Of a stretch of DNA of 64,000 nt, positions 1-64,000 are shown piece after piece. Below the pieces are notes generated by a model, which was not told the origin of the DNA, made no database searches, and saw nothing but the letters and a program-made list of their open reading frames with translations. A program made the translations under genes and the position numbers. Positions within the stretch are counted from its first letter, which is position 1, and every line of letters begins with the position of its first letter. The stretch lies in IMG/VR virus record IMGVR_UViG_3300031414_000005; one strand, 5' to 3'. The stretch comes from a virus (taxonomy: Duplodnaviria > Caudoviricetes).

Positions 1-51
1 TGAAACCGGTGCCATTGAGTTGGCACACAGTCCTTTATAAGGAGATACCCG

Positions 52-591
52 ATGAAAAACGTTTCTGCGGTCAAGACCAAGCGTATTCGTCGTTACACAG
101 GAAGTGAAGCCGATCACCTCATCGCGAATGATGGGGTGGAGTTTTTCAATATATTCTCCGGCGGTAAAACCCGTTTGGGGCGACTCGCCACGCACTTCGC
201 CAACACCCCGATTGACCACCCCCGCTTTGGTTATTTCAAATCCCTGGAGGGGTTGTACTACTGGTTGATTGCCGAGGTCAAGGATGAGTCACTGCGTCGA
301 CTCGATGGCTGGGAAGCTAAGAAACACGGCCGTACATTACCGGCCGTGTATGTTGATAACTTAATCGAGCTGATGGACGAAGCAAACCGCCTCAAGGTTG
401 CGCAACACCCAGAGCTAAAAGAACTCTTACGCAACAGCACTTTGCCATTCAGACACTTCTATTACTACGGTAAACGCCCAGGTAAATATGTGGTGTATGA
501 ATCTGAGGAGGACTGGCTGTGCACTATCTACACTCGTATTCGAGAGGAGTTACATAATGAAACCGTTTCACCGGGAACTGACGGAGGCTGA
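52..591 (+). CDS. NADAR-like (T4 gp30.3/YbiA-like) ADP-ribosyl hydrolase family protein
   Basis: AGGAG SD; motifs LATHFANTP / FKSLEGLYYWL / GWEAKKHGR parallel the NADAR pattern LSNF..SxEG/H..AKxxGR (recognised by eye). Confidence 0.55.
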   Translation: MKNVSAVKTKRIRRYTGSEADHLIANDGVEFFNIFSGGKTRLGRLATHFANTPIDHPRFGYFKSLEGLYYWLIAEVKDESLRRLDGWEAKKHGRTLPAVYVDNLIELMDEANRLKVAQHPELKELLRNSTLPFRHFYYYGKRPGKYVVYESEEDWLCTIYTRIREELHNETVSPGTDGG

Positions 592-706
592 GCAGAGAGA
601 AATGCAAATGGTAAAGTGGATCGACCGAATTCTAAACCTGCTGCTGATCATGGCATTTGCTGTGCTCGGTTACGCCATCTATATTTACGAGCCACCGCTC
701 TGGTAA
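557..706 (+). CDS. small single-pass membrane protein (49 aa)
   Basis: GAGGAG SD before ATG 557; hydrophobic ILNLLLIMAFAVLGYAIYIY. Confidence 0.7.
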   Translation: MKPFHRELTEAEQREMQMVKWIDRILNLLLIMAFAVLGYAIYIYEPPLW

Positions 707-867
707 GTTCTGTAAAGAGTCATTGGCTCAAGCAGGAACCTGAGCTGAAGACTTTTGAGGAACTGGTTGCGGAATACAAAGCATTTGAGGCTGACTTTGA
801 AGCAACGATCATCACCCTCACATTGGTGGCATTCACAACGGTATTGGTCTATTGGGTTTTTGCTTAA
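616..867 (+). CDS. possible small protein with C-terminal membrane anchor; start uncertain
   Basis: 3' half reads as protein (LKTFEELVAEYKAFEADFEATIITLTLVAFTTVLVYWVFA) but has no clear SD/start. Confidence 0.35.
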   Translation: MDRPNSKPAADHGICCARLRHLYLRATALVSSVKSHWLKQEPELKTFEELVAEYKAFEADFEATIITLTLVAFTTVLVYWVFA

Positions 868-1003
868 TTATAGGACAAGAGACAACATCCTGTCGCAAGT
901 ATAATTGATTATAAACCTCTGGGCGGCACTTGTGTCCGTTAACACTCTAGGAAGCGCAACCATGAAATGGTTTGACCATTTATTTCATAGAGAGGAACCA
1001 ACC

Positions 1004-1654
1004 ATGTCTGACCCAAACCAGACCTCTTCCAATGCCACACCTACCACCTCTGCTGATGCAGCGCCTGTGATCGATACTCAAGCAGCGCCGGCAACCAGCA
1101 CTTCCAATGATCAACCAGTCGCTGATGTAGTGGCCCCGGCCGCTACGCCTGTTGTCGCTTCTGCGGAGCCTATCGGGCCTGTCCGTAGCGCCACTCCGGT
1201 GTCCACTGCGCAATTGCAAAGTGCGGCCCAGAAGCTCCAGCACGTCAGCGAAGGCGTGACCATTGCTGCTGCAAATGGCACTCTGCCAGATGCGATTGCC
1301 ACCCAGGCGACCGAGGTCGTCACGGAGGCAGCAGCCGCGGTTCAACAACTGGTTCAGGAAGAAGTAAAGGATGTGGGGGAGCAAGTGAAAGGTGAAGTGA
1401 TCGATGAGATCGACAAAGCAGTAAACCAGGTTGCAGAAAGTTCGAATACCCTGATGGATCGGCTCAAACTGATGCTGACGGAAGCGAACGACACCATCCA
1501 TGATGGTTGGGATGAAGCGGTGGAAATCGCTAACACCATGACCAAAGACGAAAAGGAGATGCCAGAGAAAGTTGCCCTGGTCTTCGGTACCGTCGGTCAT
1601 GAGGTTTCTGACAACTATCGCCGATTTGCTGCGTTCCTGAAAAAATACCTGTAA
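1004..1654 (+). CDS. hypothetical protein with Ala/Thr/Pro-rich N-terminus
   Basis: GAGGA SD before ATG 1004; biased codon usage; followed by terminator. Confidence 0.8.
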   Translation: MSDPNQTSSNATPTTSADAAPVIDTQAAPATSTSNDQPVADVVAPAATPVVASAEPIGPVRSATPVSTAQLQSAAQKLQHVSEGVTIAAANGTLPDAIATQATEVVTEAAAAVQQLVQEEVKDVGEQVKGEVIDEIDKAVNQVAESSNTLMDRLKLMLTEANDTIHDGWDEAVEIANTMTKDEKEMPEKVALVFGTVGHEVSDNYRRFAAFLKKYL

Positions 1655-1660
1655 ATATTT

Positions 1661-1685
1661 GGGGCTCCGCGAGGGGCCTCTTTTT
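1661..1685 (+). terminator. intrinsic terminator
   Basis: GGGGCTCC-GCGA-GGGGCCTC followed by TTTTT. Confidence 0.7.
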
Positions 1686-1705
1686 AAGCCTGCTGTGAGG
1701 ACCTT

Positions 1706-2206
1706 ATGAATCAAACAACGGTATACGAAAATGTCAAGGGTGTGTTAGCTGTCAGCCCCACCCAGTCTGACGACCCCATGCTCCAGACATTAATCACCGC
1801 TTTCAATTCACAAGTGGGAATTTGTGTAACGAACATCACCTATAACACCGACGTTGATGGCAAGCAAAAGGTGGTGTTTGGCATGCTCTGTAACGACATG
1901 GGGAACGAGCTGCTGCATGTCATCTATCGCGATATCCTGGAGTCATTGGGCCGCCTGGGTAACGTGGGGGAGAACCAGTATGTGCTGAACCCGCGCGACG
2001 TTCGGTTGTTGCACCGTCCAGATGTCCTGCATCGCCCGAGCGGTAACATGGTGTATGACTCTGTGATGCTGGAGTTCGTTAACCTGGATACCGCCGCGTT
2101 TAACATGATGTTTTCGTTAGTCCTCAGTGCCAACACCGAAGCGGTCGCTCGTTGGAAAGCCATCGACCAAATCAACGGCATGTTCAAGACCCCGAAAACT
2201 AAATAA
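1706..2206 (+). CDS. hypothetical protein
   Basis: GAGG SD, 166-aa ORF. Confidence 0.75.
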   Translation: MNQTTVYENVKGVLAVSPTQSDDPMLQTLITAFNSQVGICVTNITYNTDVDGKQKVVFGMLCNDMGNELLHVIYRDILESLGRLGNVGENQYVLNPRDVRLLHRPDVLHRPSGNMVYDSVMLEFVNLDTAAFNMMFSLVLSANTEAVARWKAIDQINGMFKTPKTK

Positions 2207-2287
2207 AAACATTATTTATCAATCCATTGAACCCAACACATGACTTGAGACACCCCGTCATCAAGCATGCATGATTAGGAGTCAACA

Positions 2288-2935
2288 ATGAACGCAGTAT
2301 TACGTTTAAGCAGTGTTCCGTCGAGTCAGACGCTCGGCAGTTTGTTTATCAATGCGCAATTGATCATCCACGATGAAACAGAAGGTCTTGTGGGTAAGTT
2401 TGCGGCTGACGGTTTCAGGGTTGCCAAGATCAAGGTGTTAGAAGCGGATGAAAATCCACCGAACCTCCCAACCACCCTGCCGGAAGTGGATCTGAATTAT
2501 CATGCTTATGTCCCGGCCACCCGGTTTGCTACCGATGGTACCAATCGCATCGTGGTGGTGCCGCTGAAAATCCGTGCCGACACGGCCCGCAGTCTGGTCA
2601 GCGTGCAAACCAACAGTTACAGTGAACTGGCGGTGATGGTGCGTCCATTGTTTATGGTCACACGTCGAAACAAGGCTGATTACAAACCCCTGGGCGAACC
2701 CACTTTCCATGATGTCGACTACGTGTATAAAAAGGAGTCAGACGACACGGACTACCAGGACGCGTTTAGGGACACCCAGCTTGTCCAGTTCGATGTTTTC
2801 GTGAAGAAGACCAATACGGACACGTTGGGTGATATCCTGTTCCCGGCCCAGGGCAACCTCAATCAAAATGGCGTAGCGGATGCCCCCGCTGTCAGTGCGA
2901 CCCACCCGGTGGAGCTTAACCCCACCAAGGAGTAA
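2288..2935 (+). CDS. hypothetical protein
   Basis: AGGAG SD, 215-aa ORF. Confidence 0.8.
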   Translation: MNAVLRLSSVPSSQTLGSLFINAQLIIHDETEGLVGKFAADGFRVAKIKVLEADENPPNLPTTLPEVDLNYHAYVPATRFATDGTNRIVVVPLKIRADTARSLVSVQTNSYSELAVMVRPLFMVTRRNKADYKPLGEPTFHDVDYVYKKESDDTDYQDAFRDTQLVQFDVFVKKTNTDTLGDILFPAQGNLNQNGVADAPAVSATHPVELNPTKE

Positions 2936-2937
2936 TT

Positions 2938-3252
2938 ATGCCCTTCACTGTGACGTTCTACGCTCACAATGATGACGGTGCTCCCCAGCTTCAAGGTGTC
3001 TGCAATTACGATTGCGATAACGGTCTGGATGTTCAGGCCGTTTTAAAAGACCTCAGTGATGAACTGTTGGAGAAAAACACCGAAGAGGGGTTTAGCCCGT
3101 CTAATGTTGTCACGGGTGATGTCCTGTCGTTTCACTACACAGTCGGCTTAGATAAAGACCTGAACCGTGTCATCAATTGGTTGATGAAAGTGTGTCATTG
3201 GCGACTGTATGGCTTTCACCAGGCAAAGCATCCTTATCCTTCGGACGACTAA
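2938..3252 (+). CDS. hypothetical protein
   Basis: AGGAG SD overlapping the upstream stop. Confidence 0.75.
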   Translation: MPFTVTFYAHNDDGAPQLQGVCNYDCDNGLDVQAVLKDLSDELLEKNTEEGFSPSNVVTGDVLSFHYTVGLDKDLNRVINWLMKVCHWRLYGFHQAKHPYPSDD

Positions 3253-3253
3253 C

Positions 3254-3718
3254 ATGCCAAGCTATTTCGCACTGTATGGACAAAACCGTATTATACTGGG
3301 CACTGATCGTGAACGTGGTCATGATCATCGTATCGCGGATCTGGTACCGTTGAAGAAAACCAGCCGGATTGTAACCTCAATTGAAAACAAAGATGCCCTG
3401 GCCCTGATCCGTCAGTTGCCTGAGTATTTCTTCATAACGAAGAAAGCACTGGATGCGTTGCGCATTGAGTTGATTGACGATGGTAAACCCACCCGGTCAT
3501 TACCGTTGCACAGTCAACGTACCGACAAGCACGATGCGCTGTTGATCACCTTAAAGGGAAACACCTGCCACCAAGTGTACACCATGACCAAGTCACAGTG
3601 GGACACCAAACGGTTCAATGACCACCTGGCGTTTCTCATTGATTACAGCGACGCGAAAAACGTGGCGATCAGCCTGGATGTGTTAATCACCCATGGCCCG
3701 CAGTATTACTTGAAGTAA
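3254..3718 (+). CDS. hypothetical protein
   Basis: ATG 1 nt after upstream TAA; operon packing. Confidence 0.7.
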   Translation: MPSYFALYGQNRIILGTDRERGHDHRIADLVPLKKTSRIVTSIENKDALALIRQLPEYFFITKKALDALRIELIDDGKPTRSLPLHSQRTDKHDALLITLKGNTCHQVYTMTKSQWDTKRFNDHLAFLIDYSDAKNVAISLDVLITHGPQYYLK

Positions 3719-3786
3719 GTACCACCAACCCCCGTGTGCGATGAGCCATTGTGCCGCCACACATTACAACCCAAGTGGAGTAAACC

Positions 3787-4188
3787 ATGAAACTGAACAC
3801 CATCAAAACTGTTAAAACCGATGCCCGTATTGTTTTCGTCGGTCCTGCCCCTTCCGAAGGCATTGGCTTCCGTGCAGTGAAACTGGCGGTGAAGAACGCA
3901 GACAGGGGCCTTGGTATCCTGCTCGACAACATCGCGAACGATGTATTGGAGTGTGACCACGAAGGCCGGGTCGATATCGACTACAGCACGTATATCTCTG
4001 CTGACGGACGCATTAGCCGAGATGCTGGTAACAACATGACATTTGTAAGTTTGCGTGCTAATAAAGAAGCACTTGAGCTTTATGGTAAAAACAAAGTCTT
4101 AAAACACATCGAATTTTTCATCGACCAACAGCCGGGTGATATTAAGATTGTCGGCTACCGTTTAATCGCAGAGGGCGGTTTACAATGA
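3787..4188 (+). CDS. hypothetical protein
   Basis: GGAG SD, 133 aa. Confidence 0.75.
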   Translation: MKLNTIKTVKTDARIVFVGPAPSEGIGFRAVKLAVKNADRGLGILLDNIANDVLECDHEGRVDIDYSTYISADGRISRDAGNNMTFVSLRANKEALELYGKNKVLKHIEFFIDQQPGDIKIVGYRLIAEGGLQ

Positions 4189-4685
4189 ATTTTGAATTGA
4201 TCACAGTTGACGGCCCGGAGCACAGTTACTTCCCTGTGTTCGCGGAGATGTACAAAGAGTTAACGCGTGGCCTGGAACCGATCTGGAAAAACGTGCGTCG
4301 GCATTTCTACACCTGGTCAGATCAAGACCTGCGTGATATCGCGGAAGTGCAGGCAGACGAACAAACCAGTCGTTGTCGTGTCTGTGTACTGCTGGGTGAC
4401 GGGATTCCAATCGGGTTCATCGAATACAGCATGCCGGTGGCCAACGTGCTACTGGCCATCGACAATATCTATGTACGTGAAGCCTACCGGAATCAAGGTG
4501 GGTTCAACTTCATGTATGAAGCGATTCTGTCAATCTGTCGGGAAAACGGGATTACGGATATTGAACTGGGTGCGACCGTGGGTACCCCGGCGATTGAGAT
4601 CTACGAACGTCTGGGGTTCAAACCGGTGTATGTGAAGTACCAGATCGCGATGAACGCACCAGAAGGGGACAGGCATGCCAAATAA
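4185..4685 (+). CDS. GNAT-family acetyltransferase
   Basis: IDNIYVREAYRNQGG (motif A, V...YRxxG) and AIEIYERLGF (motif B). Confidence 0.85.
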   Translation: MNFELITVDGPEHSYFPVFAEMYKELTRGLEPIWKNVRRHFYTWSDQDLRDIAEVQADEQTSRCRVCVLLGDGIPIGFIEYSMPVANVLLAIDNIYVREAYRNQGGFNFMYEAILSICRENGITDIELGATVGTPAIEIYERLGFKPVYVKYQIAMNAPEGDRHAK

Positions 4686-5112
4686 GGACAGCAAGGGAAA
4701 AGGGGTGTTCTTCCGCCGCATGACCATCCTCACCGCGGAGCAGTGCAAAGCGATTGGGGATCACGATGCATTCAGCCGAGTGCTGAAACGGAATTACCTG
4801 AAGGTAGAGAAAGGGGCGCTGGAGCCACTCGATTATAAGAAGCTGGTACCCCAGGAGGTGTTTCTGCGGTTTATCTCCACCGACCCGAACGCGGTGGTGT
4901 GCCGTATCGACGACCTGCGCTTCTTATCCAGTGGTGAGTTGATTGGACGGGTGTTGCCAGATGAAAGCAATTACCCGGGGGTGATGGAACGGTTGCTGCG
5001 TTTGCCCGAGGCGGTGTTCCGCTTTGAGCCCCGCATCATCGAGCGTTACGCCAAGACCCGACGTCGGCCGGTTACCCGCGAAGTCGTGACCTTCGATTTC
5101 GTGTACCTTTAA
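4675..5112 (+). CDS. prohead-protease-like protein, probably catalytically inactive
   Basis: Aligns by eye to the protease at 51717-52499 (GxVxP, FxxR, C-terminal TFDxV) but lacks the His and Ser motifs. Confidence 0.55.
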   Translation: MPNKDSKGKGVFFRRMTILTAEQCKAIGDHDAFSRVLKRNYLKVEKGALEPLDYKKLVPQEVFLRFISTDPNAVVCRIDDLRFLSSGELIGRVLPDESNYPGVMERLLRLPEAVFRFEPRIIERYAKTRRRPVTREVVTFDFVYL

Positions 5113-5119
5113 ATCCCAA

Positions 5120-5148
5120 GAGGGGCTGCTGCGGCGGCCTCTCTTTTT
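5120..5148 (+). terminator. intrinsic terminator
   Basis: GAGGGGCTGC-TGCG-GCGGCCTCTC + TTTTT. Confidence 0.75.
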
Positions 5149-5161
5149 CAGGAGGGTGTGT

Positions 5162-5545
5162 ATGCTCCAAGTGATTGGTCGTATCAAAACACAATTAGCC
5201 AAGCTTGACGGTGTTGAACGGGTTCGCGTCACGATTTATGACGACCGCATGCTCGTTACTGTTTTTCATCAGGAATACCTGACCAACCCGTTTAAAGCGT
5301 TAAAAGAGACGTTGCCGCGTTGTCAATTGACGCAACGCGTAACACCGCTCGGGCGACAGTGTATCAGTCAGTTTGCGATGAAATCCTATCCGTTTTTACA
5401 GACGGATGTAGCCCATCTAATAACTGTCTTTGTCGCTAACCACCCCATCAGACCTTATCCTGATGTTGTTATTCTGGAAGGTGAACATGATCACCGTTTT
5501 ACCGAACACCAATGTCCTGAAGTACTTCGACCAACACGACGTTGA
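5162..5545 (+). CDS. hypothetical protein
   Basis: GGAGG SD before ATG 5162. Confidence 0.7.
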   Translation: MLQVIGRIKTQLAKLDGVERVRVTIYDDRMLVTVFHQEYLTNPFKALKETLPRCQLTQRVTPLGRQCISQFAMKSYPFLQTDVAHLITVFVANHPIRPYPDVVILEGEHDHRFTEHQCPEVLRPTRR

Positions 5546-5966
5546 CCTGGCACATGGTTGTAACTGCATGACCACAATGGGTGCCGGTATTGCTAAGGGG
5601 TTGCGTGACCGCTGGCCTCAGGTATACCACGCCGACTGTCAAACCGTGAAAGGGGATCACACCAAGCTGGGTAAGTTTACCTATGCTGATGTGGGTAGTA
5701 AACGTATCTACAATTTGTATTCGCAGTACAAGTATGGTCGGGACAAGAAATACTTTGCCCCTCGTGCTTTCCAAATCGCGCTGCTACGGGTGTTTTTCGA
5801 CATGAGCATCCGTGAGCGTTACAGTCTCATCATCCCCTGGATTGGTACCTACAATGCCGGGGGTACCCGTGAAGAGATTATGCGCATTCTGGAAGACACG
5901 GTCCCGACTGAGATCAACTTGTTTATTGGGGAACTGGATTATGCCAATCACCAAAAACGGGTTTGA
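5487..5966 (+). CDS. macrodomain (Appr-1''-p processing / ADP-ribose-binding) protein
   Basis: LAHGCNCMTTMGAGIAK signature plus IYNLYSQY and IPWIGTYNAGG, typical of T4 Tk.4-like phage macrodomains. Confidence 0.9.
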   Translation: MITVLPNTNVLKYFDQHDVDLAHGCNCMTTMGAGIAKGLRDRWPQVYHADCQTVKGDHTKLGKFTYADVGSKRIYNLYSQYKYGRDKKYFAPRAFQIALLRVFFDMSIRERYSLIIPWIGTYNAGGTREEIMRILEDTVPTEINLFIGELDYANHQKRV

Positions 5967-6210
5967 ATGGTTTACCCCGGATGAAATCTGGCCAGTAATT
6001 CTGGCCGCACCGCAAGTGCCTATCCGCATCACCACCGCTGGATGGGAGGACGGTAAAGAGGTAAACCTTCGCACCAAAGGCTTAAACAACCAGGGGTCCA
6101 TGGGTTACTACCTGATTCACAACACCCTGGACATGGAACCGTACTGGCGGTTTATCACCGAACCCCCAACCCCACCCTTTGTGCTGCGCGAGCAACTGGG
6201 TTTTTCATAG
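5941..6210 (+). CDS. hypothetical protein, tandem paralogue 1
   Basis: MPITKNGFEWFTPDE..RITTAG..PYWR; similar to the next gene. Confidence 0.75.
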   Translation: MPITKNGFEWFTPDEIWPVILAAPQVPIRITTAGWEDGKEVNLRTKGLNNQGSMGYYLIHNTLDMEPYWRFITEPPTPPFVLREQLGFS

Positions 6211-6220
6211 AGGAACCCGC

Positions 6221-6481
6221 ATGCCCATCCATAAAGACGGTGTGGACTGGTTGACACCCGAAGAAGCCCACCAAACGTTGCTGGCACAGAACGGTAAACT
6301 GGTTCGTATCACAACCGAGGGGCTGACCTACGACCCGGACGAGATCTGTATTGTCACGGTGTGTGGTTACAACGGTGGTGGCACAACTGAGCAGTTTTTG
6401 CAGAACTCCCCGTACTGGCGTGTCGATACTTTTGGTCCGCCTTCCTATGTCCTTAATGAGAGCATAGACTTCCAATGTTAA
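6221..6481 (+). CDS. hypothetical protein, tandem paralogue 2
   Basis: GAGGA SD; MPIHKDGVDWLTPEE..RITTEG..PYWR. Confidence 0.75.
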   Translation: MPIHKDGVDWLTPEEAHQTLLAQNGKLVRITTEGLTYDPDEICIVTVCGYNGGGTTEQFLQNSPYWRVDTFGPPSYVLNESIDFQC

Positions 6482-6765
6482 ACATCGAAATTCCTGAGCA
6501 CCTGGAGCGGTTGTTAAAGCACCGCTCTATTCGACGCTCCTGGCAGTTCTCCCGGTATCGCCAGATGTGGTTGACCCCCAACCAGGTGATGGCGTATCTC
6601 CAACACCCCGGGAATAAAGAGCGGGTTGTCTGCACCATCAGCAATGAAAACCTATATAACCCCCTTGATAAGACACCCATCCTTATTGAGTTCGATTCCG
6701 ACAAACACACCTACAAGTGGCTGCGTGAGCAACTTGAGGTTTCAACACACTGGTGGTTTACGTAA
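6475..6765 (+). CDS. hypothetical protein, possible diverged paralogue 3
   Basis: WLTPNQ and LREQL motifs shared weakly with the previous two genes. Confidence 0.65.
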   Translation: MLNIEIPEHLERLLKHRSIRRSWQFSRYRQMWLTPNQVMAYLQHPGNKERVVCTISNENLYNPLDKTPILIEFDSDKHTYKWLREQLEVSTHWWFT

Positions 6766-7337
6766 TGAAGAAACCCAGGAAGCTGTACGAACGTCACGGA
6801 CGACGTTGGTTATCCCCGGGCCCCTCACTGACAGCAGTCGGGTGGTCAGTGGTGGAAAAGGACATCAATTATCCGCATGCGTGCCTCGGCATCTACAACT
6901 ACGGTGAACAAGTCCGGTTGCATTCCGGTAACAACACTGTAAAAGGGATGCGCGAATACATGGAGAAAATCGTCTCCTTGCGCCGCAACATCACCGCGTT
7001 CCTGACGGAACTGGAATACGCCTGCCACATCGACGAACCCCGACAGATCACCAGCCGTATCTGGCTGAATGAACAGTTGGGATTAAACCCGCGTTATACC
7101 GGGTCTGTCGCGTACTCCATCAACCGGGACAAATACCGGTTTGAGATGGCGGATTGTACGACCAAAATTGTGTTTGAAGGCTCACTGTGTTCTGACAACG
7201 CCAAGCGTAAGAAAGACATCCGTAAGCTGGCTGTGATTGTTACCGTAATAAATACCCTGATTGCTGAAGTCGATAAACTGATCGACCTTGGCTTGTGCTC
7301 TGACCAACCTCATAAACTGGATACCCTTTCTAAATGA
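6765..7337 (+). CDS. hypothetical protein
   Basis: TAATG stop/start overlap. Confidence 0.7.
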   Translation: MKKPRKLYERHGRRWLSPGPSLTAVGWSVVEKDINYPHACLGIYNYGEQVRLHSGNNTVKGMREYMEKIVSLRRNITAFLTELEYACHIDEPRQITSRIWLNEQLGLNPRYTGSVAYSINRDKYRFEMADCTTKIVFEGSLCSDNAKRKKDIRKLAVIVTVINTLIAEVDKLIDLGLCSDQPHKLDTLSK

Positions 7338-7696
7338 AACGTAAAACCCTGAACGCATTCTTTGACAACCTGAAAAAGCTGGAAATGTCTCGCCTGATTC
7401 GTGACAACAAAGATTACACCCTGGGCAACAACATGAAGGGTGACGGTGTGCATGCCGATATCGTGCGTCTGGTTGCGGAGCTGCGCGAGTTCGCTGAGAA
7501 GCACCTGACCAATGGCACTGACCTTGGTGAAGTGATGGCTGAAGCCGCAAACCGTAAGTTGCAAATCCTGGACCACCTGAAGAGCAACCTTGATATGTCC
7601 ACCAACACGGTGACCTATCGCCTGGAAACCCGCAAAGGCAAGTTTGTGTACTGGGTGAAAGATATGAGCATGAAACCTGCGCTGGAAGTGGCGTAA
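7334..7696 (+). CDS. hypothetical protein
   Basis: ATG overlaps upstream TAA; strong codon bias. Confidence 0.8.
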   Translation: MKRKTLNAFFDNLKKLEMSRLIRDNKDYTLGNNMKGDGVHADIVRLVAELREFAEKHLTNGTDLGEVMAEAANRKLQILDHLKSNLDMSTNTVTYRLETRKGKFVYWVKDMSMKPALEVA

Positions 7697-8127
7697 TGGA
7701 GCTGCTCTGGCTGACTGTTGACAGTGGTGCGAGCTATGCTCCTGAAATCACCGCAATGATGAAGGCCCTGCGCACCGAAGAGAATGTCATGACGAACACC
7801 AAAAAGGTGGAGCGTGCGAAACCCTATCATCAGGAGTTTCGTGACCGTGACATGTGCATTCTGCTGGCAATGGAAAAGGGTGATGTCGCTGGCATGATTT
7901 CTTTTACCCCCGGCCTGATGGGGATCATCTATCGGCTGTATGTCAAACCGGTGTATCGCCGTCGTGGGGTGGGTGACCTGCTGATGCAGAGCACGAAAGA
8001 GTATATGAAGCGCCGCGGGAGTATTGAGTTCACCGTGAACACCATCCCCGCTAATGAACCGGCAATTGCACTGTACAAGAAGTACGGGTTGACGCCGGAG
8101 TACCTGTCGCTACGCGGCAAAGTTTAA
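7696..8127 (+). CDS. GNAT-family acetyltransferase
   Basis: LYVKPVYRRRGVGDLLM and NEPAIALYKKYGL. Confidence 0.9.
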   Translation: MELLWLTVDSGASYAPEITAMMKALRTEENVMTNTKKVERAKPYHQEFRDRDMCILLAMEKGDVAGMISFTPGLMGIIYRLYVKPVYRRRGVGDLLMQSTKEYMKRRGSIEFTVNTIPANEPAIALYKKYGLTPEYLSLRGKV

Positions 8128-8145
8128 CAGGAAAGGAAAAATAAG

Positions 8146-8619
8146 ATGTCTACGACAATCATCAATTATGATGCAGTTGTGCAAGAACTTATTAAAGGTA
8201 TACAGATCAACGATAATCGTGACATGGCGCCGCGTTTGGGATTGGATAAAACCGACTGGCGTTATTACTCGGAGTTGCGCACCGTGGGGTTCAGTGTCCC
8301 CAGACAGTTAGGTGCTTCCGGTTGGTTGGTCAATCAGTTCATCCGTCATCCATTAGGCGAAGCGTTGGTGGTGGTGGCGAACAGACCGATGCGCCAGCTC
8401 TTTCTGACACGCCTGGATGAACGGGATGCGTTCAAACACAGTCGACCCCATGTGATTGTTGCGGACAAGGCCAACCTGGCCAACCTCCACCACACCTACC
8501 GTTATGTCTATATCGAAGATGCGTCCCATGTGTTTGCTAACCAAATCAAACACGCCCCTTTCCACCGTGCATTAGCACCGCATGTCACCGAGAACGTGGT
8601 GATCGTGCGGGTCAACTAA
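8146..8619 (+). CDS. degenerate P-loop (terminase/SF2-like) fold protein
   Basis: FSVPRQLGAS resembles terminase Walker A PRQxGKT/S with K>A; YVYIEDAS is Walker-B-like. Confidence 0.45.
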   Translation: MSTTIINYDAVVQELIKGIQINDNRDMAPRLGLDKTDWRYYSELRTVGFSVPRQLGASGWLVNQFIRHPLGEALVVVANRPMRQLFLTRLDERDAFKHSRPHVIVADKANLANLHHTYRYVYIEDASHVFANQIKHAPFHRALAPHVTENVVIVRVN

Positions 8620-8622
8620 ACC

Positions 8623-8659
8623 ATGGCCCTTCGGGGCCATATCCTTTTCTTTCTTTTTT
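8623..8659 (+). terminator. intrinsic terminator
   Basis: ATGGCCC-TTCG-GGGCCAT then a T-rich tract. Confidence 0.75.
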
Positions 8660-8670
8660 GGACTGTTATC

Positions 8671-9804
8671 ATGTCAAAAACTATTCTTACCCCCGAGCAC
8701 CTCAATTCCCTGATTATCAAAGAAGAGTATGTTGAGAACACCGTGGGTGGCAAGGTCTGGTTAAGCTGCTATCTCTGGGTGGCCCCGACACACGCAATTG
8801 TGGGTGAACCGTGCAGTGCAATGTACCCGGAAACCAGCGACCCGGCAAAAGCGCGTCAGGTGGCCCGTAAACGTGCGTTTGATCAACTGTGGGCGTTGGA
8901 AGCCTACCGTTTGATGGTCAACGAACACCGCGAGTCCAATCACTCAGTAAGCGCCCTGGAAGAACGTATCCGTCGGATTGAAGTCGCATTACAGATGCCG
9001 GGTGCAGTGCTGACCTATGCAGAAAAGCTGGATGCGGCCATGCAAGATACACCCCCGACCGCCGTAACCCCACCGGAAACCCCGGCAAACGGACCGGGTG
9101 TACTGACCACCCGCGAACTCACCCCGGTTAGCGAACTCACCCCCGAGATTTCTCGTTACCTGGTGCGGCTGGAAGATGAAGTCACCAATATCTGCGGTGC
9201 CGTGATGAAACTCAAACTGTATGCCGCAGGTCCCGTGACTGAAGACCTCATGGGTCACTTCAGTACCGAGTTCCAGGAACAACTGCGTATTGAAGCTAAC
9301 GCCCCGGGGTTTGATGCCGACAGTTTTGATGTGTATGCGTTCTGCCGTAACCTGGAGGTTGCTGGTATCCGGGTGGAAGCCGATATCCTGAACCGCAGCA
9401 ATACCGCCTGGGTTGACAGCATGACCATGGAGAAAGTCACGGCGGGTGACACCCCTGACGATGGCGCCGCCCCGCAGTCAACAATTGAGCCCGTTATTGT
9501 GGGCGATGGCCTGTTGCAAGGTTTCCGGGTGACCGAATACCTGGAAGAGTTCGAGCAGGCGAAATCGGACATCGAGAAGTCCCTGTCCCAGCGTGCCATG
9601 TTATCTGTGCGGTTTGGTATTGACTATGCGCATGATGAAGAAGGCCGGAAGATCTATTGGGAACTGGATGAGCTGAAAAACCGGTTTGATAATGCACTCA
9701 GCAATTACAACTTTGCGGTGGCCAACCCCAGCGAAGAGATCAGCGACTTCCTGGTCGAGGTCTTTGCATTGCCGAAAGAAAACTTCAAGGTAACGTTGCA
9801 TTGA
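8671..9804 (+). CDS. protein with N-terminal N4 gp49/Sf6 gp66-family domain and long unknown extension
   Basis: IVGEPCSAMYPETSDPAKARQVARKRAFDQLWALEAYRL matches GESAC.SPENFD.EIG..IAR.NA...IW.LEGY. Confidence 0.7.
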   Translation: MSKTILTPEHLNSLIIKEEYVENTVGGKVWLSCYLWVAPTHAIVGEPCSAMYPETSDPAKARQVARKRAFDQLWALEAYRLMVNEHRESNHSVSALEERIRRIEVALQMPGAVLTYAEKLDAAMQDTPPTAVTPPETPANGPGVLTTRELTPVSELTPEISRYLVRLEDEVTNICGAVMKLKLYAAGPVTEDLMGHFSTEFQEQLRIEANAPGFDADSFDVYAFCRNLEVAGIRVEADILNRSNTAWVDSMTMEKVTAGDTPDDGAAPQSTIEPVIVGDGLLQGFRVTEYLEEFEQAKSDIEKSLSQRAMLSVRFGIDYAHDEEGRKIYWELDELKNRFDNALSNYNFAVANPSEEISDFLVEVFALPKENFKVTLH

Positions 9805-9808
9805 TAAT

Positions 9809-9840
9809 TTAGAATGCAGGTCAGTTTAAGTCTATATAAC
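9809..9840 (+). promoter_or_regulatory. phage (early-type) promoter, bipartite motif copy 1
   Basis: TTAGAATGCAG-N12-CTATATAAC; TATATTAC-like core resembles the phiKZ early promoter. Confidence 0.7.
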
Positions 9841-9889
9841 CAATATGAATACAGAGCAATAGTGCTTTGTACCTATTGGAGATATCCTC

Positions 9890-10291
9890 ATGAAACTGAC
9901 CAAACTGCGCTTTGTCCTGTCTAAAGAGTTCATCGAACTGTGTGCTGCAAATATCGACCGTGGTATGGCGACGGTTATCCGCCTGGCTGAACGTCGTTAT
10001 GTCTTCGCTAACCCGAAGGCCACTGAAGACATCGATATCGATGAGTCTGATGTGAACCGCGCGCTGAGCATCGCGAAGAACGAAGACGCACGTTTTGACC
10101 GCCTGGCCAACGTGTACAGCTGGATTCGTAAACAGTCTAGCAAAGCGGCTTTAACCTGGAGTAACTATCGTGCATACATCACTGCTAACGCATTGGAAAA
10201 ACTGTGGGTCGTCACCGGTGTCTATAAAGAAGCCGCTGATGTCGAAGTCGAGTTTAACCATATCGTTGGCATGGTCGCTGATGCAAAGTAA
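9890..10291 (+). CDS. hypothetical protein (first gene behind the early-type promoter)
   Basis: GGAG SD; highly biased codons. Confidence 0.85.
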   Translation: MKLTKLRFVLSKEFIELCAANIDRGMATVIRLAERRYVFANPKATEDIDIDESDVNRALSIAKNEDARFDRLANVYSWIRKQSSKAALTWSNYRAYITANALEKLWVVTGVYKEAADVEVEFNHIVGMVADAK

Positions 10292-10458
10292 TCCATAGCG
10301 GGAGGCTACCAGTAGGTATGCCTCCCGACTATTCACCTGATTTATTTTTTAACGAAAAAGCTAAATCAGATGCGTAGTTTATAAAAACAACAGGCGTTAC
10401 CTGTGCTTATGAATTCCATCTTCTCATCGATCTACACACTCAAAAAGGTTTTATTACA

Positions 10459-10638
10459 ATGTCCACGACCAAATCACACGTTAAAGATGCCAAGAAATTT
10501 GCTAACCTGTCCCGTGCGCGTCAAGTTGAAGTCCTGATGGGCGTACGCCTGACTTCGGTTCAACGCGACCTCATTGAATACCTGGCTGATGGAGATCACC
10601 TTGCAGCTATACACCGTTCAAATCGCCCGGTATCGTAA
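10459..10638 (+). CDS. small hypothetical protein, 59 aa (absent from ORF track)
   Basis: AAGG SD; MSTTKSHVKDAKKFANLSRARQVEVLMGVRLTSVQRDLIEYLADGDHLAAIHRSNRPVS; biased codons. Confidence 0.65.
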   Translation: MSTTKSHVKDAKKFANLSRARQVEVLMGVRLTSVQRDLIEYLADGDHLAAIHRSNRPVS

Positions 10639-10966
10639 AGCATTGGCCCTGGGTGTCCCGTTTGTGGACACCTCCATCAAAACCGGGAAGTCAGAATTCA
10701 TGCCGACCTGGGACATGGTGATGGGGTACAAGCAAGGTACTGTCAGTGAAGAACGTTACACCGAGATGTATTACGACCTGATGCGCCAACGCTATCGAGC
10801 CAATCGCCAATGGTGGTTGGCTTTTTTACGCGATCAGCCCAGCGCAGCCATTGGGTGCTTCTGTACACCGGGTGCGTTCTGTCACCGTTTATTGCTCGTA
10901 GACATCTTCAGGAAAATCTGTGAGCGCAACGATATTCCTTTTGAATACGCAGGTGAATTAACATGA
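10589..10966 (+). CDS. DUF488-like protein
   Basis: PTWDMVMGYK..YTEMYYDLMR..IGCFCTPGAFCHRLLL resembles DUF488 P.W.L...y...Y..eL / LxC...C-H-R. Confidence 0.55.
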   Translation: MEITLQLYTVQIARYRKALALGVPFVDTSIKTGKSEFMPTWDMVMGYKQGTVSEERYTEMYYDLMRQRYRANRQWWLAFLRDQPSAAIGCFCTPGAFCHRLLLVDIFRKICERNDIPFEYAGELT

Positions 10967-11433
10967 TCCTGGATTACAACACCGCCTGGGACCGAATAGA
11001 GGACAGCACCCTCAAGGGTGAAACCGTCAAGTTTGTGGCCTCAAAAATCCGACCCGGCGAGTTCTACCTCCACTCGGAACCCGTGCACGGCGACAACCCC
11101 TGCCATGCTCTGGTGATTCTGAAAACCAACCACCACCTCTACGCTATCTGGGTGACCTCACCTCCGGACAGACGTACCGACACCCGTATCCTGCAACGCG
11201 CATTGATTGAGTTGTTGCAGCTGCCGTATGGTCAGATCAACGTGTTCAATAACCTGCGGGTTGACCGCCGGACACGCTACCATATTTGCAATGGGTATCG
11301 GTCGTTGTATTTCACCGACCTGGTCAAAGGCCGGTTCTCCCAGAAACAACTGGTTATCCCAAATAAACATGAAGCCTTCCTGGCGATGTTCCAGCAACAG
11401 GCCAAAGACTTCATTATTCAACAGACTTACTGA
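10963..11433 (+). CDS. hypothetical protein
   Basis: Overlaps the upstream stop, 156 aa. Confidence 0.75.
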   Translation: MILDYNTAWDRIEDSTLKGETVKFVASKIRPGEFYLHSEPVHGDNPCHALVILKTNHHLYAIWVTSPPDRRTDTRILQRALIELLQLPYGQINVFNNLRVDRRTRYHICNGYRSLYFTDLVKGRFSQKQLVIPNKHEAFLAMFQQQAKDFIIQQTY

Positions 11434-11444
11434 GGTACATTCCA

Positions 11445-11738
11445 ATGGTAAAAGAAGTCAAACACGGGTTCACGTTTGATGATGCTGGCTCACAGGCAAT
11501 CGGGGCGTTCTACACCGATATTGAAATAGCGCTGCGGGTCAAAGGCACCAACCTGACCCAGATCTGCCGACAGATCATCAAGCGGCATTTAAAGCAGACC
11601 CGTAACCCCGAATTGATCATCACCCTGGAAGCCCTCCAGAAGAAATACGCCCTGGTACCGGAGTTACGGGAACGGATCGCGGAATACCGGGGATTGGTGT
11701 CAGGGGAATTAGAAGTGGTGCGGCTGGTACGTTCGTAA
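11445..11738 (+). CDS. hypothetical protein, possible Ner/Nlp-like HTH
   Basis: GAGG SD; DIEIALRVKGTNLTQICRQ loosely resembles Ner DIIAALRKKGTSLAALSR. Confidence 0.6.
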   Translation: MVKEVKHGFTFDDAGSQAIGAFYTDIEIALRVKGTNLTQICRQIIKRHLKQTRNPELIITLEALQKKYALVPELRERIAEYRGLVSGELEVVRLVRS

Positions 11739-11823
11739 ATAAATACTTACCATCAGGTATTATCTGACAGCTGTAGATGCTGCCGCGCAATAGTCAACAT
11801 TGATTTAAGCTATCATCATTTTT

Positions 11824-11859
11824 GGATCGGGTTCGCTGTATGTCCCGATCCATCTTTTT
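11824..11859 (+). terminator. hairpin + T tract (terminator or 5' domain of the ncRNA)
   Basis: GGATCGGG-12 nt-CCCGATCC then ATCTTTTT. Confidence 0.5.
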
Positions 11860-11867
11860 ATTCCGTA

Positions 11868-12016
11868 TTTGGTTGTGTGGTAAAAGAGGTTCTCCGCCTC
11901 AAGACTTGCCTGTCGCCACCACACGACCAAACCCCTTTGGCGCTTTTGGTTCACGTACCTCAAATGCGTAAGCTTCCTTCCTGGTGGAATCTCTGTCACG
12001 CCAAAAGCGCCAACCA
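11868..12016 (+). ncRNA. candidate structured non-coding RNA with two multibranched domains, the second tRNA-like
   Basis: 14-bp stem 11868-11881/11918-11931 and 13-bp stem 11937-11949/12001-12013, each enclosing two hairpins; G-U pairs favour the + strand; no credible ORF. Confidence 0.55.
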
Positions 12017-12072
12017 CTATGCTGTGTGAAGTCTTTGCCGGAATGACGGCAGTCCATAATAGGAAATTTCCT

Positions 12073-12098
12073 GGAGAGCTTCGGCTCTCCTCTTTTTT
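12073..12098 (+). terminator. intrinsic terminator
   Basis: GGAGAGC-TTCG-GCTCTCC + TCTTTTTT. Confidence 0.85.
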
Positions 12099-12173
12099 GC
12101 ATTTCTTTTTTTTTGTCCTCATCATGTGACTTCGGTCGGTAACACAGAGAACCAGTTGTAGGGGACATCAAAA

Positions 12174-12338
12174 ATGAAACTCAAAAGGCTGTTCTGGATC
12201 AGGTTTCACTTAGTCCTCGTGTGGGTGTTGGTGGTGCCCATGCATTGTTCGTTGGGGGCGACCTGGTCAACCATGAAGTACAGGAGACAACAACACGAAA
12301 GGCATTTACGCTTTACTCAGGATGGCTATGAACAATAA
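12174..12338 (+). CDS. small putative membrane protein, 54 aa (absent from ORF track)
   Basis: AGGGGA SD; MKLKRLFWIRFHLVLVWVLVVPMHCSLGATWSTMKYRRQQHERHLRFTQDGYEQ. Confidence 0.5.
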   Translation: MKLKRLFWIRFHLVLVWVLVVPMHCSLGATWSTMKYRRQQHERHLRFTQDGYEQ

Positions 12339-12340
12339 CT

Positions 12341-12368
12341 AAAAAAGGGGAGAGCCGAAGCTCTCCCC
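12341..12368 (-). terminator. intrinsic terminator for the minus-strand head/helicase operon
   Basis: Minus strand GGGGAGAGC-TTCG-GCTCTCCCC + TTTTTT. Confidence 0.85.
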
Positions 12369-12380
12369 AATTAAGGCGGT

Positions 12381-13409
12381 TTAGCTGTGTGACCGCGTCA
12401 CCCAGGTATCCATGGCCCGCAGCCATTGCATCACCACATCCGCGTATTTATCCAGGTGGTCAGCCGCCGGCTTGAGTTTGCTCCAGTCGGTTGCCTGACA
12501 CAGCGCTTTGATCTCCGCTTTGTTTCCTTCCTTATCCTTCACCTCCATGTACAGATCCGCCGCATCTTCCAGCTCCAGCAACGTACGGGCATCAAACGCA
12601 TCGTAGAAGCTCTGGTAAGCAGTAAGGAGTTTCGACATGGTATCCGCCACATCCAACACTTCTTTCTTGCTCAGCGACTTACAGGCCTCAGGTACCGACC
12701 CTGGCTCGGTCACTTTCGGTGTTGGGATGGTCGGGACCTTAATGGCATCGATCTTCTTGCGCCCGGCGGCAATGATCTCTGGGGTGAATTCTTTTTGCTG
12801 ACGAATCCAACCCTGCACCGTCACCATCTCCCGCACGGCTTTATCCAACTGCTGGGCAAAACGCTTGGCTTGACTTAACAGGACATTGGCATCACTCAAC
12901 GCGGTGTGGAACACCTTGTCCTTGTCCAGTTCCCCGTTGATCGCTAATGCGGTCAGTCCTTTGGTGTCGATATCCCGGAACGGCGAATGCCACTTGCGTT
13001 CCTTGAGCCACTCTTCATTCCCGTATTCATCCTGGATTTTCTTGGACAGCTCTTTTAACTGCTTATCCACCTGTGCCTGCTTTGTACCCCCGAGGATTGC
13101 TTTGATCGGGGCCAGGAAACGTTTGGTGACTTCAGCCAATCCTTCACAGCTGGCTTTCAAGCGCAGTTCAGGTTCAATGATGAAGAAGCTGTCAGCGCTT
13201 TCCAGTCCGGCAGCCACCTTACCCAGGTCGCCAGTCAGTGCGGTGACTTTCTGGGTGTACTCAGTGACGTACGGATCAGACAGGTTATCCGCATCGCCGT
13301 ACAGGGCCTCTAAGCCCTCGTGAAGCAACGCCTGGAGTTGGACGTGACGTTCTTTGATTAACGCGGCTGAGGCAAACGGGGTGCCTTTGTGTTCGATATC
13401 CATTGTCAT
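12381..13409 (-). CDS. internal head (virion) protein with protease-processed propeptide
   Basis: N-terminal GLE motifs (HEGLEA, AAGLES) and CEGLAEVTKRFLA, typical of phiKZ-like inner head proteins. Confidence 0.65.
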   Translation of the reverse strand: MTMDIEHKGTPFASAALIKERHVQLQALLHEGLEALYGDADNLSDPYVTEYTQKVTALTGDLGKVAAGLESADSFFIIEPELRLKASCEGLAEVTKRFLAPIKAILGGTKQAQVDKQLKELSKKIQDEYGNEEWLKERKWHSPFRDIDTKGLTALAINGELDKDKVFHTALSDANVLLSQAKRFAQQLDKAVREMVTVQGWIRQQKEFTPEIIAAGRKKIDAIKVPTIPTPKVTEPGSVPEACKSLSKKEVLDVADTMSKLLTAYQSFYDAFDARTLLELEDAADLYMEVKDKEGNKAEIKALCQATDWSKLKPAADHLDKYADVVMQWLRAMDTWVTRSHS

Positions 13410-13412
13410 TCC

Positions 13413-15506
13413 TCACCACCCCATTGACGCAGGCAGTTTACGTTTAACGGTTTCAAGTGTCCGCAGACTGTCGTAGTCTGCTTCACGCATCAGTTCCAAC
13501 TCTTCCAGGTCTTCAAACGACCAGGCCGAGCGTTTTGAGAAGTGAATCTCGTCAATGGCTTCCAACCCCATGTCTGGCATGTGACGGGCACCCATGATCA
13601 TCTGGACCTGCTCACGGCTCCATTCCATGATGTCGCGGGAACGGGTCGAGATATTCGGCTTATTACCGGTATCCAACTGCGCCAGCCAGATCCACACCGG
13701 TTGGGTTTGTCCCACACGGAACACCCGGGCAATGGTTTGTTTGATCTCGTAGTCACGGAACGGGGAGTTAATCATGAAAATGGTGTTGGCCATCAACATC
13801 GGTACCCCGGTCGAGAGTGAGTCAAAGGTGGCATTGCAGGGGTTCAGGTTCGGGTCATTACGGAACAACTCAATTAAGGCGTTGAAGTTCTTGTTGGTGT
13901 CACCGTAGATCTCAAGCGGGTTATACCCCTCTTGTTTCAAATGCACGGTCACCTGACGCAGGACTTCCACGTAGGACGTAAAGACCAGGGTCTTGGCTTC
14001 GGAGTTGTCGATGTACTTGGCGAGGTCAAGGTGCTCCACCATATCCACATGACAGTTGATACGTTCACGCCCCAACACGCGGCCCAGACACTCACCCCGG
14101 ATTTTGAGGTCAACGTATTTCACCACCGACTTCACATCCCGGAATTGTTTCTTCTCCTCGTTGTTCAGCACCGTGTTGATTTCTTTCTCTTCAAACTCGT
14201 TGCAGTATTTCGATTGCGCCGACATGGTTGCCCCGTCAAAGCCTAAGCGGATAAACATCGCCACATACGTCTTGTACGTTGCCAGGTCTTCCAGGGCTTT
14301 GGTTGCACCCTTCTTCTTCATCACCGCTTCATAACGATCGACACACAAATCGTAGAAACTGCGGAACTCGGCTTTGTGCAAAGTGTAATACTGGATACGC
14401 TCTGCAATAAACGCCTGCATCAAGGCACCAATCGAGTCCAGGGTATATTTGTCCCCGTTTGGCATTTTCACGGGTACCGACACAATGTCGGGATCTTTAC
14501 CCAATCCCTGTAATCGCTCGATCTTGTATTTCACTCGCCCCATACGGTTGGCCAGGATGTCATTGGCGCGTTTGGCGTTGCGTCCCCAGATCTTTTTAAA
14601 GCGCTCGGCCACACTCGGGGTAAAGAAGGGGTCGATGCACATAAAGATAGGGATGGACTCTGACCCCAGGGCTTTGATCGGGGTACCGGACATAAAGAGG
14701 ATGTCCTGGCAGTCTGAGGTCTGACAGAACTCAATCAGGTTCTGGGTCTGTTGGGCTTCCAATCGGGTGAAGTTATGGGACTCGTCAATGACGATGTTAA
14801 ACCCGTCCTTCTTGAACTTTGGCAGCATGGCTAACAACTGCTCCAGGCGTTCATAGTGGAAGATGTGCCAACGGGCATCCGGATCCCACGGCTGGTCGTT
14901 ATCGGCCACCCACACCGACTGGGTCTTGCGAAAGCCTTTGTCCATGTCCGAGAGCCAGGATTTCTGGATCACGTTCTTGGGGCACACGATCACCGTGCGT
15001 TTGTAATCCAGCAATACTGACAGGCCGTAACCAATCAATGTCTTACCGGAACCGGCTTTCCCGTCCAACAGCAACCCTTTCAGACGATGGCTGGGTTTGG
15101 CTTTCTGGTAATACTTGAAGAACCCGGTCTGGTCTTCGAACCACTGGACGTTCATTTCACGGGCCAGTTGCTGGTAATTAAAGTCCAGGCTCAGGGTGGA
15201 TTCAATGCTACGCAGCCAGGTTTCCGACTCCAGCAGTTTCAGTAACTGGATCAGACTGCGGCGGTTTGTAATGATCGACGTATCATCAATCATCTTACTG
15301 ATAATGTAATGCAGTTCGAGGGCAAAGAAACTGGGTAAGGTGAAACGATTACGCCCAATAGACGTAAACATGTATTTACCGACTACCGAGGTTTCCCAAA
15401 TGTGGGTGATGTCGCGCACGAACCAATCAGTGGAGATTCCGGTGACTTCAATGTTCTGTCCCCGCTCGGTCACTGTGATCATGCCAATCAGGCGTTTAAG
15501 GTTCAT
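13413..15506 (-). CDS. SNF2/SF2-family helicase
   Basis: Walker A GKAGSGKT, DESH box, SGTP, FVFTSY-like motif IV (TLVFTSY), QTIARVFRVGQ motif VI. Confidence 0.9.
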   Translation of the reverse strand: MNLKRLIGMITVTERGQNIEVTGISTDWFVRDITHIWETSVVGKYMFTSIGRNRFTLPSFFALELHYIISKMIDDTSIITNRRSLIQLLKLLESETWLRSIESTLSLDFNYQQLAREMNVQWFEDQTGFFKYYQKAKPSHRLKGLLLDGKAGSGKTLIGYGLSVLLDYKRTVIVCPKNVIQKSWLSDMDKGFRKTQSVWVADNDQPWDPDARWHIFHYERLEQLLAMLPKFKKDGFNIVIDESHNFTRLEAQQTQNLIEFCQTSDCQDILFMSGTPIKALGSESIPIFMCIDPFFTPSVAERFKKIWGRNAKRANDILANRMGRVKYKIERLQGLGKDPDIVSVPVKMPNGDKYTLDSIGALMQAFIAERIQYYTLHKAEFRSFYDLCVDRYEAVMKKKGATKALEDLATYKTYVAMFIRLGFDGATMSAQSKYCNEFEEKEINTVLNNEEKKQFRDVKSVVKYVDLKIRGECLGRVLGRERINCHVDMVEHLDLAKYIDNSEAKTLVFTSYVEVLRQVTVHLKQEGYNPLEIYGDTNKNFNALIELFRNDPNLNPCNATFDSLSTGVPMLMANTIFMINSPFRDYEIKQTIARVFRVGQTQPVWIWLAQLDTGNKPNISTRSRDIMEWSREQVQMIMGARHMPDMGLEAIDEIHFSKRSAWSFEDLEELELMREADYDSLRTLETVKRKLPASMGW

Positions 15507-15557
15507 AGGTGGGGTCGCAGCCTTTAGAAGAAAGAAAAAGTTTTTACAGTCAGAGAA

Positions 15558-15589
15558 TTAGATTGCAGAAGCCGCAAAACCTATATCAC
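15558..15589 (+). promoter_or_regulatory. phage promoter, bipartite motif copy 2
   Basis: TTAGATTGCAG-N12-CTATATCAC. Confidence 0.7.
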
Positions 15590-15691
15590 CATGATGACAA
15601 GCAATAGAAGCAACAATTTTTATCTCTTTGAGGAATTAAAATTAACGCCATTCTGGCACAACACAACGAACTCGCTAAGAAGGAATAACCC

Positions 15692-16078
15692 ATGTTACAG
15701 ATGTCCCCTGCGTTACAAGCTCAGATGCCACGTATCTGTGCGGTTGATCACTTGACCAACCTGCTGGCCACCCACGGTTTAGATAAAGACGATTTCGTTG
15801 TGCGTTATCCGCACAGCGCAATGTTCTGTGATCGCCGTTACGCTTTTGAAGCAGATCCTAAGACAGTACATTTAAGCTGTGTACTGACCCGACGTGAATT
15901 CGTTATCAAGTATAACGTCACCCCTTCTTTCCTCAAATCCAAAGGCATCGAGATTGGTTTCAGTGAGAAACCGGTCCCGTTCATTGTGAAAGAGGAGTTT
16001 AAAGTCGAAACCCCGGCTGACCAGAAAATCAGTCATCTGCTGTTTGACCTGTTTGCTGATAAGGAAATGCATTCATGA
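15692..16078 (+). CDS. hypothetical protein
   Basis: AAGGA SD. Confidence 0.8.
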   Translation: MLQMSPALQAQMPRICAVDHLTNLLATHGLDKDDFVVRYPHSAMFCDRRYAFEADPKTVHLSCVLTRREFVIKYNVTPSFLKSKGIEIGFSEKPVPFIVKEEFKVETPADQKISHLLFDLFADKEMHS

Positions 16079-16173
16079 AACGAAACAAAATGGGAGAGGG
16101 TGCGCTGGCAGCCTTCCTGTGTCTGGTATTGATCGGGCTGTTCGCCTGGCGTTTAATGGTCACCATGCCATGA
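16075..16173 (+). CDS. 32-aa membrane peptide (absent from ORF track)
   Basis: AAGGA SD; ATGA overlaps at both ends; MKRNKMGEGALAAFLCLVLIGLFAWRLMVTMP. Confidence 0.7.
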   Translation: MKRNKMGEGALAAFLCLVLIGLFAWRLMVTMP

Positions 16174-16538
16174 GCCGCGATTACACGGGCACCCGTGACC
16201 TGATGAAAGAAGCCGTAATGGGGACACTTCGTGGCATCCCGCACGAAATTAACCTGGTGTTGTTTCAGGGCGACGCCGATCGCCATGACCTCGGCAACCA
16301 TGACGGGGATCGTTTGTTAGCGCTGTTCCGCACAGCCTTTCAGAGTATCCCTCTTTCCAATGCTAAAAATGAGGTGGATCGCAAAACGGCTTTCTTGAAC
16401 GCAGCGTTCAATTTGGTTAATCGTCTGACCGGGCGTTACGTCACGGTACGACTGTTGGATGTCAGTGTGGACAAGTATTGTCCAGAAGCCACTGATTACC
16501 CGTTGAGCATCATCATCACCCCAAAGAAAGGACTGTAA
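16170..16538 (+). CDS. hypothetical protein (true start probably 16170, not 16044)
   Basis: ATGA coupling to the upstream peptide. Confidence 0.7.
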   Translation: MSRDYTGTRDLMKEAVMGTLRGIPHEINLVLFQGDADRHDLGNHDGDRLLALFRTAFQSIPLSNAKNEVDRKTAFLNAAFNLVNRLTGRYVTVRLLDVSVDKYCPEATDYPLSIIITPKKGL

Positions 16539-16541
16539 CCC

Positions 16542-17087
16542 ATGTCAATTGAGATCCAATTGCAACGCGCGCTAGAATTAACCCTGAATGAAGAACACGA
16601 TTCCCTGAGTGACATGGTGTGCCGCGTGCACACCTCGTTAGTGGGACGGGCCATTAACCTGTTAAAGCAAGCGGGGTTTGGTGCAGACATCGCAGTGGTG
16701 CAAAGCTTTGAGCTGGTGAATAACAAGTTGGGTGTGTACGAAGTCAAGATGACGTTTACACCTAATAAGAAGCACGACAGTTATACCCTCTCTCTTAAAT
16801 CAAAAGTTAAGAAAGAAGCTATCCTGAGTGCCTTCATTAACCAGTGTCGGGTGATTGCCCAACCGCTATTGAATGCCAAGACCAAACGGGAAATCCTGTT
16901 AGAAGCGCTGTCTGAACACATCAATAACGATGATGGGTACAGCGGTGTCCGTACGTACGTGGATTACCGGGATATGCGAAACCTGCTGATCCGTTGCCAG
17001 GTAAAGAAAGAATTTGAAATGTTGCTTAGCAATAACAGCAGAAGCCGTCAGAAAAAAGATGAGGAGTGGGCATGGGCGCAATGGTAA
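16542..17087 (+). CDS. hypothetical protein
   Basis: AAGGA SD. Confidence 0.8.
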   Translation: MSIEIQLQRALELTLNEEHDSLSDMVCRVHTSLVGRAINLLKQAGFGADIAVVQSFELVNNKLGVYEVKMTFTPNKKHDSYTLSLKSKVKKEAILSAFINQCRVIAQPLLNAKTKREILLEALSEHINNDDGYSGVRTYVDYRDMRNLLIRCQVKKEFEMLLSNNSRSRQKKDEEWAWAQW

Positions 17088-17386
17088 TTGGTTGTATTTC
17101 ATTCATCGTGTTGCTCTGCACCGCCGCAGGGTGGTTGTGGATGACCGCACGTCAGCGGACAGAGAGTGATTACTGGTGGGGGTTAATGGCCGGCTACGCT
17201 GCACTCTATTTGTACTGTGTTTACTCCAACCCGCTACACCTGACACGTCTGCCTTTTCCTGTGATCCTTCTACTGATTCTGTTAACCGGTTATTGTGCCG
17301 GGGCATTACGCCTCGGGCGCGCATCACCCAGTATCCTGGCCGGGTTCTTCCTGGCGGGACTCATCCTGGGTTGTGGCCAAAGCTAA
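17072..17386 (+). CDS. multi-pass membrane protein
   Basis: GAGGAG SD; about 4 hydrophobic segments. Confidence 0.75.
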   Translation: MGAMVIGCISFIVLLCTAAGWLWMTARQRTESDYWWGLMAGYAALYLYCVYSNPLHLTRLPFPVILLLILLTGYCAGALRLGRASPSILAGFFLAGLILGCGQS

Positions 17387-17435
17387 GAGAGGTACCTTCT
17401 AATGTCATACCTGAACCAAACGAACCCAGCCCTGG

Positions 17436-17462
17436 CACCCGCGCGAAAGCGTGGGTGTTTTT
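17436..17462 (+). terminator. intrinsic terminator
   Basis: CACCCGCGC-GAAA-GCGTGGGTG + TTTTT. Confidence 0.75.
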
Positions 17463-17500
17463 CGGCGAACCCAATTAACCCTGAGTAAGTGCACCACTTC

Positions 17501-17526
17501 GGAGGCCTTCGGGCCTCCATCTTTTT
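17501..17526 (+). terminator. second tandem terminator
   Basis: GGAGGCC-TTCG-GGCCTCC + ATCTTTTT. Confidence 0.8.
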
Positions 17527-17603
17527 CATCTCTTTTTTTTATGTAAAGAATTACGTGTTCACGTATTACTATGTGACACTGATCCATACAACAGGAAATT
17601 ACA

Positions 17604-18761
17604 ATGAAAGACACAGCCCCAAAGAAAAAGAACCTGAAGCAAGAACGCAAAGAATTCCAGCGTCAGCGTGAAGAACTCCGCCTCGATATCAAACAGAGTC
17701 TGGCGTCCTATATGGAACACCAGGCTAAACGTCTGGCCGAACAGCTCGGTCAAGAACGCGGTGAGCAGATCCGTGTGGTGGTGTATGGCGCTGATGCGAT
17801 CTATAACCACGAAGAAGACCGTTTCTATGCCTCGGTGTATTGCAAGTTCAACCATGCCGGTGCTGAACTCCAGAGCGCGAACTACAGCCTCAACCCGAAC
17901 ACCTTTAAAGGTCAGTTCCAACCCACGTACCTGCCGTACCTGATCCCCGAGATCAAATGTGAAGGCGAGTTTAATTTCATTACTGATGCCACCCGTGAAG
18001 CGCACGACCTGGCCTGGGACAGTTTCAAAGTGTTACTGAACCTGTACGGTGATAAACTGGACAACCTGCGTGACTACGTGAAAAGCGAAGCGAGCCTGGC
18101 CGGTAAAGAAGTCGGTGCTCACCTCTACCGTGGTGAAGATGGGTTGATCGGTGTCGTGATCCAGGTCAACTCCGATAAGCAGGTGTTACTGGGTACGGCG
18201 AAGTCTGACGAAGAGCGCCCGTACATCGACAACATGGCCACTGCCATTGAGATCGATACCCTGCGCAATGTGGTGCCAAAGACCCGTGCGAAGGTTGTAG
18301 CCGAAGAACACCTGTTCTTTGACTACATGGTCGGTCAAATCTTTGAACAGCTGCACAACCGTGGCTGGGAAACCGTACAGACTGTCTCTAACGAAGAGCT
18401 GCCGAAGTACGTCGAAGAAACCGTCGCTGAAGCCCTGCGTCTGATTGCGGAAATCCGTGACGACGAAGAGATGAAAGCCAAAGCCGCGGAACCGTACGAC
18501 TACCCGATCACCGGCCTGCGTATCGACAGCAACTTCCTACTGTATTACACCGCCAACGACTATGCGATTGATTGTGCAGATCAGGACGCATTGAAGGTGT
18601 TGGCACGTCGTACCCCAATGCGTGTCTGGGTACAGGCTGAAATGAAACTGGTTGAGCAGTTAATCGAACAAGGTATCATTGATCAGAAAGATACCAAGCG
18701 TCCGGTCAACCCGCCAGTGAAAGAAGGTTACGACGCACCGGTCGCCGAAGAAACCGAATAA
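17604..18761 (+). CDS. hypothetical protein (385 aa, highly biased codons)
   Basis: AGGA SD; own terminator. Confidence 0.85.
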   Translation: MKDTAPKKKNLKQERKEFQRQREELRLDIKQSLASYMEHQAKRLAEQLGQERGEQIRVVVYGADAIYNHEEDRFYASVYCKFNHAGAELQSANYSLNPNTFKGQFQPTYLPYLIPEIKCEGEFNFITDATREAHDLAWDSFKVLLNLYGDKLDNLRDYVKSEASLAGKEVGAHLYRGEDGLIGVVIQVNSDKQVLLGTAKSDEERPYIDNMATAIEIDTLRNVVPKTRAKVVAEEHLFFDYMVGQIFEQLHNRGWETVQTVSNEELPKYVEETVAEALRLIAEIRDDEEMKAKAAEPYDYPITGLRIDSNFLLYYTANDYAIDCADQDALKVLARRTPMRVWVQAEMKLVEQLIEQGIIDQKDTKRPVNPPVKEGYDAPVAEETE

Positions 18762-18788
18762 CACCGAACCTCCCAACACCAGGGGAGC

Positions 18789-18819
18789 GAGCCTACTGCT
18801 TCGGCAGTAGGCTCTTTTT
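18789..18819 (+). terminator. intrinsic terminator
   Basis: GAGCCTACTGC-TTCG-GCAGTAGGCTC + TTTTT. Confidence 0.9.
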
Positions 18820-18826
18820 ACGCAAT

Positions 18827-18858
18827 TTAGATTGCAGTGTGGTTGAGGTCTATATTAC
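18827..18858 (+). promoter_or_regulatory. phage promoter, bipartite motif copy 3
   Basis: TTAGATTGCAG-N12-CTATATTAC. Confidence 0.75.
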
Positions 18859-18896
18859 CCATGTGAATAGGAAACGTAGTTCTCTTAGGAGCCATA

Positions 18897-19946
18897 GTGC
18901 AGATCAGTAATATCAATGTTCACGCCGGGTTCCCGACGTTGCTGTCTAATGAAGAATTCGCCAGCATCGCCCAACAAAGCAAAGGTAACGGAGACGTATT
19001 CCGCCAGCAACTGCGCGAAGCGTTGCATGAGAAATTGAATACACCCCCGATGCGTGAACTCCGGTTTACGCTGTGCTATTACGCGCTTCCCTATGCTTAT
19101 ACCCGTCCCGGTACCAACGGGATTAACACATCGAACTTAGTACAAGGAAATAAAACCATGGGCCGTCCAAACAACAAGCCACAGAACCGTACCGACAAAG
19201 CTGCACCACAGTTAACTTTAGCCGGCGTGAAAGAAGCGATTCTCTCACACACCCCACTGGCTGATGAAAGCGAGCTGGAGAAAGCAGCCTACGCGGTACT
19301 CACCCGGGTTACCAAACGTCACATGAGTCTGACCGATGCACTCGATGATGTCCTGGTTCCGAAGCAGCCTGAATTCGTTGAAGTCCAACTGGACCTTGAC
19401 CAATTCGACGATGATACCCGTGAGAAAATCGCACAGCAAATCATCGCCCTCCGGAAAGAACAACCGCAGCTGTCGAATGACGACGCCTTGCAGTTAATCT
19501 TAACCTCCATTATCGAAACCACCGTTCACACGCCTAACGAGGTAGTCACCATGTCAGAACAAACCAACACCAACAGCAACACCCTGAACCTGACCCCGGT
19601 TAGCGAAGCTGTTCAGCAGGGCGTGCGGAGTACAGAACCTACATCAAACCAGCAGGCGATAATAGATATGATAGTACGGGACGGCAGCGAAGCTCATCTG
19701 CCAGAAGCGTCAGTCGAAGAAAGCCTGGAAGAGTTGCGTGCCAAAGAAGAAGCCTACGTGGCGGATCACGGTGCGGAACTGCAAGCCAACCTGGTCACCG
19801 GGAACAGCCCTAACTGGAAACTGGTCGGTGGGATTGCTGCGGGTCTGGCGCTGTTGGGTGTGGCCGGTTATGTCGGCTACCGCTATTACCAGCGTCAGCA
19901 GGACGGCGTACCGAATCTCACTGTAAACGATGCAGAAGAGATCTGA
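18897..19946 (+). CDS. C-terminally membrane-anchored protein with three possible in-frame starts
   Basis: SD-equipped starts at 18897 (GTG), 19158 and 19551; TM LVGGIAAGLALLGVAGYVGY. Confidence 0.75.
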   Translation: MQISNINVHAGFPTLLSNEEFASIAQQSKGNGDVFRQQLREALHEKLNTPPMRELRFTLCYYALPYAYTRPGTNGINTSNLVQGNKTMGRPNNKPQNRTDKAAPQLTLAGVKEAILSHTPLADESELEKAAYAVLTRVTKRHMSLTDALDDVLVPKQPEFVEVQLDLDQFDDDTREKIAQQIIALRKEQPQLSNDDALQLILTSIIETTVHTPNEVVTMSEQTNTNSNTLNLTPVSEAVQQGVRSTEPTSNQQAIIDMIVRDGSEAHLPEASVEESLEELRAKEEAYVADHGAELQANLVTGNSPNWKLVGGIAAGLALLGVAGYVGYRYYQRQQDGVPNLTVNDAEEI

Positions 19947-19952
19947 TTAAAT

Positions 19953-19972
19953 GAGGAGCCTTCGGGCTCCTC
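19953..19972 (+). terminator. intrinsic terminator hairpin
   Basis: GAGGAGCC-TTCG-GGCTCCTC, T-rich downstream. Confidence 0.7.
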
Positions 19973-20032
19973 TTCATTCGGCTCTTTTTTTTGCCTATTT
20001 TCTGACAGTGAGAATAAATAAAGGGCTGCATC

Positions 20033-20503
20033 ATGCTAACTGAAGCTGTACTGCGGATCATCCTCACCGCGGCGATTGGGCTGCTGGGATGGTTCATTGT
20101 TTATCGGCACCGGGTGCAAGCAGAACGTGTGGTGGAATCTCTGAGTCAGAAAAACTTAATGAGTTCGTTACGCTACCACAACCCGGCGCTTAAGGAGTCG
20201 TGTGCTTACCACGTGATCTACGGGTCATTGAAGACCCGCTACCGGTCACCCCTCGCATTGCAACTCACCCCACAACGGGAAGCGGTGATGGACACGCTGG
20301 CCATGGGGTTGTTGTGTGCGGTCACCATCGAATTGCGCGAACCGTTTTTGATTCTGTCGACCCTGGCAGAATGCATTCGGCTTGAACACAAGGTGTCTAC
20401 CAGTGTGTTTATCAATGACAAAGGAGCGATGGAACTGGTCATCCGTGAACCTACGTATGAACTGTACTACTTCGTGTTTCATTCGAAAGAGATTCTCATT
20501 TAG
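20033..20503 (+). CDS. N-terminally anchored membrane protein
   Basis: IILTAAIGLLGWFIVY. Confidence 0.7.
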   Translation: MLTEAVLRIILTAAIGLLGWFIVYRHRVQAERVVESLSQKNLMSSLRYHNPALKESCAYHVIYGSLKTRYRSPLALQLTPQREAVMDTLAMGLLCAVTIELREPFLILSTLAECIRLEHKVSTSVFINDKGAMELVIREPTYELYYFVFHSKEILI

Positions 20504-20517
20504 AATAGGTAGCCATC

Positions 20518-20880
20518 ATGGGCCATAACGCCATTCTTCTATTGTTCGTTTTTGTGGTGCTGGTTTTGTTATTCGTTTTAATGGTGCGTTTCGTCGTGGG
20601 TCGACTGGAGGCTTATTCGACGGTGTTTAACAACACCATCGGACAGAACGTGTTTTATTCACTGACATATCTCGACAACTATATCCATGACAGTCCGGAC
20701 CCGGTGACGGTGATGGGTGTCAAGACCAAACTGGATTACTTAACCAATGACCCGATCTATCGGTTGCAAATGGAGTTGGTTGAGAACCACACCCCACTGG
20801 CGCATGCGGTGGTCTTTAAAACCCGTCAGGGGGTGGTGGTGCACCGCGCGTTATACCAAACGACGTTGTTTGCAAAATAG
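20518..20880 (+). CDS. N-terminally anchored membrane protein
   Basis: ILLLFVFVVLVLLFVLMVRFVV. Confidence 0.75.
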   Translation: MGHNAILLLFVFVVLVLLFVLMVRFVVGRLEAYSTVFNNTIGQNVFYSLTYLDNYIHDSPDPVTVMGVKTKLDYLTNDPIYRLQMELVENHTPLAHAVVFKTRQGVVVHRALYQTTLFAK

Positions 20881-20883
20881 CCT

Positions 20884-20914
20884 AAAGAGGGAGAGGCTTG
20901 CGCCTCTCCCTTTT
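20884..20914. terminator. bidirectional terminator between convergent genes
   Basis: AGGGAGAGGC-TTGC-GCCTCTCCCT with A tract before and T tract after. Confidence 0.75.
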
Positions 20915-20917
20915 CAG

Positions 20918-21535
20918 TCATTTACTTTTGGCTTGGTCCTCGTAGTAATCAATGGTCGCTTGCAGTTGACTCACCTGCGCTTCCAATTGAAGAATACGGG
21001 CTTTATCAGTGGAAGCGTTGGTGATCTTTTCCAACCGGGCGGCTTCATTCAGGCGGTACTGCTCTGCGCTGATAAACCCGGTACTGGGAATGACCCCAAC
21101 CGTGACCGTGGCGGTTACCCCGATGGTGGCTAACGTCTCATCGATTAGCCGTTGCTTTAATGTGGTGAGGGTGTCTCGCAACTCAGCCGGCACCAGACCA
21201 CAATCAATGCCCAGGATTAAACGCTCTTGCAGAACCCCGTTATCATCCGGATAGGTGTCGATGTACGTGGACGGGATGTACACCGGTGCACGGGTACCGG
21301 AGGTTAAGGTGATGATGTCCGCATTGGCGTCCAGGTCCACCTGGTATTGCACCGCGGTTAAGCCGGCCGGGGTGTAAACCTGCGCCACCACATCAACGTC
21401 TTCGCCCAGCATCTCTGGAATCGTGCGCGTGGCAGAAACCGTGTAGCGGGTGTTAGGGTCGAGCAGTGCATCAAACGGTGTCTTGGCAGTGAACTTACCT
21501 GTGACACGTAGCGGGGGAGTAATACTGGTGGCCAC
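20918..21535 (-). CDS. conserved chimallivirus protein (probably virion-associated)
   Basis: 205 aa; synteny upstream of RNase H as recalled for phiKZ-like phages. Confidence 0.7.
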   Translation of the reverse strand: MATSITPPLRVTGKFTAKTPFDALLDPNTRYTVSATRTIPEMLGEDVDVVAQVYTPAGLTAVQYQVDLDANADIITLTSGTRAPVYIPSTYIDTYPDDNGVLQERLILGIDCGLVPAELRDTLTTLKQRLIDETLATIGVTATVTVGVIPSTGFISAEQYRLNEAARLEKITNASTDKARILQLEAQVSQLQATIDYYEDQAKSK

Positions 21536-21548
21536 AGGCCCTCCTTAC

Positions 21549-22868
21549 TTACGAAGCGGTTTGAATCGATTGCAGGTACCCTTTGGTGACCATCAGGTAT
21601 TTGACCCCGTTGATCGTCTTAGTGGTGTACAGCACCCCATCACGCTCGGCCCGCGATACCTCGATCGGTACCTCGGTGTCTTCGGTCATGGTTTCCGCTG
21701 CCAGCAACATCTGTTCAACCGCCAGAATGAAATCCGTGGTGGCTTTGGTCATGAGATCAAAGTCTTTGTCACGGCTTGGAATCAGGCTGTAATCCGGGTA
21801 CAAGGTGCGCAGTTTGATCAACCCATCCCGGTTCGTCGGTTTCCCCAAGGTCAGGATATTGATCGACTTGTACAGACTCGGAAAAGTCTGAAGGGATTTT
21901 ATGATGTGAGTTTGTTCAAAATTACGAAAGACCTTTGTCGGTTGGTCGAGCAGGGTTTCATAATCGCCTACAGGTGAGTACTGCGCCTGTTGGGTGGTCT
22001 TGTTAGGAATCCCGTTCTCTAACCAGTTCGGCAACAGATAGAACTCCATGGGATTAAAAAGATCAGGCAGGACCTCTTCCCATTCTTCCCGTGTGTGTTT
22101 TGAACTCCCCAGGATGGTATTGCGAATCGCTTCGTAGATATCGTCTTCGCTCACCGCACTACCGCCATAATAGACAATTGTCCAGTATGCATCGTTGGTA
22201 TTGGGTTTGTTTACCGTATCATGCACAGCAAAACCATACGTCTTCAGGCCAGACTCTGGGTACTTTGATCGGGCAGCATTCAGTCGGGTGACAAACTTGT
22301 CCTGGGTTTCCTGTGCCAACCGGGTGGCGACATTCTTGTAGTTTTGAAACAAGGCGTCGATTTCACTGTCTGGCACAGGGCCTACGACCAGGTATTCCCG
22401 ACGTGGGTACTGTACTGAAAAGGCACCGTCAGCGAACCAGATCTTGACATTGATCTCGCTGTTGGTCTTCAGGTTACCCGAGAACCAAGCAGGCATCCAG
22501 ATCGTCCCGTTGGTTTCCATTTCCCCAATGGTCAGGTTATCCCAGACACTGTCGAACTCCGCTTTGAGTTGCTGGAGCGCAGTGGCACCGGAATCCGTCA
22601 GGTTACCCGCGTTGGCTTGATTATAGATCCACGAACACAACTTTAGAATGCCATCTGACAGAGCATCCGGCAAGGCTGCGTGGTCGTTGCCGATCTCAGA
22701 AACAAATGCCATCAAGGTGACATTTGGGTACGTGGTGTTGTCATACACCCCGATATCTTTTGAGAACGACACAGATTGGCTGGACAACTCACCGAGCGGT
22801 GAGGTCGTGAGTTTGGTGTTATCGAAAAGAGCAGGTATTGCGCAGAAACCCAATACGGCGTTACTCAT
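21549..22868 (-). CDS. virion structural protein (phiKZ gp157-like)
   Basis: AAGGA SD; 439 aa; position next to the RNase H locus. Confidence 0.65.
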   Translation of the reverse strand: MSNAVLGFCAIPALFDNTKLTTSPLGELSSQSVSFSKDIGVYDNTTYPNVTLMAFVSEIGNDHAALPDALSDGILKLCSWIYNQANAGNLTDSGATALQQLKAEFDSVWDNLTIGEMETNGTIWMPAWFSGNLKTNSEINVKIWFADGAFSVQYPRREYLVVGPVPDSEIDALFQNYKNVATRLAQETQDKFVTRLNAARSKYPESGLKTYGFAVHDTVNKPNTNDAYWTIVYYGGSAVSEDDIYEAIRNTILGSSKHTREEWEEVLPDLFNPMEFYLLPNWLENGIPNKTTQQAQYSPVGDYETLLDQPTKVFRNFEQTHIIKSLQTFPSLYKSINILTLGKPTNRDGLIKLRTLYPDYSLIPSRDKDFDLMTKATTDFILAVEQMLLAAETMTEDTEVPIEVSRAERDGVLYTTKTINGVKYLMVTKGYLQSIQTAS

Positions 22869-22945
22869 GGCGTATTCCTTTTTGAAACGATTAAACTAAA
22901 CATACGATTCACTGACAATCGGTATATAAGAATAGAGGTATTACT

Positions 22946-23374
22946 GTGGGCACTGTTTTCATTCGCTTGCTGTATTTTTTGTTGCCGTACCTCGTGAAGA
23001 ACTCCAAGCGGTTTATGAGCGACGGGCGTTCTCATCACACGGTGTCGGACAAGTTACGTAAAGCGTATTTCATTATTGTTGCTTTGGTCATGATCGTTAT
23101 CATGGGGTTTGGTTACGGTGGCTACCGTTATTATATCCTGTTCAAGAGTCAGCGCGTGTTGGAAGAGTCAGTGGCGGATTTGCGCCGGGCCCAACCAGAC
23201 AGCAAACTGGCGGCGGACGTTGTGGGACAGAACCAAAAACTGCTGCACAACATTACCGACCTGATCACCTTGAACCGGGATCTGCAAGACCAGAACCTGA
23301 AACTCAGCAACGAAAACAAAACGTATCGTTGGAAGCTGGGTATCGATGACGAAGGCAATCCGTTGAACAAGTAA
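22946..23374 (+). CDS. membrane protein with C-terminal coiled coil
   Basis: GAGG SD + GTG; TM FIIVALVMIVIMGFGYGGY; heptad-rich C-terminus. Confidence 0.7.
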   Translation: MGTVFIRLLYFLLPYLVKNSKRFMSDGRSHHTVSDKLRKAYFIIVALVMIVIMGFGYGGYRYYILFKSQRVLEESVADLRRAQPDSKLAADVVGQNQKLLHNITDLITLNRDLQDQNLKLSNENKTYRWKLGIDDEGNPLNK

Positions 23375-23435
23375 AAAATAACGCAGTACCGTATTGTTTG
23401 TAAACGGATTGCTGAATATTTCCAGAGGTCAAAAA

Positions 23436-24935
23436 ATGAGTGATGTAAAACCCGATGACGTTGAAGCGTCAAAGACATGTTTGGTGCTTTATACCGATGG
23501 TGGCGCACGCCCGAATCCTGGCAATGCCGGGTGGGGGTTGCACGGGTATTCATACCCATTGGTTGACAACGACAAACGTAAGAAGAAGAAACTGGCCACC
23601 GGTGTCCCGACCAAAATCGGGTACTACGTGAACCAGAAAGTCAGTGAAGATGATGTCGTCCGGCCTGAGCGCATTTATGAGTTCGCGGGCGGCATCTCTA
23701 CCAACGGCACCAACAACCAGGGTGAAATGACGGCTACCCTTAATGGGCTGGAATTGGCCTTGGAAGTGGGTGCGCATAGCGTTAACATCATCAGTGATTC
23801 AGAATACACCGGCAAAGGTGTACGTGAAGGCATCCCTAAATGGAAAAAGGACAACTGGAAAACCAAAACCGGTGAAGACCGTCCGAACAAAGACATTTGG
23901 ATCAAGTTGGATACAGTCGTGCAGCAGCTGAAAGAACGCGGCACCATTGTTGACATCAGCTGGATCAAGGGGCACAACGGGCACAAGGGGAACTCTGAAG
24001 CGGATGCGCAAGCAACCAAAGGGGTGTACCTGGCTCGCAAGCAAGACTTCACACCGGTGCGTAACACCTATGAATTTGCTGATTACGACAAGTCGAGTCA
24101 TGGCATGTCGGCATTAGCATTTACCCCGCGGTGGTTTTATAATTCCGAGCGAGAAGATTTCTTTGAACGGAATGATGAAGGTTTCCGGGTGTATTACCTG
24201 GGACGTCAACCAGACGATAAAGAGTATTACGGTAAACCAACGCCTGATGTGACCTTTTCGGTGCTGTGGTCGCATGGTGGTGAACCGATTATCGATAAAC
24301 TGTTTGACTACAGTCGGAAACACTTGCCGAATCCAAAAGGCAATCTGTGTGTGGGTAACTTGCAGCGTGCGAAGTTGGCTACACAACACCGTGATTTGGT
24401 CGGGGGCGCGCAACCAGTGTATGACCTGAAGGATGGGGTGTATCTGGTGAACACGTCCGATGAGGTAGTGATGGAAGTGCGCAATCCACCGGGGATCTCT
24501 TACCGGGTAATGGAGTGTCTGCACAACGTTGAAGCGATTTTGCGTGAAGCCTTCCACGGCCGGACTTCTGACCAGTTGACTTTCCAGGATATCACGGCGT
24601 CATTCTTTACCGAGAAAGAAGCCAAAGGAAAGAAAACCTTTGAAGTGCGCAAAGACATCACACCGATTACGAAGTACGTCGATGTGATGGTGGATTTCCC
24701 AGGTGCAGTGAAGCCTGTGAAAACCCGCTTAACGTTTGAAATCGACTGCCCTTCTCGATCGGTATTCAATGCCATCAAGGGAGAGGACCCCCAGATCCTG
24801 TTGTTCATTGCGAAGGAAGGTACCGGCGGCTATCGCTACGGTACGATCGTGAAGACCAAGCAGGACTGGAGTGCAACAGCATCCGTACATGCAAATCTGC
24901 GCGTCTTATCGCTGGAGGAGCTTGGGAGGAAATGA
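23436..24935 (+). CDS. rnhA: RNase H (type I) with long C-terminal extension (phiKZ gp155-like)
   Basis: LYTDGGARPNPGNAGWG, TNNQGEM, IISDSEY, WIKGHNGHKGNSEADAQA. Confidence 0.92.
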   Translation: MSDVKPDDVEASKTCLVLYTDGGARPNPGNAGWGLHGYSYPLVDNDKRKKKKLATGVPTKIGYYVNQKVSEDDVVRPERIYEFAGGISTNGTNNQGEMTATLNGLELALEVGAHSVNIISDSEYTGKGVREGIPKWKKDNWKTKTGEDRPNKDIWIKLDTVVQQLKERGTIVDISWIKGHNGHKGNSEADAQATKGVYLARKQDFTPVRNTYEFADYDKSSHGMSALAFTPRWFYNSEREDFFERNDEGFRVYYLGRQPDDKEYYGKPTPDVTFSVLWSHGGEPIIDKLFDYSRKHLPNPKGNLCVGNLQRAKLATQHRDLVGGAQPVYDLKDGVYLVNTSDEVVMEVRNPPGISYRVMECLHNVEAILREAFHGRTSDQLTFQDITASFFTEKEAKGKKTFEVRKDITPITKYVDVMVDFPGAVKPVKTRLTFEIDCPSRSVFNAIKGEDPQILLFIAKEGTGGYRYGTIVKTKQDWSATASVHANLRVLSLEELGRK

Positions 24936-25297
24936 TGGGTACGTTGATACACAGCTTGCAAGGCATGGTGGATCGCGTCAGAGCATATCTACAGGAAGAA
25001 GTGGTGGATCAGGATGCCGATCGTCGGTGTTTGTTAGTGGTGGCGTTAGCCCGCTACCGCGACCGTGAGGTTAATCTCAATGACCTGAATCGCCGCTACT
25101 CCCTGACCGCTGACGCCAGCCAGCTTAAACGCTATTACGACTTGTCAGTTTTTCTGCATGACCAGTTGGATACGGTGTTTGAGAAGGTGGATTTCCGCAA
25201 GCCCGACAATGTGATCGAAAGTTTACCGGAGTGGCTGGTGTACCACAATACCAACCAGCTACGCCGGGACATTATCCAGTTTGCTACGCGACATTGA
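24932..25297 (+). CDS. hypothetical protein
   Basis: GGAGG SD, overlaps the RNase H stop. Confidence 0.75.
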   Translation: MMGTLIHSLQGMVDRVRAYLQEEVVDQDADRRCLLVVALARYRDREVNLNDLNRRYSLTADASQLKRYYDLSVFLHDQLDTVFEKVDFRKPDNVIESLPEWLVYHNTNQLRRDIIQFATRH

Positions 25298-25306
25298 TGT
25301 AACCTT

Positions 25307-25334
25307 AAAAGAGGAGCCCACACGGGCTCCTCTT
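25307..25334. terminator. terminator between convergent genes
   Basis: AAGAGGAGCCC-ACAC-GGGCTCCTCTT; identical copy at 32771. Confidence 0.8.
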
Positions 25335-25347
25335 ATTTCAGCGCTTT

Positions 25348-26127
25348 TTATTTTGCCAGACGTTTGGCGGTTTCGGTCAGGGCGTTACCGGTCTGGATCG
25401 TCAGAGCAAACACCGAGCCGGCAAAGGTCACAAACCGGGCCATTTCCATCAGCTTCTCGGCAATGAACTTGTTCCCGGTGGTGTCACCCAGGTCCACTTC
25501 ACCCGACTCCATGAGTTTGTACAGGATATCGCTCAGTTCGTCCGTACGCGCCACACGACGATGGAACTCAGCCGGGGCCGTGATCTTGACAGAACGCACA
25601 CCCTGGTTGAATTTCTCTACCGTTGCTGGGAACGCACCCAGTGAGGTAAATGCTTGGCCAAAGGTTACCGTGGTGGGTTTGTCGGTGATCCAGGTTTTCA
25701 GCGCATCCTGTTTTGCCAACATGGTCTTAAAATTCGGGGCCATGCTGATGTTCAGGTTGCCGTCGGAGATCACTTTACCTAACCAGCGATTAAACGCATC
25801 CAGCTCGCTTGAGGTGGTTTTATTTACCAACCACAGACATTCGGTCAGTGTGACCACAAAGTCGGTCATGTTGCCTTGGAAGCCGTCTGGTGTGATGATG
25901 AACTTCGGCATCAGATCCATGTAGTTCTTGCGGTCTTCAATCCCGCGGGCAGGACCGAGGTCAGCCACCACTAAGGGTTTACGAAACACATCCAATCCTT
26001 TGCGGATGTATGAGGACAGATCGAAGAGCAACCCCTTCATGCTGTCTTTCCAGGCCATGTCTTCCATCCCGGTGTTCGGTTGGAAAATAGTCTGTAACTG
26101 TTGTTCAAGAGATTGCAATTCGTTCAT
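25348..26127 (-). CDS. head protein with short propeptide (phiKZ gp153-like)
   Basis: TGMED cleavage-type motif near the N-terminus; synteny between RNase H and RecA. Confidence 0.6.
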   Translation of the reverse strand: MNELQSLEQQLQTIFQPNTGMEDMAWKDSMKGLLFDLSSYIRKGLDVFRKPLVVADLGPARGIEDRKNYMDLMPKFIITPDGFQGNMTDFVVTLTECLWLVNKTTSSELDAFNRWLGKVISDGNLNISMAPNFKTMLAKQDALKTWITDKPTTVTFGQAFTSLGAFPATVEKFNQGVRSVKITAPAEFHRRVARTDELSDILYKLMESGEVDLGDTTGNKFIAEKLMEMARFVTFAGSVFALTIQTGNALTETAKRLAK

Positions 26128-26221
26128 TGTAAATAGTCCCTAATAGGTCAACTGTAGTTTTAAACATAGAATCTCTTTCTATAGGTCAAAAAGAACTTTT
26201 TCCAGTCAAGGAATCTAATCA

Positions 26222-27655
26222 ATGTTACTGCCAAGCTTCTCTGCTGCTATTAAACGTGCAGCCCCTATTCGTCCTGCTCTTAACCTTGGCCCAGGTTGGG
26301 ATATCATGTCCGGTGAGTACGTCGAAGGCGTGCACGGTGAGATGATCCTGAACGGCGGTATGTTTCCGTTCACCGGTGTGGCCGGTGGCACCAACAGTTT
26401 TAAAACGGGTATTCTCGCTCACTGGATGAGCCGTGTGCTGCACCGTTATGTCAACAGTAACTCTGTGTTCTATGACGCTGAGGAAACCTTTGTCCGCAGT
26501 CGTTTCTACCGTTTGTACGACCGTGTGTCTAATCAGACGGGTGCCGGTGAAGCGCTGGAGCACGAAGGTCGTTTTAACATGTTTGACCGTTCTGCTATGA
26601 CCGGTGATCAGTGGTTTGAAACCACCGTCAAAGAGTACAGCGACATGAAGGTCGAACACAAAGGGGCGATGGGTACCACCCCGTTCAGGAACCTGGATGG
26701 CACCCCGTACAAATACCCGCACCCGACCGCCAACTTTGCAGACTCCTTAACCGAGATGCGTTTCCGCTTGGTGGATGCTCGCTTTGAAGATAATGACATC
26801 GGTGCCAGCGAGTCCAACACCCGTGACATGCGCATCAGTAACGCCAAGCGTGTGCTGATCGAAGATATCCCGATGTACACCAACCGTGGGGGTATTTACG
26901 TCACCATGACCGCGCAGGTGGGTAAAGAGATCTCGATCGATGGCAAACCCCAGAAAAAGAAAACCACCTTTATGAAACAAGGTGAGAAGCTGGACAAATG
27001 CCCGCCAGCTTTCTATCGCCTACCGAATATCACCTGGATCATTGAAACCGGTGCGCCAGTGTTAGCCAGTGATAATAAATCCTGGATGTACCCGTCACCG
27101 TACGGCAAAGACTCTTTTGTTGGGGATGACGGTAAGAACAACCCGGATCTGATGGAGTACTCGGTTCGTCCACTGCGCAGTAAAGGGAACGGGGCCGGTG
27201 TGGCCTGGTCGTTCATTGCTTCACAGCGTGAAGGGTATCTGCCGGGTCTGACTGCGTACCACTTCTGTAAGTCAACCAACTACTTCGGTCTGCCGGGGAA
27301 CAACACCACCCATGAGTGTGCTTTCCTGCCGGGCAAGAAGTTTGGCCGTACCACCGTGCGTGAACTGCTGAACAAAGAGCCAAAGCTGGAGCGTGCATTA
27401 GAGTTCCTGATGGACATGGCGGTGATGCAATTGTATTGGTACGAGCGCGACCCAAAATACAACATCGACCCAGTGGATCTGTATAACACACTGAAAGATA
27501 AAGGGTATGACTGGGATGTGATCCTCACCCAAACACGGTCATGGTGGACCTATGAAGAAGATAAGCACCCGCTGAACTTCCTGAGCACCATGGACCTCCT
27601 GCGCATGTATACCGGTGAGTACCATCCGTATTGGATGGCACCGTTAGCGAAATAA
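26222..27655 (+). CDS. uvsX: RecA/UvsX-like recombinase (phiKZ gp152-like)
   Basis: P-loop GVAGGTNSFKT, YDAEET, FADSLTE, RSKGNGAG; synteny. Confidence 0.8.
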   Translation: MLLPSFSAAIKRAAPIRPALNLGPGWDIMSGEYVEGVHGEMILNGGMFPFTGVAGGTNSFKTGILAHWMSRVLHRYVNSNSVFYDAEETFVRSRFYRLYDRVSNQTGAGEALEHEGRFNMFDRSAMTGDQWFETTVKEYSDMKVEHKGAMGTTPFRNLDGTPYKYPHPTANFADSLTEMRFRLVDARFEDNDIGASESNTRDMRISNAKRVLIEDIPMYTNRGGIYVTMTAQVGKEISIDGKPQKKKTTFMKQGEKLDKCPPAFYRLPNITWIIETGAPVLASDNKSWMYPSPYGKDSFVGDDGKNNPDLMEYSVRPLRSKGNGAGVAWSFIASQREGYLPGLTAYHFCKSTNYFGLPGNNTTHECAFLPGKKFGRTTVRELLNKEPKLERALEFLMDMAVMQLYWYERDPKYNIDPVDLYNTLKDKGYDWDVILTQTRSWWTYEEDKHPLNFLSTMDLLRMYTGEYHPYWMAPLAK

Positions 27656-27663
27656 TGTTTTGG

Positions 27664-27691
27664 TGTGGGGGTTAATACCCCCACATCTTTT
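27664..27691 (+). terminator. intrinsic terminator
   Basis: TGTGGGGG-TTAATA-CCCCCACA + TCTTTT. Confidence 0.7.
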
Positions 27692-27707
27692 ATTGAGGTT
27701 TTTATTT

Positions 27708-28097
27708 ATGAGCGACGAGTTTCAGCCCCCGGGCAAAACCGCTTTCAACGTGATGGTCATCTGTGAGCCGGAGTTTAACCGTGCCGAACCCATCCCTTTA
27801 TTGGCCAAGATCGCTGAGGGATTAAGCGAACAATACGACAGCCTGGAGCTTCAGTTCCAGACCGTGAGTGGGAAATACGGTATCCGTGCTGGGCATGAAG
27901 TGCACGAGGCGTATCGCAGCCTGGTGATCCACGATATCGAAGACCGCACCAAAACCACGTTTGTGGACTGTGTGGAAAACCTGTTCTACGACATCGATCT
28001 GCTGGTGATCTTTGGCAAGCACAACAACTCGGTACTCAATGCGGTGTTGAGCAAATCCTTGGACCACCATATCTCAGGCAAAGTCTACGGCTATTGA
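27708..28097 (+). CDS. hypothetical protein
   Basis: GAGG SD before ATG 27708. Confidence 0.75.
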   Translation: MSDEFQPPGKTAFNVMVICEPEFNRAEPIPLLAKIAEGLSEQYDSLELQFQTVSGKYGIRAGHEVHEAYRSLVIHDIEDRTKTTFVDCVENLFYDIDLLVIFGKHNNSVLNAVLSKSLDHHISGKVYGY

Positions 28098-28139
28098 GTC
28101 ATGTCAATCGTGTGACAAATATGCAATTGAGGTATTACC

Positions 28140-28817
28140 ATGGCTATGCCCGCTTACCGCAAAGAAATCCAGGAATGGATCATTGAGAAATACGGTAATC
28201 TGATCCCTGGGTCGGGTAACCGCGAGATCTACATCAATTACTTCGCCAAACTCAGCGATGCCGAGTTCGATGCAATGATGGAAAAGATGATCCGTGATGA
28301 CGACGTGTTTCCATTCTATTCTCCGAACTTCGATAAAGAGAAGCTCACCCCAGATCGCCTGTTTAAACTGGCTGACGAGGTGAACCTCGAATACATGCAA
28401 CGTCTGTGGATGAACGACCACACCACCGGGTTGCGTCACCTCACCCCCATCCCGTATCTGGTTGGTGAGATTCCCCTGCGTATCCAGCAACAGCTGTTGG
28501 TGAAAAAGCAATCAGAAGCCCGTGACAACAACGAGGTCGATGACTTGACTAACCAACCTCGTGGGGAGTCCAAAGGTGGCTCGCTGTCTTATCCTGAATT
28601 CCAGGTACTGTACACCATGGGATTGAAATACACCATCGAGGAGATATTCTCGGTTCGTGGTGGGGATGAGAAAGCGTTCCGTGCGTACACCAAAGAACTG
28701 GTGAACAACGGTGGGGTGTCTATCAATGCCGTGAAGGCTGAAGGCAGCAAGCCGAAATCCGCTAAAACGGTGGCTGCTGTGTTTAACGCCATGCACCTGG
28801 CCAACAACTTCGCATAA
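28140..28817 (+). CDS. rpoB: virion RNA polymerase beta subunit, C-terminal fragment (phiKZ gp149-like)
   Basis: LTNQPRGESKGGSLSYPEFQVLYTMGLKYTIEEIFSVRGGD parallels RpoB TQQPLGGK..GGQRFGEMEVWAL.AYGAAYTLQE.LTVKSDD. Confidence 0.9.
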   Translation: MAMPAYRKEIQEWIIEKYGNLIPGSGNREIYINYFAKLSDAEFDAMMEKMIRDDDVFPFYSPNFDKEKLTPDRLFKLADEVNLEYMQRLWMNDHTTGLRHLTPIPYLVGEIPLRIQQQLLVKKQSEARDNNEVDDLTNQPRGESKGGSLSYPEFQVLYTMGLKYTIEEIFSVRGGDEKAFRAYTKELVNNGGVSINAVKAEGSKPKSAKTVAAVFNAMHLANNFA

Positions 28818-28825
28818 GGTCTGTT

Positions 28826-29386
28826 ATGAGCCGAGAACAATTAGGGGCATTGCTCCAGCTGATCCAACCTACACGTTCCGCGCCCGGCACCCAGTTAGAC
28901 CGGGCTAAAGCCGCAATGTGCCAGTTTTGCTCTGAGTGGTACACCGACATCAGGCTCAGCTATCTCAACGAACCCAAGAAACTGGATGAGGACGACGAAT
29001 ACAAAGCCGTCCGGGGTCTGGTGCTGGAAAAGGTCCATGGGATCAACAGTGTGCGCTTCTTAAAAGACGACGTGGTCAAGACCTTGTGGCGCGAGCTCTC
29101 TGCCAGCCCCATCAAGTTTAACTTCGTGCACGCAGCCTCATCGTACCTGTCCAACCAGATTGCCACAATCGACTCAACCGGTTGGGCGACCTTGATCGAT
29201 GAGATCAGTCGGGCAGAATCAGCACTGAGTGACTCCAAGACCGTCGATGACGCGTCCCGCAGCGAGAACCTGGAACTGTTGCCGAACCTCACCCTGGTGA
29301 AAACCCTGCTGGAAAACTACCCGTGGATGGTCACGTTGTATGTGATCATGCGCTGTCGTTACACCAAACTGTTCACCGAGGTGTGA
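28826..29386 (+). CDS. hypothetical protein
   Basis: 186-aa ORF in operon. Confidence 0.8.
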   Translation: MSREQLGALLQLIQPTRSAPGTQLDRAKAAMCQFCSEWYTDIRLSYLNEPKKLDEDDEYKAVRGLVLEKVHGINSVRFLKDDVVKTLWRELSASPIKFNFVHAASSYLSNQIATIDSTGWATLIDEISRAESALSDSKTVDDASRSENLELLPNLTLVKTLLENYPWMVTLYVIMRCRYTKLFTEV

Positions 29387-29387
29387 C

Positions 29388-30104
29388 ATGAACGACAATC
29401 AAATCGGGATCCTGGCTGAGCTTGACGTGTTTCTGGATGCGCGTCTGGCGGTGTTGAAATCCATGGAGCCAGATAACTGGCAGGCATTGTTCGGTAGTTG
29501 GTACCGGGAACGCACCAGTGACAACTTTGAACGGGTCAACACCAACGTGAGCCAGGCCGCGTACGAAGCACTGTACGAAACCCGTGGCACCGACTTGTTC
29601 CAGCACATGGACATGACCCCGCTGGCCAACCAGCTTACCCACCTGGTGTTAAACCGGGCCGGGGTATTGGGGATGCCGGTGACCACACAGGTCATCGACC
29701 TGGATGTCAATTTCTACCCGTACCAGATGAGCGATGAAGACAAAGAGTTCGTGTTGTCATGCATTGGCGCTTACACCAGTCAGGTGGTGCAACTTCATGC
29801 GGTGTACCTGTCGCCTGAGGAGATCACCCCGGCTAAAGTCAAAGCCCAATGGCAACATGTCTTTATGTACGACTTCGACGGTTGGGTCGGCCCACACCTG
29901 GAGGCTTTGAAGTCCACGCCCTTACCGGGGGTCAACTTCTACATTCCCAAGCTTTACAAAAGCAGCAAGACACTGGAGGAGATCGCAAACTCCCGTGAAC
30001 GCCTCAGCAGTATCTCGCCGTTTGACTTCCAGGTGCAGTTAATGGTGGGGGTGTTTCAGCTGAACTATGTTGAGCCCGAACTCTACTCCGCAAAACCGAC
30101 TTAA
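29388..30104 (+). CDS. hypothetical protein
   Basis: GAGG SD, 238 aa. Confidence 0.8.
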   Translation: MNDNQIGILAELDVFLDARLAVLKSMEPDNWQALFGSWYRERTSDNFERVNTNVSQAAYEALYETRGTDLFQHMDMTPLANQLTHLVLNRAGVLGMPVTTQVIDLDVNFYPYQMSDEDKEFVLSCIGAYTSQVVQLHAVYLSPEEITPAKVKAQWQHVFMYDFDGWVGPHLEALKSTPLPGVNFYIPKLYKSSKTLEEIANSRERLSSISPFDFQVQLMVGVFQLNYVEPELYSAKPT

Positions 30105-30106
30105 AT

Positions 30107-30128
30107 AGGGAGGGCGTTTGCCCTCCCT
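30107..30128. terminator. hairpin between convergent genes
   Basis: AGGGAGGGC-GTTT-GCCCTCCCT. Confidence 0.6.
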
Positions 30129-30136
30129 CTGGTCTG

Positions 30137-30550
30137 CTAATCATGGCCAACGATTTGTTCAAAGGTGATGACTTCGGTGCCGATGTAGATTTCGTGTTCC
30201 GGAACATCGATTTCATCCAGCACCCCGTCAATATCCACCGGGACCGGAATCGCCTGGACCTCGACAGTATCGTGCGGGTTGCGGGCTTGGTCGAGAATTG
30301 CACCGGTCGCCATGGAAGCGGCGGCCAACAGTACCGCGGCGGCTGCCTGGACATCCTGGGAGTTCTGTGCATCCTGCGCCAGTTTCTTCTTGGACATCAC
30401 GATGCTCTCGGCATCCTTTAAGCCACCGAGATAGACCTTGGCCACTTTGGGGTCGACGTACGCCGATGGTTCCAGGACATCAAGCAGCCCTAGCCGCTTG
30501 TTCTGCATCCTTTTCAGGATCGCGTCGTCGTCTAAAGCTGATTCAGACAT
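30137..30550 (-). CDS. hypothetical protein
   Basis: GAGG SD, 137 aa. Confidence 0.8.
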   Translation of the reverse strand: MSESALDDDAILKRMQNKRLGLLDVLEPSAYVDPKVAKVYLGGLKDAESIVMSKKKLAQDAQNSQDVQAAAAVLLAAASMATGAILDQARNPHDTVEVQAIPVPVDIDGVLDEIDVPEHEIYIGTEVITFEQIVGHD

Positions 30551-30577
30551 AACACACCTCGTTAAATAAAATTAGAC

Positions 30578-30586
30578 CTATATTAC
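30578..30586 (+). promoter_or_regulatory. early-type promoter core
   Basis: CTATATTAC, without the upstream TTAGATTGCAG element. Confidence 0.5.
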
Positions 30587-30615
30587 TGTTATGTAATAGG
30601 TAACGGAGTATTCCA

Positions 30616-31158
30616 GTGATGGGCTTATTTTCAGTTGGTAAATGGGTGAACAACCGCATGCTCAGGCGTAAGCTGGAGCAGTTGGAAACCACCATGGCTG
30701 ACCATCGAGTCAACCTCAATAATCAAAAGGCATTAGAAGGCCTATATGATCTGTCGGTAAACCTGGTGCATGTCCCCATTCGCAACCAATTGTTGTACGG
30801 TGAGACATTCACGTTGTATTCCCAAACCGCCGGCGAGTTCTTAACCCAACTCACCATGATTCGTCATTTCATTGAAACTGGAGAAATCGATCTCAGTAAA
30901 GTCACAAGCAGAAAAGCTCCTCACGACAGCACCATTTATGACTGGTGTACTTCTGAAGATAATTATATCCTGGACTTCTACGAGTTCATCGATAGTGTGC
31001 GTTCTGAGTTCCGCTACATAGTACAATTACTTTCAAAAGAGAATGAGCAGCATAAACGCATCCGACAACGCCTTAACCAGGGAACCGTCAGTTATGTTGT
31101 CGGTGAGCTACTGCGCGTGGCCCATCTGTATTTATCGCTCATGAAGAACAGCTTATAA
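30616..31158 (+). CDS. hypothetical protein
   Basis: GGAG SD. Confidence 0.75.
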   Translation: MMGLFSVGKWVNNRMLRRKLEQLETTMADHRVNLNNQKALEGLYDLSVNLVHVPIRNQLLYGETFTLYSQTAGEFLTQLTMIRHFIETGEIDLSKVTSRKAPHDSTIYDWCTSEDNYILDFYEFIDSVRSEFRYIVQLLSKENEQHKRIRQRLNQGTVSYVVGELLRVAHLYLSLMKNSL

Positions 31159-31180
31159 TACAAACATAGGTAACCCTTTT

Positions 31181-31558
31181 ATGGACAAGAAAACCCCCCG
31201 TGAGAAAATGATTGATTTACTCAGTCATCCGCTGAAAGGTAGCACTGACACGACGGACATTCTTACGCGGATCTTTCGCATGATCCTGCAAGGCGAAGCC
31301 ATTACCCCGGACCGATGGAACCTCCTCATCGAACGTTACCTTCGCAAGATGGAAAACTTCCGGACATTGGACTCACACAAAGCAGGCACCATCCGTGGCA
31401 ACCTCAATAAAGCCTTTATTGAGAAACCCAAAATGACGTTTAACACGTTAAAGCGTGGTATTCAGTTTCTTGGCTTCGACGAAATGGAGATTGTGTTGCG
31501 GTTAAAGAAAGGCAACAAAGTTTCCGAGTACACCGAGAAAGTCAAGTTCAACAAATAA
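31181..31558 (+). CDS. hypothetical protein (basic)
   Basis: 125 aa; followed by terminator. Confidence 0.75.
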   Translation: MDKKTPREKMIDLLSHPLKGSTDTTDILTRIFRMILQGEAITPDRWNLLIERYLRKMENFRTLDSHKAGTIRGNLNKAFIEKPKMTFNTLKRGIQFLGFDEMEIVLRLKKGNKVSEYTEKVKFNK

Positions 31559-31574
31559 TGGTATGCCCAGGATG

Positions 31575-31620
31575 AGTCAGACTGCTTCGGCGGTCTGACT
31601 TCCTTCTGCTTTATTTTTTT
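31575..31620 (+). terminator. intrinsic terminator
   Basis: AGTCAGACTGC-TTCG-GCGGTCTGACT then T-rich. Confidence 0.8.
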
Positions 31621-31639
31621 TGGTTTCGGAGTCGCAATC

Positions 31640-32770
31640 ATGACGGATTTTGCCAGTTCCATTTTTGACCTGCCGGGGAAGCTCTTAACCAGCGATCTCA
31701 GCAACGGATTGTCCTCTGCCATGAAAGGGGCTCAGGATCTTGCCAACACCACCCTGGACAAAGCCAGTGGCACATTTAACAGTGTCGCCAAAGACACGCT
31801 GGCGTTAGTGGATAAAGAATCCCTGGCGGCCACTACACAGCTGACCAATTTCATTGACCAACAGCGCGGGTTACTCAGTCAGACCCTGGACAAGCTTAAA
31901 AACGGGTCGGTGAACCTCAGCACCATTGCCCAAGCCGTGGATTTTAAAGACGGTTTGAAAGTTGATAAGGATGTATTACTGAACCGCGTGAGCTCTGCGC
32001 TGGGGTTCCCGGTATCCAGTGTGGACGGGTTTGGTGACAGCATCAAGGATTCATTGCTGCAAAAGATGGACAGCCTGAGCAATGGCTTGGTGGGGAGTGT
32101 GGTCACCAATAACGGTGGTAGCATTGCACTCAATGGCCAATGGCGAGAAAACGTCACCAACGGGGTACTGGGTTTCCTCGGTCGAATCTCGGGCGATGAT
32201 GACGCTATCAGTAAAGTGGTGGACAACCCGGCCACGTCATCGTTCTTTGATGCCTTGATGGGGCAGACGATCAAAGTCGGCTTGTTCGATGGGATTGGGA
32301 CGATCGCCAACAATTACTACCGGGAGAGCGACGCCAAGAAAGCCATTGCGAAGTATTCCTATTACGCCGTGCAGCAGGCTGATATCCCCACCATCAGTGC
32401 TATCGTGGACCAGATTGGCTCGCCGGCGATGGTAGCCAAGAACCCGGACACCATCAACAGCATTCTGACCGGTTATGCGTTTAAGGTGGGTACCCTGGCA
32501 AGCGACTACCCGGCACTGGCCAGCGAGTTACTCGCTACCCTGGCGAAGATTGACCCAAACTGGTGGATCATTAACTTCATGGGTGAACCCATGGTTAACT
32601 ATGCGATTTTCCAGAACATCTCACCGGATGCATTGTTACTGTTGCGCACCGAGCAACGTTTTGCCGCAGCCTGTGTGCTGGCCCCTAATTACCGCACCCA
32701 GTCACAGATCAGTTTAGTGCGGGCGCAGTACCCGTTACTGGCCATTGCCGCCAACCAATCAGAAACCTAA
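31640..32770 (+). CDS. probable virion structural protein
   Basis: GGAG SD; adjacent to the tape measure/hub genes. Confidence 0.7.
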   Translation: MTDFASSIFDLPGKLLTSDLSNGLSSAMKGAQDLANTTLDKASGTFNSVAKDTLALVDKESLAATTQLTNFIDQQRGLLSQTLDKLKNGSVNLSTIAQAVDFKDGLKVDKDVLLNRVSSALGFPVSSVDGFGDSIKDSLLQKMDSLSNGLVGSVVTNNGGSIALNGQWRENVTNGVLGFLGRISGDDDAISKVVDNPATSSFFDALMGQTIKVGLFDGIGTIANNYYRESDAKKAIAKYSYYAVQQADIPTISAIVDQIGSPAMVAKNPDTINSILTGYAFKVGTLASDYPALASELLATLAKIDPNWWIINFMGEPMVNYAIFQNISPDALLLLRTEQRFAAACVLAPNYRTQSQISLVRAQYPLLAIAANQSET

Positions 32771-32797
32771 AAAAGAGGAGCCCACACGGGCTCCTCT
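32771..32797. terminator. terminator between convergent genes
   Basis: Exact 27-nt copy of 25307-25333. Confidence 0.8.
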
Positions 32798-32798
32798 A

Positions 32799-34808
32799 TT
32801 AACGCGGTATGTAATCGCTAAACGCCCGCAACACATCCCCACTGATCGAGCCTGCAAAGCTTGAGGCCATCTGACGCGGGTCCACCCATTTCTCGATATC
32901 CAGGGAGAGCTTACTCAACCGTTTACCGAGGTTAATGGATTTCAGCAGGTTGTCATTGAATGACGTCGCTGCGATGGTGTTCATGTAGTCGTTGTACTTG
33001 GTATCATCACCAAAGATCTGTTGGGACACCACACGGGCAGGACCGGCAATATCTGACGGCTTGATAATGTTGGTGGTCGGCACCGTGATGATAGAGGACA
33101 GGTCCATCACCTGAATCGTCACATCCACTGCCAGCGGTTTCTTGTCCTTTGACCACCCCACATTCCCGGTACCACGTTCTACACGGATGCTGGAGATCAT
33201 GGAGAGGTTCGAGATCCAACGCCCCTGACTGAACAACGAACACAAGAACGGTGCGGTATAAGACGCAGCACCGGTGGCTCGCGGCATCGCCCCGGCTAAC
33301 AACAAGCACAGTGGTACATAGATCTTGTTGATGATGCTAATGGGGTGTGCGTAGGTGGCCCTGAGCTGGAAGGTGTAGGACTCGCTCGGCAAGTCACAGT
33401 TTGACCCGTTCCAGTGTTTGGGGATGTCCACATACGACTGACCGGCTAACATCATCGGCAGACCGCCGATCACCGAGCCCGAGATAAACCCGTTGACGAC
33501 TGACATCACCGAATCTTTAAACGCATCGATGACCCCAATCCCGGTGTTACCGCCCGAGAACGTAAACGCCGCTTCCGACACCTGAGACGTCACCCCGTTC
33601 AATTGCTGGGATAACTGCGACTCTGCGGCACTGTTACTGAACGTCTCGCCAATCGATCCCACGTTGTCGACTTTAAAGCCCACGTAGTTCCCGCCGTTGT
33701 GCAGTTCGTCCAACAGATGTTGATAGAGTTTGGTGGTGAACGAGGTTTCTTTTTTCTCTTCAGAATAAGTAAAGCCCGATCCCATGTTACCCGATTCATC
33801 GATGGTGTACTGTCCGGCCGGTTCCGGGGTGTTCAGTTCGTTCTCATCCAGCTTCCCGAGGCCCGCCTGCAAGTAAGAGGACAAGTACCCGTCTGACTTG
33901 TTGGCTTTCTGTGACTCGTTGTTGCTGTTGTACGTCCAGTTCTGCTGATGGTTGGTGAACAGCTTGCTCATCTGGTCATAACCCTGTGCGGACGTGGAGT
34001 CCAGTCGGGTTTTCAACGCACTGAGCCAGGAGCGGTATTTACGGGCACCGCGGTTTGCCACGTACAGCAGGTCCACCGTCCCGTCTTCCCGGTAGATGTT
34101 CGGGTAGAGGCTCGCCACTTTCTTAAAGCTGTTGACGTTGTCACCACCGTAATCCCAGGTCGAGAGGTTCTGTCCTGCCTGTAACCCTTCGGTGACTTTC
34201 TCACCACCGTGTTTGGTACGGAACAAGGTCTTGACCCAACCGGAGTTGATCAACAGCTGGTTCAACATCGACTCGGCGGTTTTCCAGTACAACGGCATGG
34301 TGGACTTCATGTAGTAATACTGGGTTTTTGGCATCCCCATGAAGTAACGGATGGTGTTCACCCCGATCGACGCTAACTGGAGCGGCCAAAAGGTGATCGC
34401 ACCCAACGCTTCCCCAGCGGCAAAGAACCAGTCATCCATACGGCCTTTACGGGCCAGCACCGACTGCTTAGGATCAAACATGTTCATGAAGAACGTCAAG
34501 ATGCCGTTAAACTCCGGCACCCCGAACTGTAAATAGATGACGTTGGCATTGTCATCAATCACATCACTGTAAAACCGACCCATCCCACCGTACTGGTCAT
34601 TAAAGAAACGACTCACCCGGGGATCAGCCACCGGACTGAATTGGGGCGGGGGGTTAATCCACAGATTCCCACCTAACGTGGTATCGGTGAATTTGTGCAT
34701 AGCCGAAGAATAAGAACGGCGATTCAGAATCACCTTGTCCACGTTCGCGTCAGCGATACGGAACGCTTGTTGAAGATAATCGCGGTCACGAAGACTGGTC
34801 GTCGCCAT
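32799..34808 (-). CDS. tail/baseplate structural protein (phiKZ gp182-like)
   Basis: GAGG SD before ATG 34808; directly downstream of the tape measure. Confidence 0.7.
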   Translation of the reverse strand: MATTSLRDRDYLQQAFRIADANVDKVILNRRSYSSAMHKFTDTTLGGNLWINPPPQFSPVADPRVSRFFNDQYGGMGRFYSDVIDDNANVIYLQFGVPEFNGILTFFMNMFDPKQSVLARKGRMDDWFFAAGEALGAITFWPLQLASIGVNTIRYFMGMPKTQYYYMKSTMPLYWKTAESMLNQLLINSGWVKTLFRTKHGGEKVTEGLQAGQNLSTWDYGGDNVNSFKKVASLYPNIYREDGTVDLLYVANRGARKYRSWLSALKTRLDSTSAQGYDQMSKLFTNHQQNWTYNSNNESQKANKSDGYLSSYLQAGLGKLDENELNTPEPAGQYTIDESGNMGSGFTYSEEKKETSFTTKLYQHLLDELHNGGNYVGFKVDNVGSIGETFSNSAAESQLSQQLNGVTSQVSEAAFTFSGGNTGIGVIDAFKDSVMSVVNGFISGSVIGGLPMMLAGQSYVDIPKHWNGSNCDLPSESYTFQLRATYAHPISIINKIYVPLCLLLAGAMPRATGAASYTAPFLCSLFSQGRWISNLSMISSIRVERGTGNVGWSKDKKPLAVDVTIQVMDLSSIITVPTTNIIKPSDIAGPARVVSQQIFGDDTKYNDYMNTIAATSFNDNLLKSINLGKRLSKLSLDIEKWVDPRQMASSFAGSISGDVLRAFSDYIPR

Positions 34809-34821
34809 GTTGTACCTCATT

Positions 34822-34858
34822 AAAAGGGAGGGAGGGGGTTGCCCACCCTCCCTTATTT
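34822..34858. terminator. terminator hairpin after the tape measure gene
   Basis: Minus strand AAGGGAGGGTGGG-CAAC-CCCTCCCTCCCTTTT. Confidence 0.65.
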
Positions 34859-34862
34859 ACCG

Positions 34863-37800
34863 TTATGAAAAACTGCGATCCATACCGATGTTCATCGAGC
34901 TATTTGCCGGGTTGGCATTCTTCTGTGCAGGTTTCGCCTGTGCACCGGTTCCACCGCTTGGGGCATTGCTACTGTTTTGCAATACCGTCAGCATCTGGCT
35001 CAACACATCGTGAATCGAACTCAGGATGGTGTTGGTCTGACCCGATCCATCCGAGGACGGGGCGGACGCAGGGGCGGGTGCCGGTTCACGGAAGCTCGTG
35101 TTCATGTTAGCAGACGGTGCTGCTGCACTGGACGCAGAGCTCACAGAAGATTGTTGTGGTGCCGGGGTGGCAGCCGGTTCACTGAAACTGGTGGTCATGT
35201 TCGGTGACCCGCTGGCCGGATCCGACAGGGATGCGGTGGTGGCCGGTCCTGCGACCCCACTGTTGTCGTTTCCACCCGGTACGTTGGCTGCAACCTGGCT
35301 CGGAGCATCTGCACCCGGAGCCGGTGTTGGCTCGGTCTTGGTATCGTCCGTGCTGACGTCGTTGGTATCCAATACCCCGTCGTTGAACATCCCGAGGTAC
35401 TGCTGATACTTCATCCGGCGATCTTCAAGCCCATTGGTCCCACCGTTGATCAGGTAGGAGGCCTTGTCAATGTTACCGGCTTTGGCGGCGTCAGAGAGTC
35501 CTTTCCGGTTCTTCCAGAACCACAAGGCTGCCAAGGCGGCGGTCTGTGGATCTTTCCTGACCCGGTCTGGGTTGGAGACAATATCAATCCCGGTGTCCTT
35601 CGAGAAGGCTTCGTAGTTATCCTTACCGGTGAGCTGAATCAATCCACCCCCACGGTAGTTATAACCATCCCCTGGCTTGTCGTTCCCCATGCGTCCGCCG
35701 TACACCGCGTTACCGATCGCTGCCGGACCTGCCGACGCAATCTGTTGTGCACGGTCCATCGAGCCGATACGTTTTGGGAACACTTGGAGCAGTCGCGCCG
35801 GTTTGTAGTTCAGGTTCTCCTCAGTGCGAGTAAACCCACCCGATTCGTGATCCAAGTTCGCCAGCAACGCCGCCAATTCCTTCTTGTCGGTGATGCCTTC
35901 TTTCTTCGCCATTTTCAGCACCGTGTCGATGCCTTTCTGTTTACCGGGACCCACCGCCATAGGTTCGACCTTCCCGGTCTTATCCACGCTCGGTAAGCTG
36001 TCCCCAGCACCCATGTAAGCACCGGCTCCGGTCGTCCCTGGGTTGCTGCCAAAGCTGCCTGACAACGCCTGGTCCTTAACAGTGTTGGCGGTGGTGACTT
36101 GATAACGACTCTTCGACTGGCCAGGAGCTCTGGCAGTAAAGGAGTACTTGTCATCGAACTGCTGCTTGACCGTGTCCGGCACCGGTGACGTCCCGTTCCC
36201 CTGTTGTCCGGTGGTCGCAACATCAGTCGGCGCTTTGACCTCACCCTGCTTGGCTTTGGCTTGCAGGTTGTTCATCGCCAGTTTCACACTGTCAGGGTCG
36301 GTTTCTGCGTGCTCACCTTTGAACGGTGATACATCCACCGTCCACACCGACACTTCTTCTGCTCGTCCTTCCTTATACGTGGCTGCGACTACCGCTTGTC
36401 CGATAGTGTACCGCTGCTGCGCATTCAACGACGTGTACGTGGCTGACGGGAGTCCGCCTTGTACGGTATCGGTTACCATCCGGTGGTAAATAAAATAGGT
36501 TGGCAGGAAGCGTTTCAGGAACCACTGACCCCACTCCATGAAGTCCGCCTGGTTGTTGAGCTTGCGGCCAAACTGAACCGCTGTCAGGCGATAGAGATCT
36601 CCGCTCTTACCGGTGAAGCGCAGCGCATTACCATTGCGGGCAATGTTACTCTCCACCACTTTCTCCATACGCAGGAAGGTGGCAATCTTGGCGTACTCCA
36701 GCTTCTTCAAGCCATACGCCTTCATGCGCACCATGGTGAGTTCATCCAGAGACTCACCTGGCTTTGGCAACATCGATGACACATCGTTATCTGATGCATC
36801 CACACTGATGCTGGCCAGGTTCATCCCGAGATCAAGCGGACGCTCTGGACGGATACTGTCCCGACCCCGACGACGAATCCCGTTATCCTCGGTAGAGAAA
36901 TACCCGCCAGCGGTTTGGCGTTTACCCGGATCAATAGCCCCGGTGACGGTCCCACCAAAATCATTGATCATGGTACCAGGTACTGCACTCGGTTTCTTGT
37001 CCGCTTCTTTCCCCATCGCTTTCAACACCGCTGAGACACGTGAGCTGGTCTGTCCTTCGTCGTACATTGGTGACTCACCAATCGCTTCCGGTGCGATACT
37101 GTACGGGTTAGGCTCGATATGACTCATCATGTCATTGGTGTTGCTGGCCACCAGATACAAGGCACTCACGTCGTTGGATTTATCCACATCCTCGAAGCGG
37201 GTGTTACCCATGTATTTGTTGAGCATGGCCACAGAAGTTAAGAACACCGGTTTGAAACGGTTAGTAAACCAACCCACCCATCCCTGGACTTGCTCCGGGT
37301 CATTGGTGTCCGTGATCAGGAGACGCAGTGCCTGGTCGATTGGGGTGTCTTCCGTAAAGGAGGCATCACCCCCTCTGACCGTCACATGGTCTTTCAACAG
37401 CATCTCGACTTTGGCAATGCGTTCAGCGTCTTTCCCGGTTGGGTCAACACCGTACATTGTCATGCGTACCTGACGCAGTTTACTTGGCCGGTTGATCCAG
37501 TCACTGATGGCACTGCCCGCATCCCAGAGTAATGATCCCACCGAGATGGCAGTAATGATACCTGCCGTGATAGGTCCACCCAGGAGTGCAGCACCGCCTG
37601 CCAGGAACGGCAAGAAACGACCGAGACGGGCTGCCACACCCACCGCTTTCCCCACACCCTTCAGTGCACCCCCTACTACCTTACCGGCCAGACCCAGACG
37701 TGGGCGCACCAGGTTACCCGCAGCCTTCGCACCTTTCCAGGCACGACCCGCCCATTTCCCGGCACGGGTTTGACGCGCGGTCCGCCCGGCATCACCCAGG

Positions 37801-40800
37801 TCTGCGGCTTCACTGGCGGCATCCGATGCTGCATCAGCAGCTGTCCGACGACGAGCGCGGCGACGTACCGCCCCGTACCCGGCTGCCCCGAGGCTACCAT
37901 AGGTTAAAGCATCGTCAGCCAACCCACCCCAATCGGTCCCTTCATCCTGGTCGGTTCCCACATCCAGGTGTTCATCACCCAGTGACGGATCCATCCCATC
38001 CATCCCGCCAATATCCGGGGTGGCTTCTGATGCGTGGGCTGATCCACTGAACATGCTGTACAACGCAGTCCCGCCCGCAGCGATTGCACCCCACTTCCCA
38101 ACCTTACCGAGACGACGTCCCCATTTACCCCGCGCACGGCCACCCCCAACGTCTGGTCCACCGCGTGCATGGGCCAGGGCTTCATCACGGGTGCGTTTCC
38201 CCATAATGATAGCGGCTAACGGTTTTAACCACTTCAAGGTTAAGAACCCTTTCAGTGAACCGAGGATACCGAGACGACGAATCGCTGACCACCCTGCCAA
38301 TACGGCGGTGGCTGCTTTACCAATCACCCCCATGATCGGACCAAAGATCGACGCGGTTTTCTCTTCGTCTTTCTTGGCCTGGTTTCCTTTGAGGGCTTCA
38401 ATGGCATCAATCAGGCGGTCTTCTTTGGAACTGGCGGCTTTGCGGGCACGTTTGTTTTGGATGTCCTGGGCCGAGTTATCCCGTACACCGTCACCGTCTT
38501 CATCCAGAGGGTTGGTTGAGAACCCACCCATTCCCCCATCTTGTTTCGGACGACGTTGGCCAGGCAGACGCGCATCCAGCAGGTCATACACCCGATCAAT
38601 GGCTGTTACCACACCACCGTTACCACCGATGCTGTCACGTACCGCCCCGGCACCGCGTGCTGCACCTCCACGGATACGCTCGGCTAAACCGGGGACACCC
38701 GCAAACAAGTTGGCCGCAGTCCGACGCAGACGACGGGTATACACCCGGGCATAACGTGTCAGGGTATTGATCTGCACACCAAAGCGGTTGGTAAGACCTT
38801 TCTCAATATCGGCTTCACTCAAGACCACTTCACCGTCAGCATCGTAAACCGTCCCCTTGATCTCGCTCCATTTCGTGACCGGGTGGCCCTCTTCATCCAG
38901 GTATGCCCCGCTACGTAAGCCAGTGCCTGTCAGACGCGGTTCACGTTCTCCTTTGACGTAAACGTCCATGGTTTGGATACGTCCCACCACGGTGTCTTTC
39001 AGTGCGCGTAAACGGCTTACCGGATCCAGCTTATTAAACAGCCCAATTGCTCCCCGTTTCAGTCGCTCGATATTAATGAGTACGATACGTTTGTTGCGCT
39101 GGTTGAATAACTTGCCTTTCAGATCACTCGCGCGGGCAATGACCACACCCGCTGCATCGACGACAGCACCTTTGATGTATTTGTACGACGTGATGACGCG
39201 TCCGCTGACCTGGTCATAATACTGACCGGCTTTTAATTTAACGGATTGCAACAACGGCTCACTGTTCCCTTCCTGGTAAATGTCGTCGTTGTCACTGGCA
39301 CTGTCACCCTCTGCACCTTGCGCCCGTCCTTGCAGGAACTTGTACGCTTGGTAACCGATCACACCGGCTGCGGCCACACCGCCCAAACGCGGCGCCATGG
39401 CGGTCAGCCCTGCTAACCCAGCGGCACCGGCACCGTACAACACAGCCGGATTAGACGCCAGGCCTTTCAGCATGTCACGGGCCCGGCCACTGAGGTTGCT
39501 GCTGCGCATCCGTTCTAACCAGCTGCGCATCCGACCGCCGGACGTGTTACCTGCGGCACCTTCTTCCGGGGTAACCGTTGGGGGTTGACGATCATGGAGC
39601 AGACTGAGTTGCATTTTCGCAAACTCATGGTTGGCCAGCAGTAACTGATCGGTCTTACTGACCAGTTCACCCAGGTACGTGTTCGCCTGGGTTGCCTGAA
39701 CAACCAACGGGTCAAGGTCCATCCCGGCGGTACTGCGGTTATCCAGCCGATCGGTAAGTTTACCAATGGCATCCGCTAAGCCACTGACATCACCCGTAAA
39801 GCCCGGTGCTGGACGCCCACGTCCCATACGGCCTTTATTAGCACCCCGTGTGGGGAGTAACGTCTCGGGGGTGATTCCGCCAGACAACTCCTTGTTATCC
39901 GGGTTCTCGATGAACTTGCGCATGATCTCCCAGCGCATGTCATTGTTGAAGGTATCAACCCCGTTGGTGTTTTGAATCACCCCGAGCTGACGCAGGGCAT
40001 CCTCATTACCCGTGGCCCGCAGGATATCCAGTTGTTCCGCCACATCCGGGATGTACCCACGCAGGGAACTCACTCGCTCAGAGATCTGGTTACGCAACTG
40101 GTTGGCCCGCTGACTTGGTAACACCAGTGAATTACGAATCCCCTTCAGGGTGGTTGAGTTGGCTTTCGCCATTAACTCCGGGGTAATGCGGAAACGCTGT
40201 TGGATGAAACGCGCCAGTTCAGCACTGTCGGCTTTATCAGTGTCACCCCAGCCTTCTTCCCGGGCATAATGAATCGGGTCAAAGCTCTCACCCCGGTCCT
40301 GGTCACGCAAGAAACGCATGGACAACGCCTTACGTGCAGACGCCGAGAGTTTCTTCTCCGGGTCCAGCTCGTCAACGATGTTGTTACTCATCGTGGCTAA
40401 GCCGCTGTACTCACGACGGTTAAACAACTGACCGCGTAACAGGTTGGTGTTGTTCCGCTGGGAAACAAACTGCCCGCGCTGGTAGTTGTACGTGGTGGCT
40501 TGCACATCATCCCGTCCGGTACGCATTTGTTCCAGACTTAAGTGGATCCGCGAGAACCAACCCGGAATCACTTCGGTCAAGGTGCGGTGTGCCAGGTTGT
40601 CCCACTGTGCAGGTTGGGTCAGGTCACTGAGCTTACGGGTCTGGATATCAATCCGATGGCCGTTGTCAATGGGTATGTCACGCAGGCGGTTGTTGATAAG
40701 CGGGTTCAAGAAACCCCGTTTGGCATTCATCGCCATCCAGCCACGTTTGGTCGGTTGCTGTCCAGCGTTCCGTGGGTCGGCCTCGAATACCATCTGGTAC

Positions 40801-42086
40801 TCTTCCCAACTCATGGTGCCTTCTTCCAGGTCGGTACGGTTACGCAGGTAGCGGTTCGCAATGCCTGCACCGTTGTTAACCAGGTAGTTGACAGCGTTAC
40901 CCACTTGGTTAACCCGACGGTTTGCCTGTTGGACACGACGTCCCACGTTACGGTTCTGACGCAGGTACTGTTGTGCTTGCGAACTGTTCATCCCCATCTG
41001 CAACAAGATCGGTAGCATGTCGACAGCTTTACCGCCAGCCATCTGTCCCAGCATCGACACCATGTCGCTACCGCCACCCATGCTGCCCGCCAGAGACGCT
41101 AAGCTAATCGCCGCCCCAGCGTTCTGCATGTGGCTATCCACCCCGGCGATCTTGGCATCTTGCCAGTTCGGGTCAACCAGACGCTGTAATACCCCACCTA
41201 CGCCACCCACGGCTCGTCCAACCGTGGTGAACGTCCGTTCCCGCAACATTTTCTTTGCAGTCGCTGAGGATGACATTTTCTCAAAGTCAGCCATCGCCGT
41301 TTGCTTGGCGATTTCACGGAACTGATCCATCGAGGCATGCATGTAACGTTCGGACAGTTTGGCGTAACCCTGCATCAGGTTGAAATGGCGGAACTGAAGA
41401 TCCAGGCTGCGGCGTTGTGCCTTACCAATGAAGTCCTCATTAAAGCCAACGAGACGCGAGATCCCTTGTGAGATATTGCGCAGGTCACGGTTACCGATGC
41501 CAAGTAACATCCCGGTCTGGGCATTGCCGGCATTCATGGCACCCAGGGTTTCGCGGTGTTGCCCTTCAGAGAGGTTGGCCTGTTGCAGCAACGACTCTTT
41601 CAGGTAACTGGCGACTTCATTGTCCCCGGCTTGTTCCAGCGTTCCAATACCCTTTTGACTGGCATCACCTGGGGCGTACATCGACTGGTCAGATTCGGCA
41701 AACCGCTCGATCTGTTTCAGCACCGATTTCGGGATGTATTTCCCACCGTCCGTGTTCACCGCGTGTGCAGCATCCTGCAACGCACGAACACCATCGTAAG
41801 TACCCCGGCGGAATCTATCGTATAGCTGTCGTGTTTCTCGGTCCACCCGATCGTACAGGTCGAAGGCGGGTGTATAAGAACGCGGTAAAAGTGCACTGGA
41901 AAGCTGGCGTATTTTCTGACTGTCCCGAATCGACATCCCAGCGCCTGTTGCGGCACCACTCAGAAAACGTTTGACCACACTCCCTTTTTTCTTTGGCGAG
42001 CCTGAGAAGTCACTGTCGAAGTCGAAACCTAAATCGAAGTCGCTGTCCCAGTTATCGTCAAAATCTAATTCGACATCTTTGGCCAT
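34863..42086 (-). CDS. tape measure / structural lysin (phiKZ gp181-like) with C-terminal GH19 domain
   Basis: About 2407 aa; Gly/Ala-rich hydrophobic segments; LDHESGGF..EENLNY..DGYNYRGGGLIQLTGKDNY..INGGTNGLEDR is GH19; head-to-head with vRNAP beta'. Confidence 0.9.
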   Translation of the reverse strand: MAKDVELDFDDNWDSDFDLGFDFDSDFSGSPKKKGSVVKRFLSGAATGAGMSIRDSQKIRQLSSALLPRSYTPAFDLYDRVDRETRQLYDRFRRGTYDGVRALQDAAHAVNTDGGKYIPKSVLKQIERFAESDQSMYAPGDASQKGIGTLEQAGDNEVASYLKESLLQQANLSEGQHRETLGAMNAGNAQTGMLLGIGNRDLRNISQGISRLVGFNEDFIGKAQRRSLDLQFRHFNLMQGYAKLSERYMHASMDQFREIAKQTAMADFEKMSSSATAKKMLRERTFTTVGRAVGGVGGVLQRLVDPNWQDAKIAGVDSHMQNAGAAISLASLAGSMGGGSDMVSMLGQMAGGKAVDMLPILLQMGMNSSQAQQYLRQNRNVGRRVQQANRRVNQVGNAVNYLVNNGAGIANRYLRNRTDLEEGTMSWEEYQMVFEADPRNAGQQPTKRGWMAMNAKRGFLNPLINNRLRDIPIDNGHRIDIQTRKLSDLTQPAQWDNLAHRTLTEVIPGWFSRIHLSLEQMRTGRDDVQATTYNYQRGQFVSQRNNTNLLRGQLFNRREYSGLATMSNNIVDELDPEKKLSASARKALSMRFLRDQDRGESFDPIHYAREEGWGDTDKADSAELARFIQQRFRITPELMAKANSTTLKGIRNSLVLPSQRANQLRNQISERVSSLRGYIPDVAEQLDILRATGNEDALRQLGVIQNTNGVDTFNNDMRWEIMRKFIENPDNKELSGGITPETLLPTRGANKGRMGRGRPAPGFTGDVSGLADAIGKLTDRLDNRSTAGMDLDPLVVQATQANTYLGELVSKTDQLLLANHEFAKMQLSLLHDRQPPTVTPEEGAAGNTSGGRMRSWLERMRSSNLSGRARDMLKGLASNPAVLYGAGAAGLAGLTAMAPRLGGVAAAGVIGYQAYKFLQGRAQGAEGDSASDNDDIYQEGNSEPLLQSVKLKAGQYYDQVSGRVITSYKYIKGAVVDAAGVVIARASDLKGKLFNQRNKRIVLINIERLKRGAIGLFNKLDPVSRLRALKDTVVGRIQTMDVYVKGEREPRLTGTGLRSGAYLDEEGHPVTKWSEIKGTVYDADGEVVLSEADIEKGLTNRFGVQINTLTRYARVYTRRLRRTAANLFAGVPGLAERIRGGAARGAGAVRDSIGGNGGVVTAIDRVYDLLDARLPGQRRPKQDGGMGGFSTNPLDEDGDGVRDNSAQDIQNKRARKAASSKEDRLIDAIEALKGNQAKKDEEKTASIFGPIMGVIGKAATAVLAGWSAIRRLGILGSLKGFLTLKWLKPLAAIIMGKRTRDEALAHARGGPDVGGGRARGKWGRRLGKVGKWGAIAAGGTALYSMFSGSAHASEATPDIGGMDGMDPSLGDEHLDVGTDQDEGTDWGGLADDALTYGSLGAAGYGAVRRRARRRTAADAASDAASEAADLGDAGRTARQTRAGKWAGRAWKGAKAAGNLVRPRLGLAGKVVGGALKGVGKAVGVAARLGRFLPFLAGGAALLGGPITAGIITAISVGSLLWDAGSAISDWINRPSKLRQVRMTMYGVDPTGKDAERIAKVEMLLKDHVTVRGGDASFTEDTPIDQALRLLITDTNDPEQVQGWVGWFTNRFKPVFLTSVAMLNKYMGNTRFEDVDKSNDVSALYLVASNTNDMMSHIEPNPYSIAPEAIGESPMYDEGQTSSRVSAVLKAMGKEADKKPSAVPGTMINDFGGTVTGAIDPGKRQTAGGYFSTEDNGIRRRGRDSIRPERPLDLGMNLASISVDASDNDVSSMLPKPGESLDELTMVRMKAYGLKKLEYAKIATFLRMEKVVESNIARNGNALRFTGKSGDLYRLTAVQFGRKLNNQADFMEWGQWFLKRFLPTYFIYHRMVTDTVQGGLPSATYTSLNAQQRYTIGQAVVAATYKEGRAEEVSVWTVDVSPFKGEHAETDPDSVKLAMNNLQAKAKQGEVKAPTDVATTGQQGNGTSPVPDTVKQQFDDKYSFTARAPGQSKSRYQVTTANTVKDQALSGSFGSNPGTTGAGAYMGAGDSLPSVDKTGKVEPMAVGPGKQKGIDTVLKMAKKEGITDKKELAALLANLDHESGGFTRTEENLNYKPARLLQVFPKRIGSMDRAQQIASAGPAAIGNAVYGGRMGNDKPGDGYNYRGGGLIQLTGKDNYEAFSKDTGIDIVSNPDRVRKDPQTAALAALWFWKNRKGLSDAAKAGNIDKASYLINGGTNGLEDRRMKYQQYLGMFNDGVLDTNDVSTDDTKTEPTPAPGADAPSQVAANVPGGNDNSGVAGPATTASLSDPASGSPNMTTSFSEPAATPAPQQSSVSSASSAAAPSANMNTSFREPAPAPASAPSSDGSGQTNTILSSIHDVLSQMLTVLQNSSNAPSGGTGAQAKPAQKNANPANSSMNIGMDRSFS

Positions 42087-42117
42087 AATGTGGTTCCCGA
42101 TCTTTACGAGGTTATGA

Positions 42118-43731
42118 ATGAAACCCCTAAATATAACAATTCTGAATCCCAAAACCGTACCCTGGCAGACCATGCGGCCTGTTACGGTCACTGACATCTT
42201 CGATGGGATCACCAATAACCTTCATGATGAGGGGTTATACTCCATCCCCATCTTTGGTCGGGTCGGTTCTGAAGAACGCGATGAACGCTTTTCCTACATT
42301 GATGTGGGACTCAACATTATTCACCCCCAGATCTTTGACGCCCTGTGTTCTCTGAAGCAGCTTTATCGCGGCATCATGAGTGGCAAATTGTTTGCGACCT
42401 GGGACGACAATGTAAAAGATTTCATAAAATCCGATGCGTTAGTGGGACAGACCGGTTTCAGCTTTTTTCTGAAGCACTGGCGTGACATTGAATTCCCTGC
42501 TAACAAGTCCAGCAAGCGTGATGACAAAATCCGGGTGGTGGAGAAATTCAAAGGGATTGCCATGACCCGCCGGGTATTAATCCTGCCGGCAGGGTTGCGT
42601 GAAGTGCAGATCGATGAAGACGGCCGGACGATTGAAACCGAAGTCAACCCGCTGTACCGTCGCATGCTGTCAATTGCCAAGACCGTGGTCTTGACACAAG
42701 GGGTGGATAACAACCCGATGTACGACAACATCCGCTGGTCATTGCAGAACTCCTTTATGGAGATCTATAACTTCTTCGAGAACTTCCTGAAAGGCAAGCG
42801 CGGTTTCCTGCAACAGAAATACGGTCGCCGTGCGGTGTTCAACGCCACCGCCAACGTGATCACGGCAGCCCCCATCACCAACCGTGACTTACGCTCACCC
42901 GCCTATCCCGATATCAACACCACGTTGGTGGGGTTACGTCAGTATATGAAAGTGATGTTCCACTTCTTCTTTCATAAGCTGAGTCAGGGTTACCTGGGGG
43001 AAGTGTTTACCAAAGGCTCATTGACCGCCCGGTTGGTTGACCGTGAGACGCTGCGTTACGAGCACGTTGAGGTGGACTTACCGACCATTGACAAGTGGAC
43101 GTCCGAGGAAGGGATCAACAAACTGATCAACGGCTATAACGACACCGGGGTGCGTAATAAGCCAATAATCATAAAAGGTTACTATCTTGGTCTTATCTAT
43201 GTTGACCGGAAATACTTTAAGATTTTCGGTGACATCAATGAGTTACCGAGTTACCTAGATAAAAAGAACGTCCGTCCTATCACCTACACCGAGCTGTTCT
43301 ATTTGGCCGGGTTTGATGTGTGGAACAACCGCTTTGTGCAGAACACCCGTTACCCGATTACCGGGATGGGGTCGATCTATCCGGCCCGTCCGTTTGTCAA
43401 GACCACCGTCAACGACTCGATCAAAGAGATGTTGGATGAGGACTGGCAGCGCACCGGACGGTTAGCCACTGCGTTTCCGGACAATGCATTGGATGCCCAG
43501 TTCTTTGATGCCATGGCGGTACACCCCACCCGTCTCGGCCTGGCTGGCGGTGACTACGACGGTGACCGTATGAGTTGTAACGGGATTCAATCGGATGAAG
43601 CGATGCGCGAGTGTGCGGATTCGTTAGCCCGCCGTGAAACCTATATCTCAGGTACCGGTGATTTCTATATTGATGTGACCACGGACACATTGGATTTTGT
43701 CATGCATGCCATGACCCATATCTCTCAATAA
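42118..43731 (+). CDS. rpoC: virion RNA polymerase beta' subunit, N-terminal/catalytic fragment (phiKZ gp180-like)
   Basis: GLYSIPIFGRVG, ILPAGLRE, LKGKRGFLQ, catalytic GGDYDGD. Confidence 0.95.
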   Translation: MKPLNITILNPKTVPWQTMRPVTVTDIFDGITNNLHDEGLYSIPIFGRVGSEERDERFSYIDVGLNIIHPQIFDALCSLKQLYRGIMSGKLFATWDDNVKDFIKSDALVGQTGFSFFLKHWRDIEFPANKSSKRDDKIRVVEKFKGIAMTRRVLILPAGLREVQIDEDGRTIETEVNPLYRRMLSIAKTVVLTQGVDNNPMYDNIRWSLQNSFMEIYNFFENFLKGKRGFLQQKYGRRAVFNATANVITAAPITNRDLRSPAYPDINTTLVGLRQYMKVMFHFFFHKLSQGYLGEVFTKGSLTARLVDRETLRYEHVEVDLPTIDKWTSEEGINKLINGYNDTGVRNKPIIIKGYYLGLIYVDRKYFKIFGDINELPSYLDKKNVRPITYTELFYLAGFDVWNNRFVQNTRYPITGMGSIYPARPFVKTTVNDSIKEMLDEDWQRTGRLATAFPDNALDAQFFDAMAVHPTRLGLAGGDYDGDRMSCNGIQSDEAMRECADSLARRETYISGTGDFYIDVTTDTLDFVMHAMTHISQ

Positions 43732-43739
43732 GGTGTGCT

Positions 43740-46700
43740 ATGTTACGTCTTGAGCAGTTTGAAAAGCGTTTTAGTGTGCTGCGTAAGAACCAGATCCTGT
43801 CGCCGAAGTTTCATGCTTTGGCGTCACTGGAGTTACCGGCTAACGCGATCTTACATTATCTTCCCACCGACCCCACGGACATCGGCCCGGATGTCAATGA
43901 GATCACCCTCATCAATTACCCGGAACCCATCTTTGTTAACCACCTGACTGAGATGGTGAACAAGATCGGTAACCCACAGCGTGTGACCGCCAACCCGCGG
44001 GCCCTGATCGACCAATACCGCAAAACCCATCGCCGGTTCCTGTACCTGCGTAACTTTGCCACCACCAATCAGCAACCGCGCAATCTGCTGGTGTGGAACT
44101 ACGGCATCGCTCAGCAGTTCTACCGGTACCGTCCGTCGGTGTTTGTGTCGTACCAGCGTTGGTTCAACCAGTATTACACCATGTGGGAGCAAGTCGCTCA
44201 TTTGCAACAGGACAGCACCCGCAGCCAGTTTATTCCTCTGAGCCTGCCGGCTATCCTGCCAAGCCTGACCCAGCTGCGTAACAGCAGCAAGAAAATGGGC
44301 AGCGGGATGGAAGATGAGCAAGCACACCCCATGGACACCCTGGACGCCCAATGGACTGCGGAAGACGAAGCCGAGCTGCAAGCGGAGATGGCACAGTCCA
44401 CCCCGTTCCAGCAGATGTTCGTCAATCTGACCCGTAGCCTGCTGAAGATCAAGAAGTACGGCAGCAACAGTCGTCGCCGTAAAGCCGAGTTTGTCTACGA
44501 CCCGCGTAGCCAGTACAACGCGGCGCAGTACTACCATAATTCTCCGCTCGGCGATCAAACAACCTATCCAGAAATGGATGACGACGATGACGATTACGAC
44601 GAGACTGAGGGCGATGGCGGTGACTTTGACGGGGGGATGGAAGGGATCTACAACTGGGGTGTCGAAGACCTCGGGGCAATGGAATCCCGGATTACGTTAA
44701 CCACACCACGTCTTGACCAAACTGCCCTGCGCCCGTTCCAGGCGGCCAACTCCTATTGGATGTTGGATTTCTGGCAGTGGTTAGCCGGTGAGCGTGAAAC
44801 GTCGGTGATGAGCCTGATGGATCACAACCAGCTGCACAAAGTCAACCTGCTGATTGAGAACATGGGGTCGTTTGCCATTCTCAATCTGGGTCGACTGATG
44901 GACTGGCTCAATGAGATGCCAAAAGTCCAGCGTGGGGGTGAGGAAGTCGTTAACCCAGTGGCCAAGGAAAACTACGCCAAGCAACTGCTGTTGTTCTTTA
45001 ACAAGCAGTTCATGATGAAAACCGAAGGGGGTTTCCAACCGGATACCGCCGATGAGCAAAGCGATGAGGCCTCTACCCCGTTGCGTGATAAACGCAAGCC
45101 CGAGGTGATATCCAGTCCTGAGCTCCCGGATGACATCTTTGACGAAGAAGACGATGGCACGGAGATCGACACCCGTAACGTCTACGGGGTGGATGTCCCG
45201 GTAAACCCGTTTGATGACATCGATAAGCAAGTCCATCAACCGGATGAACCACAGTTGGTGCCGGAGCCTTCTGAGCCTGTTGCCAGTGATGTGGAGGACG
45301 CCACCATTGCCCAGCTGAGTGATGACGTGGACGACGCCCTGCTGGAACTCCCGCAGGCTGCGCAACATCTCGACGATGCCGATGACCTGATGTTTGAAGG
45401 CGGCGGTGCGCCAGAAGACGGGGTGATGATCAAAGCCATTGAGATGGCGGAATCGGGTCAGATCTCCGCCAGTGAGTTTCGTCGCATGGAGAAAGTCTCC
45501 AGTTCATATCGCCGGATCAAGAACCCGTTTGGTGAAGGCACCCTGGAAGACCTGATTACCTATGACCCGGTGGTGTTAAACACCGTGCCAAAAGCAATCG
45601 GCCAGGACAGTGACACCATTCTGGACAAGTCGATGCTGGACTCGACCGTGACCCACGTCAACACGCAGTACATCAAACATGTCATGCAGAAAGATGTGGC
45701 GAACATGGTGATGGGTGTGCAGCAAGCCGGGATTGCGATCACCAACTATGAAGTGGATGAGGTCGTCGATGCGTTGTCGGCTTACGATTCGTACACCATC
45801 CAGTTCCAGCCGGTTGGGGGGTTGACCACCACCCGTCGTTTCCGTATTCCGAAAGTCCAGGAAGACAACACCTACACCGTGAACTCGGTGAAGTCGGTGC
45901 TGAGCTGGCAGCGTATGGACAAACCGATTCGCAAGATCAACCCAAGCCGTGTTGCCCTCAACAGCTACTACGGTAAGAAAGTCTTCATTGACCGTTCCAC
46001 CAAGAAGGTGAACAGTTATGAGGACTGGTTGCATCGCAACATCATCGCGGAGTCACAACCGACCCCGGGTAGTGATGTGCCGTCACAGGTGCAAGGGTTG
46101 GTACTGGGTCGTCACTTTGATCCCACCATCAAAACCCCGCACACCTTTGCGATGCTGAGTCGGCGTTTCCGTCAGTTCCAAGTGGGTGACTGTGCGTTCC
46201 TGTTCAACACCCATGACCTGGAGGAGTCGGTTGGTAAAGAACGCTTCCGTGAATTGCTAAGCCGCGATTTCGTGGTCTGCGGGAAACGGGGTGATGATTT
46301 ACTGGTGATGGACACGGCCGGGATGGTGTATGCGTATCCGCCAGCGTTGCCGTCTTTCCAGATGCTGGACACCATTGAGAACATGGTGGGGTTAAATGTC
46401 AAGGATGCGCCGGTTGAGATCGTGGAAGTGAAAATCAATGGGCGCTATGTCCCGATGGTGATCATTCTCTGCTATTACTACGGTTTGACCCGTTTGCTGA
46501 AACTCCTGGAAACCTCGGTACGTTATGTCCCACGGGGTGAACGGTTACAGTTGACCAGTGAAGAAGTCGCGATTGGCTTTGCTGACGAGTTCCTGGTGTA
46601 CAGCCGTAATGACCGGTTGAGCTCATTGATCCTCGGCGGGTTAAACACCTACAAGGATGAGTTACGGGCCTTCAACCGCAGCAACCTCGACAACCCAAAC

Positions 46701-48503
46701 ATCTTCCTCTCCATGACCAGTCGTCAGAACGTGACAGCCAATTGGTATAAAGAGATGGGACTGATGTTGGACTTGTTCGTGGACCCGATCACCAAAGAGG
46801 AACTGATCAAGCTCAATGCCCCCACCAAGTTCGATGCGCTGTTAATCCATGCGGCGAAAATGCTGCTGTCCGATGAACACCGTAAAGAAACCTCGATGCA
46901 GGAGCAACGTATCGTGGGTTACGAACGTTTCTCAGGTGCGGTGTATAAAGAGATGGTGAAAGCCGTGCGCTCTTACCGGAGCCGTGCAGTGAACACCAAG
47001 CAGGGTGTGGACCTGAACCCCGAAGCCGTGTGGCTACGTATCTTAACCGATACCGCTGCGATGCCAATGGATGAAGCCAACCCGATTCAGAACCTCAAGC
47101 TGAAAGAACGTGTGACCAGCGGCGGTGACGGTGGCCGTACAGCAACCACTATGGTGCGTCGCACCCGTGAATACCTGGAAGACTATATCGGGACCATCTC
47201 GGAAGCGACCGTGGATAACGCCAACGTGGCGTATATCTCGTTCCTGACCGCGAACCCGAACTTTGTCGACCTGCGGGGGAATGTGGCACAGCTGGAGAAC
47301 TACGACCAGACCAGTCAGTTTGCCTCCTCGGTGTCACTGTTGAACTATGGCTGTGACCGTGATGATCCCAAACGTACGGTGTTTGCGTCTATCCAGCATG
47401 CTCAGGCGATGTACGCGGATGGGTACCGCCCGACGCCACTGCGCACCGGTTACGAAACCTTGATTGCCCAACGTACTGATGAACTCTACTCCGGTAAAGC
47501 GGATCAGGACGGGAAAGTGATTGAGGTGACGAAGAACCACATCGCCGTGGAATACACGGACGGCACGGTGAAGGCGGTGGAACTCGGCACCCGTATCGGC
47601 TCCGCATCCGGTACCTACTTTACCCACACCCTGGTAACCGACCTCAAGGTGGGTGATTCGGTAATGAAGAACGACATCATTGCCTGGAACACCAACTACT
47701 TTGAACGGGACCAGATCAATCCATCACAGGTGGTGTGGAAAGCGGGGGTATTGGCACGTGTGGCCTTTATGGAGGATGAGTTCACGTATGAGGACTCCTC
47801 GATTATCTCCAAGGCGCTGGCTGAAAAGCTCGGGACCAAGATCATTAAGCGGGTTCCGATTACGGTCGACTTCCGTCAGGAGGTGCGTAACCTGATCAGT
47901 GAAGGCATGGAAGTTCAGTACGACAGCATTTTATGTACGATAGAAGACCCTATCACCGCCAACCTCGGGGCGTACTCCGACGAAGACTACAGTGGGCTGA
48001 GTAATTTGTCAGCCTTCGGTAAGACAGCGAAGACACACGGGCGTATCTCCAAGATCGACGTGCTGTATAACGGGGACATTGACAACATGTCAGAATCCCT
48101 GGCGCTGGTTGCAAACGCCTCTGACCGTAAACGCGGTCGGGTGGCGAAGCAACTTCGTAAAGGCGGAGCCACCACAGGTCAGGTGTTAGAAGGACTTCGT
48201 GTCGATGGGAACACTGTTGATCCCAATAAAGCCGTTATCTTTGTGTATATCGAAGTACCTGTGCCCGCCGGTATCGGGGGGAAAGGTGTATTCGGTAACC
48301 AGATGAAGTCGACCTTTGGCTACATCATGGATAACGAGACTGTCACTGAATCCGGTTTAACGGTTGACTCAATCTTCAGCTTTAAATCTGAGTTGAACCG
48401 TGTGGTCTTGTCAGCGATCATCCAGGCAATGACGAACCCGTTGTTGCGGACGTACACTGAGGGGGCCAAGGACATCTTCCGTAAAGCCAAAAACCTGGGA
48501 TAA
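43740..48503 (+). CDS. rpoB: virion RNA polymerase beta subunit, N-terminal fragment (phiKZ gp178-like)
   Basis: 1587 aa; DDPKRTVFASIQHAQ, RVAFMEDEFTYEDSSIISK, GKGVFGNQMKS; synteny. Confidence 0.92.
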   Translation: MLRLEQFEKRFSVLRKNQILSPKFHALASLELPANAILHYLPTDPTDIGPDVNEITLINYPEPIFVNHLTEMVNKIGNPQRVTANPRALIDQYRKTHRRFLYLRNFATTNQQPRNLLVWNYGIAQQFYRYRPSVFVSYQRWFNQYYTMWEQVAHLQQDSTRSQFIPLSLPAILPSLTQLRNSSKKMGSGMEDEQAHPMDTLDAQWTAEDEAELQAEMAQSTPFQQMFVNLTRSLLKIKKYGSNSRRRKAEFVYDPRSQYNAAQYYHNSPLGDQTTYPEMDDDDDDYDETEGDGGDFDGGMEGIYNWGVEDLGAMESRITLTTPRLDQTALRPFQAANSYWMLDFWQWLAGERETSVMSLMDHNQLHKVNLLIENMGSFAILNLGRLMDWLNEMPKVQRGGEEVVNPVAKENYAKQLLLFFNKQFMMKTEGGFQPDTADEQSDEASTPLRDKRKPEVISSPELPDDIFDEEDDGTEIDTRNVYGVDVPVNPFDDIDKQVHQPDEPQLVPEPSEPVASDVEDATIAQLSDDVDDALLELPQAAQHLDDADDLMFEGGGAPEDGVMIKAIEMAESGQISASEFRRMEKVSSSYRRIKNPFGEGTLEDLITYDPVVLNTVPKAIGQDSDTILDKSMLDSTVTHVNTQYIKHVMQKDVANMVMGVQQAGIAITNYEVDEVVDALSAYDSYTIQFQPVGGLTTTRRFRIPKVQEDNTYTVNSVKSVLSWQRMDKPIRKINPSRVALNSYYGKKVFIDRSTKKVNSYEDWLHRNIIAESQPTPGSDVPSQVQGLVLGRHFDPTIKTPHTFAMLSRRFRQFQVGDCAFLFNTHDLEESVGKERFRELLSRDFVVCGKRGDDLLVMDTAGMVYAYPPALPSFQMLDTIENMVGLNVKDAPVEIVEVKINGRYVPMVIILCYYYGLTRLLKLLETSVRYVPRGERLQLTSEEVAIGFADEFLVYSRNDRLSSLILGGLNTYKDELRAFNRSNLDNPNIFLSMTSRQNVTANWYKEMGLMLDLFVDPITKEELIKLNAPTKFDALLIHAAKMLLSDEHRKETSMQEQRIVGYERFSGAVYKEMVKAVRSYRSRAVNTKQGVDLNPEAVWLRILTDTAAMPMDEANPIQNLKLKERVTSGGDGGRTATTMVRRTREYLEDYIGTISEATVDNANVAYISFLTANPNFVDLRGNVAQLENYDQTSQFASSVSLLNYGCDRDDPKRTVFASIQHAQAMYADGYRPTPLRTGYETLIAQRTDELYSGKADQDGKVIEVTKNHIAVEYTDGTVKAVELGTRIGSASGTYFTHTLVTDLKVGDSVMKNDIIAWNTNYFERDQINPSQVVWKAGVLARVAFMEDEFTYEDSSIISKALAEKLGTKIIKRVPITVDFRQEVRNLISEGMEVQYDSILCTIEDPITANLGAYSDEDYSGLSNLSAFGKTAKTHGRISKIDVLYNGDIDNMSESLALVANASDRKRGRVAKQLRKGGATTGQVLEGLRVDGNTVDPNKAVIFVYIEVPVPAGIGGKGVFGNQMKSTFGYIMDNETVTESGLTVDSIFSFKSELNRVVLSAIIQAMTNPLLRTYTEGAKDIFRKAKNLG

Positions 48504-48510
48504 TTAAACG

Positions 48511-49242
48511 ATGACACCTCAAACCATCAAAGACCTGCAAGAGGACCTGATTGCACTCGGCCTGTTACCGAAAGGACAGAACGACGGCGCATGGGGACCG
48601 AAGTCGCAGGCTGCGTGGAACAGTGCGGTGAGTCTGTTGAAGAAAGGGGGCCAACCGGCCCCCGTTACAGACACCGGTGCTGTGCAGTACGACATTGCCT
48701 GGTCAGGCTCGAAGAACGTGAACGATGCGTTTGTGGCCAAGGTAAAAGAGATCGCCACCAAACTGTTATTGCCAATGAATGACAACGCAGGTGCAGGCTG
48801 GCTGATGAGTTGTATGGCGTTTGAAACGGGTGAGACATTCAGTCCCTCTATTCAGAACGGTGCCGGGGCGCAAGCCTATGGCCTGATTCAGTTTATGAAA
48901 GGTGCCGCATCCGACATGGGTGTGACCCTGGACCAACTGAAAGTCATGACAGCCCTTCAACAGCTGGATTACGTCTACCTGTATTTCAAACGGTTCACCG
49001 GTAAAATCACGTCGCTCGATGATGTGTACCTGGCTATTTTCTATCCGGCTGCTATGGGTAAACCAGACAGCACCGTGTTGTTCTACCGTGACCTGGCGAA
49101 GACCTCGCTGGCGTACAAGCAGAACAGCGGGCTCGACCTGAATAAAGACGGACAGATCACCGTTGCGGAGATTTGTTCGATTATCCGTTCTAAACATGCG
49201 AAAGGGTTACGACCTGAGTACCGAAAAGTGATTAAGGGTTAA
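48511..49242 (+). CDS. endolysin: N-terminal PG-binding domain + lysozyme/transglycosylase-like domain
   Basis: LQEDLIALG..DGAWGPKS (PG_binding_1); CMAFETG..AYGLIQFM; DLNKDGQIT. Confidence 0.85.
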   Translation: MTPQTIKDLQEDLIALGLLPKGQNDGAWGPKSQAAWNSAVSLLKKGGQPAPVTDTGAVQYDIAWSGSKNVNDAFVAKVKEIATKLLLPMNDNAGAGWLMSCMAFETGETFSPSIQNGAGAQAYGLIQFMKGAASDMGVTLDQLKVMTALQQLDYVYLYFKRFTGKITSLDDVYLAIFYPAAMGKPDSTVLFYRDLAKTSLAYKQNSGLDLNKDGQITVAEICSIIRSKHAKGLRPEYRKVIKG

Positions 49243-49244
49243 TC

Positions 49245-49424
49245 ATGGGCGAACAACTGAATTACGGCACAGTACAACTGCTGGCCAATATCCATGCTGC
49301 GGTGGAACAAACCATGGCGAAGCTGGGTAGCGAAGAATTTAAACCACTGGACGCAGACAAACAGCAGGCTTATATCACTGCGCGTCTGCAAGCCGGTATT
49401 GCTGCATATAACGCGAAAGGATAA
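49245..49424 (+). CDS. small hypothetical protein, 59 aa (absent from ORF track)
   Basis: AAGG SD; MGEQLNYGTVQLLANIHAAVEQTMAKLGSEEFKPLDADKQQAYITARLQAGIAAYNAKG. Confidence 0.7.
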   Translation: MGEQLNYGTVQLLANIHAAVEQTMAKLGSEEFKPLDADKQQAYITARLQAGIAAYNAKG

Positions 49425-49430
49425 TTCCCC

Positions 49431-50963
49431 ATGCTTAAGAAAAGTAACGTCGCCAGTGTGGTGTCCTTAGCGCAACAGTTGCAGGACCGTGGCTACCAGT
49501 TAACCCTGAATCCAAAGTTCACCTTGCTGGACGCTGTTATGCGTGCCAACGAAGTCAACTACGTGGTGGCAACCGATTCACTGGAAGATGTGTTGGTGAA
49601 CCGTTCAGCTATGCGTGTGGTGGATGGGGTGGCTCTGGAAGACGGCGAAGAAACGCCGGTGCTGATTCCCAACGCCCACACCCAGGCCATGGATGAACTG
49701 ACCACGGCAGCGGCGTCGGCGATCACGGTGATCTCTAACCTGGTCCGCACCCACATCAACCCGAACGTGGCAAACATCGCTCAGGCGGTTTACCGCGTGC
49801 TGGATGGCAATGCCTATTCGGACATCACTGATTTTGGTTATGAGACACGTGCTTACAACCCGATTTACAACAGTGGTGTGGTGGAAGGCCTGATCAGTGG
49901 CATCAACACGGCGCAGGCTCTGCCACTGCCAACGGTGAATCTGCCAGCGATGAACAACACCCAGCTGGAAAACCTGGTGAAGACAGCCAATGCCAGCATC
50001 AACTCGGGTCTGGCGACTTTCCAGCAGAAATACGCAGATGGTCTGGTTTATGTGTATGACCTGTTCTTCCGTCAGAGCGGCGGTCCCAATCCACTGAGCG
50101 CGTCGATCTACACCACCCGTCAAGGTGACAACATGGTGAACCTCGGCAGCGGTAGCGATACGGCTGTTCCGGCGGTGGGTCTGATCATTGCCGCGGCGTT
50201 GGTTGACAACCCGCCGGAAGGCACCACGCTGGATGTGGATGTCTACAACGGTCTGGTTAGCCGTGTCATGAGTGCGCTGGCCAATGCAGTGAAAATGGTG
50301 AGCGATGAGCGCGCCTTTGCCATTGAGCAGAAAATCCTGGTATTGGAATACCCAATGATCAGCTCGTCCACCGGGCGTGTGAACGGCAAAATGGTGCTGA
50401 ACGATGACATGACGTCAAGCTTCTACGGTTCAGGCATCAGCATGGATGAACTGATTGGTTCCGCACTGTCCTCGCGTTACACCTCGCTCGATGAACTGCT
50501 GATCAACAAAGACCGTCTGGTTGAAATCTACAGAGCCCACCGTGACCAAGCCATGGTGAACCGCACCATCAACCGTCAGCAGTTCCTGAACTCCGCCCTG
50601 GTTGAGCAAATCAGCAACTACTTTGATGACGTGGACCCGGCGATTCTGGAACCGACCGTGAAGGCACAGGAACTGGCTAACAAAGGCGAGTTGCGTCTGT
50701 TGGTCCTGAACAAGGTGCGTGATGACCTGTATCACACCCGTGTGCTGGAAAACAACATTCAGGAATACCTGACCACGTTGTTTGCTGAACGTATTTTCAT
50801 CAACCCGTCACTGGGTGACTTCCTGCGTATTTTCAACACCACCGAAATGTACGGTGTGGCGAGAAACAACGAAGAAGAGAGCATCCGTGAGCGTGCGGCG
50901 TATACCGCCATCATCATGCTGACCAAACTGTTCTCTGAAGCCACCACAGTTAAACGTCTTTAA
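49431..50963 (+). CDS. virion head protein (SPN3US gp243 / phiKZ gp177-like position)
   Basis: AAGGA SD; synteny between vRNAP beta-N and the protease. Confidence 0.7.
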   Translation: MLKKSNVASVVSLAQQLQDRGYQLTLNPKFTLLDAVMRANEVNYVVATDSLEDVLVNRSAMRVVDGVALEDGEETPVLIPNAHTQAMDELTTAAASAITVISNLVRTHINPNVANIAQAVYRVLDGNAYSDITDFGYETRAYNPIYNSGVVEGLISGINTAQALPLPTVNLPAMNNTQLENLVKTANASINSGLATFQQKYADGLVYVYDLFFRQSGGPNPLSASIYTTRQGDNMVNLGSGSDTAVPAVGLIIAAALVDNPPEGTTLDVDVYNGLVSRVMSALANAVKMVSDERAFAIEQKILVLEYPMISSSTGRVNGKMVLNDDMTSSFYGSGISMDELIGSALSSRYTSLDELLINKDRLVEIYRAHRDQAMVNRTINRQQFLNSALVEQISNYFDDVDPAILEPTVKAQELANKGELRLLVLNKVRDDLYHTRVLENNIQEYLTTLFAERIFINPSLGDFLRIFNTTEMYGVARNNEEESIRERAAYTAIIMLTKLFSEATTVKRL

Positions 50964-50978
50964 TAACGGAGGTGTCCC

Positions 50979-51704
50979 TTGGACATCAGCACCTACAAGC
51001 GCGATAAAACGCGAGTGATGGGCGCACTGAAGGTCATGGAAGACCGCAGTGTGATTGCCCTGGAGCCAGTACGTATTCATATCCCCAACCGTTACCTGGA
51101 TCGCGGTCTGGCTGCGATCGGTGACCGCGTGTCAACCTTGGCGGTGTACGCCTTGCTCACCAACGATGGACATTACATGGTGAGCTTGGCTCCGTGCCGG
51201 GTGTACTTGAAACCCAATGCCATCCGTGAAATCAAAATTGAAGGGGAAGGTTACTTCGAGTTTGAGTTTGCCAAAGGGGACACCGTGATTGAATCGACCA
51301 CGGTGGTGCAGGAAGAGATCATCACGTACTACATGTACAGTGAGTTCGACGCCAAAGGCAAAATGCCCTGGTTCATGGACCGGGATTTAAATGGGCGGTT
51401 GTTTGACAACGCCAAGCATTTCTGCGGTGGGTACATCGGGGACAACCCGCAAATCTACCGTATGCTGCACGCTATCCGTAACCGTGACCCGGACAACATT
51501 CGTCGTCCCTGGCGTCAGGCGGTGAAAACGGAAGCGGACGTTGCCCGTGTTCAGCCGGTGATTGTGGCACTGAGTGCCATCAACATCACCTCGTCAGGTA
51601 CCTTGCCACGTCTGCTGGGGTCGTACCTTAGCGACACGATTCGTTCTGCGATCATTGACCCGTCCGAACGCGCAGAGGGCGGTGAGATCATCATGCGTAA
51701 ATAA
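50979..51704 (+). CDS. probable virion RNA polymerase beta' C-terminal fragment (phiKZ gp176 / SPN3US gp244-like)
   Basis: GGAGG SD; MLHAIRNRDPDN and GTLPRLLGSYLSDTIRSAII resemble the beta' C-terminal region; synteny. Confidence 0.6.
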   Translation: MDISTYKRDKTRVMGALKVMEDRSVIALEPVRIHIPNRYLDRGLAAIGDRVSTLAVYALLTNDGHYMVSLAPCRVYLKPNAIREIKIEGEGYFEFEFAKGDTVIESTTVVQEEIITYYMYSEFDAKGKMPWFMDRDLNGRLFDNAKHFCGGYIGDNPQIYRMLHAIRNRDPDNIRRPWRQAVKTEADVARVQPVIVALSAINITSSGTLPRLLGSYLSDTIRSAIIDPSERAEGGEIIMRK

Positions 51705-51716
51705 AGGAGTTGCACC

Positions 51717-52499
51717 ATGTCTTCCGTGTCGTATGCATGTGAAGTTCTGCGTGGAATGAACAAGCAAGGGATATTGACACCTGACAGCGATGGCTATTAC
51801 AAAACCTGTGTCGGTGCCTTCAACATCCACAACTTCCACAAAGATTTCTACCCGCTCACTAACCAGATCAAAGAGATGTTTGATTCGGGGGCGGAATTCC
51901 AACGTCGTATCAAAACCCATCAGTTGCGGGGTGAGTGTGAACACCCGGCACCGGAAGCCGGCATGACCCAACAGCAGTGGTTTGCGCGTCTGCGTAAAAT
52001 CCGCCTGGATCGTGTTAGCCACCATTTCAAAAGTGTGGTGCTGGATTTCTCACAGGTCGGGAAGAATGGACAAAACATCGTTCCTATCCTGGCTGAAGTG
52101 AAACCTTCCGGTGTGTTTGGTCCGGGTCTGCAATCGTCTTTCGATAACAAAGATGAAGACACTGCGTTCAGTATCCGCAGTATCACCGCAGACACCCCAT
52201 TACCCAACAGCTTCCGTGACCGTAAAGAAGTGCAGTACATCGCCACCTTCGACTGGGTCAACGAACCGGGTATCAAGATCGCCACCAAATACCACGCACC
52301 AGGACTGGAGTCACTGGAAGCGGGTGAGATGTCGGTCGCAGCCATTGAAGAAGACATCCGCATTATCCAGGAGTTCCAGCGTAACGGAACCGGCCTGGAG
52401 GCGAATGATAACATTCATGAGCTGCAAGCCCTGGTCGGTGCGTTAACGCACTCCGGTGCGAAAACCGGGATCATCTTACCGCCGTCAATGCGTTGGTAG
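51717..52499 (+). CDS. prohead (head maturation) serine protease (phiKZ gp175-like)
   Basis: RGECEHP (His), AFSIRS (Ser), IATFDWVNEPG (Asp); C-terminal PGLE/GLE autocleavage-type motifs. Confidence 0.9.
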   Translation: MSSVSYACEVLRGMNKQGILTPDSDGYYKTCVGAFNIHNFHKDFYPLTNQIKEMFDSGAEFQRRIKTHQLRGECEHPAPEAGMTQQQWFARLRKIRLDRVSHHFKSVVLDFSQVGKNGQNIVPILAEVKPSGVFGPGLQSSFDNKDEDTAFSIRSITADTPLPNSFRDRKEVQYIATFDWVNEPGIKIATKYHAPGLESLEAGEMSVAAIEEDIRIIQEFQRNGTGLEANDNIHELQALVGALTHSGAKTGIILPPSMRW

Positions 52500-52511
52500 T
52501 TACACCCCTCT

Positions 52512-52539
52512 GGCTCCTGCTTCGGCGGGAGCCTTCTTT
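52512..52539 (+). terminator. intrinsic terminator
   Basis: GGCTCCTGC-TTCG-GCGGGAGCC + TTCTTT. Confidence 0.8.
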
Positions 52540-52609
52540 GTTCTGCTGTTATTTTTATACATGTGACCGTATTCTTTGACCGTAATTCCTTTAACTGGAT
52601 TATCCCCAC

Positions 52610-53185
52610 ATGAATGTAAAGCTTACCAAACCCGAAGCGTACTTTGTGAATGACCTGCGTCAGTTCGCTGATTTCCTCAACTGCTTCCAGCGCATCATGG
52701 TGCAAGCCCGTCAGCTGTGGCAGGAGCACGAAGCCGAATTGCTGAAGAAACCGTCGTCCGCCCGTAACGACCTGACCATGGGTGTGGTTGGTGAAATCAA
52801 CCGCAAGATCGTGGCCATGGAACCGATCCCGTATGTGCGCCATGACACCACCACGGTGATTGAGCGGTTTAAGATCTACACCAACGAACTGTTCCTGCTG
52901 GAACAAATCCAGTTGGTTGACCTGTTCCGTTTCGTGGCGTCTGTGTATGCCCCCAACACCGATATCGTGCGAGTCAATATGTTGATCGTCAACTACGTCG
53001 ACCTGGACACGGGTGCGGTAAACTTCAACAAAGATTTCATCAACGAATTCCGTCAGCTGATTTACTCGATTGGTGTCTCAGCGCACAAAGACATCCTGCG
53101 CAGCTTACCGCGTCCGACGCCGGTAAAGCAGTACCAAGGTAACATGGTCGAAGCCGTGGCAATCGCTGACGAGAAAGAGGTGTAA
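52610..53185 (+). CDS. hypothetical protein
   Basis: 191 aa, biased codons. Confidence 0.8.
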   Translation: MNVKLTKPEAYFVNDLRQFADFLNCFQRIMVQARQLWQEHEAELLKKPSSARNDLTMGVVGEINRKIVAMEPIPYVRHDTTTVIERFKIYTNELFLLEQIQLVDLFRFVASVYAPNTDIVRVNMLIVNYVDLDTGAVNFNKDFINEFRQLIYSIGVSAHKDILRSLPRPTPVKQYQGNMVEAVAIADEKEV

Positions 53186-53186
53186 C

Positions 53187-53363
53187 ATGGAAGCATTAAT
53201 CTATCTGCTGAACCTGACTGCGGATGCCCTGGAAGGCCGTTACCTGTCGGATGATGCTGCGAAGAAAGAAGACCAGTTCTATCATCACGACACCGTCGAT
53301 GCCGTCGTGACAGCCGTTGCACGCACCATGGACGATGCGTTGGCTGAAAAGGCGCAAAGCTAA
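53187..53363 (+). CDS. small acidic protein, 58 aa (absent from ORF track)
   Basis: GAGG SD; MEALIYLLNLTADALEGRYLSDDAAKKEDQFYHHDTVDAVVTAVARTMDDALAEKAQS. Confidence 0.7.
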   Translation: MEALIYLLNLTADALEGRYLSDDAAKKEDQFYHHDTVDAVVTAVARTMDDALAEKAQS

Positions 53364-53375
53364 ATAATCACAAAC

Positions 53376-53384
53376 CTATATCAC
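53376..53384 (+). promoter_or_regulatory. early-type promoter core
   Basis: AAACCTATATCACC matches copy 2 at 15577-15590. Confidence 0.55.
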
Positions 53385-53463
53385 CCATATGACAACAGAC
53401 ACACCAGTCTGGGGACGACACATACGTGACGTCTTAATTCTAATGGTTGAGAGGTATTGAGAA

Positions 53464-53556
53464 ATGATTTGTCGTCTGGTGCGTAAAACGATTTATCGTA
53501 AAGCGAGTAAAGATAACAACGTCGCTGCGGTGCGTGTTTTTCTGATTCGTAAATAA
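53464..53556 (+). CDS. 30-aa basic peptide (absent from ORF track)
   Basis: GAGG SD; MICRLVRKTIYRKASKDNNVAAVRVFLIRK. Confidence 0.45.
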   Translation: MICRLVRKTIYRKASKDNNVAAVRVFLIRK

Positions 53557-53633
53557 TCTGTATTGCTTAGCAGTCCCTTTGCAGTAACCCCTTTTTAATT
53601 GCGTTCTCACTCATTCATCAAATGGAGTATCAA

Positions 53634-54086
53634 ATGTCTAAAGCAACTGTTAACGATCGTATCCTGGCCCTGTCTGCTTCCCTGGTTGAAACCGCGAAGA
53701 CTGATGCGACCAACGCGAAAACCGTTTACGATCTGGACACTGTGAAAGCGGCACTGCCAGAAGGTCTGAACTTCGAGCAGGCACAGCAGTATCAGAACTT
53801 CCTGGGTGAACTGACCCTGGCGTCCGAACTGGCGACTTCCCAGATCGGCAGCGGTGTGCTGGCCGAGAACGAAGACCATTCTGAATTCACTGGCGTGCTG
53901 GACTTCGGTGCCACCACGATCAGCAATATCTTCCAGGGCAAAACAGCCATTGGCGAGAAAGATGTATTCGGTCACGTGGTGTCTTCAGTGCACACTGAAT
54001 TCACTGGCGAACTGGGTGCGCAGGCGAAAGCCGTGCGTGCAGACATCGCGAGCAAGGCCAAAGCCCTGTTCGGTGGTAAGAAGTAA
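53634..54086 (+). CDS. abundant-type hypothetical protein
   Basis: GGAG SD; extreme codon bias; own terminator. Confidence 0.85.
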   Translation: MSKATVNDRILALSASLVETAKTDATNAKTVYDLDTVKAALPEGLNFEQAQQYQNFLGELTLASELATSQIGSGVLAENEDHSEFTGVLDFGATTISNIFQGKTAIGEKDVFGHVVSSVHTEFTGELGAQAKAVRADIASKAKALFGGKK

Positions 54087-54173
54087 CAACTAACCCTATC
54101 CATTAACCCGCTCGGTCACTTCTCATTCCGGAAAAATAAGATCTAACCTAAGCGAGTAGTAGATAGTTGAATC

Positions 54174-54199
54174 GGGAGTTACTTCGGTAACTCCCTTTT
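54174..54199 (+). terminator. intrinsic terminator
   Basis: GGGAGTTAC-TTCG-GTAACTCCC + TTTT. Confidence 0.9.
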
Positions 54200-54312
54200 C
54201 TCAGATGCTTTTCTTTTGTTCATGCAAAGGAAAAGAATTTGTACCCGAAGGTGAAGCGGGCAAACTTCCCACACCCCAGCCGAGTGCGGCACCCAAAACA
54301 AAGGTAATGAAA

Positions 54313-55089
54313 ATGAACTTTACAGGTCGAACCCTCAACATCTCCATGAAACAAGATATCGAAACCACTGACACATTTTGGGTCTTTGAAATCCATGTGC
54401 TTAGCAACCGTGTGGTATACATAACAGGTAATGACGGGTTGCTTGATCATGTTTCCCGCCGGGTACTTGATCTAGGTATGGCGATTCATCTTCGTCTCCC
54501 GCATTGCTATAAGTGGTTTGATGGCTATTCTTTTGAAGATCTGAACAGTGAACTGGATCATATCTGGAAAGACCTCCAGGCATTCGTGGCAACTTACTGT
54601 GGTAGTCACACACTTCAGAAATACAAAGAGAACCGCTCTAAGTTGGTGATGATGGACTCAACGTATCAGAAAGAAGGTGGACCCACCAACCCGCTGGTAT
54701 CCCTGCCAAGCAATGTCTGGATCAACACGATCTACATTCCTAAGGCAAAGGGTTGGGTGGATATCGCGTATGAACTCACCCGCCACCCTGATCAACACAC
54801 CGACCTGGTCACCATGCATCCGGGTAATCACGCCGATGATGCGTTTAAACGCACCAAAGAATCGTTACGTCGCGGGGTGCGCAGTTTCAAATGGGTGATG
54901 CGCCGTTCACTCCATGTGGGTGAGGTCGATGGCCTGCGGTTTGTTCCGTCGATTGGTGAGGTTTACCTTAAGCATCAGGACGAGATTCACCGGGTGTTGG
55001 ATATCCCGTTGTCGATTGGTGAGTCGAACATGAATCGGGTGGAGCGTCAGATTGAAGAAAGCCGAAAAGAATACGACAACGATCAGTAA
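54313..55089 (+). CDS. hypothetical protein (start uncertain, 54205-54313)
   Basis: AAGGT SD before ATG 54313. Confidence 0.7.
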   Translation: MNFTGRTLNISMKQDIETTDTFWVFEIHVLSNRVVYITGNDGLLDHVSRRVLDLGMAIHLRLPHCYKWFDGYSFEDLNSELDHIWKDLQAFVATYCGSHTLQKYKENRSKLVMMDSTYQKEGGPTNPLVSLPSNVWINTIYIPKAKGWVDIAYELTRHPDQHTDLVTMHPGNHADDAFKRTKESLRRGVRSFKWVMRRSLHVGEVDGLRFVPSIGEVYLKHQDEIHRVLDIPLSIGESNMNRVERQIEESRKEYDNDQ

Positions 55090-55102
55090 TCATTAATTAA
55101 CA

Positions 55103-55126
55103 GGGGCTGCTTCGGCGGCTCCTTTT
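55103..55126 (+). terminator. intrinsic terminator
   Basis: GGGGCTGC-TTCG-GCGGCTCC + TTTT. Confidence 0.75.
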
Positions 55127-55143
55127 CCAGTTAAGGAATCATC

Positions 55144-55509
55144 ATGAAAAACGACGTATTGGCCAAGTTGATTGCCTGGGGTATTGAAGTTCAGTATCAG
55201 TCTCTGCCTGCCAGAACCGATGAGATTGTACCGGGCTGTGTGTTCTCGCTCATGCCCGGAATTGATGAAGGTTGTTTCCTCGTCCTTCAGGCAACCCGGC
55301 GTGATGGCCCTGTGGGGTTACCCACCGAAGAGGAAGCGGTGCAGGGTGTCTTGTACAACTTCAGTGAAGAACTCAAAGGGTTTGAGGGGGTGAGTGGTTA
55401 CATGACCAATGCAAACTTCGCAAACACGCCGAAGGGAGAGACACCGTCAGAAGCCGGCTATGTCCGCTATTCGCTGTTCACCACTGTACACACCGACCAT
55501 ATCGCATAA
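55144..55509 (+). CDS. hypothetical protein
   Basis: AAGGA SD. Confidence 0.8.
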   Translation: MKNDVLAKLIAWGIEVQYQSLPARTDEIVPGCVFSLMPGIDEGCFLVLQATRRDGPVGLPTEEEAVQGVLYNFSEELKGFEGVSGYMTNANFANTPKGETPSEAGYVRYSLFTTVHTDHIA

Positions 55510-55597
55510 CACATCGGGGGCCTTGCGGGGCTCCCTTTCTCAGGCCTTTCTTTTTGCTCCGGAATCCTATAACCACTTATCACTATTAGGGTTTGTT

Positions 55598-56122
55598 ATG
55601 AGCATTGAAATGTTGCTGATAAAAAAGAAGAAGAGTAAGCCGGTCGCGTCCATGACCTACCCGCAGTTTCAGGACTGGTTGAAAGCTAACTCGTCGAAAG
55701 TCATCGCGGATACCGCCACCGCCACCCCTCAATCGCGGTACCAAACCCCCAGCTACGGTTACGCCAACATGCCCGCCGCGCCAGCGCAAACCATGTGGGG
55801 GTCACCGTACAAAGGTTTGTTCACCCATGACTCGCCGATTGCACGTATCATGCAGCACGCCATCCCGCCTGCGGTGTACGAAGAGATCCGGGCCAACACC
55901 CGCATCTGTATGTTCCGGTTCCTGGACTACAACACCTACCCCAACTACGTCAGTGTGACCCGCAATGGGTTTACCAGTAACAACTACACCAGTTTCAGGG
56001 GCTACCATTGTAATGACTTTGTGTATTACGATGCCACTAAGGGAATCATGATGCGTTATAACCCGTTGACGGATAACACTCCTGTTGCGTTTGACGGCAC
56101 ATTACTTCCTTCCACGAGCTAA
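55598..56122 (+). CDS. probable virion/tail-associated paralogue-family protein
   Basis: N-terminal MSIEMLLIKKKK resembles the M.E.LL starts of phiKZ-like tail accessory paralogues. Confidence 0.55.
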   Translation: MSIEMLLIKKKKSKPVASMTYPQFQDWLKANSSKVIADTATATPQSRYQTPSYGYANMPAAPAQTMWGSPYKGLFTHDSPIARIMQHAIPPAVYEEIRANTRICMFRFLDYNTYPNYVSVTRNGFTSNNYTSFRGYHCNDFVYYDATKGIMMRYNPLTDNTPVAFDGTLLPSTS

Positions 56123-56127
56123 TTACC

Positions 56128-56517
56128 ATGGCCGAGTTCTCTGTTTTTATTACCATTGTCTTTTGCATGATCTACAGCCTGCGGCGGTATTGTCGCTGCC
56201 GGCCTCTCGGGCGCTCAGCTGTCACCATAGGCGACTATAACTTTTATGAAGCCTCTGATGTGGATGAGCTAAATAAACGCTCTAACGAGCTTTACAGGCT
56301 GTTTAAGAAGGTGTTACGTGAGAGCCACATCACCATCCCCCCAGAACACGCCAAACGGACCCGCGAAGAGTTTGATCAGTTGTTCGTCTTTCACTTCGCC
56401 ATTAACCATTATAGCCCTGGTCTTGTGCTGGGTGCTTTGTGGTGGCTTGCCCCTGCTCAGCGTGACGCAGTGGTTACATCGTTTGGCATGGCCGTAAGGC
56501 GTTATGTGAAAAACTAA
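56128..56517 (+). CDS. N-terminally anchored membrane protein
   Basis: FSVFITIVFCMIYSL. Confidence 0.65.
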   Translation: MAEFSVFITIVFCMIYSLRRYCRCRPLGRSAVTIGDYNFYEASDVDELNKRSNELYRLFKKVLRESHITIPPEHAKRTREEFDQLFVFHFAINHYSPGLVLGALWWLAPAQRDAVVTSFGMAVRRYVKN

Positions 56518-56520
56518 ATC

Positions 56521-56546
56521 AGAGGCTTCCGCAAGGAGGCCTCTTT
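56521..56546 (+). terminator. intrinsic terminator
   Basis: AGAGGCTTCC-GCAA-GGAGGCCTCT + TT. Confidence 0.65.
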
Positions 56547-56555
56547 GAGGTTGCT

Positions 56556-57041
56556 ATGAATCACAACCCGCAGATCAGCGAAGGCGTGAAGCGGACAAGG
56601 AAAACCAAAAGCAAACGCACACGCCGGATTACAGTGGAGGACACCTTTACCGGTGAACTGACCTACCTGTATACCCTGCGAGCATTAGTGAGCTTTTGTG
56701 GTGATCCCAAACTGAGTGGGCAAGGCATTCTGAGCCATTACCGTAACAAGTTGTTTAAACGTCGTTACCGGTTCTCTGTGGACAGCGTCAAAGAACCCCC
56801 GGTGATCATCCGTCCTATTGAGTATTATGACTACGTTAAACACCACCGCATTATCTTTGCCAGTGTTGAGGAAGTCCAGTCGATTACCGGGAACCCGGTG
56901 AAACGGATTAAGCTCCAGTTGCTGCAACCGCAATTGGTGCTATGGTACGGGGTAGTGGTCAAGTACATTGACGACCCGCGACAGTTCCCCCGTTACGACT
57001 TAGAGGACATCGAAGAGAGCTTTAAAATCACGATCGCCTAA
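56556..57041 (+). CDS. NUMOD1/IENR1-like tandem DNA-binding repeat protein without nuclease domain
   Basis: RRITVEDTFTGELTYLYTLRALVSFCG and RPIEYYDYVKHHRIIFASVEEVQSITG resemble NUMOD1 KPVxVYDxxTGExxxFxSxxEAAxxLG. Confidence 0.55.
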   Translation: MNHNPQISEGVKRTRKTKSKRTRRITVEDTFTGELTYLYTLRALVSFCGDPKLSGQGILSHYRNKLFKRRYRFSVDSVKEPPVIIRPIEYYDYVKHHRIIFASVEEVQSITGNPVKRIKLQLLQPQLVLWYGVVVKYIDDPRQFPRYDLEDIEESFKITIA

Positions 57042-57067
57042 AAGAGGAGAGCCATTGGCTCTCCTCT
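57040..57067 (-). terminator. terminator for the tail tube/sheath operon
   Basis: Minus strand AGAGGAGAGCC-AAT-GGCTCTCCTCT + TTT. Confidence 0.75.
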
Positions 57068-57098
57068 GTTTTAGTGGTCTTTTTTTTTTGCTGTCGAA

Positions 57099-57971
57099 TC
57101 AGTTGTGGGAAACCTGAGTCTTGGCAATCTGCTGCATGCGGTTGTTGAAGCCGCTACCAGTGAACGCCTGGATGTTGGCGTCAACAGATTTGAACACAGA
57201 CGGCAACTGTTCGTAGTACGGGTTAGCACCACGGATGTTGGCCATCATCTTCTTCGCCAGCTGCATGACTTCGTAGTTCGAAATCGGCGTACCGGTAAAG
57301 GCGATGCTGTGCGTCGTTTCACCCGGCGTGTCGTCTTTGTTACGACGCGCTTCGTTGGTACCCGTTGAACGTGGCATCATGTTGACCACCAACCACGCTT
57401 TCAACGGATTCTGGAACACCGGGTCTGGCTCGTAGTACAGACAGGTCATTGAGCGCATGTCCGGCAGCAGATCCGGTGGCGGGTTATCGACGGTGGACAC
57501 CAGTGGGATCTGGGTATCCGAATCGCCGAGGCCCCAGCGGCTCCAGAAGTCAAAGACGCCATTGACCATGAAACCGTATTTCTCCGGGATCAGGTGGTTT
57601 GGCTCAGGGAACGTACGGGTGGCACCAGCGAAGTCATGCTGTTGCTTACCGCCAGCCCCGATCGATGACTCGATGAAGTTGTTGGTCTGCACTTCCGTGA
57701 AGCCCGTGATCTCGCGTGTGTGATCTTCCATCAAGGAACGGATCAGACCGTGCATGTCACCGGCACCCGGAATGTAGTCAATGAAACGCGGCGTGCTGAT
57801 CACGTTGCAGACGAGCTGCTGTTGAACGTACGCGGCGTTATCAATGAAACGGGGAATCTTCGGGGCGTAACCGAAGTTACCGCCCGTCAGGATGTTTGCC
57901 TTAACGGCATTGTTGGCGTTGTACGGCGGCTTGTTGTTCGGAGCCGTCGAGTCGCTATAACGTAAAACCAT
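57099..57971 (-). CDS. tail tube protein (phiKZ gp30-like)
   Basis: 290 aa, immediately downstream of the sheath; GAGG SD; strong codon bias. Confidence 0.85.
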   Translation of the reverse strand: MVLRYSDSTAPNNKPPYNANNAVKANILTGGNFGYAPKIPRFIDNAAYVQQQLVCNVISTPRFIDYIPGAGDMHGLIRSLMEDHTREITGFTEVQTNNFIESSIGAGGKQQHDFAGATRTFPEPNHLIPEKYGFMVNGVFDFWSRWGLGDSDTQIPLVSTVDNPPPDLLPDMRSMTCLYYEPDPVFQNPLKAWLVVNMMPRSTGTNEARRNKDDTPGETTHSIAFTGTPISNYEVMQLAKKMMANIRGANPYYEQLPSVFKSVDANIQAFTGSGFNNRMQQIAKTQVSHN

Positions 57972-57981
57972 GATTTACCTC

Positions 57982-60042
57982 TTAGGCTACGGCCGGGAGA
58001 TCGTCGCTGTTCTTCGCGATGATGCTGAAGGACATCTGGTACTTCGGCTTATTCGCATACACAGTAACGTCGCAAGACAGACGGTTGCGAGATTGACGAT
58101 CGTATTCGGTGTAGTAGCAGTTAGGTACTACCGTTACACGCCCGCCGTATTTCTTCGCAGTGCGTTCCTGGATCAGGGTGTTGCATTTCTCCAGGTACTG
58201 GTTAGAGTCCATGGTGCCGTCACCGGTGATGTCACGCCATACACGCTGGACTTCTTTCTCAACGTCGACACAGATGTGCACGGTCAGCAGCTCTTTCAGA
58301 ACCGAAGACTCGTTAGAGTACACTGTGGTCAGCGCTGGGCGGAAGGCTTTCTTCGTGTCATACGTCTGCGCATAGATCAGACCGTAAGAGAAGTTAGCAT
58401 CGCGGGCATCGTTGGTTTCCCACAGACCCTGGAAATCGTACATCGTGGAGATGATACGGTTATCACCAGCATCCGGAGACTGGGTCGGATCAGCCAGGCC
58501 ATTCGCGGCACCCACCCACGCCGACATGCGCACAGCCAGGTCGTTGATGTGGCTATAACGCGTATAGTCTTCATCACCGATCATGTAGCCATCTTGCATG
58601 ACGATTGCAGCACGACACACTTGGGTGCCATACAGGGTGGACTCTGGGAACAGATCCAACTGCGTACGCAGGGAATAACCCAGGCTGCGCTGCTGGCTCA
58701 TGGTCAGCGACTGACCGTGGATAAACGTGGACAGCACAACGTACATGTCTTTACGTTTACCGAGCAGTTCAATAAAGCTCTGCTTGGTGGTCGCGGAATA
58801 ACCGGAGTCCCAGAAGCTGTTGAACGGGAACTTGGCATCATCCAGCAGGGCTTCATCCACGCCGAAGTTTTCCAGGTACGTCTGCATCAACGTGTCCTGG
58901 GTCGCCGCAGTGATGTCGCCATCTTTACCACCCTGGCCGTAATAATACACGCCGTCTGCCAGCACGTCGCTACCTTCAGCGGCATTCTGCATATAGACAT
59001 TGTAATACGGGGCGCCAGACGGGTAAGTACCGGCTGCGAAGTTCATCTGCCAGAACGCATCGTCACCACCTGTTACCAGGCGCTGGTTAACGGACGCTTC
59101 TTCCGCAGCATACATCTTACCGAGGACTTCTTTGAGGTTCGCTTCATACAGCTTGATGTTGCCAAACGGCGGCGCGATGTCGCTGCTGCTACCATCAGAC
59201 GTCTGGTTGCTGTAGCCACGCAGTTTGTTGACCACGTAGAAACGTTCTTTGGTGTTCTCGTCAATGGCAGACTTCTTGAACGCCACGTCAACGTACGCAT
59301 CGCCGGTCGTAGTCAAACGACGTGAGGCAGTGGAGTTGATGTTTTTACGCTCAACAAAAGCCATACGGAACAGATACGCCACCTGGTCTTCAATCACGTT
59401 GTTGTTCACAGGTGAGTTGGAGAGCAGGGTGGGTGACCAGAACGCCAGACCCATGTTCTGATACGCAACACCCGGGCCTGGGGCCTGGAGCTGGAACAGA
59501 GGGTAGTAGTCGGACTGCACACCAGTGGAAGAGGTGAGCTCACCTTTGGACTTCTGCACTTGACCGTACGGGTCGGTGGTTGTGCGGTTCACCACGGTAC
59601 GCACCAGCAGGCCGTCGACTGCATCGCCATCAGCGATCAGTTTACCGTCGGTACCGCGGGCATAAGTACCATCAGCATTACGCTTATACTGTGGAATTTG
59701 ATCAGCGACGATTTCCACACCCACTGTAACAGCAGCGCGGTCATCATTGTCAGACAAACGTTTAATATAAACAGAACTCTGACCAGCACCGGCCATCTGC
59801 ATCAGCAGACGGGTGGAGTGTGAGTAGTACTTACTCAATGGATCAAAGGTTTTGCTGCCGTACTCGGACGTGAGCTGATCAACGTTGATCAGTCGCGTGT
59901 CGGTACGACCGCGCTCAGCCTGGATACCGATGACCGGCAACAGCTGAGGGTATGTTTCGGGGGCGACCACGTCAGGGAGCAGAGATCCGTCTTGGATCCC
60001 GTTGTTAATATAACGTGGAGCGCCACTTGATAAAGTTACCAT
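57982..60042 (-). CDS. tail sheath protein (phiKZ gp29-like)
   Basis: 686 aa; DDAKFPFNSFWDSGY, LFPESTLYGTQVCRA; sheath-tube synteny. Confidence 0.9.
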   Translation of the reverse strand: MVTLSSGAPRYINNGIQDGSLLPDVVAPETYPQLLPVIGIQAERGRTDTRLINVDQLTSEYGSKTFDPLSKYYSHSTRLLMQMAGAGQSSVYIKRLSDNDDRAAVTVGVEIVADQIPQYKRNADGTYARGTDGKLIADGDAVDGLLVRTVVNRTTTDPYGQVQKSKGELTSSTGVQSDYYPLFQLQAPGPGVAYQNMGLAFWSPTLLSNSPVNNNVIEDQVAYLFRMAFVERKNINSTASRRLTTTGDAYVDVAFKKSAIDENTKERFYVVNKLRGYSNQTSDGSSSDIAPPFGNIKLYEANLKEVLGKMYAAEEASVNQRLVTGGDDAFWQMNFAAGTYPSGAPYYNVYMQNAAEGSDVLADGVYYYGQGGKDGDITAATQDTLMQTYLENFGVDEALLDDAKFPFNSFWDSGYSATTKQSFIELLGKRKDMYVVLSTFIHGQSLTMSQQRSLGYSLRTQLDLFPESTLYGTQVCRAAIVMQDGYMIGDEDYTRYSHINDLAVRMSAWVGAANGLADPTQSPDAGDNRIISTMYDFQGLWETNDARDANFSYGLIYAQTYDTKKAFRPALTTVYSNESSVLKELLTVHICVDVEKEVQRVWRDITGDGTMDSNQYLEKCNTLIQERTAKKYGGRVTVVPNCYYTEYDRQSRNRLSCDVTVYANKPKYQMSFSIIAKNSDDLPAVA

Positions 60043-60166
60043 TGAAAGCTCCTAGACATAACTTGCAAGTTATTATTACCGGTGTCTAATCGTATAACTA
60101 AGACAGACAATTGTCATAGAATGTCCGTTTATTCATACATACCATCCATTATGGGGTTGCACGGCG

Positions 60167-61090
60167 ATGATCTTTCTTTCAGCCTATGACACGACTGTGG
60201 GACGCGCACAGGACGTAGAGGCATTGCGCTCACAAATTCGTTTAGCCATCGGTCGTGGGGAATACACCCCGTCGGGCAAAAGTAGCACCTTGCTGGAGCT
60301 GCTCACCAAATCCAAGAGGGATGAAACGGTTGATCCGTATCCTCATCCTTTATATCTCACCACCAACACCCGTGAAGAACGTGTGACCTACGACGCCCGT
60401 CCTTTTACTGTGTACTCACGTGACAAGAACGTTTCTGTTATTTCTGATCAGCGCCAATATGATCAGATTCAAAACCGGGCAATTCTGGAAGCGGTGTTGC
60501 GCAGTCCAAACGGGATTGACGTGTTCCGCAACATGTACAGCCTGCCAATGAAAGTTTACACGCGTTGGGTGGCCGGTACCCTGGGTCGTCGTTTCAACCT
60601 GGACTTTGATGCCCTGAAACGTCTGACCGCCTTTACCGGGTGGTTTTTTCTCGGCCTGATGGATACCGCGGAAGTCGATCCCCAGGATGACCGGGTGATG
60701 ACCAAGAAGGTCAACCAGCTATCTGATCAATGTAAACTGCCACGGGAATACGTCCTGGAGGTCGTCGGCGAATTACCGGCAATCAACAGCATTCCGCAGT
60801 TTGTGGATATCCTGCGTCAACAAGAGTGGGCCGATTCATTGCGCCAGCTGGACATCCGTACGTTCCTGGTGTTGATGGTAGGTGCCTGGTTTGGTTACGG
60901 TGCCCGTGATATCGTGGGGGCGAGTCTTGAACACCTGCCCACTTTCTTTACCCTGATTTACACTGCCTGCAATGACAATGCATTCCGTGACACCCCGTTC
61001 GGCAAACTGCTGCGGGATGAGCGTGAGTTCAAAGATGCGAAACTTGCCTACATGCGTAACTTTGGGTATGCGACTGGAAAATGGAGATAA
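60167..61090 (+). CDS. virion structural protein (phiKZ gp28-like)
   Basis: Divergent from the sheath; MIFLSAYDTT start; synteny. Confidence 0.75.
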   Translation: MIFLSAYDTTVGRAQDVEALRSQIRLAIGRGEYTPSGKSSTLLELLTKSKRDETVDPYPHPLYLTTNTREERVTYDARPFTVYSRDKNVSVISDQRQYDQIQNRAILEAVLRSPNGIDVFRNMYSLPMKVYTRWVAGTLGRRFNLDFDALKRLTAFTGWFFLGLMDTAEVDPQDDRVMTKKVNQLSDQCKLPREYVLEVVGELPAINSIPQFVDILRQQEWADSLRQLDIRTFLVLMVGAWFGYGARDIVGASLEHLPTFFTLIYTACNDNAFRDTPFGKLLRDEREFKDAKLAYMRNFGYATGKWR

Positions 61091-61096
61091 CTCCAC

Positions 61097-63682
61097 ATGG
61101 CCGAAATTCTTCAAAACCCGTTGCTTGCGCACGCCGTGAAGAACAGCTGGATTAATCCCCAGATCGATCGGCAGTTCATCGTTGGGTTGGCACGCCGCTC
61201 CCGGCCACTGGGTGACATCAATTACCTGGATATCCTGGGACAACGTCAATACCTCCCCAACAGCAAAGACCGTTTCCATGTCTTTGAGATTGGTCGTAAC
61301 CATCCTCAACAGTGGAACCTGGCCAACAACTACATCACCCCGGTACCGTTTGAGTATTGGGTGAAAGCCTCCGAAATCAGTGCCGCCCGTAACCTGGTGC
61401 TGAATTTCTATAATGATGCGGGGTTCCAATTCCCGCTTCAGGAAACCTGGATCAAACTGGGGCAGAACCAATCGATCCTCATCGCGGTGCGTAAACTGAA
61501 CCGTTTACGGCTGGCGTACGAAGACCGGATGTTCATGCGTTGTTACACCAATGCGTATTACAGCTATCAGCAGGACAGCACCACCCCAGCAAAGATCCAG
61601 GTGTTTGGCGGTGAGGTGGTATTGGTGGCCGATGCACTGCCGTGGCAGACCCGGTATCACCAGCTACAGGCCGGTACCGGTTATGCTCAGGCGTTCCTGA
61701 ACGGGGTGTTGGTGGCAGACATTGCCCCGTCAACCTTGACCACGGGGGATTACATTGAGGTTGTGTACGACCCGTCGGTGAAACGGGTGGACACCTATGG
61801 CATGCAGAACCTGCCGTCGTTTTATTCCGCGATGGACAGCAAACGCAAATACCTGGTGCACCCGCCGAAGTCTGCGGGGACAGAGGTGATCGATTACCTT
61901 GACGACATTGATTTCTGGATTGTGGATCAAAACGGCAAGGGGTTGTATTACCACAAGAACCAGGCCGATGCGGTGCGGATGGTGACTCACCGGGACTACG
62001 CGTTGCCAACCGCTTATGTGGGGCGTTACGCCCAGGCCTTTGCAGATTGGGTGAACAACAACAACCTCAGTGTGCGGATGGTGGTGCGCAACCCTGGCTG
62101 GGTGCGGAATCAAGGTTACGAGCACAATCGCTTGCGGGAGCTCTATAAACTGAGTGACGTGAAGATCGTGCGGGCACTGCTGGGGTTGGATGCGGTGTTA
62201 CCCGAATGGCAGGCAAGCAACCTCGAAGCCAGCCCGTATCAGAAACTGATCCGAACCCGCTACCAGGACATCACCCGTGCACAGGTGGCCGAGGCTTACG
62301 GCTACAACGCCATGACCCTGGCACTCAACGCCACCCCGGTGCAAATTGGTGACACCGAACAAGGCCGTGGGTTTATCCTGCCGTCCAGTTGCTGGTTTAA
62401 CGCCACGGTGTATGAGTACGACCAGGATGGGCTGTTGCTGGGGTTCTATACCCATGTCACGGGTGAGAACTATTTACCGGTGAACAGTGCGTGTGTGTTG
62501 ATTGAACCGCGCGCAGGGAAAGTCAGCCGTGATCTCAGCACCACCCTCGGCGTGGCCGATGTCAAACTGGATATCAACTACGGCTTCCGGGCCTACGTTG
62601 CCAGCTACAACATCGATACCCAACAACCGGTGGGGAAATGGAAAGATGTCACCGGCAGCAACAGTTACAGTGTCAGTAACGGTGTACTGAAATGGAACAT
62701 CGACAGCAGCCTGCAAATCGGGTTGGTGATCACCAATGATACGTTCCTGGGTTACAGCTTTACGCTTGAGAACCCGGACCACACGCTGACGTTTTCCTTA
62801 ACGGAAACCTGGCAAGCCGGTGGCGTTGAGATGGCGATTCCACCTGGGGATGTGGATATCTGGATGGGGGACGGCACCACGCCGTTGTCGTCACTGATTC
62901 AGGGTCTGGATTACATCCTGGATTTCCCGAAAGTCTACATCCTGAACAAACAGTATCTGTCACAAGGTGACAAGGTGTCGTTTGTGGTGCGGTGTTCGGG
63001 CTTTGCCAATGCCGACGGGACGATGCAGACAGCGCAGATCAATGACAACGGTTGGGTGGATAAAGGGGTGCTCAGTTACAATGACACCTGGAACCTGCGT
63101 GATGACCGGGCAACCCGGTGCATTGTTGGGGGTAAACTTTATCGCCGGGAGCAACTGGTGTTTGCAGAAGGTGATACCCCGCCGTTTGACCAACTCAATG
63201 GACTGAACGGTCAGCCGTATCAAGTGACCTCGGTGATTGCTGAACTGAAATACGTTGAGGATTACCAGAGCGAGACTTACCGGGCGAAAAGCCAGGACCT
63301 GGACACCCGTCTCAGCAACTACCTGACCTCGGTGATGCCACAAACCCAGAGCACGTTACCGTCGACCCAGGCGGACAAATACCTGCTCTACAGCCCGTTC
63401 CTGTGCAAGTTGATCAATGACATTGCGCTGGGGGTGTTTGTGGTGCCAGCCAGTTGGGAGTCTGAAGACCGGATTAACCAGTTGATCAAAGGGTATCTGT
63501 GGTGGCTCAAGTATGACCCGATTGTGTTGGGGTGGAACAGTGCGCGTATCTCGGTACAACCCCACAACCTTAACCGGGTGCTATACGTGAGTGCCAATGC
63601 GTACAAGTTCTTAAACCAAGTCATTCGTCTTTATCTGGATAACAAAGTGAGCCTGACTGGAGCGGTTGAAATCCAGACCTAA
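61097..63682 (+). CDS. virion structural (baseplate/tail) protein (phiKZ gp27-like)
   Basis: GGAG SD; 861 aa; synteny. Confidence 0.75.
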   Translation: MAEILQNPLLAHAVKNSWINPQIDRQFIVGLARRSRPLGDINYLDILGQRQYLPNSKDRFHVFEIGRNHPQQWNLANNYITPVPFEYWVKASEISAARNLVLNFYNDAGFQFPLQETWIKLGQNQSILIAVRKLNRLRLAYEDRMFMRCYTNAYYSYQQDSTTPAKIQVFGGEVVLVADALPWQTRYHQLQAGTGYAQAFLNGVLVADIAPSTLTTGDYIEVVYDPSVKRVDTYGMQNLPSFYSAMDSKRKYLVHPPKSAGTEVIDYLDDIDFWIVDQNGKGLYYHKNQADAVRMVTHRDYALPTAYVGRYAQAFADWVNNNNLSVRMVVRNPGWVRNQGYEHNRLRELYKLSDVKIVRALLGLDAVLPEWQASNLEASPYQKLIRTRYQDITRAQVAEAYGYNAMTLALNATPVQIGDTEQGRGFILPSSCWFNATVYEYDQDGLLLGFYTHVTGENYLPVNSACVLIEPRAGKVSRDLSTTLGVADVKLDINYGFRAYVASYNIDTQQPVGKWKDVTGSNSYSVSNGVLKWNIDSSLQIGLVITNDTFLGYSFTLENPDHTLTFSLTETWQAGGVEMAIPPGDVDIWMGDGTTPLSSLIQGLDYILDFPKVYILNKQYLSQGDKVSFVVRCSGFANADGTMQTAQINDNGWVDKGVLSYNDTWNLRDDRATRCIVGGKLYRREQLVFAEGDTPPFDQLNGLNGQPYQVTSVIAELKYVEDYQSETYRAKSQDLDTRLSNYLTSVMPQTQSTLPSTQADKYLLYSPFLCKLINDIALGVFVVPASWESEDRINQLIKGYLWWLKYDPIVLGWNSARISVQPHNLNRVLYVSANAYKFLNQVIRLYLDNKVSLTGAVEIQT

Positions 63683-63698
63683 GGCGAGGAGATTTTTA

Positions 63699-64000
63699 AT
63701 GGCTGATTCAAAGTCCATCAACAATATGTTCAGTAGTGTGTCGAGTGGGGTGGTGGCTGCACTGCAACCCACTTTGCGCACTAACACTGACCGTAAAACA
63801 ATCCTTTTCATTGATTACGTTTACGACCCGGACACCATCGGCAACAAAGACCCGTCGCAGTACATTGTGCCGCGGGTGGGTGACATGGTGATCGACCCGG
63901 AGAACGGCTGGTATCTGGTGACCTACGTGGACATCGAAGGTACCCTGAAATCCACTCTGACTCCGTGGAACCCGAAAGACGTGGTGGCGGACGATGAAAC
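63699..64000 (+). CDS. virion structural protein (phiKZ gp26-like), truncated by the window end
   Basis: GAGGAG SD; YIVPRVGDMVIDPENGWYLV. Confidence 0.65.
   Translation, partial: MADSKSINNMFSSVSSGVVAALQPTLRTNTDRKTILFIDYVYDPDTIGNKDPSQYIVPRVGDMVIDPENGWYLVTYVDIEGTLKSTLTPWNPKDVVADDE

Follow-up and report, generated by a model that had tools for sequence, protein, structure and literature searches.

Results

Genomic setting of the locus

The stretch of DNA analysed here (the window, 64,000 nt) is the reverse strand of positions 136800-200799 of an IMG/VR virus record of 232,948 bp with terminal repeats. Its plus-strand genes span 52-11738, and a convergent minus-strand operon that includes an SNF2 helicase gene starts at 12381. 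The RNA element sits in the intervening 11739-12380. The genes upstream are accessory genes behind an early-type promoter, and the RNA is placed at the end of this early accessory operon, between two intrinsic terminators (T1 and T2; Table 1). In the early accessory region it adjoins other candidate counter-defence genes.

The helicase is 37-41% identical to phiKZ-like helicases from Erwinia, Proteus, Pseudomonas and other hosts. Among its neighbours in a collection of 5.8 billion proteins, identity falls from 100% to 43% with nothing between, and this gap indicates that the phage belongs to an isolated lineage. Judged by its sequence, the source phage is a divergent chimallivirus-like jumbo phage (233 kb) of the nucleus-forming type. 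When the region and four neighbouring proteins were compared with 50,697 phage records at the DNA and protein level, all matches came through the helicase, again at 37-41% identity. Viral contigs scanned with the 97-aa, 342-aa and helicase proteins gave no matches. The 97-aa protein encoded directly upstream was modelled as a four-helix bundle of a generic kind (pLDDT 67), and a fold search with this model gave no match at E <= 0.001.

Table 1. Features in and around the RNA element (window positions; L004 is a divergent relative).
Feature	Positions	Strand	Description
Conserved block	11739-11770	+	directly 3' of the stop codon of the 97-aa gene
T1	11824-11862	+	8-bp hairpin and U-run
Minus-strand ORF	11805-12125	-	ATG start, 106 aa
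Domain 1	11868-11931	+	three-way junction; window and L004 MFE folds agree
P1, Domain 1 closing stem	11868-11881 / 11918-11931	+	14 bp with U-G pairs
Domain 1 hairpin	11886-11900	+	loop UUCUCCG, invariant
Domain 1 hairpin	11903-11914	+	loop UUGCCU, invariant
C-rich single-stranded linker	11932-11936	+	CCCCU / CCCCC; four C constant in 8 of 8 variants
Domain 2	11937-12013	+	three-way junction; window and L004 folds
P2, Domain 2 closing stem	11937-11950 / 12000-12013	+	14 bp by RNAfold
Domain 2 hairpin	11953-11969	+	loop CCUCAAA; CCUCAAAU invariant
Domain 2 hairpin	11978-11989	+	UCCUGGUGGAA invariant
Domain 2 3' junction strand		+	CUGUCACG, invariant
Single-stranded tail	12014-12035	+	CCACU (CCA, 12014-12016), then invariant AUGCUGUGUG-AGUCUU
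P4 hairpin	12036-12051	+	UGCCG/CGGCA in the window, UUACCG/CGGUAA in L004
Palindrome	12061-12072		12-bp perfect, abuts T2
T2	12073-12099	+	strong intrinsic terminator: 7-bp G+C stem, UUCG loop, U6 run (UUCG hairpin 12073-12090, then U-run)
Leader hairpin	12114-12167	+	base UGUCCUC / GGGGACA, predicted to sequester the Shine-Dalgarno of the 54-aa ORF
54-aa gene	12174-12338	+	basic N-terminus, one hydrophobic segment
T3	12347-12368		bidirectional terminator, common to the convergent minus-strand helicase operon
SNF2 helicase gene	13413-15506	-	phiKZ-like

The core is predicted to fold into two tandem three-way junctions

An earlier note on this DNA proposed that 11868-12016 is a novel phage non-coding RNA with two multibranched domains. 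We folded the plus strand of this stretch with RNAfold and obtained -57.5 kcal/mol (z = -5.4), an energy that none of 200 dinucleotide shuffles equalled. The minus strand of the same stretch gave z = -2.3. The predicted architecture of 11868-12013 consists of two tandem three-way junctions, each closed by a 14-bp stem. All of the helices named in the earlier note are present, at or within 1-2 nt of where it had put them. It had also described the closing stem of Domain 2 as a 12-bp acceptor-like stem followed by a discriminator A; the helix is there, but the stem is 14 bp long and the supposed discriminator, A12013, pairs with U11937.

The core of L004, the most divergent relative, adopts the same two-domain architecture when folded alone (z = -5.2). 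The two lineages differ at the tail, where L004 has UCCUCA at the site at which the window has ACCACU, and CCA occurs only in the window lineage. The tail is a possible processing site or seed. Other intergenic regions of the phage genome likewise fold with z below -5.

Compensatory changes preserve the fold on the plus strand

Relatives of the locus were found through the upstream 97-aa protein, in three clusters at 91, 87 and 77% identity. The cluster members led to ten loci in JGI and Logan assemblies. Together these loci provide eight distinct versions of the RNA core: most are near the window, L004 is clearly divergent and L003 lies between. The depth for covariation is thus effectively three lineages, as yet too few for a formal R-scape-type test.

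RNAalifold over 11800-12105 gave 77 pairs, 17 of which still pair after changes on both sides; these fall in T1, P1, P2 and a Domain 1 hairpin. We then compared the core alignment of the eight variants with two controls. In the alignment, 99.2% of cells are paired, as against 37-48% when the partners are slid. Double changes affect 11 pairs, compared to 2.1 +/- 1.2 in 500 shuffles (none of which reaches 11) and 0-2 with slid partners. The compensatory base changes for which the earlier note had called are therefore present. In P1, which is 100% paired, four pairs are double-changed and two single-changed. In P2, six pairs are double-changed, and L003 and L004 both show such changes. In a Domain 1 hairpin, one A-U pair is replaced by G-C, and the P4 stem is kept in L004 through one G-C to A-U double change. 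Three double changes in L003 are independent of those in L004, and compensatory changes thus arose in at least two lineages.

The core alignment contains about 40 G-U cells and 3 unpaired cells. Because G-U pairs would be A-C mismatches on the opposite strand, the selected structure is the plus-strand RNA. These data show that selection maintains the fold on the plus strand and, judged from the alignment, the core is very probably a real conserved structured RNA. It combines stability beyond that of shuffled sequence, compensatory substitutions and the lack of a conserved ORF, as expected of structured non-coding RNAs in general.

The exposed segments behave differently from the stems. Between L004 and the window there are indels of 3, 4, 1 and 4 nt within the two domains. 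The segments UUCUCCG, UUGCCU, CCUCAAAU, UCCUGGUGGAA and CUGUCACG, the C4 linker and the tail segment AUGCUGUGUG are invariant. GAGG and CCUC, which the earlier note had put forward as a kissing pair, are each invariant in the variants. The junction strands J1/2 and J2/3 differ between lineages in both sequence and length. Stems that drift around invariant loops suggest recognition by a macromolecule; variable J1/2 and J2/3 beside fixed loops are unlike a small-molecule aptamer. The pattern of conservation thus suggests macromolecular rather than small-molecule recognition.

The core region does not code for protein

The earlier note saw no credible ORF here. On the plus strand this holds, as none is conserved: ORFs of 49-50 aa are disrupted in L004, where indels break the frames. 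On the minus strand the statement needs qualifying, since a 106-aa ATG ORF lies at 11805-12125, and automatic gene callers annotate a minus-strand ORF of 74-120 aa at the locus in several relatives. The product of the 106-aa ORF has no match in Pfam or PHROG. The L004 minus strand contains only unrelated fragments of 50-69 aa in different frames; the frame is broken by indels and is therefore not conserved. Gene callers had thus wrongly predicted a minus-strand protein across the RNA, an annotation artefact that is corrected here.

Conserved elements flank the core

Identity between the window and L004 is 55% and 73% in the flanking genes, 91% in the block at 11739-11770 and 35-50% in the spacer 3' of it. 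It is 75% in Domain 1, 67% in Domain 2, 94% in the flank before T2, 100% in T2, 81% in the leader and 78% in the 54-aa ORF. The block may be a promoter of the RNA unit or a signal for its processing. T1 has the appearance of a terminator for the early operon upstream, yet metatranscriptome contigs include it (see below); its stem is kept by RNAalifold, with five pairs changed on both sides in L004. T2 is 100% identical in all of the relatives, and its hairpin family is reused as a terminator elsewhere in the phage genome. The palindrome that abuts T2 retains its half-sites AGGAA/UUCCU in L004 and is a candidate for either a mini-hairpin or a protein-binding site.

Downstream of T2, the leader hairpin appears in the folds of both lineages and its paired sequences are invariant. 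Near relatives differ in the 54-aa gene at synonymous codons only. L004 has 15 synonymous and 13 non-synonymous codon differences, with frame, start and stop kept. On this codon pattern, the 54-aa ORF is a real gene under purifying selection. Its product has no homologue among 1.84 billion representative proteins or in the phage collection.

We also searched for promoters. The early bipartite promoter motif of the phage occurs at 9806, 15556 and 18824, and a late-like ATTCTATG motif occurs six times, always in intergenic sequence. Upstream of the RNA, including the block at 11739-11770, the early motif, the ATTCTATG motif and a sigma-70 site are all absent, and no promoter was recognised in the approximately 75 nt between T2 and the 54-aa ORF. 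Since no known promoter motif precedes the RNA, it would be transcribed either by read-through of T1 from the 9806 promoter or from an unrecognised promoter, for which the block is the candidate. Two other motifs were set aside: an enrichment of CCATCAGGT is explained as a coding-sequence effect, and a Chi-like CCTGGTGG (7 of 8 positions) was taken as a coincidence.

RNA libraries from nature contain the core

The stretch is present in runs of 13 studies, which comprise phyllosphere, soil, viral and fermentation metagenomes and three isolate-labelled organisms. Three runs are RNA libraries, and we mapped their contigs to 11739-12380. In a phyllosphere metatranscriptome, one whole contig (X18, 233 nt) covers 11785-12018. 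In a second phyllosphere study, a whole metatranscriptome contig of 172 nt covers 11795-11967. In a wastewater transcriptome, a contig covers 11983-12129 and so crosses 12018, spanning Domain 2, T2 and the leader. When a narrower query was used, the two phyllosphere runs contained 55% and 40% of its words.

The two phyllosphere contigs start within 10 nt of one another, 15-25 nt downstream of the conserved block. The 3' edge of X18 lies 2 nt beyond the CCA, and contigs X18 and X19 extend through T1. No RNA contig from the three libraries lies on 11739-11784 or on the 54-aa ORF. All of these contigs are low-depth assemblies (depth 2-4) that give neither strand nor ends, and no silent stretch served as a control. 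The core is present in RNA libraries from nature, which is modest evidence of transcription. Folding, covariation and this modest transcription evidence bear out the proposal of a phage non-coding RNA with two multibranched domains.

The RNA represents a new family, so far seen in one phage lineage

Rfam 15 was searched at E <= 10 with the region from the window, from L115 (the window's own locus) and from L004. None gave a match on the core, and outside the core there was only noise driven by the terminators. A covariance model of the core (R1) found the known copy in its own genome at 186 bits. The model gave no matches in 80 helicase-syntenic loci (1.6 Mb) or in 50 whole chimallivirus-like records, 37 of which are at least 90% complete. 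Scans with Domain 2 patterns gave no matches in prokaryote genome contigs or viral contigs. An exact-pattern scan of metagenome contigs returned 21 matches, all of them false positives from two unrelated protein-coding gene families. The RNA is previously undescribed and forms a new family absent from Rfam; as far as we have seen in these sequence collections, it is confined to one phage lineage.

Domain 2 is very probably not a tRNA mimic

The earlier note read Domain 2 as a tRNA mimic that ends in A-CCA and carries a UCA anticodon-like loop, and suggested that it might be aminoacylated, serve as a decoy for anticodon nucleases or read opal codons. Several observations fit. In the window lineage a terminal helix of 12-14 bp is followed by CCA, the invariant 7-nt loop contains UCA, and phage tRNAs reportedly counter tRNA-targeting defences, as in the literature on T5 and PARIS. 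The end of X18 at 12018, just past the CCA, is the sole point in the RNA data that favours a mimic.

The fold argues against this reading. Both domains are three-way junctions rather than four-way cloverleafs, and neither has a D-arm or T-loop. A T-arm would carry UUCRANY with U54-A58; the sole GGUUC-like hairpin has UUCUCCG, with C at the A58 position. The proposed end is not a conserved single-stranded NCCA, given the pairing of A12013, and A-CCA is lineage-specific, with U-CCU in L004. The UCA loop has C33 instead of U33 and is not a fixed feature, since its register shifts from CCUCAAA in the window to CUCAAAU in L004.

Detectors for tRNAs and related RNAs were equally silent. ARAGORN found no genes, whether it was run on the window or on all 233 kb of the genome. 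At E <= 10, Rfam models for tRNA, tmRNA, TLS and Y-RNA had no match over 11868-12016, either with the window sequence or with that of L004. In its relaxed mitochondrial mode, ARAGORN made a noise-level call beside eight other spurious calls in 500 nt. The phage genome encodes no tRNA genes, CCA-adding enzyme or Ro/TROVE protein. We conclude that Domain 2 is very probably not a tRNA mimic, and that any of the roles proposed for a tRNA-like element ending in A-CCA is very unlikely. The likeness to tRNA, the tmRNA TLD, viral TLS and YrlA-type Y RNA extends to the long terminal helix with CCA (in one lineage) and the 7-nt hairpin loops; the core differs from all of them in its three-way junctions, in lacking T- and D-loops, in its unconserved CCA and in a genome that encodes no Ro protein. 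A hammerhead-like reading of Domain 2 (CUGGUGG..GAAAC..GUC) was also rejected, since the sequence departs from the hammerhead core at two invariant positions and fits no Rfam ribozyme model.

Discussion

Significance of a structured RNA in a nucleus-forming-type phage

Jumbo phages of the nucleus-forming type shield their DNA from host defences, which makes interactions at the RNA level unusually important. To our knowledge, few non-coding RNAs are known from these phages and none has an assigned function. The element described here is a compact target of about 150 nt in which scaffold stems are clearly separate from invariant loops. It is suited to testing roles in trans, as a decoy or RNP, or control of termination in cis by the unusual RNA polymerases of these phages. 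Its relevance to phage RNA biology is limited by its narrow distribution.

Relation to known phage and regulatory RNAs

Small RNAs have been mapped in phiKZ and 201phi2-1, one of them conserved upstream of a tail gene (PMC11512511), and a recent review notes non-coding RNAs of phiKZ whose role is unknown (PMC13282480). Like the small RNAs of these phages (for example sRNA005 / sRNA-gp182), the core would be a short structured non-coding transcript of a phiKZ-like jumbo phage, with phage terminators on either side. However, those sRNAs are derived from 5'-UTRs, upstream of a conserved tail gene (PMC11512511), whereas the core RNA follows an accessory operon; it has neither location nor sequence in common with them.

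The earlier note had also considered a pRNA-like role in packaging. The phi29 pRNA is phage-encoded, about 120-170 nt long and built round a three-way junction, and the core resembles it in these respects. However, the Rfam pRNA model does not match the core, and we identified in it no loop-loop complementarity between molecules of the kind by which pRNA is defined. Packaging RNA of this type is a feature of small protein-primed podoviruses. The genome studied here is chimallivirus-like by its helicase, and 50 other chimallivirus-like genomes yielded no copy of the RNA, which argues against such a role.

Other likenesses concern gene control. Glycine tandem-aptamer riboswitches also have two adjacent three-way-junction domains closed by P1 and followed by a terminator and an ORF. 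The core differs in its variable junction strands, its invariant loops and the long spacer with an extra hairpin before the terminator, and no Rfam riboswitch class matches it. In the HK022 putL/putR and EAR antitermination RNAs, too, two helical modules precede an intrinsic terminator and a phage gene, but these RNAs have no sequence or model similarity to the core; put RNAs are simple stem-loops, not three-way junctions. Type I toxin-antitoxin systems (hok/sok, tisB/istR-1) likewise combine a small hydrophobic ORF, an RBS locked in a long structured leader and an adjoining non-coding RNA. The core RNA, however, is co-oriented with and upstream of the 54-aa ORF rather than antisense to it, and its duplex energy with the mRNA of that ORF (-80.7) is that of shuffled sequence (-80.5 +/- 6.1). 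The P4 hairpin, the AU-rich stretch and the T2 end resemble the 3' module of chaperone-bound sRNAs, a likeness that would suit a stable RNA acting in trans, as would the place of the RNA in an early accessory gene block.

Possible modes of action

Overall, we tentatively favour the view that this lineage-specific structured non-coding RNA is stable in the cell and acts through its invariant exposed segments on a macromolecular partner. With somewhat more reserve, we suggest that it works in trans or as an RNP rather than as a cis-regulatory element. The core is the centre of a non-coding unit some 320 nt long (roughly 11785-12099) between the two intrinsic terminators. The RNA would either have an unrecognised promoter of its own near 11740-11780 or be released from early-operon transcripts that read through, perhaps by cleavage near 12018, and would accumulate as a stable species. 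UUCUCCG, CCUCAAAU, UCCUGGUGGAA, the C4 linker, CUGUCACG and AUGCUGUGUG may be docking sites for the partner, and the two long stems would serve as scaffold only.

The partner may be a protein or an RNA rich in purines, for example a Shine-Dalgarno-like sequence or the 5' arm of a terminator. The CU-rich loops that the fold exposes have complements in purine-rich sequences, among them Shine-Dalgarno motifs or the GGAGAGC arm of the phage's terminators. Overall complementarity of the RNA to the phage genome is at chance level (18 matches where 21 are expected), and complementarity to the downstream mRNA is no better than that of shuffled sequence. The search for candidate protein partners in the genome yielded neither a TROVE/Ro protein nor a CCA-adding enzyme, and the 97-aa protein was uninformative.

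A narrower version of the trans-acting role, which we regard as quite unlikely, is an early counter-defence or host-takeover RNP or decoy specific to this lineage, a stable two-domain scaffold that would be trimmed near 12016-12018 and capture a host factor with its invariant CU-rich loops. The host factor might be an immune nuclease that targets RNA or tRNA, or the translation apparatus. If true, this would add an RNA-based mode of anti-defence that has yet to be described in nucleus-forming phages.

A role in cis suits the arrangement of a strong terminator ahead of a tightly controlled gene equally well. Domains 1 and 2 might set read-through of T2, and possibly of T1, into the 54-aa membrane-protein gene, acting as the sensing or RNA polymerase-modifying part of processive antitermination of the HK022 put or EAR kind, or of protein- or RNA-dependent attenuation. 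The order of domains, T2, RBS-sequestering hairpin and selected ORF is kept in all of the relatives, T2 and its flank are nearly unchanged even in L004, and the lack of a recognised promoter in the gap between T2 and the ORF is what such a leader would show. The wastewater contig, which joins Domain 2 to T2 and the leader, is also consistent with it. Antitermination is a mechanism that others have proposed in the jumbo phage 201phi2-1 (PMC11512511). In addition, a duplex of 7 bp with one G-U could form between GUUCUCC of the Domain 1 loop and GGAGAGC, the 5' arm of T2, and so compete with the terminator. However, both of these sequences are invariant, and a 7-bp match in 200 nt is not rare. 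Domain 2 is separated from T2 by 57 nt and another hairpin, and the best RNA contig ends at 12018, well short of T2. The ligand pocket of riboswitches is usually made of junction nucleotides, which vary here, and no Rfam riboswitch or leader model matches. We consider cis control possible, though somewhat less likely than action in trans.

The two remaining readings assign the RNA no specific partner or no function as RNA. The element could be passive 3'-end architecture, a stack of hairpins that serves as a back-up terminator or as a barrier to 3' exonucleases, the latter stabilising the early operon mRNA. Its position at the 3' end of a long plus-strand operon that faces a convergent minus-strand operon suits this, as do the terminator-like T1, T2 and T3 and the similarly low z of other intergenic regions. 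We think this unlikely: a barrier would not constrain loop sequence, whereas here the stems drift around loop and junction sequences that do not vary. In addition, neither multibranched domain has a U-tract, and T1 already lies upstream of both. Least of all do we credit that the selected element is not such an RNA, being instead the minus-strand 106-aa gene, a DNA-level origin, cruciform or recombination site or, as a further variant, a packaging RNA of the phi29 type. Long inverted repeats can be DNA signals, and the annotation of the minus-strand ORF in several relatives would fit a gene. However, that ORF is broken into fragments in L004 and matches no family, and against the packaging variant stand the lack of an Rfam pRNA match and the failure to find the RNA in 50 other chimallivirus-like genomes. 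The G-U pairs are weak in DNA and turn into A-C mismatches on the opposite strand, the minus strand folds with z of only -2.3, and the region is present in RNA libraries.

Coding annotations and pattern matches at the RNA

In relatives of the phage, automatic gene callers predict a minus-strand protein of 74-120 aa over the structured RNA. This ORF is not conserved in L004, the most divergent relative. The minus-strand protein annotated over the RNA is most likely an annotation artefact.

We also scanned metagenomes with a 21-base pattern from domain 1 of the RNA, which matched 21 soil and peat contigs (L005-L025). All 21 matches came from two unrelated protein-coding gene families, and these contigs were rejected as relatives of the RNA. 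The scan shows that conservation of coding sequence can itself give rise to further occurrences of a short RNA motif.

Within domain 2, the invariant CCTGGTGG (window 11980-11987) shares seven of eight bases with the E. coli Chi octamer, probably by coincidence. The half-sites of the palindrome AGGAAATTTCCT are preserved in L004, and this element may be a protein-binding site.

Features around the RNA and elsewhere in the phage genome. G000, whole phage genome; T2, intrinsic terminator 3' of the RNA.
Feature	Position	Strand	Remark
ORF over the RNA	window 11805-12125	-	
ORF over the RNA in relatives	L002 600-962; L003 4361-4657; L026/L030/L031 1861-2157	-	automatic gene calling
Octamer ATTCTATG	window 26165, 60115	-	
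Octamer ATTCTATG	extended coordinates -3690, 82960, 111999, 136182 of G000		
Early-type promoter TTAGAWTGCAG-N12-CTATATNACC	window 9806-9846, 15556-15596, 18824-18864		bipartite, 3 copies
Phage_gp49_66-domain (PF13876) and DUF488-N3a (PF22751) protein genes	window 8623-9804 and 10574-10966		upstream accessory genes
Palindrome AGGAAATTTCCT	window 12061-12072		perfect, 12 bp; immediately adjoins T2
GGAGAGC-UUCG-GCUCUCC terminator family	window 12073-12090, 12347-12368; extended coordinates 89859, 159923 of G000		
Looser variants of this terminator	57047, 87611, 99597, 150043, 154628		
54-aa ORF and leader	window 12114-12338		basic N-terminus, single hydrophobic segment

Promoters, terminators and neighboring genes

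All six genomic copies of the octamer ATTCTATG are intergenic, each 37-292 nt 5' of a gene on the same strand. The octamer is a candidate TATG-type late promoter core for the non-virion RNAP. None of the three early-type promoter copies lies upstream of the RNA. The GGAGAGC-UUCG-GCUCUCC terminator hairpin is repeated in the phage genome, resembling the sequence-conserved terminators reported in phiKZ and 201phi2-1.

Upstream of the RNA, the DUF488-N3a protein matches PF22751 (E = 4.5e-7), and PF13876 was assigned from the annotation of homologous genes in L003 and L004. The presence of these accessory genes is consistent with an early block for host takeover or counter-defence. A further strongly structured intergenic stretch (window 10292-10441; z about -7.6 on the plus strand and -5.5 on the minus strand, 20 shuffles) separates the 133-aa gene from the DUF488-N3a gene and includes a G+C hairpin with a U-run and small ORFs called by some gene callers.

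The 54-aa ORF 3' of T2 is under purifying selection, and its product has no homologues among 1.84 billion representatives. Its Shine-Dalgarno sequence is base-paired within a conserved hairpin (12114-20 with 12161-67). The product may act as a lysis, exclusion or toxin-like peptide that is kept under tight control.
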